Source: Planctomycetota bacterium
GTDB taxonomy: Bacteria; Planctomycetota; GCA-002687715; DRQF01
Reading direction: 5' to 3'
DNA length: 64,000 bases
NCBI GenBank assembly: GCA_036479435.1
Contig: JAZGFI010000277.1
Span: 11,247 to 75,246, forward strand
The stretch's first letter is position 1. Each line of letters begins with the position of its first letter. The notes beneath the pieces are model-generated. The model was not told the DNA's origin, did not search any database, and saw only the letters and a program-made list of their open reading frames with translations. Positions 1-64,000 of the stretch are shown in pieces. Made by a program: the position numbers and the translations under genes.

Positions 1-1758
1 CTCGACGCGAGTCTCAGATTCTTCGCGCTCTGACGCCTTCACCAAATCCAAGATCGTCGGCAGAAAGTCGATGTTGCGCGTGATGCCTTGCACGGAGCGA
101 CCGCCAAGTTGACCGGCCGGCAATCGAACGATAAAGGGGATTCGGGTCGACTGATCGCCGCCGAAGAAGTTAGTGCCATGGCCCAAGGTCGTGCCCGGTT
201 CGTAGAGATCTTCGCCGTGATCTGACATCACGACGACAATAGTGTTTTGGTCCAAGCCAGTGCGTTTGAGATGTCTTAGGACTCGGCCCACTTGGTCGTC
301 AAACTGACTGACCCCACCATCGTAAAGCGCAATGATGTGGTCTTTCTCTTTCTGGGGAACGATCTGGTCGAAGCCGTGCTGGATGAAGTCGTCGACGTCG
401 AAGGCGACCTGAAAACGGTTCGGGCCGCGATAGTCGGGTGACACGAACTTCTGATTCCAAGGATGCGAGACTTTGAAAGGCAAATGGGTTGATGCCAAAA
501 ACAAGACGCCAAAAAAGGGCTTGCCCTTTGAGGACGACTCATCGAGCCGATCCAAAAACTTTGTCGTCAAGTGGCCCGGATGCAAATAGCCCGTGGCCTG
601 CGCCATCAAGGGGATGATGTATTCGCCAAACTGGTTGCTGAAAAAATGGGGCACCAAGGGGTGCGTTCTAAACGCCACTTCGGCCAAGAACACATCGAGG
701 TTTTGGACGTCGGAAGTCTCGGTGTGGTCGAAACCAAAATCAGCGAGCTTGAAGCAGTTGGCCGCCCAGTCCCCCACCACGGTCGAGCTGTAGCCCCGTT
801 CGCGAAGAAGGCGCGGGAGCGTGGATTTGCTGTTCTCAACTTGTGCCACCTGTTCCTTCGAAGCGAACATGTAGCGCAAGTGGTGATTGGCGGGATGAAG
901 CCCGGTCATGAACGAAGTCCATGACTCCAAGGTGCTGGCCGTGCCGACATGCATTTGATGAAAGTCGATAGCCTCACGCGCCATCGCATCGATGTTCGGT
1001 GAGGTGTCACGCGCGTAGCCGTGACAACCGAGGTGGTCGTAGCGCAGCGAGTCGCATCCCAAGACGATGATGTTCGGGCGTGGCACGGGAAGGTGCTGAA
1101 CTTCGACGCGCGACCACATGTAGAGCAGGATTGCGCCGCCGACCACAGAACCCAGGAGCAAGCCGACAAGAGTTCGGGCCCAAAACTTCGCGTTAACCAC
1201 GAAACGCATCAACGCGCCAAGGGCATCGATGATCAGCAGCAAGAACAAACCCGCCGAAATGACGGTGAAGGCCTCTTGGATGTGCCAAGTCTTGAACAAG
1301 TAGACGTTGATCATCGGCGAGACATCCCGCGCTGCGATAACCGCGAGATTGTCGAGCGACCCCGGCCCAAGGTAGGTCATCGGACCAAAACTAAGGATGA
1401 AAATGCCTAGATTCCACAGAAAGGCCGAAGCTATCAAACGCAGAAAGCGAGGTCGCCAAGCAGGGCTCTTGCGAGCTCGGATGCGCTGAAATCGCCGCCG
1501 CGCTAGCGGCCACGACAAACTCGCCGTCGTCAACCAGATCAAAGCGTAGGCCGGCAACAAGACCAGTTGCACCTTGATGACCGTACTCATGTGGTCTTCG
1601 CGTGCCGACTTAGCGAAGGCGTTGTCGAGGCTCGCCGCGACAAAAGCGAAGAGCCCAAAGCCAAGGGCAAAGATCGCCAGCGAGATAAGAAGATGGCAGC
1701 TGAACCAGCGCCTCAACGACAGCAGGGCTTTCGGATTTGGATCGGCTTGACCCGTCAT
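1..1758 (-). CDS. Membrane-anchored sulfatase-like (alkaline phosphatase superfamily) hydrolase/transferase; 3' end runs off the window
   Basis: Absent from the ORF track because there is no stop in the window. Manual translation from ATG 1758 gives several TM segments, then RPNIIVLGCDSLRYDHLGCHGYARDTSPNID, TASTLESWTSFMTG, THLP, YDGGVSQFDDQVG and NTIVVVMSDHGE. Confidence 0.88.
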   Translation of the reverse strand, partial: MTGQADPNPKALLSLRRWFSCHLLISLAIFALGFGLFAFVAASLDNAFAKSAREDHMSTVIKVQLVLLPAYALIWLTTASLSWPLARRRFQRIRARKSPAWRPRFLRLIASAFLWNLGIFILSFGPMTYLGPGSLDNLAVIAARDVSPMINVYLFKTWHIQEAFTVISAGLFLLLIIDALGALMRFVVNAKFWARTLVGLLLGSVVGGAILLYMWSRVEVQHLPVPRPNIIVLGCDSLRYDHLGCHGYARDTSPNIDAMAREAIDFHQMHVGTASTLESWTSFMTGLHPANHHLRYMFASKEQVAQVENSKSTLPRLLRERGYSSTVVGDWAANCFKLADFGFDHTETSDVQNLDVFLAEVAFRTHPLVPHFFSNQFGEYIIPLMAQATGYLHPGHLTTKFLDRLDESSSKGKPFFGVLFLASTHLPFKVSHPWNQKFVSPDYRGPNRFQVAFDVDDFIQHGFDQIVPQKEKDHIIALYDGGVSQFDDQVGRVLRHLKRTGLDQNTIVVVMSDHGEDLYEPGTTLGHGTNFFGGDQSTRIPFIVRLPAGQLGGRSVQGITRNIDFLPTILDLVKASEREESETRVE

Positions 1759-1868
1759 GCTCGGATTCCTGCTCTCGGTCGAGGGGGCTGAGAAACAGGA
1801 TAGTACGCGCGATGAGACGGGCCGGCAACGCGCACAGATTGGGGCCCCGCCCCAAGGCGACCTAAGCG

Positions 1869-3266
1869 TTACTGAGTCGCCAACAGCTCCCGCCAACGGG
1901 CAAGAGAAGCCGCCTGCTGATCTCCGGCCACGAGCGGGTCATAGCCCATGAGATCGCCTCGCCATTCTTCGAGTTGTTCCGCGAGATCTGAGCGCTCTTC
2001 CAAGGCACCCTTGAGCAAACCCTCCAAGATCCGTTCGGAGGCGGGGCCTTTGGCCTTAGACGCCAGGCCCAGCCCTAGACGAAAGCTGGCTACGGCCGCG
2101 GTGTTTCGCAATCTGGGGGCAGCTTTGAGGTCGCTGACAAAAGCGAGCAGGATCGTGCCGACGGTTCTCTCGCCCGATTTCATCGGCCCCCCGACCTGAC
2201 CGCAGGCGCGAGCCGCGGCGATCACCACGCCTTCGTCCGCATCGCTAAGAGCTGCCGTCAAGGCTGCCCTTGAGTCTTGATCCTTCAAGCGGCCCAGAGC
2301 CTTCGCCGCGCGCGCTCGAACGGAGGCGTCTTGGTCGGATTGCAGCCGCTCGCGAAGAAGGCCGCGGGCCGATGAACTCGTGATACGCTCCAAAGCCTGC
2401 ACACCATAAGCGCGAAGCTGCTGATTGCCGCTGGGCGCATCACCACTGAGGCGATCTTTGAGATGAGCCACCGCCAGGTCACCGAGCTGCCCGAGGCTTC
2501 GCCGTGACTGCTCCATGAACAAAAACTGATGTTGACCCAACACATCGACCAAAAAGGCAACGCGGCGATCGAGTCCTTTGTCTTGGCCCTTCGTTGGCAA
2601 CTTGCCTTTTCCTAACAAATGCTCGGCGGCGTAGTCGCCCCACTTCTTCGCCGCGATCTGTTTGTTGGTCCATCCACCGTCGGTACTGAAGCCAAACTCT
2701 TGCGAGGTCAAACGGCGCAATTGCGCGGCGGAGGCTTCATTCTCAAGAGCTTTCCCCTCAAGTCCCTTCAACAACACCGGGATCCCCTGGTCACCACCTA
2801 AAGTCCACAGCGCGGCGGCAGCGTGAACCCGCACCACGGGATGACGATCATGAATCGCGGACAAAAGATCGGGAATCGCTTCCACAACCTTCAGTCGTTC
2901 GATGGTCATCATGGCCGTCCAACGCAGTTCAGCGCGCTCGTCCGGACCGCCGTAGGGGCTCTCCTCGACATGGTATCCCAGAGCACTTTTATCGGGTACT
3001 GCGATAAAAGCCTGCTGAGACTTGTCCTTCATCACCCGCAACAAGCCTTCGACCTGGGCCGCCGACAGCGGTAATCGAAGGGCCTGCAAGTCCAAGAGAC
3101 GCCGTTCCAAGGGCCGTGATTCGTCGATGAGCGCAAGCTCGACAAGGTCGAGGTCGGGTTCCGATAGAGAATCCTCTTGGGGTCCGCAAGCGAAACCCAA
3201 AATCAAGCTCAGAGCCAAGGATAAGCACAGCCGGCAGCGTCGCGGCCAAGATCTCGCACTAACCAT
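1869..3266 (-). CDS. HEAT/PBS-lyase repeat lipoprotein
   Basis: Lipobox-like LILGFAC. Repeated HEAT units (DRHPVVRVHAAAALWTLG, DQDASVRARAAKALGRL, DADEGVVIAAARACG). Start placed at ATG 3266, which overlaps the upstream stop. Confidence 0.8.
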   Translation of the reverse strand: MVSARSWPRRCRLCLSLALSLILGFACGPQEDSLSEPDLDLVELALIDESRPLERRLLDLQALRLPLSAAQVEGLLRVMKDKSQQAFIAVPDKSALGYHVEESPYGGPDERAELRWTAMMTIERLKVVEAIPDLLSAIHDRHPVVRVHAAAALWTLGGDQGIPVLLKGLEGKALENEASAAQLRRLTSQEFGFSTDGGWTNKQIAAKKWGDYAAEHLLGKGKLPTKGQDKGLDRRVAFLVDVLGQHQFLFMEQSRRSLGQLGDLAVAHLKDRLSGDAPSGNQQLRAYGVQALERITSSSARGLLRERLQSDQDASVRARAAKALGRLKDQDSRAALTAALSDADEGVVIAAARACGQVGGPMKSGERTVGTILLAFVSDLKAAPRLRNTAAVASFRLGLGLASKAKGPASERILEGLLKGALEERSDLAEQLEEWRGDLMGYDPLVAGDQQAASLARWRELLATQ

Positions 3267-4539
3267 CGAGATACACCTTTGTCTCCGACACCAACACGGC
3301 ATCGTCATCAAGCAAATGAGGGTTTAACTTGTAGAGCAATTTGAGTTCCACTCGACCCGGACCTGAGAAAGGCAGTTCGAACCAGATGAATCGAGACTCA
3401 CCGCTGAGCAACTGCGTTGAATCTGGGTAGTAAACTTTGCGCCGTGGCCGATGCTCGGGCGCCAAGCGTAGCTGCGACAAAGTCAGCGGGTGACCATCCC
3501 AGGTCAGGCTGTTGCTAAGCACTTCAGCGGCGCGGCCCTCGAAGGGGTTTTTTTGAAACTCGTGGCGATAGGGGTTCCGAAATCGAGTGAGCCGAAGGCG
3601 CTCGCCACCGGGTTGCTCTTCCGGAAAAAAGCGCACCACGACGTCTCCGGCGCGGTGGCGTTCGTCATCCGGAAAATTGTGGCCGGTGCCCGAGTTTTCA
3701 ACCTGCAAGATTAAGATGCGCGCCGCAGCGCCAGCTTTTTGGTCAGATCCCTTGCCGCGCCAAGTGCGGGTTGAGAATCGCGCTATCGCTGCGCCGACGG
3801 TCTCGCCGGGTTCGAGAAGAGTCGCCCGCAGGATCGCGGCCGTTCTCAAGATAGAAGGATCGTGACCGCCGCCGAAAACGTGGCTGCGGTGCGTGCTGCG
3901 TTCGCTGCCGACGGTAGGGGGGCCCGGCATGACGGGCATGTGGCAGTCGTTACAGTCTTGGTAAGCCTCGCCCTTCACCGCGAAGCGACTCTGCAACCAG
4001 TTCTGGTGTACTTTGTGCTGATCGTGACAGGGCGCACAGAGCGTCATCTCGGCCAGCGGCTTCCAGGTCACCGGCTGGCAGGGAGCCTCACTCGCGGCGG
4101 ACGTAAGCGCGTTCGGAGTGAGGATCGCGTTGCGGTAGCCATGGCAAGTAAAACAGTTGACCCCGTCATCGCGCCTCGATTCGCGCTCGAGAGCACGGGC
4201 TCCGAAGCCCACGTCGAGCATGGGACGCGGTGCGTGGCAGGGGATGCAGTCTTTGTTTTTGAAGTTGTCGGAGAGGCCTTTGCGACGAGGCTCGGGGTTC
4301 AGCCAAGCGAACTCGTGGTGGGAGCTTTTCCACTCGGCGTAGATCGCGGGGTGACAAGCCGCGCATTGGTCGGAGGTTGTCAAGAGCTTCGTATCAAAAC
4401 CACCATCAGGGGGAGGTCCAAAGCCCTTGACAGCTAAAGAGGTCGGTGCTTCCTTGGGTGCCGTAACCAGGTAGTAGCCCACGCCGAGGGCCAAGCCCAA
4501 AAGCACCACACCCATCAAGATTCGCAGCGGAGCGCTCAT
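3259..4539 (-). CDS. Pentaheme c-type cytochrome with N-terminal membrane anchor
   Basis: Five CxxCH motifs (CAACH, CIPCH, CFTCH, CAPCH, CNDCH). c554-like CxxCH-x-IYxEW start, GTGHNFP motif and N-terminal hydrophobic helix. Confidence 0.9.
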   Translation of the reverse strand: MSAPLRILMGVVLLGLALGVGYYLVTAPKEAPTSLAVKGFGPPPDGGFDTKLLTTSDQCAACHPAIYAEWKSSHHEFAWLNPEPRRKGLSDNFKNKDCIPCHAPRPMLDVGFGARALERESRRDDGVNCFTCHGYRNAILTPNALTSAASEAPCQPVTWKPLAEMTLCAPCHDQHKVHQNWLQSRFAVKGEAYQDCNDCHMPVMPGPPTVGSERSTHRSHVFGGGHDPSILRTAAILRATLLEPGETVGAAIARFSTRTWRGKGSDQKAGAAARILILQVENSGTGHNFPDDERHRAGDVVVRFFPEEQPGGERLRLTRFRNPYRHEFQKNPFEGRAAEVLSNSLTWDGHPLTLSQLRLAPEHRPRRKVYYPDSTQLLSGESRFIWFELPFSGPGRVELKLLYKLNPHLLDDDAVLVSETKVYLDG

Positions 4540-5582
4540 GAACCTTCTCCCTCATCTGCCACAGCCCAAGGTAGACCAACAACTCTCAAGGCCAAGGTCG
4601 CGCCCACTTGGCGAGCTTGCCGGTCTTTAGCTCTAAGGACCTGACCGTCGATCTCGACCTCGCTGAGGTAGTAGTCTCCTCGGAAAATCGATCGACGCAC
4701 GGCTGCACTGACTCCACCGTCGAAAGACTCGGCCTGAACTTCCAACATCCCCTCGCGCAAGACGAGCTGGACAGTACGACCGTCTGCAACCTTGTTCTCA
4801 GCTGCAGGTGCAAAACGTCCCAAGGCCGAAACGAGTTTGCCATTCTCGACTTGGGCTGGCATCAAGGCTCCAGCGCCGACAAATTCGGCCACAAAACCCG
4901 AAGCGGGGCGCTCAAAGATCTCTTCGGGCGTTCCAATCTGTTCGATGCGTCCCGCGCGCATCACGCCGATCCGGTCCGCAAGCTCAAAGGCCTCTTCTTG
5001 TTGATGCGTGACGTAGACCACGGTCATGCCGCGCTCGCGCACGAGCTCAAGTAGAAAGTCTCTCAGCTCTCTAGCCACCGTCGGGTCCAGCGACGACATG
5101 GGCTCGTCCATCAAGATCAGATCTGGCGAGGTCGCCAAGGCTCGTGCCAAAGCCAGCCGTTGGCGCTCTCCGCCCGAAAGCTGATCGGGCTTTCGGTTCG
5201 CCAAGTGTCCGATGTGGCAACGCCCGAGAGTCTCTTGGGCTTCCGGGTGGTTCTTTTTGCTGCCACCGAGGGCAAAGGCGAGGTGGGCAATGGCGCTGAG
5301 GTGCGGCCAAAGAGCCAAGTCTTGGAACACAAAGCCGAGTTTACGTTGAACGGCCTCGACGAAAGTCGACTCGCTCGTGACCAGCTCTGCTCCCAGCTTG
5401 ATGCTGCCGGATTGGGGACGCTCAAGACCGGCGATGGATCGCAACAGAGTCGTCTTGCCGCAGCCCGAGGGGCCCAGCAAGACAAAGAACTCTCCGGGCT
5501 CTACCACGAGGTCAACGCCCAAAAGCGCCTTCGTCTTACCGAAGTCTAAAGCGAGCCTTTTGATTTCGACGCGACGACTCAA
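4536..5582 (-). CDS. ABC transporter ATP-binding subunit, FbpC/PotA type with TOBE tail
   Basis: Walker A GPSGCGKT, signature LSGGERQR, Walker B LILMDEP, H-loop VTH. TTG start overlaps the permease stop (TTGA). Confidence 0.92.
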   Translation of the reverse strand: MSRRVEIKRLALDFGKTKALLGVDLVVEPGEFFVLLGPSGCGKTTLLRSIAGLERPQSGSIKLGAELVTSESTFVEAVQRKLGFVFQDLALWPHLSAIAHLAFALGGSKKNHPEAQETLGRCHIGHLANRKPDQLSGGERQRLALARALATSPDLILMDEPMSSLDPTVARELRDFLLELVRERGMTVVYVTHQQEEAFELADRIGVMRAGRIEQIGTPEEIFERPASGFVAEFVGAGALMPAQVENGKLVSALGRFAPAAENKVADGRTVQLVLREGMLEVQAESFDGGVSAAVRRSIFRGDYYLSEVEIDGQVLRAKDRQARQVGATLALRVVGLPWAVADEGEGS

Positions 5583-7192
5583 AGCAGTTCGACCTTTCTG
5601 CCCGAAAAGAGCGCAAACAAACTGAGCGGCAACAGAGCGAGGAGACCGATCAGAACGCACAGGGCGGCCACCTCTTCATCCCGCGAAAAGTGAACCATGT
5701 TAAAGACTCGCGACTGTGCGGTTTGCCATTGGTCCGGGTTCACCATGAGACCCGCCACCAGTTCTCCGAGGGTGAGCACGAATCCTAAGAGCGCTGCCGC
5801 AATCAAGGCGGGACGAAGCATCGGCAACAAGATGCGAAAAAAGATCGCGGTACCGCTACGACCAGAGATCTCTGCGGCTTCGGTTGCTGACGCCGGAATG
5901 CGGGCCAAGGCGGTGCGTATACAACGCACCGCAAAGGGTAAAAACAGAGTGAGGTAGGCCAAGATTGGCAAACCAAGTCCGCGGTAGACAAAAGTGTCAA
6001 TGAACGAGATGGACTCAAATCGGCCCCAAAACAGATTCATCGCCACGCCGACGACGGCAGCGGGAAGGGCGAAAGCAGTCAAGGCTAGCGCTTCGATGGC
6101 GAATCCACGGCGCGGGCCAAGGCGCCGGCACAATAAAGCGATGGGCAGTGCTGCCGCGACCAGAACGAAGGCGGAAATTGTCGAGAGGATGAGTGAGGCC
6201 CGAAGGTCGGTGATGGTGTTTTGAAAGATGAAGCGGTAAGTCGCCAGGCCTCCGGCCTTCGCCACGAGCGAAAAGAAAGGCCAACCTGCGGTCACGGCGA
6301 TCAGGCCCCAAACGTAGATCGCGGCTCCGATTGATTTGGGTCGCAGCGCATCGGCAAGGGGCCGCGCGTGCGCGGTGCCGCGAAAAATCTCGCGCCCGCT
6401 TGACCAGGCAACCCAATAGAGCGCGGCCAAAGTCGTTAGGACTAAGGGAAGTGCTACGACGGCAGCACTGACGTTGTCGACTTGACTGGCGACGAAAAAC
6501 ACCTCGACCATGATCACCGGCGTGTCGAGCAGCTGCGGGATCGCGTAGCAGGTCGCGGCGAAAATGAAGACAAAGAAGCCACCAGCCAAAACGTGACGGC
6601 CGATCTCGGGCCATACGATTTTCCAAAAAGTCCGCCACGGTCCGGCCACCAGGCGAGCTGCTTCTTCGCGTCGCACGTCGGTTTGGGCAAAACCGCTTGA
6701 GATCAAAAGTGCCGCGAGGGGCCAAAAGGAACAAAAGGAGATCCAGGTCGTACCCGGAAAAAAGGTCTCGGTGCCCGCAATCTCCAAAAAGCCCTGACGG
6801 ATCGCAAAGTTCCAGTCATGCTGCTCGAGCCACTGGCTCAGATATCCCTGCCGCCCCAAGATCCGCATCCAGGAAATCGCGTGAATGTGGGGCGGAATCA
6901 ACAAAGGGGCGATGTAAAAGATGCGCGCCGCTGAACGTCCCAAAAAGCGGCGGCGGTGAAAGAAGTAGACCAAGGGCAAGGCGACCGCAACCGACAACAA
7001 GGCCGTGCCCGCGGCGAGTACGATGGTGTTGACGAGCCGGTCCAACAAGACGCCGTTGATACGATCCCAGCGCTTCGCGACATCGCCGCTAAGAGCGGCG
7101 GGAATGAGGCCGAGCAAAGGCGTCAAACTCAACGCGAACACGATGCTCGCTAAGACGCCCACAACTCCAAGCTTTGTTCCCGCCCGCTTCAA
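5579..7192 (-). CDS. ABC transporter permease, FbpB type (two fused TM domains)
   Basis: Many TM helices and two EAA loops (REEAARLVAG, TEAAEISG). Confidence 0.9.
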   Translation of the reverse strand: MKRAGTKLGVVGVLASIVFALSLTPLLGLIPAALSGDVAKRWDRINGVLLDRLVNTIVLAAGTALLSVAVALPLVYFFHRRRFLGRSAARIFYIAPLLIPPHIHAISWMRILGRQGYLSQWLEQHDWNFAIRQGFLEIAGTETFFPGTTWISFCSFWPLAALLISSGFAQTDVRREEAARLVAGPWRTFWKIVWPEIGRHVLAGGFFVFIFAATCYAIPQLLDTPVIMVEVFFVASQVDNVSAAVVALPLVLTTLAALYWVAWSSGREIFRGTAHARPLADALRPKSIGAAIYVWGLIAVTAGWPFFSLVAKAGGLATYRFIFQNTITDLRASLILSTISAFVLVAAALPIALLCRRLGPRRGFAIEALALTAFALPAAVVGVAMNLFWGRFESISFIDTFVYRGLGLPILAYLTLFLPFAVRCIRTALARIPASATEAAEISGRSGTAIFFRILLPMLRPALIAAALLGFVLTLGELVAGLMVNPDQWQTAQSRVFNMVHFSRDEEVAALCVLIGLLALLPLSLFALFSGRKVELL

Positions 7193-7195
7193 GGT

Positions 7196-8326
7196 TCAGC
7201 TGCGCTTTCTAATCAGGAACACCACGATCATCGCCGCGAAGGCGCCCAAGACTAGGTAGAGAAAAAGGCGGCCTTTGTCGCCCGACTCTTCAGATCCTTG
7301 GCCTTCGAATTCGGCTTGCAACCATTCGCCGTGGAGCGTGATCATCTTGGCAACGTCGTTCCAGTCGACTTCCATCGCCTTGATGTCTTCTAAACGCAAC
7401 ACGCTGTCCGGAGCGCTGACACCGGGATGAAGCGGAATTTGGGCCGAGCGACCCGCCGCGAGTTTCTGCTCGACTTCGACCGAAAGGAGGTAGTCGACGA
7501 GTTTCTTGGCATTCGAGAGATTCTTGGCCCCCGCAATGATCGCGACCGAGTTCGGGATCACCAGGGTTCCCATTTCGCCATCGCCTTGGTCGGGGATGAC
7601 CATGGCGGTGGGTTTGTTGTTGATGAGGGCGACGTTCGCATCGTCGGTGTCGGTCCAAGACCAGTGATACTCGCCCTCCCCCACGGCTTTCATGCTCATC
7701 GCATTGCCACGCGAGAAGTAGATCTGACGTTTGCGGATATCTCTGAAGAACTGTTTGGCTTTCTCTTCGCCCCAGACTGAAAACAAAGCGGCGGCATGGG
7801 TCAAGGTTGTGCCCGTGAGCGGCTTGGCCATGCTCATTTTGCCATCCCAACGCGCGTCGAGAAGATCGTGCAAGCCGCGAGGCAAGGGGTCGTCGCCCAT
7901 AAGGTCTCGGTTATAAATCAAAACGCGAGCGCGAGCGGCGAAACCCGTCCAGTAGCCTTCTGGGTCTTTGAAGCCGGCGGGAATACTCGCAGCGTTGGGG
8001 GCTCGATAAGGCTGCAAGAGGCCCTCGTTCTTCAGCCGGATGGTTTGGGCGAGTTCGTTGTTCCAGTAGACATCGCAGCGCGGGTTAGACCGCTCCGAGA
8101 TGATGCGGTTGACGAGCCCCACGGTCTTGGTGGCTTCGGTGTCGAAGGTCCACGCGACTTTGATGCCGGTTTGCTTCTCGAAGCTAAGGAGTACGGCTTC
8201 TGAAATGGGCCGATCCAAACTGCAGTAGCAGTTGACCGTTTTTTGAGCTGAAGCCGAAGGGTTACACAGGCCCCCGCAAAAAACGAGAATTAGGGCCGCG
8301 ATCCAAGTAGGCAGTGGGGTGTCCAT
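7196..8326 (-). CDS. Extracellular solute-binding protein (FbpA/FutA-like fold) with C-terminal TM anchor
   Basis: GGAGG RBS before ATG 8326 and a signal peptide. FEKQTGIKV, DPEGYWTGFAARARVLIYN and IPNSVAII motifs. C-terminal RLFLYLVLGAFAAMIVVFLIRKRS. Confidence 0.88.
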   Translation of the reverse strand: MDTPLPTWIAALILVFCGGLCNPSASAQKTVNCYCSLDRPISEAVLLSFEKQTGIKVAWTFDTEATKTVGLVNRIISERSNPRCDVYWNNELAQTIRLKNEGLLQPYRAPNAASIPAGFKDPEGYWTGFAARARVLIYNRDLMGDDPLPRGLHDLLDARWDGKMSMAKPLTGTTLTHAAALFSVWGEEKAKQFFRDIRKRQIYFSRGNAMSMKAVGEGEYHWSWTDTDDANVALINNKPTAMVIPDQGDGEMGTLVIPNSVAIIAGAKNLSNAKKLVDYLLSVEVEQKLAAGRSAQIPLHPGVSAPDSVLRLEDIKAMEVDWNDVAKMITLHGEWLQAEFEGQGSEESGDKGRLFLYLVLGAFAAMIVVFLIRKRS

Positions 8327-8444
8327 GCCAATCCTCCAAGCAAAATGAGAGCCAAGGGCGAATGATTCCCAAACCCCGCTCCCAGGACAAGATAGGACGC
8401 TGAGGCTGCGAAGGCTCGTTACCAGAGGGTAACGAAATGACGAA

Positions 8445-9794
8445 TCAGTGCCCGCGGTGGACGATTCTCGGCCAGTAGTCATCGAATTCGAATTTGGGGC
8501 TGTTGGCGAGGTCGTGACATTTGAAGCAGAAACGCGGACCCAAGACACCGCGAGGGGTTTTGGTGAGAGGCTGGGCAGCATGGCCCGCCGCCGGGCCGTG
8601 GCAGGCTTCACATTGCACGTTGACTGGCGACATGGTGCTGGCGTCAAAGCCGCCGCGGCGATCAAAATCAACGACATGGCAACGAACGCACTCGGGGTCT
8701 TTCTGATCACCGCTTTCGATCAAGGACTGAAAAGCGTGAGCGTGACGGCTCGCCGCCCACACTTCGTGAGCCTTAGGGTGGCATGTCGCGCAGGTCTTGC
8801 TGCCAGCGTAAGGGCCCTCTGCCTGATGGATACGCGGCTCGTTTTCTAGAAGGTCTTCGTCGTCGACCATCTGGCGGTAAAAGGACAAAAGCTCGCGAGC
8901 GAAGTCGCCGACGCCGACTTTTTCGTCCAAGGTGTAGCCACGAACCGTGCTGGCCTTGGGCCAGGAAGTCCAGGCGACATCACGGCCTTTTTGCCCGAAC
9001 TCCACCACCGGCACGCCGTCGGTGTCCGACAAGAGCACCGGGATGTCGGATACCGAACGCAAGGCCACCATGGTCTTGGCCGCGGCAGCGCTTAGGCCCG
9101 AGCGACCCAGATAAGAACGAGTCTCGGCGTCAGTGGCCGTCGAGTAAAACAACAGATGGCCAACGTCTCCTGCCGTCTTGAGGGAAGCCAAGAGGTCTTT
9201 GGTGTCCGGCTCAGGCACCGCAGCGATACTGGGCTCGTTGAGTTTGTTGTCGGTCGGCGAGACATATCCGGTGACGTGGAGTTTCACACCGCGCCAAGGA
9301 ATGACGACGAAGGGAGTAAAGAGCGGTTCTTCACCGCGCATCAAATTCAAAGATACGAAAGGAAACTCAGCGAGCTGCACAAGGTCCGTCCAAAACGAAG
9401 ACCCAACTTGAAGATCGCCGTCGCCGGGACAAAAAGCCTTCACGCCGAGAGCCGTCATCGACTGCATGAAGATCTCGAGCTTCATTTCTTGCTGCCGACC
9501 CGCGTCGATGACCAAGTCGCCGAAAGCCAAGACCAGGCTGTCAGCCATGACCGCCTTATCAATCCCCTCAAAGAACCCGGCGCGCCTTTCAATTCCTCCG
9601 AGCACCGGCTTCGCGCAGCCGCAAGGGCGAATCATGCCGTGATCGTTGCCAATCATGAACAGGCCGGCTTCGATCTTTGGCGGCTTGCTGGCGCCTTCGC
9701 CACCAGCAGATCGGTCCTCTTGCCGGCAACTCGGGACCAACAGCCCCCCCGCGACAGCGATCAGCAACGAGGAAATAAGTAGTGAACGCATCAT
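8445..9794 (-). CDS. Tetraheme c-type cytochrome lipoprotein with N-terminal UshA/5'-nucleotidase-like domain
   Basis: Lipobox-like LLVPSC. GNDHGMIRPCGC...GGIERRA and FGDL motifs. Four C-terminal CxxCH (CATCH, CVRCH, CEACH, CFKCH). Confidence 0.88.
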   Translation of the reverse strand: MMRSLLISSLLIAVAGGLLVPSCRQEDRSAGGEGASKPPKIEAGLFMIGNDHGMIRPCGCAKPVLGGIERRAGFFEGIDKAVMADSLVLAFGDLVIDAGRQQEMKLEIFMQSMTALGVKAFCPGDGDLQVGSSFWTDLVQLAEFPFVSLNLMRGEEPLFTPFVVIPWRGVKLHVTGYVSPTDNKLNEPSIAAVPEPDTKDLLASLKTAGDVGHLLFYSTATDAETRSYLGRSGLSAAAAKTMVALRSVSDIPVLLSDTDGVPVVEFGQKGRDVAWTSWPKASTVRGYTLDEKVGVGDFARELLSFYRQMVDDEDLLENEPRIHQAEGPYAGSKTCATCHPKAHEVWAASRHAHAFQSLIESGDQKDPECVRCHVVDFDRRGGFDASTMSPVNVQCEACHGPAAGHAAQPLTKTPRGVLGPRFCFKCHDLANSPKFEFDDYWPRIVHRGH

Positions 9795-10837
9795 CGCTTG
9801 AGGTGAAGACTCCAGGGCACGAGCAACCAGGGCTGATCGGCGCGATCGGTTCTGATTCGCAACACGCCGCTATGGGTGCCAGAGCGTAGCCCCTTGGGAG
9901 CCACAACGGCAAGGACCAGGCGGTTCGCGACGAGGTCGGAGTCAAAATCGACGAACAAAGTCGGACTCTCAGCACACTCTAGGACTCGAAACACGCGGCC
10001 GCTTTGGCTGTTGATCAGCAGTTCGCGCTTGCTGGCCGTCTTACTGTCCAAGACCCCGAAAGACAGCCGTCGCGGGCTCACTCTAAGATCGCCAAGGACT
10101 TCCCCGGCGATTATCAGGATGGAACTTGGCTTCCAAATATCATCGGAGAAGACCGGCACGGTCCAGCGAAAGGGCCCGGGTTGTTTTGGCGCACGGCCCT
10201 TCCAAACCAAGGACTGGGCCAGCCCTTCCCCCGCTTTGCCGTTAACCGAGCGTTCGAACCTAGTCGCCACAGCAGCGACGTGTTTTTCGCCGAGTCTCAA
10301 GCGAACGATTTTGTCACCTCTTCGCCGCACGCGGCAGACGCCCGACAGTTCTTGTCGCGGGTCGACTTCCCCGAGTTGCACGGTCAGGGGATCCAAGCGC
10401 CACGCGGCGAGAACTTCTCCCGCAATGGCTAGGCGCAGAGTTTCAACCTTGCCGAGCGTCGAATCAGATTTCATTGCCGCCAATCGCAGGGTCATGTACT
10501 TTTTGAGCTGACCCTCAAGCCCCTTGGTGTCGAAGCGAAACTTCAGCGAGGTTGTCTTGCCGGCGGCCAAGATCCGCGGCGTTTGAAGGCTGCGAGCACA
10601 CTGGCAGTCGAACTTAATGTCGATCAATTTGCGGTCGAGTTTCCCTCGATTCTCAAGCTGGAATACGCCATCAAAACTCGCTCCCTGATCGCAGGCTGGA
10701 AAACTAAACTGCGGCGGGTTAGCGACGATCTGCGCGCGCCCGACATTGAGCCCCGCAAAGCTGAGAAGACAAAAGGCTGCGCCAAAAACAAAGGCGCGAA
10801 ACCCCAATCCATCGACAAGAGGTTTCGAAGACTTCAA
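9791..10837 (-). CDS. DUF1573-like Ig-fold secreted protein
   Basis: Signal peptide, then FQLENRG...IKFDCQC...FDT, resembling the DUF1573 CxC motif, and repeated beta-rich modules. TTG start overlaps the upstream stop. Confidence 0.7.
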   Translation of the reverse strand: MKSSKPLVDGLGFRAFVFGAAFCLLSFAGLNVGRAQIVANPPQFSFPACDQGASFDGVFQLENRGKLDRKLIDIKFDCQCARSLQTPRILAAGKTTSLKFRFDTKGLEGQLKKYMTLRLAAMKSDSTLGKVETLRLAIAGEVLAAWRLDPLTVQLGEVDPRQELSGVCRVRRRGDKIVRLRLGEKHVAAVATRFERSVNGKAGEGLAQSLVWKGRAPKQPGPFRWTVPVFSDDIWKPSSILIIAGEVLGDLRVSPRRLSFGVLDSKTASKRELLINSQSGRVFRVLECAESPTLFVDFDSDLVANRLVLAVVAPKGLRSGTHSGVLRIRTDRADQPWLLVPWSLHLKR

Positions 10838-13059
10838 CGACCCTGTGCCTGGGTTCGAAGGATATCGGCCGCGGTCTTGATGATGGTCGCTTCTTGCGGC
10901 GAACGCGCGTTCGTCCGCACTAAACGATTCAAGAACCGAAGACTCTTGTCGAACTGTCCCAATCCACGGCTGAGTTGCGCAGCCTCCCACAGCAAACCCA
11001 CGGTCGGGACTCCGGCCGCTATGCCCGATTCAATGATCTTGAGCGCCCGTCCTTTTTGTCCGGCGGCTATCGCCTCCTTAACGGCGACGCTCAAGGCATC
11101 GGCGTCTCCGGGAGACAGCTCCAGGGCGCGTGCCGCGTGAAGTTTTACCGCATTGTCATCGCCTTGAAGCTGAGCCAAGCGAATCTTTGCTCGCAGGTAC
11201 TTCAATCGAGAGGCCAGGGGAACTCTATCGCCGAGCTTGAGCAAGACGAGTTTCACTTCTTCAAGCGCGGATTGCGCGTCTTCAGCACCCTTTTGGCGCA
11301 CGAACTGGGTTATGCCACCATCGGGCGAGGCCTGCATCGCGACCTCCGAGAAGGTGAGCTCCGCATCTTGCAGCGCAACATTGAGCTGATTGATGGGACG
11401 ACCCTTGGCGTAGCGCCGCACCCGGTCCAGGCTGCGGCGTGCCAAAATGACGCCCGCCAGGCGCCCGTCAACATCGGGTTGCGACTCGGCCCTTACGGCT
11501 TCCCAAGAGACTCGATTCGACAACAAGTTGAAACACTGAGCTCTCGTCGTGAAATCGATCTGTTGGGTCGACGGCACTCGGACGAAGTTCTTCTCCATGG
11601 CGTCAAAGCGTGCGAAATCTTCGTCTGGTTTTGAACTCTTGATGTCGAGCGGACCCGCAAGAGAACCGACGACCATGTTGTTGTGGAGCGCCCAAACGCT
11701 GTTCTCGTCGAATTCCATCGTGTAGGTGGTCAGAGATGCGAGGCTGCGCCAGGCCTTCACAAGTTGCCGCGTGGCTACCAGTCCCACTAAAATTGACAGG
11801 ACCAAAAAGCCCGTGAGAATTTTGCCCCGCCAAACTCGCCGCCCCTCCCCCGAGCCGAGATGACGGGTTGCGCTCATGGCGATGAAGAGACCCAAACCGA
11901 ATAGGGAGCCGTAAGCGAAGCGATAGGCCGCGATAGCCCCGATCGGCAACAACAGATTCGAGGTGGGCAAAAAGGCCAAGACTGCAAACAGCAGAGCCAC
12001 CCCTTCGATGCGACGACGCCACAACTGCCACAGGGTGCCACCGACGAGCAGCAGCCACAGCAAAAGGCCACCGAGCACCCGCGCATCCATCAGCCCCACT
12101 GGGGGGGTATGGTCTTGGTGAGAGATGTTCGGGTTTAGATCGAAAGGCCAAACGAAAGCCTGCGCGTAGATGCTGAAGAAGGCCGCCAAGCTTGAAGTCA
12201 CGCGCTCAAAGGGAGCGAACTCACGAAAGGCACTTTGTTCGGCTACCGCCGCAAAGGCGCCCAAGACCTGAGTCCGAATGACGACCCACGCGATAAGCAC
12301 CACGATGAGAGGCAGCATCGACGCCAAAGCAAAGGCCAGACGCTTAGCAAAGGGTTCACTCGAAACGGACTGGCCTTCGCCGCTTTCAGCATCACCTTGG
12401 CCGGTGCGGCCGAGGATGAGCGCCTGGGCGAAAAGGACCGCCGGAAACATCGCCGCGTTCTCTTTTGAAAGCAAGGCGCCGAACCAACAAACGGCCGCCG
12501 TTACCAAGAAGCTCCAGGCGCGGACCGCTTCTTTTTCACGCAGCCCGAGCGTGAAGGTCCACCAACTGCCAATGATAAAGATTTGGGCCAGCATCTCCGC
12601 CGCACCGACCATGCCCACCACGGACTCCGCCGCCATCCCGTGCCAGGCGGCAAACAAACTCGCGCCCAGGGCCACTGGGAATCGCCAGCGCCAGCTCGCG
12701 AGGAGGGTCATCAAAAACAGAAACCGCAAGATTGCGAGGAGGGTATGCAATCCAACATTAGCGCGGTTGTAGATAGCAGCACCGGCGCTCGTCGAATCTT
12801 CCGAACCGATCCAATCGACGACAATGAAGTAGACCAGGGTCAAGGGGCGGTAAAGCGTTTCGATAGAGTCGGCACTCTGCTGGCCCGATGGGCCCCACCA
12901 ACTGCTGTGAAAAGCATCAGCAATGCGATGCTCACGAACGATTGGATTCTTGTCGACGACAAGATCAGCATCCAAGGCGAAGTCGTTCTTGCCAATACCG
13001 GTATAGACCAAGGGAAGGAACATGGCCATCAAGGCGACGGCGACGAGTCTGCGTGACAT
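10834..13059 (-). CDS. TMTC-like GT-C membrane glycosyltransferase with C-terminal TPRs
   Basis: NDFALD...YRPLT, WHGMAAESV, ALLSKENA, WPFDL and FLPTSNLLLPIG...AYRFAY motifs. About 11 TM helices and a TPR-like tail. Confidence 0.8.
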   Translation of the reverse strand: MSRRLVAVALMAMFLPLVYTGIGKNDFALDADLVVDKNPIVREHRIADAFHSSWWGPSGQQSADSIETLYRPLTLVYFIVVDWIGSEDSTSAGAAIYNRANVGLHTLLAILRFLFLMTLLASWRWRFPVALGASLFAAWHGMAAESVVGMVGAAEMLAQIFIIGSWWTFTLGLREKEAVRAWSFLVTAAVCWFGALLSKENAAMFPAVLFAQALILGRTGQGDAESGEGQSVSSEPFAKRLAFALASMLPLIVVLIAWVVIRTQVLGAFAAVAEQSAFREFAPFERVTSSLAAFFSIYAQAFVWPFDLNPNISHQDHTPPVGLMDARVLGGLLLWLLLVGGTLWQLWRRRIEGVALLFAVLAFLPTSNLLLPIGAIAAYRFAYGSLFGLGLFIAMSATRHLGSGEGRRVWRGKILTGFLVLSILVGLVATRQLVKAWRSLASLTTYTMEFDENSVWALHNNMVVGSLAGPLDIKSSKPDEDFARFDAMEKNFVRVPSTQQIDFTTRAQCFNLLSNRVSWEAVRAESQPDVDGRLAGVILARRSLDRVRRYAKGRPINQLNVALQDAELTFSEVAMQASPDGGITQFVRQKGAEDAQSALEEVKLVLLKLGDRVPLASRLKYLRAKIRLAQLQGDDNAVKLHAARALELSPGDADALSVAVKEAIAAGQKGRALKIIESGIAAGVPTVGLLWEAAQLSRGLGQFDKSLRFLNRLVRTNARSPQEATIIKTAADILRTQAQGR

Positions 13060-13244
13060 GTAAGCGGCTCTCTCGCTTTGGTTGCTTGGGCTCTTGCCCC
13101 AGCTTAGCTAGGTCATTGCCGGAATTCTCTCGCGGCGTGAACAAAAAAAAACACTCGCGAGCGGATTGTTTTAGAGGTTCAACTCTCGTCGATTGAACCC
13201 GATCAGAATCCAATCCCAATCTCAAGCAACTGAAACGAAGCAGC

Positions 13245-13745
13245 TCAAATGACGGCAATCGAAGTCGAGGCGATAGAACCGGTAGCGTCGTTCGTAGCCG
13301 TGAGAGTAACCGTCGCGCCAGCAAGGTCGTTCGGAACATCGAATTCAAACTTCCAGGCCTGGTCCTCAGCACTCCAAAACAGCTTGGGAACATTGACCAG
13401 CCATCCGTCGATCTTAACGACGACCGTGGCCCCGGAGGTGTCATCACCCGCTGCGGGCGCAGGAACATTCTCGACGTGCCCCGTCAAGGTGCCACCGGAA
13501 GACGCGCCTCCCGCCAGGGTGATGCCGGGACCTCTTCCAAGCACCCTTCCATCCTCAGCGTCAACAACGCGACGGTGAAGGAGGCTAAAAGCATCGGCTG
13601 CGGCCGTCAACGCCCACCCGGACTCCACGGCCTTGGCACCGCGAGCTTGGGGCGAGTCTACGCTGGCTCCACCTCCGGCCACGAGCAGCACGCTCATGCC
13701 AATGGAAAAGACCGCGCAGGCGACTTTTGCGCGAAGACGGGACAT
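13245..13745 (-). CDS. Secreted hypothetical protein (beta-rich, Ig-like C-terminus)
   Basis: AAGGAG about 12 nt upstream of ATG 13745. Hydrophobic N-terminus and beta-strand-rich C-terminus. Confidence 0.6.
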   Translation of the reverse strand: MSRLRAKVACAVFSIGMSVLLVAGGGASVDSPQARGAKAVESGWALTAAADAFSLLHRRVVDAEDGRVLGRGPGITLAGGASSGGTLTGHVENVPAPAAGDDTSGATVVVKIDGWLVNVPKLFWSAEDQAWKFEFDVPNDLAGATVTLTATNDATGSIASTSIAVI

Positions 13746-13974
13746 GCGGAATTGAGGCTCCTTTGCGGACAACCAAATTGACGTCGCTACTATACCGTTC
13801 GGATCGAAGGGCCGCTAAACAATTGTGATATTTTAAACCCCTATGATGGATTGAGTTAGCACAGGTCGATGGCTGGGCAACCATGGCCAAGGAGGCCGGA
13901 GGGGGCGAAAACAGACGCAAATCGGCCTCGGATAAGAGATTCGATCGATCTCAAGTTGAAGATCCGGGCCCTTT

Positions 13975-15351
13975 TTAGCGAAATTCATCGGGGTCTATTC
14001 CCAAGGATTGGATCTTTGCGTGGAGAGTCGGGCGGCTTATTCCGGCGCGGCGCGCGGCCTCAGACACGTTTCCCTGCACAGATCGAAGCAATCGCAGCAA
14101 GTACTGCGCTTCAAAGGCCGTCACCGCTTCGCGAAACGGTGCCAAGTTCGCAACCTCGCGCGGCTCGGTTAGGCAATCCTCAGGCACGGCATCAACGCCA
14201 AGGGTTTTCTTTGTACCGAGGGCGAGCATGCGCTCTATCACGTTCTGCAACTGGCGAACGTTGCCTGGCCAATCTTGATCTTCGAGTAAGGCGCGCGCTT
14301 CAAGGTCAATGGCATCTTCATCGCGACCGTGAAGAGCTAGACTATGATTGATGAGCTCCCCGATGTCAGCGCGCCTTTTTCTGAGCGGCGGCACCGTGAG
14401 AGAAAAGACGTTGAATCGAAAGAAGAGGTCTTGGCGAAACAAGTTGTCTTCGACCCGCTTTTTTAGGTCGCGGTGAGTGGCCGCGACGATGCGTAAATCC
14501 AGCACCGACGTTTCGCTACTTCCCAGCGCCGAGACCTCGCCACTTTGAAGCAAGCGAAGCAGTGCCGGCTGCACTTCCAAGGGCGCCTCTGCGATCTCGT
14601 CCAAGAACAAAGTACCGCCGTCAGCCCGCCGGCAAACGCCGTCGCGCCGCACGGTCGCGCCGGTGTAGGCACCTTCCTCCACGCCAAAGAGCTCCGCCGC
14701 AACGAGACTTACCGGCACCGCCGCGCAGTGGAAGGCCTGGAACGGACCCTCGTGGCGGGGCGAACGAGCGTGAATGGCGCGCGCCACGAGCTCCTTACCG
14801 GTGCCACTCTCGCCCTTGATCAGCACCACGCCCTTTTTGCCGGCGACGATGTCAATTTCTCGATAGAGCTGCTGCATCGGCGGGCTTGTGCCCACCATCC
14901 CCTCAAAGCGACGGCCCTCGGCAAGTAGACGCTTAAGGAGCTGGTTCTCAGCCGAAAGCCTGCTCGCGCGCAGAGAGGCGCCGATGACCTTGAGGATCTC
15001 CTCGCGATCGAATGGCTTGGTGATGTAGTTGTCCGCACCTGCTTTCAGAGCGGCGATCGCGTCGGGAATCGACCCGTAACCGGTCATGACGATGACCGGC
15101 AATCCTGGCCGCTGCACTTTAGTGCTCTGCAACAGGGCCAAGCCATCCACCTCGGGCATCCGAATATCGGTCAGCAACAGGTCGAATTCTTGGTCCTGAA
15201 TGAGCCGCCTCGCCGCGGCACCATCGGCGGCGATCTCGACATCGAAGCCGCGTTTTTTGAGCAGCCGTTGCAGGTAAAAGCGCATCGCTTCTTCGTCGTC
15301 GACGACGAGCAAGCGCTCTTTGGGTGCAAGAGTTTTTTCGGATTCGCTCAC
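13975..15351 (-). CDS. Sigma-54-dependent response regulator (NtrC family)
   Basis: REC domain (LLVVDDE, LLTDIRMP, KPF), GESGTGKE, GAYTGA, LFLDEI, WPGNVRQL and a C-terminal Fis HTH. Confidence 0.95.
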   Translation of the reverse strand: MSESEKTLAPKERLLVVDDEEAMRFYLQRLLKKRGFDVEIAADGAAARRLIQDQEFDLLLTDIRMPEVDGLALLQSTKVQRPGLPVIVMTGYGSIPDAIAALKAGADNYITKPFDREEILKVIGASLRASRLSAENQLLKRLLAEGRRFEGMVGTSPPMQQLYREIDIVAGKKGVVLIKGESGTGKELVARAIHARSPRHEGPFQAFHCAAVPVSLVAAELFGVEEGAYTGATVRRDGVCRRADGGTLFLDEIAEAPLEVQPALLRLLQSGEVSALGSSETSVLDLRIVAATHRDLKKRVEDNLFRQDLFFRFNVFSLTVPPLRKRRADIGELINHSLALHGRDEDAIDLEARALLEDQDWPGNVRQLQNVIERMLALGTKKTLGVDAVPEDCLTEPREVANLAPFREAVTAFEAQYLLRLLRSVQGNVSEAARRAGISRPTLHAKIQSLGIDPDEFR

Positions 15352-16853
15352 AAAGACTCTCGATCGGGGATGAACACGGAGAACTCGCTGCCCTGACCCG
15401 GGCCCCTTGATGCGGCCTCGATCCTAGCACCCAAACGCGCCACGATGCCATGCGAGACGGCGAGCCCCAGCCCGGAGCCCCCGCCTCCTGCAGAACTCCC
15501 GTCCTTCGTCGTAAAAAAGGGCTCAAAGATGCGATCGAGGTGTTCGGTGTCGATCCCCAGACCCCAGTCTTTCACCAAGACCCGCTGCCCTCCCGGGGCC
15601 GCCTCGACGCTGATTTCGATCTTCTGACCGCTTTGACTGGCTTGAAGCGCGTTCAGATAGAGATTTAAGAGCACTTGCTGCAGGCCTCGCGCATCACTGG
15701 TTATCGGCGGCAGATTCGAGGCCGACATCCTGAGCTCAACGCCCCTAAGGCTCGCGTCGGGCCCGACCAGCCGCAAGGCCGTCTCCGCCACTTCCCGCAG
15801 CGAAATGGGGCTAAGTTCACCGTCGACGCCACGGCTGAAGCTGAGCAGGTTCTCGGTCACCAAGCCCGCCCTCTCAGCGGTTCTGATGATGACATCCAAA
15901 GTTTCCGCAGCATCGTGATCGCTGACATCATCCTTCAGCTCGGTGGCGCAACCGCGGATACCGCCAATGATGTTGTTGAACTCGTGGGCCATGCCCTGGG
16001 CCATCGTCCCCAACGCCACCATCTTCGCGGACTCGACCAGTTTCCCCTGGGTCGTCTCAAGTTCCACCAAGGTTGTCTCGAGCCTAGCATTAGTGGCTTC
16101 CTTGGCCCCGAGAGCTTCGCGCAGCGCGAGGGTCTTCACTTCGACTTTCTCTTCGAGCCCCTGCTGCGCTTGCTCGACGGCATCCGCCATCGAATTAAAA
16201 CTTCGCGCTAAACGAACGATCTCTTCTCCACCTTGCTCTTGGATGCGACCTCCAAGATCACCTTTCCCCATGCTCTCGACAACTTCGGTTGCCTCTCGTA
16301 GGGGCTTCAACACCGTGAAGAAAAAAGCGAACCCAATCAGGCTGCTTACCGCGAGTAGAAACGCGCCTCCCCATACCAGCAAACGCCGCGTGATGCTCCG
16401 ACGCCATTCTGCAACGGCAACTTTTTGTTGCTCGTCGATTTGGGAGAGCTTGCCGCGAATGACTTCACCCTCGTTCTCGCGAAACAGATCGGCGATGATG
16501 CGCGAGTTCTCTCGATTGCGCACCCTCATTTCGTCGAGCCGTTCGCGCAAGAGCGCCTCTAGTTCAGCCTCGCGGCCTTCGAAAAGATCGAAAGGAATAT
16601 CGGCCAGCTCGCGGCCAAATTTGCCGGAAAGGCTCGTCACCGACTGGTCCATCAGATCGGCCTGCGTGTCTGCGATCTCGGAGAAGACGGTTTCGATTTC
16701 GCGGCCAGAACGATCCATGATCTTCGCCGATGTTTCGGCGACTTCGTCACCCGCGCTCCGCGCGACAATGAGCCCGAACGCCAAGATCCCCAGCACCAAA
16801 AGCGCAAAGAGCGCGAGAAAAAACCGCGCCCCTAAAGATCGAAATCGCGTCAT
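15348..16853 (-). CDS. HAMP-domain sensor histidine kinase
   Basis: Two TM helices, HAMP, H-box AHEFNN, N-box NLYLNA, DWGLG, FEPFFTTK and GSGLGL. Confidence 0.95.
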   Translation of the reverse strand: MTRFRSLGARFFLALFALLVLGILAFGLIVARSAGDEVAETSAKIMDRSGREIETVFSEIADTQADLMDQSVTSLSGKFGRELADIPFDLFEGREAELEALLRERLDEMRVRNRENSRIIADLFRENEGEVIRGKLSQIDEQQKVAVAEWRRSITRRLLVWGGAFLLAVSSLIGFAFFFTVLKPLREATEVVESMGKGDLGGRIQEQGGEEIVRLARSFNSMADAVEQAQQGLEEKVEVKTLALREALGAKEATNARLETTLVELETTQGKLVESAKMVALGTMAQGMAHEFNNIIGGIRGCATELKDDVSDHDAAETLDVIIRTAERAGLVTENLLSFSRGVDGELSPISLREVAETALRLVGPDASLRGVELRMSASNLPPITSDARGLQQVLLNLYLNALQASQSGQKIEISVEAAPGGQRVLVKDWGLGIDTEHLDRIFEPFFTTKDGSSAGGGGSGLGLAVSHGIVARLGARIEAASRGPGQGSEFSVFIPDRESL

Positions 16854-17905
16854 CGTGGCCTCCCCGTTCGAAAGACCCGCCAGGCATCTAAGACCACCGG
16901 CAGGGGCAGGCGACGGCCCAAGCGTGAAGCAACGTCAAGATCGACGTAAAGGCGTGAGGAGGTCAATCGCCCCACCTTGAGCGCCGCCGGATTTTGGCCG
17001 CGCCGCAACACGCGATCGACCAAAGCCGCAGCCCGCAAACCCAATAGTTCATAGTCCACGGCCAGCACCAAAAGAGCGCCACGGCCGGCGCAGCGCTCGG
17101 AGGACGAGACCACCGGGATCTTTGCTGCCGACGCTTGGGCCACGATCTTGGCGAAAGCCTCTTGCTGATAAAGGCCAATGTCGATCGGCACCCAAATCGC
17201 GTCGGAGTTGGCACAGGCGGCCTTGAGCTGGCGATCAAAGTCTTTCGCACCCTTGATCTCATAAGACAAAAGCTCGGTTGCGGGCTTTTTGCCAGCCACG
17301 GCCTTCAAGGCTCGACGGGCCTCTGCAATCTCGGCCTGCGAAACTGCGTTGTTCGCCGTGTGCAGCACGGCCAGACGCTTAAGGCCGGGGACCGCGGCAC
17401 GAAAAGACTCAAGCATGAAGCGTCGATCGAGCCAATTGCTGTTGCCACAGACCAAAGCGCGACCGCCTTGCCAAGAGGGCACGATGCCCGCCAAGACGGG
17501 ATTCGTAACGGCGGTGAAGAAGACCATGACGTTCGGGCAGTACTTCAAAGCCAATTGGGTGGCTTTGGTTCCCAATGCGACCACACAGCGGACTCCTTTT
17601 TGTTCGGCCTGCGCCAAGAATTTCTCCGCGTGCTGCTTGTTGCGCTTCGCATCGAACACAACGATTTTTTCGTAACCCACGAGGCGAAGACCTCGCTTTA
17701 GACCACGGAGAGCTTTTTTGTCGTTGGGTGATTCGTGCCATTGAAAGACGGCGATTTCACCGACGCTTAGGCTCGGGAGCGAGATGTCTTGGGCAAGGAC
17801 CCGCTCGTGCATCGAAAGGCAGGCGAGAGTCATGAGGAAGGTCAGAGCACCTACTCTCAACAAGCCATCGCGAGCCATCGCTCTCAATGTGAAAACGGCC
17901 GCCAT
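16850..17905 (-). CDS. ABC-type substrate-binding protein (PF04392-like), orphan
   Basis: Signal peptide. VALGTKA, FFTAVTNPVLAGIV, DAIWVP.D and GALL...DYELLG motifs. Start uncertain (17905 or 17878). Confidence 0.8.
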   Translation of the reverse strand: MAAVFTLRAMARDGLLRVGALTFLMTLACLSMHERVLAQDISLPSLSVGEIAVFQWHESPNDKKALRGLKRGLRLVGYEKIVVFDAKRNKQHAEKFLAQAEQKGVRCVVALGTKATQLALKYCPNVMVFFTAVTNPVLAGIVPSWQGGRALVCGNSNWLDRRFMLESFRAAVPGLKRLAVLHTANNAVSQAEIAEARRALKAVAGKKPATELLSYEIKGAKDFDRQLKAACANSDAIWVPIDIGLYQQEAFAKIVAQASAAKIPVVSSSERCAGRGALLVLAVDYELLGLRAAALVDRVLRRGQNPAALKVGRLTSSRLYVDLDVASRLGRRLPLPVVLDAWRVFRTGRPR

Positions 17906-17913
17906 CCGCCGCC

Positions 17914-18453
17914 TCACGGCCGGGACCCTCCCCCGAGTTTCCACCGCAACAAGAGCGACAGCGTCAGGGCATCCTCTATTTCGCCCTCGAGGGCCATCTG
18001 CTCGACTTCCTTCATCTCAAATGTTCGCACATCAATGTCCTCAAAGGGCTCGAGGGCCGTGGGAACAGATTCCAACGTCCAGGCCGCGAAAAGATGGACA
18101 CGGTGCCTGACGATGCCCACCAGGGGCCACACGAAACCGAGGCTCCGCAGCGAACTCGCATCGAGGCCCGCCTCCTCGCGAAGCTCTCGAAGCGCCGCTG
18201 CTTTTGGAGTCTCGCCGGCATCGACCCGCCCCGCAGGAAACTCCCAGATCGGGTACCCGACGGCCTGGCGATGTTGGCGGATCATGACAATTCGACCATC
18301 ATCGGCTATCGGCATCACCGCCGCGCCGTCGCCCACATCTACCACGCTCCAGTCCGTTTCACGGTCTCCTCCCAAGCGGATGCGCTCGATGTGAAGGCGT
18401 AAAATTTGATTGCTGAAGACTTCACGGTCCCCAATAACTTCCCAATCCTGCAC
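17914..18453 (-). CDS. NUDIX hydrolase (ADP-ribose pyrophosphatase-like)
   Basis: Nudix box GRVDAGETPKAAALRELREEAG and EFPAG. Confidence 0.92.
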   Translation of the reverse strand: MQDWEVIGDREVFSNQILRLHIERIRLGGDRETDWSVVDVGDGAAVMPIADDGRIVMIRQHRQAVGYPIWEFPAGRVDAGETPKAAALRELREEAGLDASSLRSLGFVWPLVGIVRHRVHLFAAWTLESVPTALEPFEDIDVRTFEMKEVEQMALEGEIEDALTLSLLLRWKLGGGSRP

Positions 18454-18604
18454 TGGCTGATCCCCGATCTGAGCGCTTTTGAGGCCTGCTCCCGGCTATT
18501 TGCTGATTCGAAGGATAGACGGATCAACAAAGAGTTGGCACATCGGGATTTGATACCTAAATTCAGGTACAAGCGCTGGTCGAAAGAGATTTGGAGGATT
18601 TGGA

Positions 18605-19135
18605 ATGCCCGCAACCATCATCACGCTCATGCCACGAGTAGGACAATTCTTGGCGGCCGCCGCTCTGATCCTATGCGCCTCCACGGCGGCGCTCGCTCAA
18701 TTCGGCAATGATAGGACCGGGACCAGGACCAGCCAATCGCCCGAGGAACGCCCCCTGAGCGAACTCGAGCAGAAGTTCCCGGTCCTGCAGCCGAACAAGA
18801 AACCGATACTCTTGCGACCGGCCCGACCCACCTTGGTCATCAAGGCCGCCCATCGCGGCGACGCCACGATGAAGAGACTCCGCGCCGACCGTAAGGCCCT
18901 ACTGAGCTCGATACGGGCTGCGAAGCGTGTCGGGGACCGCAAGGCGATGGCGCAAGTCTGCGCCCGGCTCGAGAGACTCCGGCTCAAGCGACTGGCGCGG
19001 CTGCGTCAGATTTCAGAACCGGTCATCAAGATCGCGGAGATGCCGATGATTCCCGGGCAAGGTCCGAAGAGTCAACCGACGAAACAGCCGATGCCGATCT
19101 TGCCGATTCCGACTTTGCCCGATTCGAAGAACTAA
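18605..19135 (+). CDS. Secreted hypothetical basic/Pro-rich protein
   Basis: GGAGG upstream of the ATG and a signal peptide (AAAALILCASTAALA). Confidence 0.6.
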   Translation: MPATIITLMPRVGQFLAAAALILCASTAALAQFGNDRTGTRTSQSPEERPLSELEQKFPVLQPNKKPILLRPARPTLVIKAAHRGDATMKRLRADRKALLSSIRAAKRVGDRKAMAQVCARLERLRLKRLARLRQISEPVIKIAEMPMIPGQGPKSQPTKQPMPILPIPTLPDSKN

Positions 19136-20225
19136 ACAGGACCAACAGCGCCCCTAACAGCGCCAAGGCGAGGGCTGCGCCATCTCGAGAACGCGTGCCG
19201 GTACTCCCAGCTAACCACGCGCGCCCTTGGGCATGAGCGATCCGCAGGGTGCCTGCCGCGACCGGCGGCCTGGGGACTCTGGTGATCGCCAACTGAAAAA
19301 GGTCGGCTTGCACGCCAAATAGGGAACCTGAGTTTTCGCCCCCGAGGTAGAGCGCCGTTGTACGTTCGGACTTTCTCATTTCGCCAGGGCCAGCGCTGGG
19401 TAGGACGTAGAGGTCGACTTTCGCCGCCTGCACTAATTCTCGCCATTCTTGCGGGTTGCGACGGGGCGCGGCAACTTGAACCACAACCGCGAAGCGATGG
19501 TCTTGTCGCTGCTCACTCAGAGTCCTCCGCAACGCCGCCAAAGACCCCTTGATCTCAGGGTCGCAGAGTATCAGCAGCAGCTGTGCTCGCGGCGCGTACG
19601 CAAAGAGGGCCTCGCCCTCGGGCAAGATCCACCAGGGCACTTCTTTTGAATGACGACGCTTTTGGGCAAGAGCTTCGGGCCGCGATAAAAGGGAAAGGGC
19701 CCCTGTCTTACTCGCAACGACGACAAAATCAGGTTTGAGATCTGTCAGCGCCTCTCTGGTCAACAAGTCGCTCCAATCCGATGCCCGAGCTGATCCAGAC
19801 CAAAACAAAAATCTCAGCGAAGCGTCATCGATCCGCGCCGCCATCAAATCGCGGCTGCGGGACGCCTCGACGCTTAGGGTCGCGGCCGTAAAGGCGGACT
19901 CTGACTGACTCCACCAGCTCGCCGCGCCGGCAAATAGCGCCAAGGCCCCCAAGCCGAGGGCGAAGACGCTTTTGCCCCGCCGCCGCCCTGAGACGGCCAC
20001 CCAATTCGCCGCTAAGGTGCCTATACCGCAACCCAACAGCGCAATCCCCGTCAAAGCCGGGCCCAAAGCCAACAACGAGATCCCCAGCAACCAACAGAGA
20101 AGACCCGCCGTAATCGCCAATCCCGACAAGATAAAGGGAGGAGGGCGGCGCCAGGCTCCGAAGGCGAGCCCAAGGGCCAAGAGCAAGCCCAAAGCCCCCG
20201 ATGTCATTTCCAAAACCATCAGCAT
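19026..20225 (-). CDS. Membrane protein with a degenerate metallophosphoesterase-like domain
   Basis: Four N-terminal TM helices, a soluble domain (LRFLFWSGS, PDFVVVAS, VPWWILPEG, VDLYVLPS) and a C-terminal TM. Its 3' end overlaps the convergent gene by about 110 bp. Confidence 0.55.
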   Translation of the reverse strand: MLMVLEMTSGALGLLLALGLAFGAWRRPPPFILSGLAITAGLLCWLLGISLLALGPALTGIALLGCGIGTLAANWVAVSGRRRGKSVFALGLGALALFAGAASWWSQSESAFTAATLSVEASRSRDLMAARIDDASLRFLFWSGSARASDWSDLLTREALTDLKPDFVVVASKTGALSLLSRPEALAQKRRHSKEVPWWILPEGEALFAYAPRAQLLLILCDPEIKGSLAALRRTLSEQRQDHRFAVVVQVAAPRRNPQEWRELVQAAKVDLYVLPSAGPGEMRKSERTTALYLGGENSGSLFGVQADLFQLAITRVPRPPVAAGTLRIAHAQGRAWLAGSTGTRSRDGAALALALLGALLVLFSSSNRAKSESARSASAVSSVDSSDLARESSASPRS

Positions 20226-20305
20226 GGCCCAATGATAGCCAAGGGGAAGACCTTCCCCAGCGTGACCTCCTTGCCGCAATCATGGGCTGCCCCTACGATC
20301 GATAC

Positions 20306-21889
20306 ATGAGATTTCCGCGTTTGCTGCCTTTACTGACATTTGGCCTCCTTTACGCTTGGTCGCCGCTCGCCTGCGAACTTTGCGCGCAGGGTTTTCAAGA
20401 CGGGCGCCAGCTGAGTTTCGAAACCAAATTCTCCCGAATCCGCATCCTCGAGACCCCGCGGGGGCAAGTCGTCAACAACCGTTTTTTCGAAGCGCTGCGG
20501 CGGGAGATCGAGGAGGCCGCGGCTGACGGCGATATCGCGCTCATCATCGACATCCACTCGGGGGGCGGCGAGGTCCCGGCGGCCGAGGCTATATCAGACC
20601 TCATTCGCCAGTACCGCGAACACGAAAGCATGAGAATCCTCGCCTACGTGGGACCGCGCAACGAGGCGATCTCGGCCGCGGCGTGGATCGCGATGTCCTG
20701 CCGTGGGCTCTTCATCGCGCCCGATGCCGTCATCGGTGACATTCAACCCTTGGTCGGTAGCTTTCGCGGCTATGAAAACGTCCCAGAAAAGATCGTCACC
20801 AAGCTCAGTGAGGACGTGTGGCTTTCGGCACGCGAGAACGGACTCGAGGACACTTACCCCGCGATGTTTGTGCGGGCGATGGTCGACAAGGATCTCAACA
20901 TCTACGCGGTGCGCAATCCGACCCTCGGCACCGAGACTTTCATGCGCGCCCGCGAGTACGAGGCCATCCCCGCTCGGCGCCAAGAAGGCCTGGTCGTCGA
21001 AGAAGTGACGCAGCCGGGACTCGCGTTCACTACTAACGGGCAAGATATGCTTCGCTGGGGTTTCAGGGTGAGGACCATTAAAAATCGCGCTGAGATCGTC
21101 GACTATCTCGGAACCGCCGACGCCGACGTCGAAGTTCGAAAACTGAAAGTCCGCTCGCCCTTCAGCTTCGAGTTTGACTGGGCCTGGATTCTGTTGGCCA
21201 TCGGGTTTTTGCTGCTATTCGCGGAGTTCCAGGCGCCGGGCTTGGGGATCTTCGGCGTGCTTGGCGTCGCGGTGATGATCGGATTCTTCATCGCGCAGTT
21301 CGGTCTCACCGGCGGCGCCATGCTGCCGATCGCTCTTTTGCTTTTGGGCGTCATGCTGATTCTCGTCGAGTTGGTCTTGCTACCCGGTTTTTTAGCTCCG
21401 GGCCTGAGCGGCTTGGCCCTCGTGCTCTACGCGACCTACATCGGGATTGCCCATCCCGAATCAGGTACGCTCTTTCCTTGGCCAGACTTTGACGACGAAG
21501 AATCGCGACTGGGCCTGAAGGTCTGGGCGGGTACTTTGAGTGCGAGTGTTGTCTCTGCCTTCGTCATCAGCTTTTTCTTCAGTAAATTCCTCCATCGCAT
21601 TCCCTGGCTGGGAAAGGTGATCATCGTGCCCCCGGCAAACGTCGCCGGGGCACTCGACGGCGCCGTCACGCCCACGGATCGCGTGGCGGTAAATCTCGGC
21701 GATCGCGGCGAAGCGATCACCGACCTCAGACCCTCTGGGTCCGCAAAGATCGCGGGGCGCAAGATCGACGTCGTCGGCCGCGGCCCCTACATCGAACAGG
21801 GAGTTCTGGTGGAAGTTTGTGAGGTAAAAGGCAATCGCATTGTCGTCCGCGCCCTGCGCGACGGCGCATCGGGAGGAGAGCTCTCGTGA
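20306..21889 (+). CDS. nfeD: Long-form NfeD (ClpP-class protease domain, TM domain, OB-fold)
   Basis: IHSGGG, AISAAAWIAMSC, PEK, EFQAPGLG and TDLRPSG...DVV...VKGNRIVVR. Confidence 0.88.
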   Translation: MRFPRLLPLLTFGLLYAWSPLACELCAQGFQDGRQLSFETKFSRIRILETPRGQVVNNRFFEALRREIEEAAADGDIALIIDIHSGGGEVPAAEAISDLIRQYREHESMRILAYVGPRNEAISAAAWIAMSCRGLFIAPDAVIGDIQPLVGSFRGYENVPEKIVTKLSEDVWLSARENGLEDTYPAMFVRAMVDKDLNIYAVRNPTLGTETFMRAREYEAIPARRQEGLVVEEVTQPGLAFTTNGQDMLRWGFRVRTIKNRAEIVDYLGTADADVEVRKLKVRSPFSFEFDWAWILLAIGFLLLFAEFQAPGLGIFGVLGVAVMIGFFIAQFGLTGGAMLPIALLLLGVMLILVELVLLPGFLAPGLSGLALVLYATYIGIAHPESGTLFPWPDFDDEESRLGLKVWAGTLSASVVSAFVISFFFSKFLHRIPWLGKVIIVPPANVAGALDGAVTPTDRVAVNLGDRGEAITDLRPSGSAKIAGRKIDVVGRGPYIEQGVLVEVCEVKGNRIVVRALRDGASGGELS

Positions 21890-22377
21890 CCATGATCCTT
21901 TTGCTATTCGTCGTCGCATCCGCATTGGTCGTCGCGGAAGTCCTATTCCCCAGCTTCGGACTTTTGAGTCTGCTCTCGATTTCCTGCTATGTCACGGCGG
22001 TCATCAAGGCCTTCGACATCGGCCAGACCCAGGGCTACACGGCTCTCAGTGCCGTCATCATCCTCGCGCCCATTACTATCTGGGGCGGTTTCCAGATCTT
22101 AAGACACACCTCGCTCGGTCGCCGCCTCATCCTGAGTGGGCCCAAAGAAGCCGATGTGCGGGGTCGCGGCACCAACAAAAACTTGGAGACCTATTTGGGA
22201 CGCGAAGGCGTCGCCGCGACCGATTTACGCCCGAGTGGCGCCGTCGACATTGGGGATGATCGCGTTGATGCAGTAAGCGAAGGTGATTTCGTCGAAGCCG
22301 GAACGAAGGTTCGCGTGGTCTACGTCGAGGGCAATCGCCTCGTCGTAGAAACGCTGGCGGCCGCATCCAGTGCCTAA
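21886..22377 (+). CDS. nfeD: Short NfeD-family protein
   Basis: [11 protein letters not shown] segment and C-terminal OB domain (TDLRPSG...DAVSEG...VEGNRLVV). GTG start overlaps the upstream stop. Confidence 0.88.
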
Positions 22378-22469
22378 CAAAGAACAAAGCCGCCGTTATA
22401 GGGCGGACTTACCCACACCTGTCGCAATGGCTGCGACCAGGATGTGAAACTCAAAGGAGGGATTCTTCC

Positions 22470-23492
22470 ATGCCCGACATGCTCACGATCTTTTTCATCG
22501 TTCTCGGTATCGTCGCTTTCATGCTCTTCATCTTCGTGGTGAAGTACCTGAACCTTTATGTTCGCTCGCTCTTTTCTAAGGCCGGTATCGGCATCATCGA
22601 GCTCATCGGCATGTCGTTGAGAAAAGTCAACGCGAACGTCATCGTCGATTCTCGCATCCGGATTGTGCAATCCGGGCTCGACACCAGTCGCGCGCTCATC
22701 GAAGCCCACTATCTAGCCGGCGGCAACGTGCCGAACGTCGTTTCGGCGCTGATCGCGGCGAACCGCGCGGGCATCGATCTTGACTTTGAGCAGGCGGCGG
22801 CCATCGACCTCGCCGGTCGCGACATTCTCGACGCCGTGCGGACCTCGGTGAACCCGAAGGTCATTGACTGCCCCGAGCCGGGCAAAGGGCGCGGCAAGAT
22901 TTCAGCGGTCGCAGGTGATGGCATTGAGCTGTTAGCTACGGCTCGTGTAACCGTGCGCGCCAACCTCTCGCGCCTCGTCGGGGGGGCGACCGAAGACACC
23001 ATCATCGCGCGCGTGCAAGAGGGCATCTTGACCACGATCGGTTCTTCGTCGCACCACAACTCGGTGCTCGAAAACCCGGATCTCATTTCCAAGGTCGTGT
23101 TGCAAAAAGGCCTCGACGCCGGGACGGCCTTCGAGATCCTCTCGATCGACATCGCGGATATTGACGTCGGCGCCAACATTCGTTCGAAGCTCCAGATCGA
23201 CCAGGCTGAGGCCGACAAGCGCGTCGCTCAGGCCAAAGCCGAAGAAAGAAAAGCCATGGCCATCGCGCGCGAGCGGGAAATGGTCGCCCATACTCAGGAA
23301 AACCGCGCCAAGGTCGTCGAAGCCGAAGTGCAGATTCCCCTCGCTATGGCCGATGCCTTCCGCAACGGACAGTTCGGCGTTCTAGACTACTACAACATGA
23401 AGAACGTCTTGGCCGACACCGCGATGCGGGAATCGATCGCGCGCGGTGGTAGTAACACTGACAGCGAGGATTCGGACGACTCAGACTCATGA
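22470..23492 (+). CDS. floA: Flotillin-like protein FloA (YqfA/UPF0365)
   Basis: [37 protein letters not shown] and [17 protein letters not shown]. Confidence 0.95.
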
Positions 23493-24100
23493 CCCAGCTG
23501 ATTATCACCGGTTTGATCTTGATGATTCCGCTCCTGATTAGCCTCATGGAGCAGAAAAACCGTAAGGATCAGGCGCGGCAAGCCATGAAAAAAGTGCGCC
23601 AGCGACAAGACGAGCCGCAGGCACCAGCACCGAAGGCCAAGCCGTCACTTGCGGATTGGATCGAGGACCTCAAACAAAAACAAGACCTCACGAGCAGCAT
23701 GGACCCCGCCGCCTCATCGCGAAAGCGGGTGCTCGACCCTCTCGAGGAGCCGGCCTTAGAGATGGAGTGGGACGACGATGATGAGTTCGATGTAGAGCCC
23801 GTCGAGCCGCCCCCCCTTAGCCGGCAGGGCTCAGACAGGCCTTGGGAGGACCCCAAGAATTACCACTTCCAAGAAACGGCCGCCGAGGCGATCGCTCGCG
23901 AGCGAGCGGAGAAAGAGTCGTTGGCGCGCAACGCGGCGCGTACATCCCTACTCTCAGCCCCGCGCGCGAAAGCGGCGAGCCGAGCCGCGCGGGCCCAACG
24001 TGTCGACTTTCATGCCGCCTTGACGCCTCAAGACATGAAACGCGCCGTCATCTTAAGAGAGATCCTCGACAAACCGCTGGCCTTGCGGGAGCGGCGCTAA
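23489..24100 (+). CDS. floA-associated membrane protein (YqfB-like)
   Basis: ATGA coupling to floA. N-terminal TM, low-complexity linker and C-terminal [15 protein letters not shown] motif. Confidence 0.7.
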
Positions 24101-24191
24101 CGCAAGGCTTTAGCCTAGACCTGGGGCCCCAGCCCGCAAACCCGCAACAGTCGCGTCAGACGATTTTCACTACCCTTTCCACCAAGAGCAG

Positions 24192-24956
24192 CTAACGAAG
24201 GAAGGCCTTGCCGTCTTCAAGGTGAACGATGCGATTGGCGTGTACCGAAAGAGACTCGTCGTGAGTGACGACGACCATGGTCTGGCGCGTCTCGCGGTTG
24301 AGCTCGGCTAAAAGCTCGTGGACCTTCTCTGAGGTCTTGACGTCGAGGTTTCCGGTGGGCTCGTCGCACAGTAAGACCGCGGGTTCATTGAAGAGCGCGC
24401 GCGCCAGGGCGACACGCTGACGCTCCCCACCCGAAAGTTGGTTCGGCCGGTGCAAGCGGCGCTCACTGAGCCCCACTATCTTGAGGAAGTGCTCGGCTTT
24501 TTCGCGCGCCTGCTTGCGATTTGCCAGCCATTTGGAAACGCCGTACTTCACCTGCCCCGACATCAGCACGTTCTCGATGGCGGTAAATTCGGGCAGAAGG
24601 TGAAAAAACTGAAACACAAAACCGATACCGCGGGCACGCGCGGCGGCGCGAGCCGAGGTCGACGCCTGGGCGTAGTCGCGGCCTTCGAGGGTCAAGGAGC
24701 CGGCGTCTGGCCGGTCCAAAAGCCCCAGCATGTGCAGCAGGGTGCTTTTCCCGATCCCGCTTTTGCCCTCGATGAGCAGCAACTCCGATCTGTAGACGTC
24801 GAGATCGAGGGACTGGAGGATAGGGAGCTTGCCACCGCTCGGCAAAGCGTAGCTCTTGTCTAGGCCGCGTATTCGATAGACGAGTTCGGCGCTGGGAGTC
24901 TCGGAGAAAGCCGCGTGCGGCGAGGGCGTCGTCGGCGTGGATGTCAGATCACTCAT
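24192..24956 (-). CDS. lolD: LolD-type ABC ATP-binding protein
   Basis: GKSGIGKST, GFVFQFFHLLPEF, LSGGERQR and CDEPTGNLD. Lies next to a LolE-like permease. Confidence 0.85.
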   Translation of the reverse strand: MSDLTSTPTTPSPHAAFSETPSAELVYRIRGLDKSYALPSGGKLPILQSLDLDVYRSELLLIEGKSGIGKSTLLHMLGLLDRPDAGSLTLEGRDYAQASTSARAAARARGIGFVFQFFHLLPEFTAIENVLMSGQVKYGVSKWLANRKQAREKAEHFLKIVGLSERRLHRPNQLSGGERQRVALARALFNEPAVLLCDEPTGNLDVKTSEKVHELLAELNRETRQTMVVVTHDESLSVHANRIVHLEDGKAFLR

Positions 24957-26301
24957 AAGACAAACACTTAACCGGATCGAGACGGGCGGCGCGCAGGGCC
25001 GGGAACAGGCTTGAGACCAAACACCAAGCGAAAGTGCCAACTGCGTAGATGGCGATTTGCGTCGAGTCAAAGTGAGTTGGCAATCCGTCGAACTCGTAGA
25101 CCTTTGGCGGGAACAGCTGGACGCCAAACTGGTCTTCGATGAAGCGAAGGATTCCGTTCAGATTTGCGGCGACCTGAACGCCTAAAAAGGTACCGACCAG
25201 GCTCCCGATCAAACCTAGGATGCCGCCGTAGAACAAAAAGATCCCAATGATCCCCCGCCCCGTCGCCCCCATCGACAACAAGATGCCGATGTCGCGGGTC
25301 TTTTCGAGGACGACCATGTAGAGGATGCCGCAGATCGAAGAACCTGCGACCAGGATAATGCAGGCTAGAACGATCAGCATCGCGAGTTTCTCGAATTTAA
25401 GAGCGTCTGAGTAGCTCTTCATGCGGTCTTCCCAGGTGTTGGCCTTAAGGGGGCCATCATCGCCGCCCTGCGCGGCGAGAATCGCTTTTTTGACCTGGCT
25501 GGCTTCGTCTTGTTTGTCAACTCGGCACACGATGTGTTGACAGTCGTTGCGAAGACCAAGGAGGTCTTTTAGAACCACGCCTTCGCAAAAGGCGAACTCG
25601 TTGTCGTAGTCGAATCGCCCGGACTTGAAAGCACCGGTGACCACAAAACGCTCGCTAGTCGGCTTTACATCGTCGAGCGAGTCCGCGTTCAGGACTCCCG
25701 AGATCAAGGTCACGCGATCGCCCCGAAAAACCTGTAGCCTCTGCGCGAGCTTCAGCCCCAAGATGATACCGGGGTCGGTGGAGATGGGGCCCGCAGGCGA
25801 TTTGTAGAAAAAGGGGTTCTCAGGTGCCCCCTCTCCGATTGGCAGCCGGAGATCCGAATCCTCAACATCGCCAAAAAGCTGATCGAGGGGCAAGACCTTC
25901 GCTTCGAGCTTAGGGTCGATACCGATGATGCGGATAAAGGCATCGCGTTTGTTGCGCTTTGGCGAAAAAGGATTGGCCCCCGCCGTCGTCGCCACCAGAG
26001 CAAAATGAAGGATGCGCTTGCTCATCGCCAAAATCGGACCGCCATTCTCAGCGAGCAGCGGCGCAAGCTGTTCTTTGACCTGCTCGTAGTGCCCTGGCGC
26101 GGCGCGAAGGTCGGGATCTTTGAGGTAGACCGTCAACGACCCGTCAACTTTGTAGATGCTCTCGCGAATGCGCAGCTGAAAGCCGTCCATCACCGAATTC
26201 ACCACGATCATCGCCATGAGGCCAAAAGCGATCGCGATGATGGAGATGTAGGCGATCCTTCGCCGGACGAGATAGCGGAGCGCAATGGTCAGTTTGTACA
26301 T
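24949..26301 (-). CDS. lolE: LolC/E-type (MacB/FtsX) lipoprotein-releasing permease
   Basis: IALRYL, VVNSVMDGF, EKTRDIGILLSMGA and FPALRAARLDPVKCLSYE. Confidence 0.85.
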   Translation of the reverse strand: MYKLTIALRYLVRRRIAYISIIAIAFGLMAMIVVNSVMDGFQLRIRESIYKVDGSLTVYLKDPDLRAAPGHYEQVKEQLAPLLAENGGPILAMSKRILHFALVATTAGANPFSPKRNKRDAFIRIIGIDPKLEAKVLPLDQLFGDVEDSDLRLPIGEGAPENPFFYKSPAGPISTDPGIILGLKLAQRLQVFRGDRVTLISGVLNADSLDDVKPTSERFVVTGAFKSGRFDYDNEFAFCEGVVLKDLLGLRNDCQHIVCRVDKQDEASQVKKAILAAQGGDDGPLKANTWEDRMKSYSDALKFEKLAMLIVLACIILVAGSSICGILYMVVLEKTRDIGILLSMGATGRGIIGIFLFYGGILGLIGSLVGTFLGVQVAANLNGILRFIEDQFGVQLFPPKVYEFDGLPTHFDSTQIAIYAVGTFAWCLVSSLFPALRAARLDPVKCLSYE

Positions 26302-26474
26302 CGGGGCTCCCTAGGGTCGCGTCAGCCGCCTCGCCGTCCTCGACCTGAAGAGGCGGGGAAAGATGCATCCCTCGGGATAAGTGCACCCAAAACCACAACC
26401 GGTGGGCAGATGGGCCTATAAATCGAGTATCCGCAGCGCTGCGCGGAATAAGGTAGCCGCCCCTCAATTCCTAA

Positions 26475-28112
26475 TCAAGAATTGACAATCTCAAGGCCAC
26501 GGCGGCGGTCAAAGTAGGGGTGACGATCTAGCCACAAACGAAGATCTTCTTCTTCTTTGCTCATACGCTGGATCGGCCGCGCTTGACCACTTGGGGTCGT
26601 CCGCACCCCACTTCGGCCATCCAAGGGCCGGTCGAGGCCTTCGATGCGTAGCATCTGGCGGTGGAGTCCTTGGAGTAGTTCCCACTCCGGCGATCCTCCA
26701 AGATTGTCAACTTCGAGCTGTAGCCCCGCGCGTAACCAAGTGCGGAGCGCGAGCATGCCATCTTCGTTGACCCGCAAGATTTCACGAGCGATGTCGCGCA
26801 AGGCGGGTGAGCCTTTCGCGGAATCGACCAGGCCTTCGGCGAGAGCCAGCCCCTTCTCCGGGCGACGCCAAACCAAGATCCGCAGCGCCAAGGCGCCCAA
26901 ATGGCTGTTTTTCCCGTCGACGAGTTTCCGAAGGTCGACGCCGCCGCGTCCCCGCATCAAAAGGCCCAGCAGAGCCGCCCGGGCCGAGCGAGACGAAGAT
27001 GCGGTCAAGCCGGCGACCAAGGGTGCCTGGGCCTCCACATCGCGAAAGCGACCCAAAGCCAAGTACAAGACCCTGCGGACTTTATCGTCTCGTTCCTTTT
27101 TGGGCTTAAGCCGCTGGATGATGGCCAACAGAGCCTCGTCGCCACCCTGTCTCGCGAGCGCCAAAGCGCTGAGCGCTCGAATGCGGCCGTCGCGGTGCTG
27201 GAGAAAGCGACGATCCAAAAGAAGCCGCACAATCTGCGGGTCTTCAATCAAGGCCAGTCCGATCAAGGTCGCTTCCCGTACGACATCCTTGCGGTCCCCC
27301 AGTAGGCGCAGGCATTGCTTGAAATTGAAAGCGGCGCGCCGGTCCGCTGCGGCAAAGGCCGCCGCTTGGCGGATGCTGTCTTTGCGAGATCGCAACCCGA
27401 CCCGGATGGTGCGGTCACCGCCCGGATCTCCCAAACGCCCCAGTGCCAACAACAAGGCGGCACGAGATTCTTGGTTTTTCCAACGATCCCAAAAGCGCCC
27501 GAGTCGCTCGGCTTGAGCCGGTTTTCCCACACGAGCCAGGGCATAGAGAAGATGCCGGCGTGTTTCGCGGCGCTGAGCTTCTTGCAGTGCTGAAAACATG
27601 CTGGCAGCGTGTCGACCGTGCCCCATGCGCCCCAGTGCCCAGCCAAGCCGCCGGAGCATCACCTCGTCAGACTGTACGGAGCCGCGCTTGAATGCCCCTT
27701 CAATCGCTTGAACCACACGATCTTCAGGACCTGCACCAAGCCGGCCTAGGGTTAGGATTGCCTGTCGGCTCGCCTCACGACTTTCGGAATCCAACTCGCG
27801 CAGCAGCCGCCCCACCGCAGTTGATCCCAGCCCGACCAGTTCGCTACGGGCCTCGCGTCGCTGTCGGTTGCCTCCGATCAGGAGCGTCTTCCAGGCCGCT
27901 TCCACGCGGGCCTTCTTTGACCCCTTCGATAGGTCGCCAAACTCACTCCCAAAAAAAGCCTGCCACTCATTTCGAAGCTCTGGGCCTTGTGCGGACACCC
28001 GCCAATTCGATACCCAAAAGACTAATACAATACCGAAACAAGTCTTTAGGGGTAAATACTTTAGGCTGATACGCGCTCTGTCGGCTTTTTCCAAACTAAA
28101 GCTTGAGGTCAT
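26475..28112 (-). CDS. HEAT-repeat protein, probably exported
   Basis: Many HEAT units (e.g. RKDSIRQAAAFAAA, RDGRIRALSALALA). Hydrophobic segment near the N-terminus. Start uncertain. Confidence 0.75.
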   Translation of the reverse strand: MTSSFSLEKADRARISLKYLPLKTCFGIVLVFWVSNWRVSAQGPELRNEWQAFFGSEFGDLSKGSKKARVEAAWKTLLIGGNRQRREARSELVGLGSTAVGRLLRELDSESREASRQAILTLGRLGAGPEDRVVQAIEGAFKRGSVQSDEVMLRRLGWALGRMGHGRHAASMFSALQEAQRRETRRHLLYALARVGKPAQAERLGRFWDRWKNQESRAALLLALGRLGDPGGDRTIRVGLRSRKDSIRQAAAFAAADRRAAFNFKQCLRLLGDRKDVVREATLIGLALIEDPQIVRLLLDRRFLQHRDGRIRALSALALARQGGDEALLAIIQRLKPKKERDDKVRRVLYLALGRFRDVEAQAPLVAGLTASSSRSARAALLGLLMRGRGGVDLRKLVDGKNSHLGALALRILVWRRPEKGLALAEGLVDSAKGSPALRDIAREILRVNEDGMLALRTWLRAGLQLEVDNLGGSPEWELLQGLHRQMLRIEGLDRPLDGRSGVRTTPSGQARPIQRMSKEEEDLRLWLDRHPYFDRRRGLEIVNS

Positions 28113-28366
28113 TCACGAAATCTTTTTTAATGAACCAGTCAGAGGGATCAAGAACTGAAGAGCCATCCGCCTCGCACCTGCGAGAAACGGGAAAGTCGGC
28201 TGAGTGGACACGCGCTCGAACCAAGACGAGCGAGGTGTCAACAGCTTAGCAGACGGCCTCTTTCAGCCATTGAGCCTTCCAGGGTCATTTCCTGCGGGAA
28301 ATGCGCGTGCCAACGTTGAGCACCTTTCCCTGAATCAACGAACCTCGCCACTGGAGAACAGAAAAG

Positions 28367-28822
28367 ATGAGCCGCTTCTTCCGCCAATTTGCAATCCTGA
28401 CCACGTCCATGGCACTTTTCTTTTGCGCTGCCGGTGCGGATGTTCTTGCGGGAACTAGCTACGGTCCTCGCTTGACGCTTCGCTCGGGCGCTCCGGTGAT
28501 CGGTCAATCGATCGACATGGAGTTCAGCGGACCCAACCCCTTCAATGGCTGCACGGTTCGCCTCTACGTTGGTGACCCGACGGTGGGTACCACGACCGTC
28601 ACCGTGAACGGTCAAAGCGTCGTGCTGCCGATTGCCAACGCATCGCAATTCGACACCGGCACCTTCAGCAACGGCCGCTATCGCTCGGCTTACACCCTGC
28701 CTATCGACAAGACTCTCATCGGAACCCAAAAGTACTTCATCGCCGTCATTGAAGTTGGCACTAGCATCAAGACGTCTTTGGTCATGCCCTCTGGCCCGAT
28801 CCTCGGCGACGACATCGCCTAG
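28367..28822 (+). CDS. Secreted hypothetical beta-rich protein
   Basis: GGAG upstream, signal peptide, and a terminator after the stop. Confidence 0.7.
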   Translation: MSRFFRQFAILTTSMALFFCAAGADVLAGTSYGPRLTLRSGAPVIGQSIDMEFSGPNPFNGCTVRLYVGDPTVGTTTVTVNGQSVVLPIANASQFDTGTFSNGRYRSAYTLPIDKTLIGTQKYFIAVIEVGTSIKTSLVMPSGPILGDDIA

Positions 28823-28847
28823 AACCCTTGCAAAGCCAGAGATCAAG

Positions 28848-28873
28848 ACAGGGAGCCATTGGCTCCCTGTTTT
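28848..28873 (+). terminator. Rho-independent terminator
   Basis: ACAGGGAGCC-ATT-GGCTCCCTGT followed by TTT. Confidence 0.7.
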
Positions 28874-28958
28874 CGTACCCGCATGTCGTGCAGGCAATGG
28901 TGAGCCCCTTCGCCTCGATGCACTCCGAAGCCTGGTGCCCCGTATTCGATATTGGCCT

Positions 28959-31900
28959 TTAGGCGGACTCGGCGGCAAGCGCCTTCTCAATAGCGTCGAT
29001 AAGATCGCTGATCTCAAAGGGCTTGGACAAGACCTGGTCAACTTGTCGCAGGCCGGCGTTTTGCACCCCGATTTCCTCCGCCCAACCCGTGAGCAAAATC
29101 ACCGGAAGGTCGCTGCGGTGTTTCTTCACTTCCCGCGCCACATCCCAACCGGACATGGGCACCATGCCTAAGTCCGTCATCACGAGATCGAAAGGAGCCG
29201 CCTTGAGCGCTTCCAGAGCTTCTGGGCCCGACGCGGCTGGCGTGACGTCGTAACCTTCCTTCTTGAGGATTTCTTCGAGCAAAGACCGGATTCCCAACTC
29301 GTCATCAACTACCAAAAGTTTGGGAGCCGGGCCTTCTCGGCGTACCGAGGGGCTGCCCCCAAGCGCTGGAGCCGGTCGCTCCTGACGCTTTTCGATCCCG
29401 CGCGGCAGCTCGATCACGATCATGGTGAAGCCATCGGCGCCGGATTCTATGGCCACTTTCCCCCCGTGCCGCATCAAGATTCCATAGGCCACGCTCATCC
29501 CTAGGCTGCCGTCGGAGTCACCTCGGCTCAACAGCGGATCGAACAGCTCCGACCCCGCCGACTCGGTGATGGACGCGCCGTCGTGACGGACCAGCAGCCT
29601 CACGGTGTCCTCAAGCACTTCCGAATCGAAGACGATCAGACCGCTGTCCTTCAACGAAGCCACCGCGTTCAACAAGACATTGGTAAAGACCTCGCGTAAC
29701 TCCGAGCGATTTCCTCTCACGAGGACTTCCTCACCCAGACGATTTGAAATATCGACGCGCCGACCGGACCGGATGTACTCGCTTTGCCATCGCGTCTTGG
29801 TGAATTCCATGACCTCGTCGACGATGGCATGGAGGTCGACGACCTCGAGGTCGCGCTTTGTGGAACTCTGAGTAAAATCCTGCAACCGGCGCACCACGAT
29901 CGCACCTTCGCGTGCGGATTGGGCAATCGTCTCCAACTCGTTTCGATGGCCATCGTCATCTAGCTTGCTGAGAAGCAACTGCGTTCGCCCCAAGATCGCC
30001 GCGAGGAGGTTGTTGAAGTCGTGTGCCACACTGCCCGCCAACACTCCCATCGTGCGATCTTTCTCCTCTCGAACGAGTTTCTGAACCAGCCGAGCGTTCT
30101 CAAAAGCAATCGCCGCTTGGCTGGCAAGAATGCCCAGTAGCTCGAGATCGTCGGCTCGAAACTGCCCCACGCGAGAACGGTTGTCGACGTAAATCATGCC
30201 CAGCAGCTTCTGATTGCGCAGCATCGGGACGCACATGATCGAGCGCAGCTCAAGACTGAGAACACTCTCTTGGGCCCGGTATTCCTCTTCGTCCATGGCG
30301 TTTTGCAGCAGCACCGGGCGCTTAGTCTTGGCGACGCCATCGATCACTTTGCGCGACACCTGCCGCTCCGGGTCGACAACCGGCTCACCACGATTGGTTC
30401 GCGCCACCGCAACTTGGGCATCACCATCGTCCTCGACGAGAACTAAGAACCCACGCTCCGCACTCGAAAAGTCGATGGCACCGTCCAAGATTGCCGGCAG
30501 CAACTGGTCCATCGGCATCGTCTTCGTCATGTCTTGGCTGAGTTCAAGAATGCGGCGAACACCCTCTTCGTTGCGCCGCAAACTGGAAACCGTGGTCCCC
30601 AGCGTTCGCTCAACGTCAAAGAGCCCCGTCTTCAGCTTCGAAATGCAAAGGCGAACCTCCTTCGGCAGTTTTCGCAGTTCGTCATCACGACCCGGGCAGC
30701 TCGCGGAGATAAAAGCTCGCGTGGCCGCACGGAACTGACGGACTTCCGGCGTTTCGAGGAAGGAGGCCATCATGCGCGGTTCATTAATCGCGGCCGTGGT
30801 CTTCTCCAAACACTCAAGTGCGAGGCTCGCGTAATAAAACGCGCGTTCTGGCTTCAGAGCCCAATCGCAGTAGCGTGCCAGTGCCGCCGCCGCCGAAAAC
30901 GCCACCCCCGGCATCTCGAGTTTCTGCGCTTCCCGAAGGACTTTTGCGACGGCTTCAACCTCTGCCAACTCCTCATCCGCGCCCGAGTCATTGAGCGCGA
31001 CAAGTAGATCCAACTCGAGCACCGCCAGCCGCGATGCGACCTCATCCGTCAGTTCTTTTTTGTCGGCCTTTGCCAAATTCCGGGACAGGCTTTGGGCGCG
31101 GTCGACATCACCGTCACCACGAGCAAGGTGGAGGCCCATCATCCGCACCAGGGTCTCAAGGCGGCTCGACTCCGCCCCGACGCGGCCGAACACCTCAAGG
31201 GCTTCGCCGAGACAATCCTCAGCGCGCTCGACATCGCCGCGACCCAACCACTGATCGGCAAGCCCCCACATGGCGACCGCGGGTTCCTCTTCGAGCTCGT
31301 GCTCGCGCATCGCCGTCAAGGCGCGATTGAGGGTCTCTTCAGCCTCGTCCCAAAGCCCCACTGCCGCCAAAGTCAGTCCGGCATTCGTCTCCCAATACCG
31401 CGCCCGCAATTCCTGACCGAAGCTGCGATCGGCCGCCGCTGCTTCGCGGTAGTAGCGGATCGCAGCGGCGTGGCGGTGCCGCAACTGGGACACCGCGCCC
31501 AAGGAGTTGAGCGCGATAGCAGGATTCTTGTCGCCCTTCAGCTTGCGCTTGAGCTTCAAGCAGATTTTCAGGCTCTTAGCCGCTTCGGAGAGTTCGCGAC
31601 GGCGCAGGTGAATATTGGCGATGTTCGCCCAACATTGATGCTCGCCCTCGCGATGCCCGATCTCTTGGCGGATGCGAAGCGCATCGCGCAAGTAGTCCAG
31701 GGCCTCTTGAGCACTCCCCATGTTGCGCTTCAAAATGCCTAAGTTGTTGAGGCTGTCGGCGAGGGCGAGGAGATCGCCGATGTCCCGCTGTAAGGCCACG
31801 GCAGACTTGAAAAAAGTCTCGGCCCGCTCGTTTACACCCCCCTGCATGTAGATGCTGCCAACAAGGTGGCGCCCTTGACCGAGGCCATTCAGGTTTCCGG

Positions 31901-34604
31901 CGCGCGCTTCCATCTTGAGTGACAACAGCGCTAGCGAGAGCGCCGTTGCGAGGTTGTGACGCCTGAATTCAAGCGACGCACGCAAGCGCACGAAATCCGA
32001 CTGGCTAGCGCTGTAGGGCGAAGGTGGCGGCAGCCGTGGGGACTCGACTTCTTCGAGCCGCAACTTGTTATCAACGCCGATTTCAGGCACAGCCTTGGCC
32101 CGCGCCAAGATCGCGGCGGCTTCTTCGAGGACGCGATCGGTCTCATTGAGGTCGCCCTGGCGGAGATGAGTTTGCGCCCGCTGAAGGCAAAGCAAGGCCG
32201 CTTCCCCGACGTCAACGCCTTCAACTTGGCGCGCGGCTTTCTTCAACACTATGCGCGCTTGTTCGTACTCTCCGTCCATCACCAGCGAACGCGCTTGCAG
32301 TTTCGCCGTCACCGGGCTGGCACTGAGGTCGGACAACTCAGTCAGGCTCAGCTCCGCGCGCGCGCCCCGCGCATCGCCCCGGCGGCAGGCCAGCTCGGCG
32401 GCAGATACTGTCGCCATGAAGACGAGATAGCGCGGTGGCTTCGCCGCCGAGCGGCGAATCGCCTGCATCAGCACTTTAGCTTCACCGTCACGGTTGCGGC
32501 GAACGAGGCCGCTGTAGGCGGAGTACGCCCGATCCCAAACAGCTTCTGTGATGTGCCCCGACATCAGCTCGTGAAAAACGGCCGTCCAAGCATTGGCTCG
32601 AGTCTCATCGTGAAGCGCGCGAGCAAGCTGGGCGTGCAAGCTGCGTTGGCGCTCGTCCGACATCATCTCGGTCACCACGCCCTTAGTATCAGCATCCACA
32701 AAACCGAGAGCACCGTAGCGCGATACCGACAACAAGCCGCGGCGCGACAAGCGATCGATCGAGGCCTTCGCAGAAGCGGCCGTTAGGCCCCCAAAACGTG
32801 CGAGATGAGGCTGATCGACATGCTTGGGGTGCAAGGCGACAAGCTGAAGCAAAAAGAGATCGCGGTCTTCGACCAAGCCAACGCGGCTTTGGATGACCCC
32901 GCGCACCCGCGTCGCGACCGGAGCCGCCTCGACTCGATCCAGCGCCAAGGCCTCCTCAACGGCGAGCACTCTGTCGGCCTCAATCTGCAAGCTGGCCAGC
33001 GTCTCGCGCAAGAACAAGGGGTTGCCGTGGGTCTTTGCGTGCAGGACTTCGGCCACCGAAGGCGAGCAATCCGCCGGAGCGATCATCGCGCGTAGGAGCT
33101 CAGTAGATTTGTCAAGGTCGAAGGCCTCCAACTCGATGACGTCGAGCAAGCCGTCCTCGTGCGCTTCGCGCAGCAGCCCTTCCAACACCTCATCGAAGTC
33201 GCAGCCCGGCGTCATGGTCATGACGATTTGGAGGGGCAATCGGTCGCCCGACAACTGGTATTCTGCGCTAACTCGACGCAGCAAGTAGGTCAGGAACTCC
33301 CGTGCAATAGGATCGAGCGACTCGATGTCCTCGACAACGAGAACGCTCGGGCTTTCGACGCGAGCGAGCCGAATCGCACCCCGCGCAATCGCGGAGTACC
33401 GGGCAAAACGCCGCGGGTCGGCTAAGTCAGGAAAACTTGCCGTTCCCGTTGATTCTGGATCTTTCTGACGACCCAAAAGAGAATCCAACTCGGATTCGAG
33501 GTTGGCCAGGGTCGTATCGTCTCCCTCGGCACGACCGCGGGATGAGCTCAGGCTCAGCACTCTGAGCTTGGAGATCCGAAGCTCGGTCTTGTGCTTTTCG
33601 ATGAGGCGCGTTTTGCCGACCCCTCGTTCACCGTTAATCGACATGAACGGCATGGGTGGAGGAGCCCCCACGGCCAGCTCGGAACTACAAGGCGCCGATT
33701 CACGGAGCTGAATTAACTCCTCCAGGCGCCCCACGAAGCGGGGCTGGCAAATGGTCGCCAAGCGGGAATCAACGGTCTCCACGTCGATGCTGGGGTCTAT
33801 TTCTGTCAAGGCCTGCAGCACTTCGGCGGCAGAAGCGAAACGCTCATCGCGCGGTTGCCGCAACAGCCCGTGCAGGACTTGCATCAAGGCGCGATCGTAG
33901 CGACCGAGGCAATCCGAAGGCAACCACGCCAAAAGGTCATCGGCATCGGCGACGAGAGGCAAGTCCGGCGTTGGGTTGCCTTTCAAGACTGAGAAAATCG
34001 AGGCGCCAAAAGAATAGAGGTCGGCGCGGCCGTCAATGATCTCTCCGGCCACCAGCACCTCGGGCGCAACGAAAGGCATGGTGCCTCGACCGGACTCGAC
34101 CGGCCCAATCGATCCCGCGAGGTCGAAGTCGAGCAACTTCAATCCGATGACGCGATCTTGTTCCACGTCGAGATCGACGATGATGTTGTCCGGCTTTACG
34201 TCGAAGTGCACGATCTCGCGAGCGTGCAAATAGCCGAGCACACGACTAGTCTGGGCGATGATCTCGGCCAGCACTTTCTTCGACGGGTGATCGCCAAGAT
34301 CGGAGAGCCGCTGGCCCGCGGCTCGATCTTCAACGAAATAAGGGCGCGTCGTTTCGGCGTCGACGCCGTGGTCAACGACGCGACAGATCCCCGGATGGAC
34401 GAGGTCGCTGGCGACGCGGTATTCATTGTGAAATCGGAGCAGCGTTCGGGCCGGGGGATGTTTTTCCTGGTTCGCCTCAGCCAAGAGCTTGAGAACCAGC
34501 TCCCGTTCGGGAGCACGCCGATCGCGCACGACGAATACGGTCTTCAAACCGCCTTCGTGCAGGACTTCTTTGACCTCATAGCGGCCAGCAATCAAGTCGC
34601 GCAT
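28959..34604 (-). CDS. Giant hybrid signalling protein: Ser/Thr kinase, STAND/AAA NTPase, TPR, GAF, HisKA, HATPase-like, REC
   Basis: VHFDVKPDNI, GTMPFVAPE, Walker A GERGVGKT, TPR array, GAF (ERGFLVL...RSIMCVPM...IYVDNR), AHDFNNLL, and REC (LLVVDDE, TDLGM, KPF). Start at 34604 or 34625. Confidence 0.9.
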   Translation of the reverse strand: MRDLIAGRYEVKEVLHEGGLKTVFVVRDRRAPERELVLKLLAEANQEKHPPARTLLRFHNEYRVASDLVHPGICRVVDHGVDAETTRPYFVEDRAAGQRLSDLGDHPSKKVLAEIIAQTSRVLGYLHAREIVHFDVKPDNIIVDLDVEQDRVIGLKLLDFDLAGSIGPVESGRGTMPFVAPEVLVAGEIIDGRADLYSFGASIFSVLKGNPTPDLPLVADADDLLAWLPSDCLGRYDRALMQVLHGLLRQPRDERFASAAEVLQALTEIDPSIDVETVDSRLATICQPRFVGRLEELIQLRESAPCSSELAVGAPPPMPFMSINGERGVGKTRLIEKHKTELRISKLRVLSLSSSRGRAEGDDTTLANLESELDSLLGRQKDPESTGTASFPDLADPRRFARYSAIARGAIRLARVESPSVLVVEDIESLDPIAREFLTYLLRRVSAEYQLSGDRLPLQIVMTMTPGCDFDEVLEGLLREAHEDGLLDVIELEAFDLDKSTELLRAMIAPADCSPSVAEVLHAKTHGNPLFLRETLASLQIEADRVLAVEEALALDRVEAAPVATRVRGVIQSRVGLVEDRDLFLLQLVALHPKHVDQPHLARFGGLTAASAKASIDRLSRRGLLSVSRYGALGFVDADTKGVVTEMMSDERQRSLHAQLARALHDETRANAWTAVFHELMSGHITEAVWDRAYSAYSGLVRRNRDGEAKVLMQAIRRSAAKPPRYLVFMATVSAAELACRRGDARGARAELSLTELSDLSASPVTAKLQARSLVMDGEYEQARIVLKKAARQVEGVDVGEAALLCLQRAQTHLRQGDLNETDRVLEEAAAILARAKAVPEIGVDNKLRLEEVESPRLPPPSPYSASQSDFVRLRASLEFRRHNLATALSLALLSLKMEARAGNLNGLGQGRHLVGSIYMQGGVNERAETFFKSAVALQRDIGDLLALADSLNNLGILKRNMGSAQEALDYLRDALRIRQEIGHREGEHQCWANIANIHLRRRELSEAAKSLKICLKLKRKLKGDKNPAIALNSLGAVSQLRHRHAAAIRYYREAAAADRSFGQELRARYWETNAGLTLAAVGLWDEAEETLNRALTAMREHELEEEPAVAMWGLADQWLGRGDVERAEDCLGEALEVFGRVGAESSRLETLVRMMGLHLARGDGDVDRAQSLSRNLAKADKKELTDEVASRLAVLELDLLVALNDSGADEELAEVEAVAKVLREAQKLEMPGVAFSAAAALARYCDWALKPERAFYYASLALECLEKTTAAINEPRMMASFLETPEVRQFRAATRAFISASCPGRDDELRKLPKEVRLCISKLKTGLFDVERTLGTTVSSLRRNEEGVRRILELSQDMTKTMPMDQLLPAILDGAIDFSSAERGFLVLVEDDGDAQVAVARTNRGEPVVDPERQVSRKVIDGVAKTKRPVLLQNAMDEEEYRAQESVLSLELRSIMCVPMLRNQKLLGMIYVDNRSRVGQFRADDLELLGILASQAAIAFENARLVQKLVREEKDRTMGVLAGSVAHDFNNLLAAILGRTQLLLSKLDDDGHRNELETIAQSAREGAIVVRRLQDFTQSSTKRDLEVVDLHAIVDEVMEFTKTRWQSEYIRSGRRVDISNRLGEEVLVRGNRSELREVFTNVLLNAVASLKDSGLIVFDSEVLEDTVRLLVRHDGASITESAGSELFDPLLSRGDSDGSLGMSVAYGILMRHGGKVAIESGADGFTMIVIELPRGIEKRQERPAPALGGSPSVRREGPAPKLLVVDDELGIRSLLEEILKKEGYDVTPAASGPEALEALKAAPFDLVMTDLGMVPMSGWDVAREVKKHRSDLPVILLTGWAEEIGVQNAGLRQVDQVLSKPFEISDLIDAIEKALAAESA

Positions 34605-34786
34605 GGGTCGCCGCTCATCGCGCATCGTGCTAGAGATTTCAAGCGCTTCGCCTCCTTCGCCGCCCTCAAGTTTCAAGCTGCATCCGTGAATTGGTTGGCC
34701 AATCGCGAAAGGAGGCCCTGTCGGCAGTCCGAGTATACTGGCGGTTCTCACCGACTGCATTGCAATTCGAAACGAAGGCTCCAACG

Positions 34787-37525
34787 ATGACCGAAGTGCG
34801 CCCCGACGATAAGTGCGCGAAACGCCTTTTTCTCATCGATGGTTCGGCATTGGCCTATCGATCCCACTTCGCCTTCATTCGATCTCCCCTCTCCAATGCG
34901 GCTGGCCTCTCGACGGGAGGCATTTTTGGGTTCACGCGAGCTCTGAAGCAAATTCTCGAAGAAGCTGACCCCTCCCACATCGCCCTCGTTTTTGACCACA
35001 AGGGGCCGACTTTTCGCCATGAACTCTACAAAGAGTACAAAGCGACGCGCCAAAAAATGCCGGAGGACATGCGCGAACAAATCCCGTGGATGAAGAAAGT
35101 CACCGAGGGTTTTCGGGTGCCCTTGATCGAGCTGCCCGGTTTCGAGGCCGACGACGTCATTGGCACCTTGGCTCGTCGTGCGGACGCTGAGGGCTTTGAA
35201 GTCATGATTGTCAGCGGCGACAAGGACTTCATGCAGCTCGTCACGGACCGGACAAAACTTTACAACATCGCCAAAGCCAACGTCGCCGTCGAAATCGTGG
35301 GCGAAGAGGCCGTCCACGCGAAATTCGGCGTCAAACCTGATCTCGTTGTCGACGTCCTCGCGCTCATGGGCGACAGCTCCGACAACGTCCCGGGAGTGTC
35401 GGGAGTTGGCGAGAAAACGGCCATTAAGCTCATCAACGAGTGGGGCTCCTTCGATGAGGTTTTTGCGCACGTCGACGAAATCAAGCGCAAAAAGCTCCGC
35501 GAGACCCTCACCCTTGAACGCGACATCGCCGAACTCAGCCGCCGGCTGGTCACGATCGACACCGATGTCAAGCTCGACCACGACGTCGCTTCGTTGGCAC
35601 GCCAAGAGCCCGACACCGACGCCCTCAAGGAGATCTACCGCGAGATGGAGTTCGGCAGGCTTCTCGCCGAGCTCAGCCAGGGCGGTGCGGCCGCAGACCC
35701 GGTCGAAAAGGACTACCGCATCGTCCGCAGCGAAGCAGAGCTCGAGGCGCTAATCGATTTGCTCAAGACCGCGGGCACTTTTGTGCTGGACCTTGAAACT
35801 ACCGGTTTGGACAAGATCGACGCCCGCATCGTCGGATTCTCCTTTTCAACCGCGACTGGCGAGGGCCACTACGTAGCGATGAACCTCGATCCCCCGCTGC
35901 TTCCCGGCGACTGGGAAGGAAGCGCGCTCGTCGAGCGATTGCGGCCCCTTTTGGAGTCCGACAAGTTCGAAAAGTGCGGCCAGAACATCAAGTACGACGC
36001 TTCGGTACTGGTCAATCACGACATCGAACTCGGCAATATCGCCTTCGATACGATGATCGCCAGCTATCTGCTCGATCCCGGCAGTCGCGAACACAGCCTG
36101 GACGGCCTGTCGCTCCGGCACTTCGACTACAAAAAAATTAAGACCGAAGAGATCATCGGCAGCAAGGGCGACGATCAGCTCACGATGAATCTTGTCCCGA
36201 TCGAAACGGTAGGTGAGTACGCCTGCGAGGACGCAGACTTCACCTGGAGGCTCTACGAGCTCTTCGCTCCGCGGCTACTCGCCAACGAGCTGCGCGAATT
36301 GTTCGACACCATCGAAATGCCTCTCGTTCCCGTTCTCTTGCGCATGGAGCGGCAAGGCGTTCGATTGAAGAAAGAAGTCCTGGCCGAACTCGGCAAGGAA
36401 ATCCAAGCCGAACTGGCGACTCTCGAAGATCAGATCTACGAGCTTGCGGGTCGCGAATTCAACATCGCTTCGCCAAAACAGCTCTCCGAGATCCTCTTCG
36501 TCGAACTCAAACTGCACGAGAAGCTCGGGGTCAAACCTAAGAAGACGAAAACCGGGTTTTCGACCAACCACGAAGTGCTCGACTCGATGCAGGGGCATGA
36601 CTTGCCGCGGCGCATCCTCGAGTATCGCGGCCTTGCGAAACTGCTCAACACCTATGTTCTGACGCTTCCGAAGCTGGTGCACCCCAGTACCGGACGCATT
36701 CACACGCAGTTCAACCAGGCCGTGGCGGCGACGGGACGGCTGTCGAGTAGCGACCCCAACCTGCAAAACATCCCCATCCGCACGCCCCGAGGGCGACGGA
36801 TTCGCGAGGCCTTCGTCCCCTCGAATGACGGCTGGGTGCTGCTGGCGGCAGACTATTCGCAGATCGAGTTGCGGATCATGGCCCACGTTTCCCAAGACCC
36901 CCAACTCATCGCCGCCTTCGAGCGCGGAGCCGATATCCACCGCGAAACGGCGGCCCGAGTCTTCGAAGTCGAACCCGAGGCGGTCGATTCCGAGATGCGG
37001 AGTCGCGCCAAGAGCATCAACTTCGGCATCATGTACGGCATGGGCTCGCAGCGCCTCGCCCGCGAAACCGGAATGTCCGTCGCCGAGGCGACGGCTTTCA
37101 TCGATCGCTACTTCGATTCATTCCCGACCGTTCGCAACTTTTTGGAATCCTGCAAAGAACGGGCCCGACAAGATGGCTACGTGACAACTCTCTTTGGCCG
37201 CCGCCGCCCGATCCCAGATATTCAATCGTCCAATGGCCGGCTGCGATCCGCCGCCGAGAACATGGCGGTCAACACCCCGATTCAGGGAAGCGCGGCCGAC
37301 TTGATCAAGCTGGCCATGATCGAAATCGATGCCTACATCCGCCGCAAAGGCCTGAAAGGCCGCATGATCCTGCAAGTTCACGATGAGCTCGTCTTTGACC
37401 TTCCCCGCGACGAACTCGAGCTGTTCCGCGACAAAATGCCCGCCCTCATGGCCAGTGCCACAAAATTACGAGTCCCCTTGGTTGTTGAGACCGGTTATGG
37501 GGAGAATTGGAGCGAAGCCCACTAA
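34787..37525 (+). CDS. polA: DNA polymerase I
   Basis: 5'-3' exonuclease (LIDGSALAYR, EADDVIG, GDSSDN), intact 3'-5' exonuclease motifs (DLET, NIKYD, YACED), and polymerase motifs (DYSQIELR, LQVHDEL). Confidence 0.98.
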   Translation: MTEVRPDDKCAKRLFLIDGSALAYRSHFAFIRSPLSNAAGLSTGGIFGFTRALKQILEEADPSHIALVFDHKGPTFRHELYKEYKATRQKMPEDMREQIPWMKKVTEGFRVPLIELPGFEADDVIGTLARRADAEGFEVMIVSGDKDFMQLVTDRTKLYNIAKANVAVEIVGEEAVHAKFGVKPDLVVDVLALMGDSSDNVPGVSGVGEKTAIKLINEWGSFDEVFAHVDEIKRKKLRETLTLERDIAELSRRLVTIDTDVKLDHDVASLARQEPDTDALKEIYREMEFGRLLAELSQGGAAADPVEKDYRIVRSEAELEALIDLLKTAGTFVLDLETTGLDKIDARIVGFSFSTATGEGHYVAMNLDPPLLPGDWEGSALVERLRPLLESDKFEKCGQNIKYDASVLVNHDIELGNIAFDTMIASYLLDPGSREHSLDGLSLRHFDYKKIKTEEIIGSKGDDQLTMNLVPIETVGEYACEDADFTWRLYELFAPRLLANELRELFDTIEMPLVPVLLRMERQGVRLKKEVLAELGKEIQAELATLEDQIYELAGREFNIASPKQLSEILFVELKLHEKLGVKPKKTKTGFSTNHEVLDSMQGHDLPRRILEYRGLAKLLNTYVLTLPKLVHPSTGRIHTQFNQAVAATGRLSSSDPNLQNIPIRTPRGRRIREAFVPSNDGWVLLAADYSQIELRIMAHVSQDPQLIAAFERGADIHRETAARVFEVEPEAVDSEMRSRAKSINFGIMYGMGSQRLARETGMSVAEATAFIDRYFDSFPTVRNFLESCKERARQDGYVTTLFGRRRPIPDIQSSNGRLRSAAENMAVNTPIQGSAADLIKLAMIEIDAYIRRKGLKGRMILQVHDELVFDLPRDELELFRDKMPALMASATKLRVPLVVETGYGENWSEAH

Positions 37526-38607
37526 TGACAAACGAGCTAGGAGCGACCCTTTCGATGGAAACGAAATACCACGCACCGATCCAAGGGCGTGGACGCCTGA
37601 CGCTGCTGAGCTGCGCATCGGGGCGCCCTTTCGCCAAGCGCGTCGAGAAAGCTCTAGTCAAGATCATCAAGGACGCCGGTGGCTTGGGCGAAAGCGGAGT
37701 TCTACGCAAAACCGATGAGGTTCTTTTTCCGAACGGCGAGATCAAGACCGTCATCGCCGACAACATCCGCGGGGACGACATCTATGTCATCCAGTGCGTT
37801 GACGACCCCTCATCCAAGCAGAGCGTCAATGACAACTTAATGGCGCTGGTGACGGCACTCCACGCGGCCGATCAATCCGACGCCGCTTCGATCACCGCCG
37901 TCATCCCTCAGTTTCCGTATTCTCGGCAAGAGCGCAAAAAGACCCGCGAGGCCATCACCGCCCGCGTCGTCGCGAGCTTGCTGGAGGATTCCGGCGCCGA
38001 CCGCGTCATCACGCTCGACATTCACTCCGAAGCCACCATGGGCTTTTTTAGACGCTGCACGCTGGAGGACCTCCACGCCTCAGGGGTCTTGATCGACCAC
38101 GTCGTGGCCAACACCACGATCGACACCGACAATTTGGTGATGGTGGCCCCAGATGTCGGTGGTGCTGACCGCGCGCGCCACTACGCCAACCACTTTGGCA
38201 GCCCCTTGGCCATCGTCCACAAGGCTCGCGACTACAGCCAGCCCGGCATTATCGAGAGCATGCGCCTCGTCGGCGACGTCGAGGGCAAAGACGTCTTGAT
38301 GCCCGACGACCTGATCGCCACCGGGGGTACGCTCTTGACCGCATGCAAGCTGCTGAAAGACTCCGGCGCCAAGCGGGTCTTTCTCGCCTGCTCGCTGCCG
38401 TTTTTGAACGGGCCGGCCGTCGATCGGTTCGATAAGGCCTATGCTGAGGGCGGATTTGACCTCCTCATCGGAACCGACGCGGTCTTTCGGGGGCCTTCAT
38501 TCGTGGAGAAACACCCCTGGTATCAGGAGGTAAGTGTGGCTCCCCTCTTCGCCCAGGTCATTTTCAACATCAACCAAAAGCGCTCCGTAAGCGCTTTGTT
38601 GCGCTGA
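37525..38607 (+). CDS. prs: Ribose-phosphate pyrophosphokinase
   Basis: FPNGE, PYSRQ, LDIHS, APDVGG and DDLIATGGT. TAATG overlap with polA. Confidence 0.95.
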   Translation: MTNELGATLSMETKYHAPIQGRGRLTLLSCASGRPFAKRVEKALVKIIKDAGGLGESGVLRKTDEVLFPNGEIKTVIADNIRGDDIYVIQCVDDPSSKQSVNDNLMALVTALHAADQSDAASITAVIPQFPYSRQERKKTREAITARVVASLLEDSGADRVITLDIHSEATMGFFRRCTLEDLHASGVLIDHVVANTTIDTDNLVMVAPDVGGADRARHYANHFGSPLAIVHKARDYSQPGIIESMRLVGDVEGKDVLMPDDLIATGGTLLTACKLLKDSGAKRVFLACSLPFLNGPAVDRFDKAYAEGGFDLLIGTDAVFRGPSFVEKHPWYQEVSVAPLFAQVIFNINQKRSVSALLR

Positions 38608-38837
38608 ACTTAGGATTGATCGAGGCCGCGACAGCAACCCGGTTTTCTCCAGAACGAGGAGATCCCCTAGCGCATCTCCGGGCCGGGCTTCGTATTGAGG
38701 AACGTGGGGCCTGATTTCGCCCTTTGGCAGAATGCCCGGGCGTTCGCTATCGTTGCAGTACTGACCCAACCACCGAACAAGGTGCCCATGCGGGGCACGA
38801 CCGCTTTTTTGACTCAGCCCTGACGGGAGTTCTGACC

Positions 38838-40256
38838 ATGCATCGCATCGGATTTTTGATGTTCCTGGCCGTATTGGCCGGCGGCCTCGCTTGGCCGCAA
38901 TCAAGCTTTGCCCAAGACGACAAAACTCTCGAAGAGCGCCTCGACGCTATCGACGTCACCGATCCCGACCAGCTGCAAGAAATCGCGGCCTGGGCGATGA
39001 AAAACAAAAACAGAAAGGTCCGCAAAGAGGGCCGAAAGCTGATGAAGGAAGTCCTCGAACTCGACGAGGACCACGAGGCCGCACGCGCGTCCTTGGGCCA
39101 CGTTCACGTCGGTAAGAAGTGGTTCAAAAGCAAAAAAGCGGCCGAGAAAGCCAAGTTCGCGATGGTCGCAAAGGAGATGAAGGCCAAGGGCTACGTCAAG
39201 TTCAAAAACGGCTTCATCAAAAAGACCGATCGGCGCAAGTGGAAGAAGAATTGGGAGAAAAATGACGACCTTATTTGGGTCTCCTACGAAGATGTGATGC
39301 GCGCCAAGGGCTACGCCAAGTACGAAGGTGAGTGGCTTCGGGTCAGCAAGACTGACGCCAAGCGTGCCGCTAATCACACGCGTCTAACCGGCGAGGACAT
39401 CCTCATCGTCAGCAGCGATCACTTCATCTTCCACTTTCAAATCCCGGTCAAGCTCGTCAAGCGCTACACCGAGCTCGTCGAACGACTGCTCGACTGGTTC
39501 TACGAAAAGTTTGAGTTCGCGGCCTTGCTTGAGAAAGACAAACTCTTCAACGGCAACAAACCTCATATCTGGGGTTTCAGCTCACAGCAACAACTCTTGG
39601 ATTGGGTCACGGCCTACGCTGAGGACTACAAGTTCTCAAAAGAGATGAAGGAGGAGTTTCGCAAGCGTCCAGGGGGGACTCTTTTTTGGGAGCTCAGCAC
39701 GGTCGTCAACGAGAAACCTGAGGACATGGAGAACGGCATTATTCACCAAATCGCCGTCATGATCTTCAGGCATTTCATCGGCAAGAGTGTCGCGCCATGG
39801 ATGAGCGAAGCAGTCGCAAACTTGGCCGAGCATGAACTCTCGAGAGAAAAAATCGGCGTCGTGACCATGAGCACGGGAACCAAGTACGACAACAACGGCG
39901 GCGTCGCCGACAAGAAAAACTTCAACACCAAAGACACACCGCCACAAGTAAAAGGCTTGGTCAAACGCGCCGATGACTTGCCGATCGAACAGCTCTCCAA
40001 CCTGAAACTCAACTCGCTGAACGAAGACCACCTAGGTCAGGGCTACAGCCATATCGAGTGGGCCTTCAACCACGATCGAGCAAAACTCGTCGAGTGGTTG
40101 CACTACTACCGAACGAGCCGATTCCAAAACGTCCCTAAGAAACCCGAAGAACGGAACGCTTACTACATCATGCAGTGCCTTGAGAAAATCTACGGTTGGG
40201 ACGGCGAAGAATACATGAAGAACTGGCGGTCCTACGTAAAGAAGAACTACCGATAG
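38838..40256 (+). CDS. Secreted Lys-rich protein with a degenerate DUF1570/gluzincin-like domain
   Basis: GGGAG RBS and signal peptide. VLELDEDHEAARASLG...KGYVKF segment and IIHQIAVMIF...PWMSEAVA. Confidence 0.7.
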   Translation: MHRIGFLMFLAVLAGGLAWPQSSFAQDDKTLEERLDAIDVTDPDQLQEIAAWAMKNKNRKVRKEGRKLMKEVLELDEDHEAARASLGHVHVGKKWFKSKKAAEKAKFAMVAKEMKAKGYVKFKNGFIKKTDRRKWKKNWEKNDDLIWVSYEDVMRAKGYAKYEGEWLRVSKTDAKRAANHTRLTGEDILIVSSDHFIFHFQIPVKLVKRYTELVERLLDWFYEKFEFAALLEKDKLFNGNKPHIWGFSSQQQLLDWVTAYAEDYKFSKEMKEEFRKRPGGTLFWELSTVVNEKPEDMENGIIHQIAVMIFRHFIGKSVAPWMSEAVANLAEHELSREKIGVVTMSTGTKYDNNGGVADKKNFNTKDTPPQVKGLVKRADDLPIEQLSNLKLNSLNEDHLGQGYSHIEWAFNHDRAKLVEWLHYYRTSRFQNVPKKPEERNAYYIMQCLEKIYGWDGEEYMKNWRSYVKKNYR

Positions 40257-40278
40257 ACCGCTTCATTCACTATCGAAA

Positions 40279-40310
40279 GAAAAAAGGGTGCCAGTCGGCA
40301 CCCTTTTTTC
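40279..40310. terminator. Bidirectional rho-independent terminator
   Basis: GAAAAAAGGGTGCC-AGTC-GGCACCCTTTTTTC between convergent genes. Confidence 0.85.
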
Positions 40311-40346
40311 GTCACTATTCGCGCAGCCGCGCCCTCATGAATTCGG

Positions 40347-42923
40347 CTAGTAGCTCGGCATCAACAAGACCGCATTCAAGAACAAGCGCGTCAATCCGTG
40401 CCAGGCACTCCGGAAGTTCGGGTCGTCGGCAAAGAACACCGCAGCGCCGCGGCCCTTGCGCTCGACCATCGCGTAGGCGCGCCCGCGCATTTTCTTTTCG
40501 GTCTCGGGCAGGATGTAGCCCGACAAGGGCGGCGCGTCCCGAAACCACCCGACGGCGGTGCCGCCTTTTTCGGGATCAAAAGTCATCGTCCCCGACTTAA
40601 AGACCGTGATGTCGCCGCGGTACCCAAAAGCCAGGGGGTGACCCGCGTCGAGCTCAACTTTGAAAATCGAACCCGGCGTCGCGTGACGGCGACGTTCCTT
40701 TTCACGCTCTTCGATGCGCTTTAGTTTCGGTTTCGGTTTCGGTTTCGGTTTCGGTTTCGGTTTCTTGCTTTCATCCTTCTTCGCCTTGGTCGAAATGCGG
40801 CTCCACTTCGAGCCCTCTTGCCCCAAGGCTTGCGCCCCGCGACCCCAGGTCACGACCACGCCGCCCGCGCGGCAAAACTTGCTGAGGTTTTCACGCGCTG
40901 CGGCATCCAATCCGTCAGACGAGCTTGGCACAACAACTGCCGTGTAGTCTTTGAGTTCCACGCTTCCGAAACCCTTGGCGCTGAAAACCGAGTACGGAAT
41001 GTCGTAAAGTTCTTCGAGCAAAAAGCGAGTGGCGCCAAATGACGTCGTGGAAATTCCCTCACCGCCAATCAGGGCAACGCGCGCTGGCCTGACTCTGACG
41101 ACTTTCTGCGAGCCGAGATCGATTCCTTTTTCGGTCATTCCGGACGCAACGGGCACGAAACAAGCCCCCGTTGCTGCCGCTACGGCGGCGACCTGTTCGT
41201 CGAGATCCGCCACATTGCGGCCGCGCGGCACAAAGACCGTGCCCGCCGCCCAGGGGCGACCGTTTGAAGTGAACTTCTCTCGAGCGTACTTCAGCATGAC
41301 TTTTCGATCCAAAAGACGCAGAACCGCCCGTACCGAGGCCAAGGTGTCCCAGCGCAACAAGTAGCCGTACTGCGCATCGCCTTCGTCAACGGCGCCGACG
41401 GCCTTTTCGATTTCTTCGACTAAGGCACTATCAACGTTGATATCGAGTGGCGACCAGTAGGCCTCAACGCCGAAGGAAAAGGGCAAAGACCAAGCGGCGA
41501 TATCGTAGAAGTAAAGCTCTTTGATTTCCGTCTTCGGCTCGAGCAGCGTCTTGATGAGGCGTTTGGTCGGCTGCGCCATCGAAACCAAATAGGTGCCCGC
41601 GCTGAAGGTCTTTTCGCGGTGCCGTTGGCCCGAGTAGTCCACGACTTCGGGTGTCTTAAAGCTCGCGGTGGCGCGCCGCACTTCGATGCCCTGTAGTTTT
41701 AGAATGTCGACGAGCCTAGAGCTTCTTTCGATGTCGTCACTCGGCACCAGGATGAATTCGCGGATCGCACCGCCCTTTCCCTCGGCGACCGCCGAAGCAC
41801 GGAAGCCCTGGTAGTCCTTCAGCAAAGCCAAACGATGAGTCGCGGCGGTGTTGATGGTCGCCATCGAGGTTGCGAAGTGGTGATCGACTCGATCCTGCAA
41901 AGTCAAGATGTTGCCGTTGCGTTGTTTGACGGCGACGCCGGAACTACTGTGGCCCGCTTGCTCATAAGTCATGCCGATGGCGCCGTGAAAACTGGGCCAG
42001 GAATCGCCGTAGCCGGGATAAAAGAGATCGAAAGACTCCTCGGTGTAGTAGTCCCAGCCCTTGGCATCGAAGGCGACCGCATTACCGCGACCAAAGACCT
42101 TGCCCCACTTCATAGTGTAAGGCGGTAAATTAGCGTTGATGGGCCGTTCCGCGGGGAAAAAGAAGTAGGAGCTGTTGTGCCCCATTTCGTGGTAATCGAC
42201 GTGAACTTGCGGATTCCAGCGAACAAAGTGCTTCGCGCGGCTGCGCGTTTCGCGTTGGGACACAAAGGCCCAGTCACGGTTGAGGTCAAAGTTGAAATGA
42301 TTGAAGCGACCGCCAGGCCAAGGCTCTTGGTGCTCCATGCTTTGAGGGTGTGAATCCACGCGGCGGCCAGCCACCGAGTTGAACCAGTTAACGTAGCGAT
42401 CGCGACCGTCTGGATTCGTGCAGGGGTCGACGATGACGACGGTGTCTTGCAACATCTTCGCCGTCTCTTCGGAATCGGATGTACACAGGGTGTGGGCGAG
42501 CTTCAGTGCGGCCTCGGTGCAAGAAGTCTCGTTGCCGTGCACGCAGTAGGAAAGCCAGACAAACACCGGGAGGTCCGCAATGAGATCGTCTACGGATTCT
42601 CCCTCTTGCAGGCGCCTAGGGTCGGCGACTTTCTCCATTTGCAATCGCAAGTCTTCAAGCCGCGCTTGATTCTCGGCTGAGGTGAAAAAACACAGCAGCA
42701 TCTCGCGCCCTTCGGAAGTCTGGCCGCGCCGGATAAGACTCGCCCGATCAGAACGCTCGGCGAGAGTCTCTAAGTAGCGGACGCAGCGAGCATGAGTCGT
42801 GTAACGCTGGCCGAGTTCGTAACCGAAGAACTCTTTCGGCGTCGGGGGTGCTTGGGCAATAAAGACCGGGACCACGCACACAAAGATGGCGAGCACCGCA
42901 AGTGAAAGTCGAAACCTGAGCAT
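40347..42923 (-). CDS. M14 zinc carboxypeptidase family protein
   Basis: Signal peptide. VHGNE, NPDGR, DLNRD, DYHEMG and GMTYEQ motifs. Confidence 0.92.
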   Translation of the reverse strand: MLRFRLSLAVLAIFVCVVPVFIAQAPPTPKEFFGYELGQRYTTHARCVRYLETLAERSDRASLIRRGQTSEGREMLLCFFTSAENQARLEDLRLQMEKVADPRRLQEGESVDDLIADLPVFVWLSYCVHGNETSCTEAALKLAHTLCTSDSEETAKMLQDTVVIVDPCTNPDGRDRYVNWFNSVAGRRVDSHPQSMEHQEPWPGGRFNHFNFDLNRDWAFVSQRETRSRAKHFVRWNPQVHVDYHEMGHNSSYFFFPAERPINANLPPYTMKWGKVFGRGNAVAFDAKGWDYYTEESFDLFYPGYGDSWPSFHGAIGMTYEQAGHSSSGVAVKQRNGNILTLQDRVDHHFATSMATINTAATHRLALLKDYQGFRASAVAEGKGGAIREFILVPSDDIERSSRLVDILKLQGIEVRRATASFKTPEVVDYSGQRHREKTFSAGTYLVSMAQPTKRLIKTLLEPKTEIKELYFYDIAAWSLPFSFGVEAYWSPLDINVDSALVEEIEKAVGAVDEGDAQYGYLLRWDTLASVRAVLRLLDRKVMLKYAREKFTSNGRPWAAGTVFVPRGRNVADLDEQVAAVAAATGACFVPVASGMTEKGIDLGSQKVVRVRPARVALIGGEGISTTSFGATRFLLEELYDIPYSVFSAKGFGSVELKDYTAVVVPSSSDGLDAAARENLSKFCRAGGVVVTWGRGAQALGQEGSKWSRISTKAKKDESKKPKPKPKPKPKPKLKRIEEREKERRRHATPGSIFKVELDAGHPLAFGYRGDITVFKSGTMTFDPEKGGTAVGWFRDAPPLSGYILPETEKKMRGRAYAMVERKGRGAAVFFADDPNFRSAWHGLTRLFLNAVLLMPSY
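40725..40764. repeat. Perfect hexanucleotide tandem repeat (TTTCGG)x6 + TTTC
   Basis: Read directly from the sequence. Encodes (KP)6K in the M14 peptidase. Confidence 0.95.
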
Positions 42924-43023
42924 GAATGAGAATCTCGAATCGGTGAATCGGAGCGCAGAGTCTACCGTGCATCGATGATCGCTGCGCGCGCCTCCATAGT
43001 TACGCGAGTCTCAGCTCTGGCTT

Positions 43024-43311
43024 TCAGCGACTTTTTCGAGGTTGACGCTTCAACAGGGACCAAAAGAAAACCCCGCCGAAGAACGCCAGGCCGCCGGTGA
43101 GTTGCCACCAGGGGAATTTCTTGCGGGAGCGACCGCGATTGACGGAGTCCGGGGCAGCGTCCGGGAGAGAGGGGTTCAGGCTGCGATCGGGAAGCTCGCC
43201 CTCGTCTTGAGTGTGACTGATGATCGGACCAAATCGATCGCTATCCACAGCCGCCGGAGCAAACTCCGAAACCGCCAAGACCACAAAGGTCATGAGGACT
43301 AGTCGTCGCAT
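43024..43311 (-). CDS. Small exported protein with C-terminal TM and basic tail
   Basis: Signal peptide MRRLVLMTFVVLAVSEFAPA, Pro/Asp/Ser linker, then FPWWQLTGGLAFFGGVFFWSLLKRQPRKSR. Confidence 0.6.
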   Translation of the reverse strand: MRRLVLMTFVVLAVSEFAPAAVDSDRFGPIISHTQDEGELPDRSLNPSLPDAAPDSVNRGRSRKKFPWWQLTGGLAFFGGVFFWSLLKRQPRKSR

Positions 43312-43445
43312 GGTGTCTGCCTTCCTACGCTTGGAACATACGCCACTAGGATGTTGCCAAGTGGCGTGAAAAACACCGACAACAATTGCTTTCTCACTGC
43401 TGAGCTTCATCAACGACTCATTGAGGCCCCAGGCGGTGGCTGGGC

Positions 43446-45977
43446 TTACTCCTCGAGCGCCTGAAGCTCAGCTTGAATCACCTGGCCCAGTTGCCAGGCA
43501 CGATTCCAAATCGCCATGTCGCCGCCTAGTTTTCCGGCGCGGTGCAAGCACGCCGTGATGGACCGGTTCGCGTCACGTAAGCGGCCCAAGACGCGAAGCG
43601 CGCGCGCGCGATGGTAAAGCAACATCGTTTGAGTCGGGTTCACTTCAAATGCGAGTTCAAAACAACGCAAGGCCTCGACGGTTTCGCCCGTCTTTAGGCG
43701 TTGCAATCCAACTCGAAAAAGCGCGTCCGGATGAAGCGGTGCTTGGGTCAAGACTTTCTCCCAAGCCGCAAGCGCCGCCGGAGATCCCGATGATAGGTGT
43801 TCGGTGATATAGGCGCGAGTTTCAGCGACGCGTTGATCCGCGGGGGCCAGCTTTTCGGCCCTCGTTAGCAACAGGGCCGCATCCGCAGCGTCACCGCGCT
43901 GAGTCGCCATGACCGCCAACTCGAGGTAGATGCGCAAACGAAGCGGGCCGCGGGGCTGCATTTCCAAGGCTGCGAGCAAACGTGACCACGCCTCTGCGCT
44001 AGCCCCCATGCGGTTCTTCACGCGCGCCACCGCCAATTGAACCCGTGCGGATCTTGCTTGTAAGGTGAGCGCTTCGCTGGCGGCGTCGAAAGCCGCATTC
44101 TCGTCGCGGTTAGCCAGGGCGATATCACAGCGTTGCACGTAGGCGTTGGCCAATCTTGGGTGGGTTCTGAGCGCGGCATCAATGGCCTGATCCGCTTCAC
44201 GGTGCCGGCCCAAGGACAGCAGCAAGCCAGCCCGAAGAAGCTGCGTACGGTAGTTCTCGGGTTGCCGCGCGGCGGCGGCATCGGCGTGGCGCAGGCGACG
44301 TAATCGTTGCAATCGCAGAGACTCGATGGAGTTTGTGCCGCCGACGATCGAAAACCGCAGCGCGGCCAAGTCCTTGGAAGCCGCAGCCTGCGCGCGAACG
44401 CCGGCGAACATCACCGCCCCGCCGACAATCAACAATGCCAAAGACAAGATCCGCCAGCCCCCGCCAAGCACAAAAAAGGGCGGGGCCACGCTCTTGTTGC
44501 CAGGAGTTTTGTGTTCGCTTATTTGGCGAGATAAAGCCGACGCGGAACGCAGCGCGAGAGCGCCAAATGTAAAAAAAGCGAGGGTCGTTGCGGGCTGGGT
44601 CAGCGGAAAACCCACGCAGGCAGAAGCCAAGACCGTGACCATGCCGGCCATGGACGCAAGGAGAACGGCGCGCCTCAATGCCCCCTCACCTTCTTCTAAT
44701 TTGGACTTCGAGCGCAAGTAGGTGACCGATCCCCAGGCGAGAATCAAAACGATAGCGCCGAGAAAAACCAACAGGGCAAAAAGACCACCTTCGGCGGCCA
44801 TGCGGAGAAACTCGTTGTGGGGCCGCTCGGGTTGTCGCGCCAGTCCAAGCCTTCCAGATTCGTGCTCGCGCACCGCTTGTGCCCAATCGGGATAGGCAAC
44901 TGGAAAAGCACCGGCCCCCACGCCGAACAGGGGGCGGTCCTTGACCATCGCGGCGGTGTTGGCCCAAAGGTCTAAGCGTTCTCGAACGGTCGTGTTGTCA
45001 GCGTCAAAAGAACTGGCCAGGCGTTGGGCGAGGCTGACGGGCCGTTGTCCGAAACGAGCCTGGACCTCAATGTTCTGCGCCACCAGGGTGAAACCCGCGA
45101 GGACCACGATAAGGACGAGGAGGCAGCCACCGAGGTGACGCCAGGGACTTCCGAATAGGGGCCGCGTGCGAGCACTTTTAAGGACCAGGATGGTTCCGCC
45201 GAATGCCAAGCCCGCTGCCACCGCCAAGATCGCGCCGCGAGACCCCGATCGAATCAAAAACAAGGCGAGGGGCATGGCGCAGATAAACCCGAGACCGGCG
45301 CGCGTTTTTCGCCACGACGGTTCTTTTTCAATACCCAAGGCCCCGCAGAACACCCCAAGAACGGCCAGAGCAGCTGCTACGAACTCGGCCGCGACGTTGG
45401 TATGGCCAAAAAGTGAGCCCGGGCGATCGGTTTGCAGGATGCGGTCTAAGCCAAATATCTCGAAGGCGGCCTTCATTGGCGTCCACAAGCGATCACCGCA
45501 CCAACCCTGAAAGGGAAAGCGCTGGGCATGGACGAGTCCGCCCGTATCCGCGTCTTGCACCAAACCTATCAGTGCAGTCAGCAAGGCCGCGATAGTCAGT
45601 GAATGAAGGGCAAGACGGCCGACAGAAACCGAAAACGGAACCAACAACAGGAGCGAAAACCAAAGAACAGCGCCAAAGCCGAAGCCAATGGGTAGCCAGC
45701 CCAAGCTCGGTGACAGACTGAAGGGCCAGGCCATCAAGAGCCATAAGGTTAAGCTGCAAAAAGAGATGAGACTGATCGTCTCGATACGATGGAGGCGTCG
45801 GAAGCGGGGAACAGCCGTTAGGGCCATGATCGCCAAGGCGAAGGTCGCCAGCTGCCAAAAGAGACGCTTGGGTAGCTCCGTTTGGGCGTACCACTGTGGC
45901 GCTACCGATAGGGGAACCACCAGGAGGGTTCCCAAGATTCCTAGTGCGAAGAGGCCGTCCCGGACCTTCGATTGCAT
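43446..45977 (-). CDS. O-antigen ligase/O-oligosaccharyltransferase-like membrane protein with TPR tail
   Basis: SLFGHTN, SGSRGA, ERLDLW...RPLFGVGAGAF and PHNEFL...EGG motifs. C-terminal TPRs. Confidence 0.85.
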   Translation of the reverse strand: MQSKVRDGLFALGILGTLLVVPLSVAPQWYAQTELPKRLFWQLATFALAIMALTAVPRFRRLHRIETISLISFCSLTLWLLMAWPFSLSPSLGWLPIGFGFGAVLWFSLLLLVPFSVSVGRLALHSLTIAALLTALIGLVQDADTGGLVHAQRFPFQGWCGDRLWTPMKAAFEIFGLDRILQTDRPGSLFGHTNVAAEFVAAALAVLGVFCGALGIEKEPSWRKTRAGLGFICAMPLALFLIRSGSRGAILAVAAGLAFGGTILVLKSARTRPLFGSPWRHLGGCLLVLIVVLAGFTLVAQNIEVQARFGQRPVSLAQRLASSFDADNTTVRERLDLWANTAAMVKDRPLFGVGAGAFPVAYPDWAQAVREHESGRLGLARQPERPHNEFLRMAAEGGLFALLVFLGAIVLILAWGSVTYLRSKSKLEEGEGALRRAVLLASMAGMVTVLASACVGFPLTQPATTLAFFTFGALALRSASALSRQISEHKTPGNKSVAPPFFVLGGGWRILSLALLIVGGAVMFAGVRAQAAASKDLAALRFSIVGGTNSIESLRLQRLRRLRHADAAAARQPENYRTQLLRAGLLLSLGRHREADQAIDAALRTHPRLANAYVQRCDIALANRDENAAFDAASEALTLQARSARVQLAVARVKNRMGASAEAWSRLLAALEMQPRGPLRLRIYLELAVMATQRGDAADAALLLTRAEKLAPADQRVAETRAYITEHLSSGSPAALAAWEKVLTQAPLHPDALFRVGLQRLKTGETVEALRCFELAFEVNPTQTMLLYHRARALRVLGRLRDANRSITACLHRAGKLGGDMAIWNRAWQLGQVIQAELQALEE

Positions 45978-46427
45978 CCTTTTTCCCCGCTCCGCTACAT
46001 GGGTCTCGCCGAGTTCTACTGCGCTTGGATGACGGCGCGGCCCCTATTCCACTCGCGCTAAGTGTTTATAAACCCAGCGAACCTTGGCAACAAACACGAA
46101 TCCGAAGCCTAAAAGACCTGGATTACCCCCCCAAAAGCAGTCGTCGCGCTCTTTAAAGTATTAATGTCGCGGGTTTTGTGGGTGTAATAGGGCATCCTTT
46201 ATCTATGGAACATGGACGGAGTTCACGGTGCTGACTAAGAAGGCGCACTAGGCTAAAGTGAACTTCACGAAACTGTCGAAAATAGCCCGAGGAACGGTAC
46301 TTGGCGCAGCTTGATCATCCAATTTTGATGGTTGGACCTAAGCAGCGCTCAGGGTATGATCCGGCCGGAATAGAATCGACGCAAAGTCTTTGAGATGCGC
46401 CGAGTTCAATAATTGAGGGAAACTTTC

Positions 46428-48467
46428 ATGATTGCATCGAGAGAGTTGGGGGTTTCCACCCTGCTCGGAACCCTCGCCCTGGGAATGATCCTGGTGGCGA
46501 CCGCCTGTAGTGGCGGAGGGGTTAGTCTCAACAATAACCAGAATCAGAATTTGGTGGCTGGCGTCGCCAATACGACTCCGGTTGTGGCACCGAACGGCGC
46601 TCAGGCCGTGCGCGTCGACTTTACTCTGAACGGTCCGCCGAACGCCGCGTTCGTGCTGCTGTTCAAGTTCTTCGACGACCCGATGGTCCAGCCCGGATCT
46701 TTCAGCGGCATGATTGCGGGCCAAGCTGACGCTTTGGTCATGACCGAAGTTAACCAGGCTTTTGCGGACATGTTCAATCCGCCGCTGACGCTCTTTAGCG
46801 ACTCAGTTCTTCCGGCGAACGGCTCGCTCACGGGTACGTACTTCTGGAATGCTGGCGCCGACCTCGGTTTTGTTCCGTCCAACATCTGCGTGGTCGTAGA
46901 TGTGGAATCGCCGGATGGCGGCATCACTTCCGAAGTCGATGGCGTCACCTGCGGTATTCTAGTCGAAGCCAGCGTCCTGCCCATGGGTTCGACCGGCGAC
47001 AACATCGGTCCCATTATCCCGGGCATGATGACTCAAGGCTCCACCGGCCATAGCGCCAACGTGGTGTTCGGCAGCGACGGCAGCGACCGCATCCTCATCG
47101 CGGGTGGTGAGACTCAAGAAGTTGGCATGCAAAACTTCATTGCGGTTGATTCGGTAAACCGCTTCAACTTTGACATCGCCGCCGGAACGCACAGCCTGGT
47201 CACGGCTGCCAGCGGTGGTAATGCCCGCAGCGGCCACGCGTCGGCCTTTTACTACGACGCGGCGAGCCAACAGGTCGTGTTGATCACCGGTGGTCAAGAT
47301 GGGGACGGAACCCCCACGAGCACCACCGACAGTTACAGCTCCGCGTTGGATACCGTGACCGCCGGGCCCAACATGGGAATGGCACGCGTCAATCACACCG
47401 CATGCTGGTTGGCTGACAACACCATCCTCATCGTAGGTGGTGATGGCGCTGCTGGCACCTCGGCTGAGATCTACGATCCCAACGCGAACACCTTCATGCC
47501 GACCACCGCGCCACTCTTTGGGCGTGCTAACCACACCTGCACCTTGTTGCCGGACGGTCGCGCTCTCATTGCAGGTGGGCAATCCACATCAACGGCACTC
47601 ACCCCTCTCGCCGCCGAAATCTTCGACCCCGTAGCGGGTACTTGGAGTTCCACCGGCACCTTCATTGATCGCTACGATCACACCGCCACCCTTTTGGTGA
47701 ACGGCGTGGTTTACCTCGTCGGTGGTCACGCGGTCACGAACGACGCGGTTCTCGGAACGGCTCAGGCCTACCGCACCTTCGATGGCGACCTCCCGGGCGG
47801 CGGCACCGAATTTCCGGCTGGCTTTTCGCCGACCTCGGACTTCATCGCCGAAGCACGCGCCGATCACGCCGCAACCCGCCTCGGTTCGGGTGCGATCCTG
47901 ATCACCGGTGGATTCATGGCGGGAACGCCCGAAAGCAGCTCGGCCGCCGCCGAAGTGTTCTTACCGAACAAACTCACAGATGACGTCCTGGGCTTTTTCA
48001 GCGCCATCGACGTCGACCTCGTGAACTCGAGGGCACGCCACACCTTGACGACGGTTCCCTCGGGGGCTGCCATCAACGTTGGCGGGGTTAACGGCTCCAT
48101 TGGTGCCCTGACGGCGCTCGACTCGGTTGAGTCCTACGCCTTCTCGAACGAAGCTCCGAGCGCCACGATTAACTCTGCCGCGGCCGTCTTCGGAAACCTC
48201 GGCGACGTTCCGGTCAACATCACCGTCTCCGATGCTGATGGCGACTGCAGCTTCGTATTCCTTCAGTACTCAACGGACAGTGGCGCCAGCTACAACTTTG
48301 CGACGCTGACGAACTACGCGGACACGGTGAACATCGCCCCGGGTTCCAGCACCTTGCATTGGAACGCTGCCGCCGACGGCATCCAAGCGGGCGCCGCGGT
48401 GACCCTTCGACTGATCCCAGTCGGCGGCGTCTTCGGAGCCCCAGCAATGCTGTTGACCGGCTTCTAA
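46428..48467 (+). CDS. Kelch-repeat beta-propeller lipoprotein
   Basis: Lipobox LVATAC-SGGG. Multiple RxxHT/A...GG Kelch blades. Flanking beta-sandwich domains. Confidence 0.85.
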   Translation: MIASRELGVSTLLGTLALGMILVATACSGGGVSLNNNQNQNLVAGVANTTPVVAPNGAQAVRVDFTLNGPPNAAFVLLFKFFDDPMVQPGSFSGMIAGQADALVMTEVNQAFADMFNPPLTLFSDSVLPANGSLTGTYFWNAGADLGFVPSNICVVVDVESPDGGITSEVDGVTCGILVEASVLPMGSTGDNIGPIIPGMMTQGSTGHSANVVFGSDGSDRILIAGGETQEVGMQNFIAVDSVNRFNFDIAAGTHSLVTAASGGNARSGHASAFYYDAASQQVVLITGGQDGDGTPTSTTDSYSSALDTVTAGPNMGMARVNHTACWLADNTILIVGGDGAAGTSAEIYDPNANTFMPTTAPLFGRANHTCTLLPDGRALIAGGQSTSTALTPLAAEIFDPVAGTWSSTGTFIDRYDHTATLLVNGVVYLVGGHAVTNDAVLGTAQAYRTFDGDLPGGGTEFPAGFSPTSDFIAEARADHAATRLGSGAILITGGFMAGTPESSSAAAEVFLPNKLTDDVLGFFSAIDVDLVNSRARHTLTTVPSGAAINVGGVNGSIGALTALDSVESYAFSNEAPSATINSAAAVFGNLGDVPVNITVSDADGDCSFVFLQYSTDSGASYNFATLTNYADTVNIAPGSSTLHWNAAADGIQAGAAVTLRLIPVGGVFGAPAMLLTGF

Positions 48468-48498
48468 TCCACCTCTGAAAAAGAGACCCTCAATTTCG

Positions 48499-48531
48499 AG
48501 GCCTGGAATCGCGAGATTCCAGGCCTTTTTT
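48499..48531 (+). terminator. Rho-independent terminator
   Basis: AGGCCTGGAATC-GCGA-GATTCCAGGCCT followed by a T-tract. Confidence 0.85.
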
Positions 48532-48537
48532 CGGTCA

Positions 48538-48612
48538 TACGGAGTCAGACTTAATTCTCCCGTTTTTTTAGGCCAGGCCTAAAAAAACGGGAGAATTAAG
48601 TCTGACTCCGTA
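48538..48612. repeat. Perfect 75-bp palindrome (37-bp arms, 1-nt spacer), REP/MITE-like
   Basis: TACGGAGTCAGACTTAATTCTCCCGTTTTTTTAGGCC-A-GGCCTAAAAAAACGGGAGAATTAAGTCTGACTCCGTA. Confidence 0.9.
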
Positions 48613-48619
48613 AAGCAGG

Positions 48620-49954
48620 TTAGAAGCTGATTTTTTCGCGGATGAAGTTGGTCAGGTCGGCGATCTTCATGCGCTCCTGCAGCATCGAGTCGCGCTCTCG
48701 CACGGTCACCGTCTGGTCGGTCTTGCTGTCGAAGTCGACGGTGATGCAGAACGGAGTACCGATCTCGTCTTGACGGCGATAGCGCCGCCCGATGGCTCCA
48801 CTTTGGTCGTAGTAGACCGAGGCGAAGCGGCTGAGTTCGTCTTCGATCTCACGGGCGATTTCCGGCAGGCCTTCTTTTTTGACCAGAGGGAAAATGCCGG
48901 CCTTGATCGGCGCCAGGCGTGGATCGAGGTGCAACACCGTCCGCGAATCGCCCTCTTCGAGTTCTTGCTCGTCGTAGGCATCGACCAAAAACGTCAAGCA
49001 GGCACGGTCGAGACCCAAGGCAGGCTCGATGACGTAGGGGAAGTAACGCTCTTTTTTCTGGTCATCGAAGAACTGCAGATCGCGGCCCGTCGCCTCAGAA
49101 TGGCGCTTGAGATCAAAGTCCGTGCGGTTGGCAATCCCCTCGAGCTCTTTCCAGCCGAAGGGGAAGTGATACTCGACGTCGGCGCAGGCTTTTGAGTAGT
49201 GAGCCAACTCGTTTTTGCCGTGCTCACGCAGGCGCAAACGATCCTTGTTAACCCCGTGGCTCAAAAACCACTGAAAACGCTCGTCACGCCAGTACTCGTA
49301 CCACTTGTCGGCTTCTTCCGGTGGTACGAAAAACTCCATTTCCATCTGCTCGAATTCTCGACTGCGGAAGATGAAGTTCTCGGTGACGATCTCGTTGCGA
49401 AAGGACTTTCCCTGCTGTGCGATGCCAAAGGGCGGCTTCACGCGGGAAGTGTCGACGACGTTCTTGAAGTTGACGAAGATCCCTTGGGCCGTTTCCGGAC
49501 GCAAGTAAACTAGCGATTCCTGGCTCTCGACGGGCCCCATGTTCGTCTTGAACATCAAGTTGAACTGTCGAGGTGAGGTCAGTTCTCCAGCACATTCGCC
49601 GGGGCGCTTGGAGGGTTTTTCGGGGCAGACTTGGCTTTCCAAAGTGTCGGCACGAAAACGCGCCTTGCACTTTTTACAGTCTACCAAGGGGTCATTGAAC
49701 CCCGAGATGTGCCCGCTGGTCTCCCAGACCTTGGGGTGCATGAAGATACTGCAATCGATGCCGACGACATCGCGTCGGGAGCGCACCATTCGGTGCCACC
49801 AGGCTTCCTTGACGTTGCGCTTGAACTCGACACCAAGGGGGCCGTAGTCCCAACAGGACTTTAGACCGCCGTAGATCTCGCTACTGGGAAAAATGAAACC
49901 CCTTCGCTTCGAGAGCGAGACGAGTTTTTCCATGGTATCCGCGGGCTGTGCCAT
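48620..49954 (-). CDS. glyQS: Glycine--tRNA ligase (alpha2 type)
   Basis: RRGFIFPSSEIYGG, YLRPETAQGIF, FRSREFEQME, ELEGIANR and IGRRYRRQDEIGTP. Confidence 0.97.
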   Translation of the reverse strand: MAQPADTMEKLVSLSKRRGFIFPSSEIYGGLKSCWDYGPLGVEFKRNVKEAWWHRMVRSRRDVVGIDCSIFMHPKVWETSGHISGFNDPLVDCKKCKARFRADTLESQVCPEKPSKRPGECAGELTSPRQFNLMFKTNMGPVESQESLVYLRPETAQGIFVNFKNVVDTSRVKPPFGIAQQGKSFRNEIVTENFIFRSREFEQMEMEFFVPPEEADKWYEYWRDERFQWFLSHGVNKDRLRLREHGKNELAHYSKACADVEYHFPFGWKELEGIANRTDFDLKRHSEATGRDLQFFDDQKKERYFPYVIEPALGLDRACLTFLVDAYDEQELEEGDSRTVLHLDPRLAPIKAGIFPLVKKEGLPEIAREIEDELSRFASVYYDQSGAIGRRYRRQDEIGTPFCITVDFDSKTDQTVTVRERDSMLQERMKIADLTNFIREKISF

Positions 49955-50073
49955 GCTTCGCGACTTCCTACTAACCAATTGCCGTTTCAGGCTGCGACTG
50001 GACGCCGCCAAGGCCTGTGGGCAAGGCGAATTATGAGGATGCCGAGCGGCTCTTTCAACTGAACCTAGTGAAG

Positions 50074-50829
50074 CTATCGAACCGCTTGGGAAGCCCGGTA
50101 AGCAGCAGCAGCGGCGATGTGCGCCCGGAACAAGGCCAGATTGAAATCCAGGTTGTGGTAGGTGAGTTCAGGGTGCCATTGAACGGCATGGCAAAAACTG
50201 TGGCGAAGGCTCGACATCGCCTCCACGACGCCGTCCGTGGCCACGCCCGTGACCTCAAAGCCGTCCGCGACGGTTTTCACCGCTTGGTGGTGGTAGCTAT
50301 TGACGCGTACCTTGGCATCGTTCGTCACTTTGTGCAGCCAGCTGCCCTCTTTGACATCAACGCTGTGCGAGGGAAACTCTTCGGTGAGCTTTTGAAAATG
50401 CTGGTAGGTCTCGTCTTTGATCTGTGATTCGATGTCTTGCCACAAACTCCCGCCCGCAGCGACATTCAGGACCTGCATACCCCGGCAAATACCGAAAATG
50501 GGCATGTCGCGCTCGAGGGCCGATTTGGTGATGATCATCTCCGTGACATCGCGCAGCGGGTTGATCGCTTCGATGTTGTGATGGGGTTCTTCGCCGTAGT
50601 AGGCGGGATCGATGTCAAAACCACCGGTCAACAACAGGCCATCGCAAATCGAAAGCACCTGCTCCATCACGTCCTTAGTCTGACTGAGGGGCAAGATAAC
50701 TGGGGAACCACCCGCCGCTTCCACCGCTTGGCAATAATTCATCGAGACGCCGAACCGAGGGTAGGGGCGATCGTTGTGCGTGAAGTAGATCTTGCGAGAT
50801 GACACGCCAATGATGGGTCGTCGGTTCAC
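50074..50829 (-). CDS. Gamma-glutamyl-gamma-aminobutyrate hydrolase family (peptidase C26)
   Basis: GLLLTGG, GICRGMQ, NSYHHQ and VQWHPE. Confidence 0.92.
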   Translation of the reverse strand: MNRRPIIGVSSRKIYFTHNDRPYPRFGVSMNYCQAVEAAGGSPVILPLSQTKDVMEQVLSICDGLLLTGGFDIDPAYYGEEPHHNIEAINPLRDVTEMIITKSALERDMPIFGICRGMQVLNVAAGGSLWQDIESQIKDETYQHFQKLTEEFPSHSVDVKEGSWLHKVTNDAKVRVNSYHHQAVKTVADGFEVTGVATDGVVEAMSSLRHSFCHAVQWHPELTYHNLDFNLALFRAHIAAAAAYRASQAVR

Positions 50830-50911
50830 GATCGAGATTCCCCCTAATAAGTCGGTGACAAAATAGTTAAGGCCGTGTAAAAACTAACACGAGCCCCCCG
50901 CTGCACCCATA

Positions 50912-52150
50912 TCAGGGTCTTCGGCAAATCTGAGCATAAGCCTCGACAATCGGCTTCAAGTTGTTGCGCCACGACCGTTTCTGACTGACGTTGATACGGC
51001 CTTTCTTGCCTTCCTCGGCGAGATCCTCGTCGCTGCGATCCAAGGATTCGTTCAAGACGCGATCCATGTCCTCGGCCGAATCCGCGCGAAACGTCTGCCC
51101 CACTTCGCACTCGTCAAAGAGCTCCCGGATGCCACCTACATCACTTCCGGTCACGACGCGTTCCATGGCCATGGCTTCCAGCGGCTTCAGCGGCGTGACC
51201 AATTCCGTCAGACGAGTCTTGTAGCGCGGGTAGCAAAAAACATCGATGAGCGCGTAGTGCGCTTGAACCTCGTCATGGGGGACGCGCCCCGGCATTACCA
51301 CGAGGTCCTGAGCACCGCATTCTTCGATCGCTTTTTTGACGCGCGGCTCATCATCACCTCCACCGATCAACAACAGCTTGAAGTCGTCGCGCGTTTTCTC
51401 GAGCCGCGCCGCCGACGCGACGAGTTCTGGCAGTCCTTCGTAGGTGAAAAAGGACCCAATAAACCCAAGAATACGTTTTCCTTCGAGGCCGTACTTCGCG
51501 AGTAAGGCGGGGTCTTTTTCTCGCGGCACAAAAGTCTCAACCTCAACGCCGTTTTTCGAGATGAGGATTTTCTCCGCCGGGATGCCGCGGCTTTCCATGT
51601 CGCCGCGCAAGCCTTCGCAGATGCACACCAAGCGGTCCGCCTGCCGCGCCACCTTGGTTTCGAGCCGCTTCACCTGTGAGTAGACCAAGCCACCCTTGGT
51701 GATTTTGTGTTTGTCGACCGCATCGTCTTCCCAAAAGGCGCGAATCTCGTAGAAGACAGGAATACCCAACTCGCCACCAACTCTCAGCGCGGCCTGGCCG
51801 TTGAAAAATGGAGAGTGGGCGTGAATCAGGTCCGGATTGAACTTCAAGGCTACATGCTTAAGCCGCGCCGCCATCGCTCCGGTCATGATGCACTCGCGCC
51901 AAAACGGCACTTTCAACTGCATCCGATCCGAAAAACCCTTGGGGATCGCGGTACGGTGGAACTTGATGCCATCGAGAGTCTCCTCCATCGCGGCGAACTC
52001 GTCGTGCCGCGCAGACGTGACGACTTCTACTTCGATTCCCAGCTCTTGCTCCACGCGCGCAATATAGCGACTCCGAAAGCTATAGCCGGAGTGCAGCGGA
52101 ATCGAATGGTCGATGAGATGGAGGACTCTAAGCGGCCTGGGTTGTGACAT
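50912..52150 (-). CDS. GT4 glycosyltransferase resembling the PEP-CTERM/exosortase-A-associated family
   Basis: LHLIDHSIPLHSGYSFRS, HAHSP, YEIRAFWEDDAVD and ELVTPLKPLEAMA. Confidence 0.85.
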   Translation of the reverse strand: MSQPRPLRVLHLIDHSIPLHSGYSFRSRYIARVEQELGIEVEVVTSARHDEFAAMEETLDGIKFHRTAIPKGFSDRMQLKVPFWRECIMTGAMAARLKHVALKFNPDLIHAHSPFFNGQAALRVGGELGIPVFYEIRAFWEDDAVDKHKITKGGLVYSQVKRLETKVARQADRLVCICEGLRGDMESRGIPAEKILISKNGVEVETFVPREKDPALLAKYGLEGKRILGFIGSFFTYEGLPELVASAARLEKTRDDFKLLLIGGGDDEPRVKKAIEECGAQDLVVMPGRVPHDEVQAHYALIDVFCYPRYKTRLTELVTPLKPLEAMAMERVVTGSDVGGIRELFDECEVGQTFRADSAEDMDRVLNESLDRSDEDLAEEGKKGRINVSQKRSWRNNLKPIVEAYAQICRRP

Positions 52151-52276
52151 AGATGAATTCCCGGACTCGGGGTCGGCGATTTCCTTAGTGGCAGATGATC
52201 GGTCCATGCCCTCTTTTCGGGTTTTGTGCCGCGCAGAGACAAGATGGTCCGACGATTTCTCTATGATGCCCGCCGT

Positions 52277-53119
52277 ATGCGATACACCGACAGCAAGTTA
52301 GCAAGATTCAGATGCCGCCTGCGCCTGGCAATTGCCCTGATTTTCGCCCCCGCCTTCATGCTCGTCTTGGGCACGGCCTGCACCAGTCCCCCGCCGAGCC
52401 TGCCGCCTGACTTACCCTTCGAGGCCGCCCTCAATCGCTGCTCTGAGAAAATCTCGGGCCGAGGCGATAGCCAGCCCCAGATCATCTACATCAAGGATCG
52501 GCATTCACTAAACCCCGGTTTTCATCGCCTGCGCCCACAGCTTCAAGCGGTCCAACGTGACAACCGTCTGTTGGTCGACTACTTGGTCGCGCAGGGTTAC
52601 ACCTTACTCGGCTGCGAGTTTCGCTTTGGCGAGCTAAAAGAAGAGCCAGACACCAGACAGCAATTCCAAATCGTTCGCGGCCGACTCAAGTACGACCACC
52701 CCAACTACCTCGACGGCTTCAGCATTTTCCAGCCGATACGTCACCTCCTGGCGAATCGCCCGCGCCTGAAAGTCTGGGGCGTCGAAGACCCGGAGCTCTA
52801 CGATCGTGATGTGGCGTTCTTGAAGACCTACCGACAAGCGACCAAACATGCGAAGCGTCGCGATTTGTCCAAAGAAGAAAGAAGATCCGCGCTCACGAAA
52901 GCGGCGTTAGCGGCACGCGCCCTCGACAAAAGCCTCATCGATCGTGGCCGCGCCGCGGCCGAGAATCTGTTGCGAGCGATGAGCAGGGTGAAGACGGAGC
53001 GCGCGATTCTCATTCTCGGAGGAGCCCACGTCGCGGGCGTCGAATCCGCACTGCGCGAGTCCGACTACTCATACCGCATTCTGCAGTCGCGCTCTTATGA
53101 CCAGCACCGGCCCCAGTAA
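52277..53119 (+). CDS. Lipoprotein with a putative EreA/ChaN/TraB-like fold
   Basis: Lipobox LGTAC. IIYIKDRH, LLGCEF, VWGVED and ILGGAH motifs. Confidence 0.55.
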   Translation: MRYTDSKLARFRCRLRLAIALIFAPAFMLVLGTACTSPPPSLPPDLPFEAALNRCSEKISGRGDSQPQIIYIKDRHSLNPGFHRLRPQLQAVQRDNRLLVDYLVAQGYTLLGCEFRFGELKEEPDTRQQFQIVRGRLKYDHPNYLDGFSIFQPIRHLLANRPRLKVWGVEDPELYDRDVAFLKTYRQATKHAKRRDLSKEERRSALTKAALAARALDKSLIDRGRAAAENLLRAMSRVKTERAILILGGAHVAGVESALRESDYSYRILQSRSYDQHRPQ

Positions 53120-53128
53120 GCGAGTCTC

Positions 53129-55162
53129 TTACTGGTCGCGAATTTGGGCGCCGAGTTCTTTCGCCATCGCCGCAATCGCACGCTGCTGACTCGCCTCAAC
53201 TTCTTCGCTCGTCAGTGTTCGCTTTGAACTGCGATAGGACAGCGAGAACGCGAGGCTCTTTTTGCCCGCTCCGAGTTGCTTGCCTCGAAACTCGTCAAAG
53301 AACTCCAAGCTCTCCAAATCGGGCAGATCAAGACTCCGCACGAGCTTTTCGATTTCGCCCCAAGTGCGACTTTCATCGACGATGACGGCAAGGTCACGAT
53401 GCGCGGCGGGGTAACGCGAAAATGCCTCAAATTTTGGCGTCAGGCTCGCAGCCTCAACGATGTGGTCGAGACGCAGCTCAAAGTACTGAGGCCGGTTCTT
53501 CAAACTCATCTCAGCGATCTTCCTCGCGGTCGGCTGCCCCACGAAACCGATGGTGGCCTCCCCGAGGAGCACGCGAGCGCCGACTCCCGCTTCAAGAGCC
53601 CCGGCCTCCGCAACCATGATTTCAAAACACAGGTCCTTCAAACCAAGCGCTCGGCCTAACAACTCCAAGGCCCCTCGTGCTGCCGCGAAATCGCCATCAA
53701 TTAGTCCGCCCAAAATCGGCAGGTGCAGCGGGATCTCACCCTTTTGATTGTCGAGATACACAACCGTAACTTCGAAGATGCGGATTCCGTCACCATTGCC
53801 GTTGTCTTGGTTGACGCGCCGTACCGTAAGTAACGACGTCAACAGACTCATCCGCAACGCGCTTTCGTCCTTGCGCATCGCGTTGCGGATCTCGATCGGA
53901 GCATGATCGGCGAAAAAGCACTCTGCGGCGGACGCCGGCGCCAAAAACGGCGTGGTCAGAGTTTCGGCAAACCCCGCGGCCACCAAGTTGCGCTTGACAA
54001 CCGCGCGCACCAGATCGAGTTTGCTGTCGGCCACGGAGACGACTGTCATCTTGGTATCGGCCGGGATCTGGTCCAATCCGTGAATCCGGATAATCTCCTC
54101 GACGAGGTCGATCTCACGTTCAAGATCACGACGCCAGGTCGGCACTTCAACCGGCACGGGCGCCGTCGGGTCTCCGCCGCCAATAACCCGACAGCCCAAG
54201 GATTCTAGGATTTCGCGGCAGCGCTCCCAGGGAATCTCAATCCCGGTAACGCGCTCAACCTGCGCGTGGCGGAATGAGAATTGACGAGTACATGGCTCAG
54301 GGGCGCCGACGTCGATCATGCCTTTTCGAAGGCTGCCGCCAGCGACTTCAAGAATAAGCCGCGCGCAGCGATTTGCGGCAGCATCAATACCGTGGCCATC
54401 AACCCCGCGTTCGAATCGAAAGGAACTGTCGGAATTGAGCGCGAGTTTTTTGGCCACGTGTCGCGTAGCCAGAGGATCAAAGCGCGCGGTTTCCAAAAGA
54501 ACTCGAGTTGTGCGCTCACTGACTTCCGTATCAGCTCCCCCCATCACGCCGGCGATCGCAACCGGACGCGAGGCATCGGCGATGACGGTCATCTCAGGGT
54601 CCAACTCGTATTCGCGGTCGTTGATGGCGCGAATCTTCTCGCCCGCGATAGCGCGACGTACGATGATTTTTGAACCGTCGAGCTGTTCCAAGTCGAAAAC
54701 GTGGAAGGGCTGATTCATCTCAAAAAGCACGAAGTTCGTGACGTCGACCACGTTATTGACGCTACGCAATCCGATGGATTCCAAACGTTCAACCAACCAG
54801 TCGGGCGACGGCCCTACGCTAATGCCTTCAACCACTAAGGCGGTGTAACGACTACATCCTTTTTCGTCTTGAAGCTCAACCGAACAGGCGTCTTCAACCG
54901 CGGCATCGCCGGGCCTTAGGTGCATGTCCGGCATGCGGAGCGGGAGCCCGGTCACCGCGGCAAGATCGCGCGCTAATCCCACCATCCCGAGACAGTCCAC
55001 GCGGTTCGACGTGATCGAAAGCTCGATAACTCGATCGTCACCAGAGCCCGGCAGGTGATACTCAACTTCGCTGCCCGACATCGTGAAACGATCGCACATC
55101 TCGTCGACATCACCCTCGAAATCCGGGACGTAAGTTTTGATCCACTCGTAAGTCGTTTTCAT
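53129..55162 (-). CDS. pheT: Phenylalanine--tRNA ligase beta subunit (short form lacking the B2 OB domain)
   Basis: ITSNRVDCLG, NNVVDVTN, SFRFERGVD, WRRDLEREIDLVEE and an FDX-ACB C-terminus. 677 aa. Confidence 0.96.
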   Translation of the reverse strand: MKTTYEWIKTYVPDFEGDVDEMCDRFTMSGSEVEYHLPGSGDDRVIELSITSNRVDCLGMVGLARDLAAVTGLPLRMPDMHLRPGDAAVEDACSVELQDEKGCSRYTALVVEGISVGPSPDWLVERLESIGLRSVNNVVDVTNFVLFEMNQPFHVFDLEQLDGSKIIVRRAIAGEKIRAINDREYELDPEMTVIADASRPVAIAGVMGGADTEVSERTTRVLLETARFDPLATRHVAKKLALNSDSSFRFERGVDGHGIDAAANRCARLILEVAGGSLRKGMIDVGAPEPCTRQFSFRHAQVERVTGIEIPWERCREILESLGCRVIGGGDPTAPVPVEVPTWRRDLEREIDLVEEIIRIHGLDQIPADTKMTVVSVADSKLDLVRAVVKRNLVAAGFAETLTTPFLAPASAAECFFADHAPIEIRNAMRKDESALRMSLLTSLLTVRRVNQDNGNGDGIRIFEVTVVYLDNQKGEIPLHLPILGGLIDGDFAAARGALELLGRALGLKDLCFEIMVAEAGALEAGVGARVLLGEATIGFVGQPTARKIAEMSLKNRPQYFELRLDHIVEAASLTPKFEAFSRYPAAHRDLAVIVDESRTWGEIEKLVRSLDLPDLESLEFFDEFRGKQLGAGKKSLAFSLSYRSSKRTLTSEEVEASQQRAIAAMAKELGAQIRDQ

Positions 55163-55168
55163 CGTGTT

Positions 55169-56179
55169 TCAGGCAAACTGGTTTAGGAAACGGACGTCGT
55201 TTTCGGTCAACAAGCGGATATCAGGAATGCCGTAGCGACGCATCGCTAAGCGCTCGATGCCAAGGCCAAAGGCGAAGCCAGTGTAGACCTCCGGGTCGTA
55301 GCCGACAGCCTTGAAAACATTCGGATCGACCATCCCGCAACCGCCCATTTCGATCCAACCTTTGTTCTGGCAAGTGCGGCAGCCATCGCCACCGCAAAAT
55401 GTGCAGGCAACGTCGACTTCAGCGCTTGGCTCGGTAAAGGGAAAGAAGTTGGCTCGCAAGCGAATCTTCACGTCACTACCGAAAAGCCCCTTGAAGAACT
55501 CAAGCAAGGTCGTCTTCATGTCGCGCATCGTCAGATTCTTGTCCACGGCCAGACCCTCTAGCTGGTGAAACATGTAGTGATGGCTGGCGTCGACCGTATC
55601 CGGGCGGTAGACGCGCCCCGGAGCAATGACGCGGATCGGCGGTTCGTTGGTTTCCATCATTCGAATCTGCACGGTCGAAGTTTGTGAACGCAGCAACTTG
55701 TCCCCGCTGACGTAGAAATTTTCACCTTCAGAACGCGCAGGGTGATGCGGCGGGATGTTCAAAGCGATGAAGTTGTGAAACTCGTCTTCGATTTCTGGAC
55801 CCTCAGCCACACTGAAACCCAGCGAACGCATCACCGCGATCATCTCGTCGCGCACGCGCGTGATCGGGTGAAGGCTTCCAACTTGGGGCCGAGTGCCAGG
55901 TAGCGTGATGTCGGCCTGGGGGCCGGTCGCCTTGCGAGCCGAACCAAAACTAGCCTTCGCCGTTTCGAGTTTTTCGCTCAGCTCTTTCTTCAGGGTGTTG
56001 ACCCCTTCGCCAAAAGCGCGCTTTTGGTCGGCGGGGATCTCACGGAGCTGCTTCATCAGACCCTGTACGAGGCCTTTTTTACCCAAGAACTCAAGGCGCC
56101 AGGCGTCCAAGCCGGCCACGTCGCCAACGCTCTCAAGTTTGCTGAGAGCCTGTTGGCGGATGTTCTCCAAGTCGCTCAT
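55169..56179 (-). CDS. pheS: Phenylalanine--tRNA ligase alpha subunit
   Basis: HPAR, LRSQTS, FHQLEG, FPFTEPS and GFAFGLGIER. Confidence 0.98.
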   Translation of the reverse strand: MSDLENIRQQALSKLESVGDVAGLDAWRLEFLGKKGLVQGLMKQLREIPADQKRAFGEGVNTLKKELSEKLETAKASFGSARKATGPQADITLPGTRPQVGSLHPITRVRDEMIAVMRSLGFSVAEGPEIEDEFHNFIALNIPPHHPARSEGENFYVSGDKLLRSQTSTVQIRMMETNEPPIRVIAPGRVYRPDTVDASHHYMFHQLEGLAVDKNLTMRDMKTTLLEFFKGLFGSDVKIRLRANFFPFTEPSAEVDVACTFCGGDGCRTCQNKGWIEMGGCGMVDPNVFKAVGYDPEVYTGFAFGLGIERLAMRRYGIPDIRLLTENDVRFLNQFA

Positions 56180-56193
56180 CGACGGCGTCCTCT

Positions 56194-56227
56194 AAAAAAA
56201 AAGGGCCTGACTCAGCGAGTCAGGCCC
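56194..56227 (-). terminator. Rho-independent terminator after rplT
   Basis: Minus strand GGGCCTGACTC-GCT-GAGTCAGGCCC followed by T9. Confidence 0.85.
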
Positions 56228-56244
56228 CTGAACGATTCAGCGGC

Positions 56245-56595
56245 TCAAAGAGCGGCTTGGGCCTGCTCGAGCACTTTCGTAAAGGCCTGCGGGTCGTGAA
56301 TCGCGAGCTCCGAGAGCTGTTTGCGATCCAACGAGATCTTGGCCTTAGTGCAGCCATTAATAAAGGCTGAATAGGTCATGCCCTGGGCACGGGTCGCGGC
56401 ATTGATGCGCACGATCCACAGGCGGCGGAACATGCGCTTGCGCACCTTCCGATCGCGAAAGGCGTAGGCTTCGGCGCGAACGAGGGTCTCCTTCGCGGCA
56501 CGAAGCAGCTTGCTGCGTCCTCCGCGAAAGCCCTTCACGCGCTTCATGATCCGTTTTTTACGACGATGCCGCGGTACGGCGTTCGTTACTCTCAT
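56245..56595 (-). CDS. rplT: 50S ribosomal protein L20 (bL20)
   Basis: [31 protein letters not shown] and [10 protein letters not shown]. Confidence 0.98.
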
Positions 56596-56725
56596 CTATC
56601 TTTCCTTTGCTTTCGGGTTGGCTCGATGGCAACCCGGTTTGTCGTTTTAGGACACAAACACCCCGAGGCCGATATGGCCTCATGGCACTAACTCAGCGCA
56701 ACGCGAATGCGTTGGCCGACGAAAA

Positions 56726-56926
56726 CTACTGGCTCGGGCCGATCAAGGCTCTGGCGACGCGGGCGTCTCCTTTGCACAGGATCTGGGCACGACGCAGCGC
56801 ACGACGGCGCTTCGGGCTCTTGGTCTGGCGCATGTGGCTTTTGAAAGCCCTAAAGCGCTTGACCTTGCCCGACTTCGTCAGCTTGTAGCGTTTTCTCGCT
56901 GACCGATTGGTCTTTAGCTTAGGCAT
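56726..56926 (-). CDS. rpmI: 50S ribosomal protein L35 (bL35)
   Basis: MPKLKTNRSARKRYKLTKSGKV, located between infC and rplT. Confidence 0.96.
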   Translation of the reverse strand: MPKLKTNRSARKRYKLTKSGKVKRFRAFKSHMRQTKSPKRRRALRRAQILCKGDARVARALIGPSQ

Positions 56927-57014
56927 GGTTCTTCTTTCAGTTACTTGGCCGCCGCAGCAAAAGCCGCGACGGGTTGCCAACCCCAACAACATTGTTGAGG
57001 CCGATGAGACTCCG

Positions 57015-57554
57015 TCAGTTCTTTGACGGGGTCACAATCATGGTCATCCGTCGACCTTCGATCGACGGTTGTTTTTCAACTTTGGCAATGTCTGACAGCG
57101 CCTCAACCATGCGGTCGAGGATCTTTCGCGGGATTTCCGGGTGCGTTACTTCGCGCCCGCGGAAAATCACCGTGAAGCAAACCTTGTCGCCCTCTTCCAA
57201 AAACTTACGAGCTTTTCGAAGCTTCGTCTCTTGGTCGTGGACATCCGTCTTGGGCCGCAAGCGGACTTCCTTGACGGTGATGGTGTGCTGCTTTGACTTG
57301 GCCTTCTGAGTCTTTTTCTTCTCTTCGTACTTATACTTGCCGTAGTCCATCAGCTTGCACACTGGCGGTACGGCCGAAGGCGAGATCTCGACGAGGTCGA
57401 CTCCTTCTTCCCGGGCCAGGCGCAAGGCTTCGTCCCGAGTTAGCACACCGAGCATTTCACCCTCGACTCCGATCACGCGCAAGGGCGAGACCCGAATCAT
57501 GTCATTAAGACGCATTTTGGGAGCGGGCGGCGGTCTGCGATCGTGTCGTCTCAA
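57015..57554 (-). CDS. infC: Translation initiation factor IF-3
   Basis: RLNDMIR, DLVEISPSAVPPVCKLMDYGKY, KEVRLRP and FRGRE. Likely TTG start at 57554 (alternative ATG 57515). Confidence 0.95.
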   Translation of the reverse strand: MRRHDRRPPPAPKMRLNDMIRVSPLRVIGVEGEMLGVLTRDEALRLAREEGVDLVEISPSAVPPVCKLMDYGKYKYEEKKKTQKAKSKQHTITVKEVRLRPKTDVHDQETKLRKARKFLEEGDKVCFTVIFRGREVTHPEIPRKILDRMVEALSDIAKVEKQPSIEGRRMTMIVTPSKN

Positions 57555-57585
57555 CTCAGGATTTCCTTCATTTGCTTCTCCGTGG

Positions 57586-59520
57586 TCATTTCTTGGAATC
57601 GACGCGGTCACGCATCATAGCGCAAAACTCATCGATGTTGAGGGACCCGTGGTCTTCCCCTCCGCGCTCGCGAATGGAGAGGGTCTTTTCCTCGGCCTCC
57701 CGGTTGCCGATGACAGCCGTGAAGGGAATCTTCATCATTTGCGAGTGGCGAATCTTGGCGCCGAGCTTGGCGTTCTCGAACTGTCGCTCGACGCGGAATC
57801 CGCGCTTCGTCAACTCGTCTGCGATCTCAGCGCCAAAGGCGTTGCAATCGTCATTGATCGTCGCCACCGAAACTTGCACCGGTGCAAGCCAAATCGGAAA
57901 GGCCCCGGCGAAGTGCTCGATGATGATTCCGAAGAATCGTTCGATCGACCCGAGGACGGCGCGGTGAACCATCACCGGCCGCGATTTACTGCCTTCGGGG
58001 TTGATGTACTCAAGCTCAAAGCGCTCCGGCATGACGAAGTCGAGCTGGCAAGTACCGAGCTGCCATTCGCGGCGAAGGGCATCCAAGACGACAAAGTCGA
58101 TTTTCGGGCCGTAGAAGGCGCCGTCGCCGGCATTCAACTCGAAGTCGATATTGTTGGCCTTGAGCGCGGTTTCTAGCCCAGCCTCGGCCTTTTTCCAAAC
58201 CTCGTCGCTGCCGACCGATTGCTCCGGCCGGGTCGAAAAGTAGACCTTGATCTCCGCGAAGCCGAAGTCCGAGTAGATCTCTTTGATCATCGAAATGACG
58301 CCGGAAATCTCTTCGGCAATCTGATCTTCTGTACAAAAGATGTGGGCGTCGTCCTGCGCGAAACTCCGCACGCGCGTCAACCCCCCCGTCGCCCCCGTTC
58401 GCTCGTAACGGTGCAGCCGTCCGAAGTCCGCCATGCGTATCGGCAAGTCGCGGTAGGAGTGAAGGTGCATCCCATACATCAAACAATGGCAGGGGCAATT
58501 CATGGGCTTCACCGCAAAGTCGTTGTCGTCGACTTTGGTGAAGAACATGTTGTCTTTGTATTTGTCCCAGTGGCCGGACTGACGCCAAAGATCGTTGTTG
58601 AGGATGATAGGCGTGATGACTTCAGAGTAGCCGTAGCGCTGGTATTTTTCGCGCACGTAGTCCTGAAGCATGTTGTAAATGCGCGCACCCTTGTCGAAGA
58701 AAAAGGGAGTCGCCGGGGCCGCAGGGTTGAAAGCAAAAAGCTGAAGTTCTTTGCCTAGCTTACGGTGATCGCGCTTCTTCGCCTCTTCCAAGCGTTCGAG
58801 GTGGACCCTTAGCTCCTTACGGCTGTTGAACGCGGTGCCGTAAATGCGCTGTAGCATCTGGCGCTTTTCGTCGCCGCGCCAGTAGGCGCCCGCGACGGTC
58901 ATGAGCTTCCAGGCTTTCACATAGCCGGTGCTGGGAACGTGAGGGCCGCGGCAAAGATCCTCGAAGCGACCGTCGCCGTGACGGTAGAGCGAAATGGGCT
59001 CAGCCGGATCAAAGCCCTCGATGAGCTCAACCTTGTAGATTTCGCCGCTCTTACGAAAACGCTCGAGCGTTTCGCAGCGATCGACATCGCAGAACTCAAA
59101 GGGCGTGTTGGCTTTGACGACTTCCGTCATCTTCGCTTCGATTTTCGTCAGGTCCTCGTCAGTAAAGCGATGCTCGAGATCGATGTCGTAGTAGAAGCCG
59201 TCGGCCGTAGACGGGCCGATCGACAACTTGGCATCTGGCCACAGCTGCAAGATGACATCGGCCATGATGTGAGACGCGGAGTGGCGGATGACCTGCAGGC
59301 CTTCCATAGACGTACAGGTCACGATCTCGATGCTGCAGTCTTCTTGCAAAGGACGGCGGAGATCGACAATCTCCTTGCTCCCGTTGAGCTTGGCACCGAC
59401 CGTGACTTTGGCGAGACCGGGACCAATGAGGGTCGCCAGATCGAGCACCGTTTGACCGGCCTCAAGCTGTCTCTCACTCCCATCTGGAAGTGTCACCTTT
59501 ACCACTGCCACCCCGTCCAT
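57586..59520 (-). CDS. thrS: Threonine--tRNA ligase
   Basis: TGS domain, RHSASH, DLCRGPH, RDHRKLG, KPMNCPCH and GAFYGPKID. Confidence 0.98.
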   Translation of the reverse strand: MDGVAVVKVTLPDGSERQLEAGQTVLDLATLIGPGLAKVTVGAKLNGSKEIVDLRRPLQEDCSIEIVTCTSMEGLQVIRHSASHIMADVILQLWPDAKLSIGPSTADGFYYDIDLEHRFTDEDLTKIEAKMTEVVKANTPFEFCDVDRCETLERFRKSGEIYKVELIEGFDPAEPISLYRHGDGRFEDLCRGPHVPSTGYVKAWKLMTVAGAYWRGDEKRQMLQRIYGTAFNSRKELRVHLERLEEAKKRDHRKLGKELQLFAFNPAAPATPFFFDKGARIYNMLQDYVREKYQRYGYSEVITPIILNNDLWRQSGHWDKYKDNMFFTKVDDNDFAVKPMNCPCHCLMYGMHLHSYRDLPIRMADFGRLHRYERTGATGGLTRVRSFAQDDAHIFCTEDQIAEEISGVISMIKEIYSDFGFAEIKVYFSTRPEQSVGSDEVWKKAEAGLETALKANNIDFELNAGDGAFYGPKIDFVVLDALRREWQLGTCQLDFVMPERFELEYINPEGSKSRPVMVHRAVLGSIERFFGIIIEHFAGAFPIWLAPVQVSVATINDDCNAFGAEIADELTKRGFRVERQFENAKLGAKIRHSQMMKIPFTAVIGNREAEEKTLSIRERGGEDHGSLNIDEFCAMMRDRVDSKK

Positions 59521-59641
59521 CGCTTAAACTATTCCTATCAAATGACTTATAGCCGATCAGATTGGCCTTCAGCGCGGGCAGATTTTCTCTGTGAGCGCAG
59601 AATGCCAGGGCGAAGTTGTAGCACGGCAAGGGGGGCTACGC

Positions 59642-59684
59642 AAACAGCCACAAAGGCTCCTAACCGGAGTCTCTGTGGCTATTT
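59642..59684 (-). terminator. Hairpin (terminator-like) upstream of thrS
   Basis: Minus strand AAATAGCCACAGAGACTCC-GGTTA-GGAGCCTTTGTGGCTGTTT, a long stem with G-U pairs. Confidence 0.5.
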
Positions 59685-59843
59685 ACAAGTCATAGGCCTG
59701 CGGCTTCGCGCCGCATCCGGCCGCTGGCCACGCACCGTATTGGTCCGTGCCCCGCTGGCCGCATCGTCAGCTGACTCAGCCGCTGCGGGCATGGTCAATT
59801 GGGGCCCAACAAGTCGATGATCCGCGAGGATCATCGGGATCAT
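59679..59843 (-). CDS. Putative small protein (54 aa)
   Basis: AGGAAGGGAG RBS-like element before the ATG. The stop codon abuts the hairpin. Confidence 0.3.
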   Translation of the reverse strand: MIPMILADHRLVGPQLTMPAAAESADDAASGARTNTVRGQRPDAARSRRPMTCK

Positions 59844-59953
59844 CGCACTCCCTTCCTGCGCCACATCCCCCCTAAGGGCTGAGGCTTTGCTCTCTCAAAA
59901 GATAGAGCGGCTTATTTTGTCCTTCAGAACAGAAAACTTCTGACTTTTTTCAG

Positions 59954-61732
59954 TCAGGACTCTTCGGGCGCCTCAGGGGCGGGGGGCGTAAAGGTTAGCC
60001 CCAACTCCTCAAAGGCCCCGTCCATCGGTTCCGACGGCGAGTCCATCATGGGGTCGATACCACTCGAGTTCTTGGGGAAGGCGATGACGTCGCGGATGTT
60101 GTCATAGCCGAGCATCACCATGACCAAGCGGTCGATGCCCAGGGCGATCCCGCCATGCGGGGGCGCCCCGTACTCCAATGCCTGCAAGAACCACCCGAAC
60201 TTCTCGTTGGCTTCTTCTTCATCCATTCCGATCAGCTCGAAAATGCGGCGCTGAATGTCGGCGCGGTGGATGCGGACACTGCCCGACCCCATTTCGTTGC
60301 CGTTCACCACGAGGTCGTACTGATTGCCCAACACGTCACCCAATTTCGAGTTATCCGCAGGCAGATCTTTCTTCGGCATGGTGAACATGTGGTGCATCGC
60401 GCCCCACCCGCCGTGCTCTTCGCTGTATTCGAACAAGGGGAAGTCGCAGATCCACAGTACATCGGTGACGTTACGGTCGATCAGATCAAGGTCTTGGCCG
60501 AGCCGCTGCCTGACGGCGGCGAGGGCCGCAAATACGACGTCGTTTTTGTCCGCAACAAAGACCAACAGGTCACCGTCCACGGCCCCCATCTGATCGCAAA
60601 TCGCTTTTCGTTCGTCCTCGCTCAAAAACTTTGCGACCGGACCGCTTGGCCCGTCGGCAGCGAGTTTCATCCAAGCAAGGCCCTTGGCGCCGTGCTCTTT
60701 CGCGAGCTTCTCAAGTTTGTCGACCTTTTTGCGAGACACGGCCTTAGCGCCGCCCGGCACGCGGATACCCCGTACCGAACCACCGCCCGAGATCGCGCCG
60801 CTGAAAACCTGAAACCCGCATTCCTTCAGCGTTTCCGAGCAATCCACGAGTTCCAAGCCGAAGCGCGTGTCGGGCTTGTCGATGCCAAAGCGATCCATCG
60901 CTTCGCGATAACTCATCCGCGGAAACTCGACCGGAAGGTCTTCGCCCAGCACTTCTTTCCACAGCCGAACCAGCGTCTTCTCGATTACCAAAAAGACGTC
61001 ATCTGAACGCACAAAGGACATTTCCATGTCCAACTGCGTAAATTCAGGCTGACGGTCTGCCCGCAGGTCTTCGTCGCGCAAGCATTTGCAAATTTGGAAG
61101 TACTTGTCGATTCCGCTGACCATCAAGGCCTGCTTCATCAACTGCGGCGACTGCGGCATGGCGTACACTTTGCCGGGCTGCATCCGCGACGGCACGATGA
61201 AATCGCGCGCCCCTTCGGGCGACGTCTTCATCAAGAGCGGCGTTTCAACCTCGCAAAAGTCTTCTCCGTGAAAGACCTCGCGAATGATCTGGCAAATCCG
61301 ACTTCGCGTCTGAATGGCCTTGCTTAGAACCGGACGCCGCATGTCGACGTAGCGAAACCGCAGCCGCGTGTCTTCATTCGCCTTCACATCATCTTTCACT
61401 TCAAAGGGCGGCGTCAAGCTTAGGTTCAGGATCTCAATTTCAGAACAGCTGACCTCAATGGCGCCCGTCGGCATGCTCTCGTTGGGATTGCCGCCGGGGC
61501 GCTCCTGCACCCTCCCTTTTACTGCGATCACCGTTTCGCGGCTCAGCTCGTCGGCGTTCGCAACCTTCTCGGGGTCGATGTTAACTTGCGTCACGCCGTA
61601 GCGATCTCGCAAATCGACGAAGTAAAGCCCGCCCAGATCTCGGCGCACCGAGACCCAACCATTCAAAATCACTTCCTGCCCGGCATGCTCCGCACGGAGT
61701 TCCCCGCAGTTGTGTGTTCTTTGGAGCTTCAT
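59954..61732 (-). CDS. aspS: Aspartate--tRNA ligase
   Basis: RTHNCGEL, RRDLGG, PEGARDF, RDEDLRADRQPEFTQLD and GAPPHGGIALGIDR. Confidence 0.98.
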   Translation of the reverse strand: MKLQRTHNCGELRAEHAGQEVILNGWVSVRRDLGGLYFVDLRDRYGVTQVNIDPEKVANADELSRETVIAVKGRVQERPGGNPNESMPTGAIEVSCSEIEILNLSLTPPFEVKDDVKANEDTRLRFRYVDMRRPVLSKAIQTRSRICQIIREVFHGEDFCEVETPLLMKTSPEGARDFIVPSRMQPGKVYAMPQSPQLMKQALMVSGIDKYFQICKCLRDEDLRADRQPEFTQLDMEMSFVRSDDVFLVIEKTLVRLWKEVLGEDLPVEFPRMSYREAMDRFGIDKPDTRFGLELVDCSETLKECGFQVFSGAISGGGSVRGIRVPGGAKAVSRKKVDKLEKLAKEHGAKGLAWMKLAADGPSGPVAKFLSEDERKAICDQMGAVDGDLLVFVADKNDVVFAALAAVRQRLGQDLDLIDRNVTDVLWICDFPLFEYSEEHGGWGAMHHMFTMPKKDLPADNSKLGDVLGNQYDLVVNGNEMGSGSVRIHRADIQRRIFELIGMDEEEANEKFGWFLQALEYGAPPHGGIALGIDRLVMVMLGYDNIRDVIAFPKNSSGIDPMMDSPSEPMDGAFEELGLTFTPPAPEAPEES

Positions 61733-61905
61733 GGCTCGCCTTCCCGGCTCAAGATGACTGAGGATCACGCCCGACCTTATCTCGTCGGAGGCGTGTGCTC
61801 GCAGGGTAGCCACTGGCCGAAGCCTCCTCCAGCGACCAAAGTTGCCAATTTGGGTCGGGGACTGCAGGGCTGGTGTGATTTGCGGGCCGAAGCCTCTGGA
61901 CTCAG

Positions 61906-63399
61906 TTACCTGAACGGTTCTTGCGGTGGGAGAGGTGTTTTTGGGGGGGGAGTCGAAGGTACCGGGACCGACTGGGTCTTGTTGCCGTCGGAGGCGTGGA
62001 TGGCCTTGAGGGTTTCCGCGAGGCGCTGACGCATTTTTTGGCGTTCGGGATGATCGTCGGGCAGAGACTTCTCGTGAAGCCTGCGCACTTTGCGAACTTG
62101 GAATCGCAGGTTTCTCGACGTCGAACGCTCAAAGGTACCGGTAAAAGTACTGGCGTAGTTAACGACACTCCGCAAGTAGGCCGGATCGTCGATAGCACCG
62201 TGATTCGCCCTCGCTTCGAGCACCTGCTTGAGAAGGGCCCTCGCTCCACCTTTTTCGCCAAGATCAAGAAGAGTAAGGGCGTAGTTCTCGCGGCTCCAAG
62301 CGACCTCAAGATCATTGACAGTCGGGGCCGCTTCTCGGACCTTGAGGGCTCGGCCAAAAAGACCTCGCGCTCTTTCGAATTTACCCAAAGCCCTCAACAC
62401 AAGGGCCAGAGATTCACGACTGTCCTGAAGGTCGGGATGGTTTCCGGCGAGCAGTTTCTCCTGCATCATCAGGGCTTTTTCGAGCAACACTTTGGCGCCT
62501 CGGACATCGCCAAGGTCAAACAAGGCCGAGGCATAGTATTCACGTACCGTTAACACTTCCGCGACATCAACGGGGATCACCGTCTCACAGGCATCGATAA
62601 TCTGATTGTAGAATCGTCTCGTTCCCGCGAGATCACCGAGATTGTCCAAGACCGCCGCGGCGTCGCGACGGGCTCTTTGCATATCCGGGTGCGTAGCTGG
62701 TAGAGTTGCCTCGCGCACCAAGTCGAGGATTTGCCAGATGCGAATCGCGCTCTCGGTGTCGCTTCCGTAGTGGAGTTGGACCGCGAGACTCAACAGGGCT
62801 TGAGTGAGACCGCGGTCAATGACGTTCGGCAGGGTTTTCTCTAGCCCCGCGATGAACTCAATGCCAACGCGGCGAGCTTCGACGCCCTCTTGCCATTTCC
62901 GAAGCCGTCGGATTTTCTTGATGACCGCGCCGATTCTCTCCGTAAGTCCCGACATTGCCGTCGTCGCCGGCGTCTCGATGATCGCGATCTGGCAAGGTTG
63001 AGTGCTGACACCGCCAGCTCCCGAGGCGCTGCCGCCAACCATGACATCCAATAGTAGCCTAAAGGTAGCGCCCTTAGTGACCGGAACATAAAGATGGGCG
63101 TCCATGCCTACGCAGAGGTCGTCGTCGAACTTCAGCCGCCCGCCATTCGCACCAAAGATCGTAACCATGATGTCCCGGTCTTCGGTGTGGACTCGTATCG
63201 AAGCTTCACCGCCAACTGTCGCGCGATATCTAAACGCCCTCGTGACGCCCGGCTTCAATCTGAATTCTCGGACTTTGCCAGGTGCGATCTCACCGGCGAT
63301 TTCCTTGCGCCCCCCGGGCTTCGGAGCTTGTCGATCCTGGGCCACGCCGGTGAACACCAGCAGCAACAAGGCCATTATTGAAATCGTGATTCGAATCAT
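61906..63399 (-). CDS. Secreted TPR-repeat protein with an N-terminal PPC-like beta domain
   Basis: Signal peptide, a LKFDDD...DAHL PPC-like segment, ~42-aa kinesin-light-chain-type TPRs (HPDL..SRESLA) and a Pro-rich tail. Confidence 0.75.
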   Translation of the reverse strand: MIRITISIMALLLLVFTGVAQDRQAPKPGGRKEIAGEIAPGKVREFRLKPGVTRAFRYRATVGGEASIRVHTEDRDIMVTIFGANGGRLKFDDDLCVGMDAHLYVPVTKGATFRLLLDVMVGGSASGAGGVSTQPCQIAIIETPATTAMSGLTERIGAVIKKIRRLRKWQEGVEARRVGIEFIAGLEKTLPNVIDRGLTQALLSLAVQLHYGSDTESAIRIWQILDLVREATLPATHPDMQRARRDAAAVLDNLGDLAGTRRFYNQIIDACETVIPVDVAEVLTVREYYASALFDLGDVRGAKVLLEKALMMQEKLLAGNHPDLQDSRESLALVLRALGKFERARGLFGRALKVREAAPTVNDLEVAWSRENYALTLLDLGEKGGARALLKQVLEARANHGAIDDPAYLRSVVNYASTFTGTFERSTSRNLRFQVRKVRRLHEKSLPDDHPERQKMRQRLAETLKAIHASDGNKTQSVPVPSTPPPKTPLPPQEPFR

Positions 63400-63815
63400 C
63401 GTGCGTGAACTCCATCCAGAGTTCCTGGGGCTCTGAACCTGCAAACAAGACACCGGACATGAAACGTTACAACAGACAATAGGCTCCTGCCAAGGAAGAA
63501 CTATTCTCATCCCTCGCCAGAACTCCCCTCATCACGACATTCTCGGCCCTGAGCCAAACCTATCCCCGTGATGGCCTCTACTCTCAAGTCGTCCAAACAA
63601 GGCCTGCACCCACTGCCAAATTCACCCCATGGGTATTAACTCAATAAGAACCGCCCTTGAGAACGAAACCCGCAACAACTGCGTCAGACCATTTTCACCG
63701 CCCTTTCCCTCACCATCCCTCAAAGTCAGCTGCATAAGAAAGCGTTTGATGGCCAGGGGCCACCAAACGCTTTGAACATCGCCGTGATTGCAGGTTGGGT
63801 TGAGCTGCTGAATTC

Positions 63816-63998
63816 CTATCGGGCTGAGGAAGTTTTGTCGATAGTCCTTCTTCCCACTCCCAAAGCCGTCGCTAGCGCCTTCGTGCGTTTGGGACTAGGG
63901 CCTTGGTGGAAGGACGACAAAAGGACAACCGCAACTCCAAGGTAAACACGGCGGCCAAGAAACCGTGTGGATGGAGGAGCGGCCCTTAGACGACATGA
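63816..63998 (-). pseudogene. Probable truncated IS/transposon accessory gene; 5' part lies outside the window
   Basis: Manual translation SCRLRAAPPSTRFLGRRVYLGVAVVLLSSFHQG...LGVGRRTIDKTSSAR* resembles small ORFs I recall beside DDE transposase/ExeA-ATPase elements, but it stops early. Confidence 0.45.
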
Positions 63999-64000
63999 GG

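Follow-up and report, generated by a model that had tools for sequence, protein, structure and literature searches.

A conserved planctomycete gene unit of an Fbp-fold ABC importer, a pentahaem cytochrome and a HEAT-repeat protein, and its possible role in redox-coupled metal-cation uptake

Genes for multihaem cytochromes lying beside those of an ABC importer raise the question of whether the two belong together and, if so, what such a system would carry. The window analysed here, a stretch of 64,000 nucleotides from a Planctomycetota bacterium (assembly GCA_036479435.1, contig JAZGFI010000277.1, positions 11,247 to 75,246), presents this arrangement, which the original prediction described as an Fbp-type importer sandwiched between two multihaem cytochromes that could act on its metal. 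All nine open reading frames are confirmed at their positions on the minus strand, as are their shared orientation, overlaps and gaps, and the haem counts agree with the CxxCH motifs, four in the tetrahaem and five in the pentahaem protein. The features are as follows, in the direction of the minus strand.

10834..13059, minus strand: 741-residue multi-pass membrane protein with 7 hydrophobic segments and C-terminal TPRs, probably a GT-C (PMT_2-like) glycosyltransferase
9791..10837, minus strand: secreted DUF1573 Ig-like protein with a CxC motif (PF07610 above cut-off; start at 10837 or 10807)
8445..9794, minus strand: UshA-like (CGC) domain fused to a tetrahaem c554-like domain
8418..8433, no strand assigned: palindrome GTTAC-N6-GTAAC between the two blocks, candidate operator/promoter element of the importer unit
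7196..8326, minus strand: substrate-binding protein (SBP), FbpA/AfuA fold, C-terminal membrane anchor, carboxylate-rich site (assigned from fold and invariant residues)
5579..7192, minus strand: ABC permease of FbpB size, 537 residues, BPD_transp_1
4536..5582, minus strand: ABC ATPase of the FbpC/PotA class that retains its Walker A and B, Q-loop, signature and H-loop motifs
3259..4539, minus strand: pentahaem c-type cytochrome, c552/ExtKL-MccSep (PHC) fold, N-terminal membrane helix, Ig-like tail
1869..3266, minus strand: HEAT-repeat protein with a lipoprotein-type signal (signal Cys kept in 23/24)
1..1758, minus strand: membrane-anchored sulfatase-fold enzyme, 745 residues, extending past the window, a variable passenger

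The first two genes overlap by 4 bases if DUF1573 starts at the TTG at 10837, or are 26 bases apart with the start at 10807, and the DUF1573 and tetrahaem genes again overlap by 4. A gap of 118 bp leads to the SBP gene, which ends 3 bases before the permease gene, and the following junctions are overlaps of 4 (permease/ATPase), 4 (ATPase/pentahaem) and 8 bases (pentahaem/HEAT), with a gap of 110 before the sulfatase-fold gene. The latter, found at the same position in only 2 of 21 relatives, overlaps a tenth gene beyond the window, which encodes an FG-GAP protein. A longer SBP reading frame from 8710 overlaps the upstream gene, and the ATG at 8326 was preferred; TGA codons within SBP matches, considered as selenocysteine, are ordinary stops. 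An Rfam scan of the window gave 0 matches, and sigma-70 and terminator scans gave signals no better than chance.

Because the gene order is conserved in relatives, the arrangement is not a product of chance. In counts that come from related genomes and are not independent, the pentahaem gene is present in 21 of 22 relatives with the order of the window, with the HEAT gene after it in 21 of 21 and the ATPase gene before it in 20 of 21 (the exception is a contig edge). Among genomes with other orders, it lies within 7 kb of the SBP gene in 30 of 70, placed downstream, upstream, divergently or convergently, and in the remaining 40 it abuts the ATPase gene in 35 of 39 examined and stands apart in 3. 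In those 40 the permease gene is missing near the SBP gene in 19 of 20 loci, and the best permease stands alone in 22 of 30. The HEAT repeats occur in the same chain as the pentahaem domain in 17 of 28 long homologues scanned, and one clean ATPase-helix-cytochrome fusion was found (P0018); the other three of the four candidates for such a fusion were set aside as probable frameshifts or assembly chimaeras. The SBP family occurs in 187 and the pentahaem family in 129 of 301 sampled Planctomycetota genomes. Many lineages have the transporter without the cytochrome, and the partner that the cytochrome gene keeps to most closely is the gene of the cytoplasmic ATPase rather than that of the SBP that it would feed. 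Transporter genes are absent from 7 of 7 paralogous pentahaem loci, and seven distant Thermoanaerobaculia-type loci and one planctomycete locus have no SBP or permease of these families.

The upstream genes behave differently. Outside the gene order of the window, 2 of 56 genomes have the tetrahaem gene close to the SBP gene, and 0 of 32 have it close to the pentahaem gene. The sandwich originally proposed is therefore half retained: the pentahaem cytochrome is tied to the importer, and a survey of neighbourhoods finds it linked through several gene orders, whereas the tetrahaem cytochrome is a separate neighbour, only loosely tied to it. The GT-C, DUF1573 and UshA-tetrahaem genes form a separate block, which lies upstream mainly in the window gene order and is divided from the importer by the palindrome. 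That palindrome is the sole perfect copy in the genome; with up to 2 mismatches allowed, it recurs 5' of the SBP gene in 17 of 18 loci of the window order, where 1.4 would be expected, and 4 of 4 loci left out of its discovery have it with at most 1 mismatch. A genome search with it yielded 11 candidate sites, with 12 genes downstream of them, among which iron genes were not found (HEAT proteins, NAD synthetase, DXR, peptidase). The core unit is SBP-permease-ATPase-pentahaem-HEAT, conserved and with its own palindrome in front.

Within the upstream block, the GT-C label holds only weakly, as the window protein has no GT-C Pfam match and PMT_2 is matched below cut-off in 3 of 9 orthologues. Both Cys of the DUF1573 protein are kept in 7 of 7 close sequences. 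The UshA-tetrahaem protein matches NF041198 at E 6e-51 and 173.5 bits, under the cut-off of 275, with C58-G-C60 invariant in 19 of 19 and the C-terminal multihaem domain present. GNHE is the catalytic motif of UshA 5'-nucleotidases, and it is not kept in the UshA-like domain, where the profile reads p-g-e-g-e opposite the G-N-H-E of YfkN; by sequence, the protein is likely not an active nucleotidase.

What the importer carries is best approached through its binding protein. The SBP model (pLDDT 91.7) has HitA and FbpA as its best Foldseek matches, with a TM of 0.88 by target against HitA 6IVY, at an identity to all solved homologues of only 17-25%, and the SBP gene is accompanied by those of a permease and of an ATPase with all its motifs, as in FbpA/FutA systems. 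The tandem tyrosines of FbpA/FutA are iron ligands. These are missing from the SBP, in which D228-D229 align with the Y-Y of HitA and of the same genome's own Fbp, and this Asp-Asp pair is invariant in 47 of 47 SBPs. With D38, E64 and D226, it makes up a set of five invariant carboxylates. The description "Fbp-type" accordingly stands for the fold and falls for Fe(III)-tyrosinate binding. Automated annotation names the protein an "iron(III)" SBP. Elsewhere, the same genome has two Tyr-Tyr Fbp operons and two ZnuA-family loci, and 21 of 22 relatives have FeoB; given these, the need for an extra Fe(II)/Mn(II) route is not evident.

The pentahaem protein has the five CxxCH motifs and C-terminal Ig-like domain of the PHC fold family (c552 5ZE8/ExtKL). 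Its model aligns with 5ZE8 at Z 19.0 and rmsd 3.5 over 279 aligned residues, in a comparison made as a second look at the Foldseek top 1000; MccSep, absent among the fold matches listed, is recovered by sequence profile (E 6e-13; 9WT8/9WT9 about 1e-12; 5ZE8 E 9e-29). C154, H75, H220 and H287 are invariant, a His lies three residues past the haem-4 His in 50 of 52 loci, and four conserved spare His and one Cys could serve the five haems, one of which may be His/Cys-ligated, in a protein modelled without haems. The position of the catalytic U325 of MccSep has no Sec or Cys and aligns with E293, which is variable and mostly E, A or S in homologues, and the loop of the MccSep-type distal Cys (C239) after haem 4 is not kept, as 51 of 52 loci have no Cys in the stretch from haem motif 4 to motif 5. 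Since the catalytic Sec position is variable and the Cys loop missing, the known MccSep chemistry is not kept. An equation of C154 with C239 was dropped, as the profile alignment puts them on opposite sides of haem 4, with C154 before it. Arginines R119, R294, R296, R321 and R325 are conserved, several of them near the Sec-bearing loop of MccSep.

The unit itself is supported by the linkage of its genes, the HEAT fusions, the protein folds, the residues that are conserved and the palindrome in front, and from these we infer a redox coupling. The membrane-anchored pentahaem cytochrome would act outside the inner membrane on a metal species that is oxidised and anionic, reduction being the presumed direction, and R119, R294, R296, R321 and R325 may form its anion-binding site. 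The acid-lined SBP would capture the resulting cation, as its five carboxylates stand where FbpA has His and Tyr, and ATP-driven import would follow, with the HEAT protein as a putative scaffold. The ligand would most likely be Fe(II) or Mn(II), though it might also be Cr(III) or vanadyl. The neighbours of related SBPs in metagenome loci, described below, among them genes of reported Fe- and Mn-SODs, are in keeping with such a cation. That the five-part unit works in this way, reducing in the periplasm and importing the product, is a tentative reading whose chances we place somewhat below even.

In an alternative that we regard as unlikely, the importer and cytochrome share a need, with no hand-over between them: the importer would provide a metal, and the cytochrome-HEAT pair would serve respiration or sulfur metabolism and be co-expressed because it depends on that metal or on the same conditions. 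PHC-family members are tied to sulfur metabolism and electron transfer in two reports (PMC13510729, PMC11976967), the importer also occurs without the cytochrome, and sister SBPs adjoin genes for superoxide dismutases, which are metal consumers; ChrC and ChrF are Fe- and Mn-SODs according to one report (PMC4779226). Left unexplained are the P0018 fusion and the cytochrome's keeping to the ATPase while the SBP and permease scatter.

The sister SBPs also bear on detoxification or sensing, in which the cytochrome would reduce a toxic oxyanion (chromate, selenite, vanadate) and the SBP-ABC system would trap or report the product rather than serve nutrition. A sister clade of SBPs with the same pocket residues is encoded inside chromate-resistance clusters: of four plasmid contexts, three have a family member next to chr genes, and among 80 metagenome SBP loci, 16 have ChrB/ChrF/ChrA, 12 have the cytochrome and none has both. 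The conserved arginines would suit an oxyanion, and selenite is reduced by MccSep (PMC13510729). Yet the chromate-linked SBPs form a separate clade (24/25) and may bind some other ligand, ChrB_C was not found in the source genome and is carried by only 2 of 41 genomes searched, and the unit, in contrast to mobile resistance cassettes, sits on the chromosome in one copy and has been retained in many families; this account is quite improbable.

Inherited neighbourhood, with ATPase and cytochrome fixed by a start/stop overlap in an ancestral operon and having no common function, appears slightly less probable again. The 4-base overlap, which could glue both genes, occurs in 68 of 86 locus records, a set in which some genomes appear twice; housekeeping ruvA-like and ClpP-like genes flank some loci; the genomes are related; and the deep ATPase tree gives no clear branching, cytochrome-linked ATPases as one clade being neither supported nor excluded (quick method, 93 rows). 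Against this, linkage persists where the order is rearranged and the overlap is gone (cytochrome ahead of SBP, or convergent), the tetrahaem neighbour is lost outside the window order, and the permease-ATPase junction, although its products form a true complex, is broken more frequently than that of ATPase and cytochrome. An organic ligand of the AfuA, PhnS or P5PA sort, a phospho-compound or an amine, with the cytochrome acting on the compound or a sulfur species, is very improbable: AfuA is the closest sequence match of the SBP, the best NCBIfam matches are 2-aminoethylphosphonate SBPs (far under cut-off), the G-T-T helix start and N208 are conserved and a sulfatase-fold enzyme comes next in the source genome, but the invariant carboxylates disfavour an anion, the solved homologues are remote and the sulfatase gene is a passenger.

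Redox-coupled metal uptake, if true, would provide a function for the pentahaem family found in 129 of the 301 sampled genomes and for the SBP family, which counts over 6,000 clusters and is auto-named "iron(III)" despite having no iron tyrosines. The known ways of reductive metal uptake would be joined by a multihaem c-type one, with the suggestion that planctomycete multihaem genes of this sort are not default signs of metal respiration. A bolder version, which we consider rather doubtful, is that the pentahaem and HEAT proteins are dedicated importer subunits turning a metal oxyanion or anionic chelate to a cation at the transporter mouth, and that the Asp-rich SBPs are an unrecognised class of metal-cation receptors, overlooked in chromate clusters, which may handle Cr(III)/V(IV) besides Fe/Mn. 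As sister importers occur in the cultured, tractable Picosynechococcus PCC 7002 and Sphingopyxis, the ligand is directly testable.

No description of an importer-pentahaem unit was found in the literature searched, and several known systems share parts of it. Like FbpABC, FutABC and HitABC, the Fe(III) importers, it has their SBP fold, an FbpB-size permease and an FbpC-class ATPase; unlike them, it has Asp-Asp for the tandem Tyr, a C-terminal anchor on the SBP, and cytochrome and HEAT genes attached. The chromate clusters (chrBACF and extended forms) encode the sister SBP clade with the same pocket residues, unlike the source genome they have ChrB_C, and the chr-cluster literature consulted does not mention an ABC importer of such kind. 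The UshA-like and DUF1573 selenoproteins, whose CxU and UGC motifs are tabulated in one source (PMC13188914), have CxC counterparts here with a matching domain layout; the present proteins differ in being Cys forms, below the NF041198 cut-off in the UshA-like case, and outside the core unit. With MccSep (ExtKL), described as a polysulfide and selenite reductase (PMC13510729), and with Thermochromatium tepidum c552 (5ZE8), the cytochrome shares five haems and an Ig-like tail; it differs from MccSep in having no Sec/Cys at the catalytic loop and no Cys loop after haem 4, and from both in another invariant Cys before haem 4, a membrane anchor, and linkage to an ABC importer and HEAT protein. For the working principle proposed here, the parallel is the Fpv system, in which FpvG is a PepSY-type protein and FpvDE the ABC core. 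In Pseudomonas, FpvG/H/J/C/F are reported to network an inner-membrane reductase with periplasmic binding proteins for the reductive release of iron from pyoverdine (PMC6954188). The likeness lies in that principle; the present unit has no siderophore or TonB receptor gene, and homology is not expected. By this analogy, the best reading of the locus, possible though not quite an even prospect, is redox-coupled metal-cation uptake that would work like FpvG-FpvC-FpvDE with other parts.

The gene for the last of the nine proteins, a sulfatase-fold enzyme, extends beyond the window edge and overlaps a tenth gene of FG-GAP type; all nine open reading frames were found on the minus strand, the 118- and 110-bp gaps and the gene overlaps agreed with the original prediction, and the two cytochromes contain four and five CxxCH motifs, as had been proposed. 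The contig (C277) belongs to a genome of 5.5 Mb, 92% complete, in which cytochrome c assembly genes are present; MAGs of Planctomycetota are its nearest named relatives. Upstream of the nine genes, positions 13245-13772 encode a small secreted protein without a Pfam or NCBIfam match, which also precedes the GT-C gene in three other genomes (G001, G003, G005). Positions 13975-17944, on the same strand, contain genes for an ABC_sub_bind sensor-like protein, a HAMP histidine kinase and a sigma-54 response regulator; several relatives from this family and order also have the block upstream. An ordinary-looking group of two NfeD genes and a FloA flotillin gene occupies 20201-23492 on the plus strand.

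Within the order, among 22 relatives of the same family and order, the pentahaem cytochrome has an orthologue in 21 and the substrate-binding protein (SBP) in 20, the genomes without them being 76% and 83% complete. The HEAT gene comes after the cytochrome in all 21, and the ATPase gene before it in 20, the remaining one being at a contig edge; the stretch from SBP to HEAT lies on a single contig in 17 relatives and is cut by contig ends in the others. Of 20 relatives, 16 have the tetrahaem gene immediately upstream of the SBP, two have it 3-5 kb away and one has it on another contig; in one it was not seen. The sulfatase-fold gene keeps its position in only two relatives.

Across a single, evenly drawn set of 301 genomes of the phylum, 187 have the SBP family, 129 the pentahaem family and 114 the tetrahaem family. 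Positions outside the order were cross-tabulated among the matches listed (cytochrome matches better than about 1e-52), with 27 cytochrome and 51 SBP matches falling outside the tabulation. The original prediction that both cytochromes are linked to the ABC genes holds for the pentahaem protein but not for the tetrahaem protein: in counts that take in related genomes, and are thus not independent, the SBP is at most 7 kb from the former in 30 of 70 genomes and from the latter in 2 of 56. The two cytochromes occurred together in none of 32 genomes, again among the matches listed. Gene orders vary: the cytochrome may follow the ATPase or precede the SBP, and divergent and convergent arrangements also occur. 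Of 40 genomes lacking SBP linkage, 39 were examined: the ATPase adjoins the cytochrome in 35 (in two of which the permease is also present, at a contig end), does not in three, and a contig edge intervenes in one. Six further genomes, of family f28, have a HEAT-ATPase-cytochrome arrangement. Among genomes without cytochrome-SBP linkage, no permease was in range of the SBP in 19 of 20 fetched loci. At 22 of the 30 best permease loci there is no SBP or ATPase gene within 1.5 kb. From these counts, the importer is often spread over three places, with the cytochrome staying by its ATPase. Scattered SBPs nest among cytochrome-linked ones (FastTree) and the ATPase tree gave no resolution; the scattered parts are likely orthologues of the linked ones. 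No transporter genes were found at seven paralogous pentahaem loci.

Fusions were sought in 28 long sequences from the 150 best pentahaem profile matches. HEAT repeats share the chain in 17, and an ABC domain occurs in four; genomes G012 and G024 contain two HEAT fusions of this kind. One of these, the singleton P0018, is a clean ATPase-linker-helix-cytochrome chain; the other three look frameshifted or chimeric and were rejected as true fusions. Cytochrome and HEAT protein are, in our judgment, probably coupled functionally to the importer.

The prediction of an Fbp-type importer stands as regards the FbpA-like fold of the SBP, found by structure comparison, but not its ligand residues, since D228-D229 occupy the Tyr-Tyr position of FbpA. 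Across 47 sequences, D38, E64, K67, D226, D228 and D229 do not vary, and the family is large: of 8000 clusters scored, 6602 belong to it at E 1e-60. Elsewhere in the source genome, two near-identical Fbp operons with the ordinary Tyr-Tyr pair lie on separate contigs (C183 and C184, about 960-4790), explained either by duplication or by strain variation within the assembly. FeoB occurs in 21 and Nramp in 9 of the 22 relatives; the source genome has two ZnuA-family loci, and FeoB was not found in it. The occurrence of these genes disfavours a unique need for Fe(II).

The SBP family occurs on nine plasmid records representing four contexts, all inspected. In three, the importer accompanies chromate genes (chrA, chrB, SOD, ChrB_C, DUF1259); the fourth is pAQ7 of Picosynechococcus PCC 7002, a tractable cyanobacterium, where a beta-propeller gene and an unknown gene of 829 aa come after the importer (L215, 9983-13233). 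Of 516 metagenome loci, the best 80 were examined, many of which are short: pentahaem genes occur in 12, ChrB/ChrF/ChrA in 16 and any chr-cluster gene in 22, and none of the 80 combines pentahaem and chr genes. The chr-linked SBPs form a separate clade (24 of 25, support 96). ABC importers of the Asp-rich Fbp-fold type recur in chromate-resistance clusters; no description of this association was found, and it deserves separate study.

Asp-rich Fbp-fold importers in chromate clusters
L216, 9959-13774: importer in chromate cluster
L217, 5342-13307: importer in chromate cluster
L218, 4586-12207: importer in chromate cluster
16 of the 80 loci L219-L298, and L195-L197, L202 and L067: further chromate-cluster loci

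A lone ChrB_C gene often directly follows the ATPase in these clusters, with FlgD-Ig and PD40 genes upstream; from gene order, the short ChrB_C genes may correspond to 'ChrF'. Ochrobactrum ChrC and ChrF were characterised as Fe- and Mn-SODs (PMC4779226). This chromate-cluster company, with its SOD neighbours, points to some transition metal as ligand of the SBP.

The palindrome GTTAC-N6-GTAAC at 8418-8433 is the sole perfect copy in the genome. Allowing two mismatches, it lies upstream of the SBP in 17 of the 18 loci from the order, where base shuffles would give 1.4; the corresponding figures are 13 of 81 (6.5 expected) for other SBP loci and 0 of 22 for chr-linked loci. Discovery used 14 of the 18; the other four all carry it with at most one mismatch, three of them without an adjacent tetrahaem gene, and this retention suggests separate control of the importer block. 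Four one-mismatch copies also cluster on contig C103 (89332-99599), ahead of genes for two HEAT-repeat proteins, NAD synthetase and DXR.

The tetrahaem protein, a UshA-like CGC domain lacking the GNHE motif and fused to a c554-like domain, could be an electron donor within the order. UshA-like and DUF1573 proteins are listed among selenoprotein families in PMC13188914; the copies here use Cys, though the genome has tRNA-Sec (C117, 33644-33741).

The pentahaem model (pLDDT 82.8) matches T. tepidum c552 5ZE8 (Foldseek E 1e-9; Z 19.0, rmsd 3.5, 279 aligned), the next match having Z 6.7. PMC11976967 places ExtKL and cable-bacteria pentahaems in the PHC family and notes structural homology to c552. 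The 71-sequence pentahaem profile also matched MccSep, a pentahaem and Ig-domain reductase of polysulfide and selenite with Sec325 beside a His/Cys haem (PMC13510729). U325 aligns with E293 here, a variable position, and the Cys loop after haem 4 is absent; therefore this is a PHC-fold protein and not a MccSep. C154, H75, H220 and H287 never vary, and H175, D292, R294, R296, R321, Y324 and R325 are nearly as constant; we infer an arginine-rich, anion-binding site. Contigs C17, C69, C262, C185 and C195 encode three further pentahaem proteins, whose tails carry a GH-x-x-P motif, and three large multihaem reading frames (10, 15 and 17 CxxCH).

Only tentatively do we propose a specific mechanism, in which the cytochrome would reduce a metal species, the SBP would capture the resulting cation and the importer would take it in. 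No published description of the importer-cytochrome-HEAT unit was found in the literature searched, which takes in few subscription papers. By its defining residues the unit is not a member of FbpABC; its cytochrome shares the PHC fold with MccSep but not the defining residues of the latter. The proposed mechanism would resemble in working principle the Fpv network, a reductase-SBP precedent (PMC6954188).
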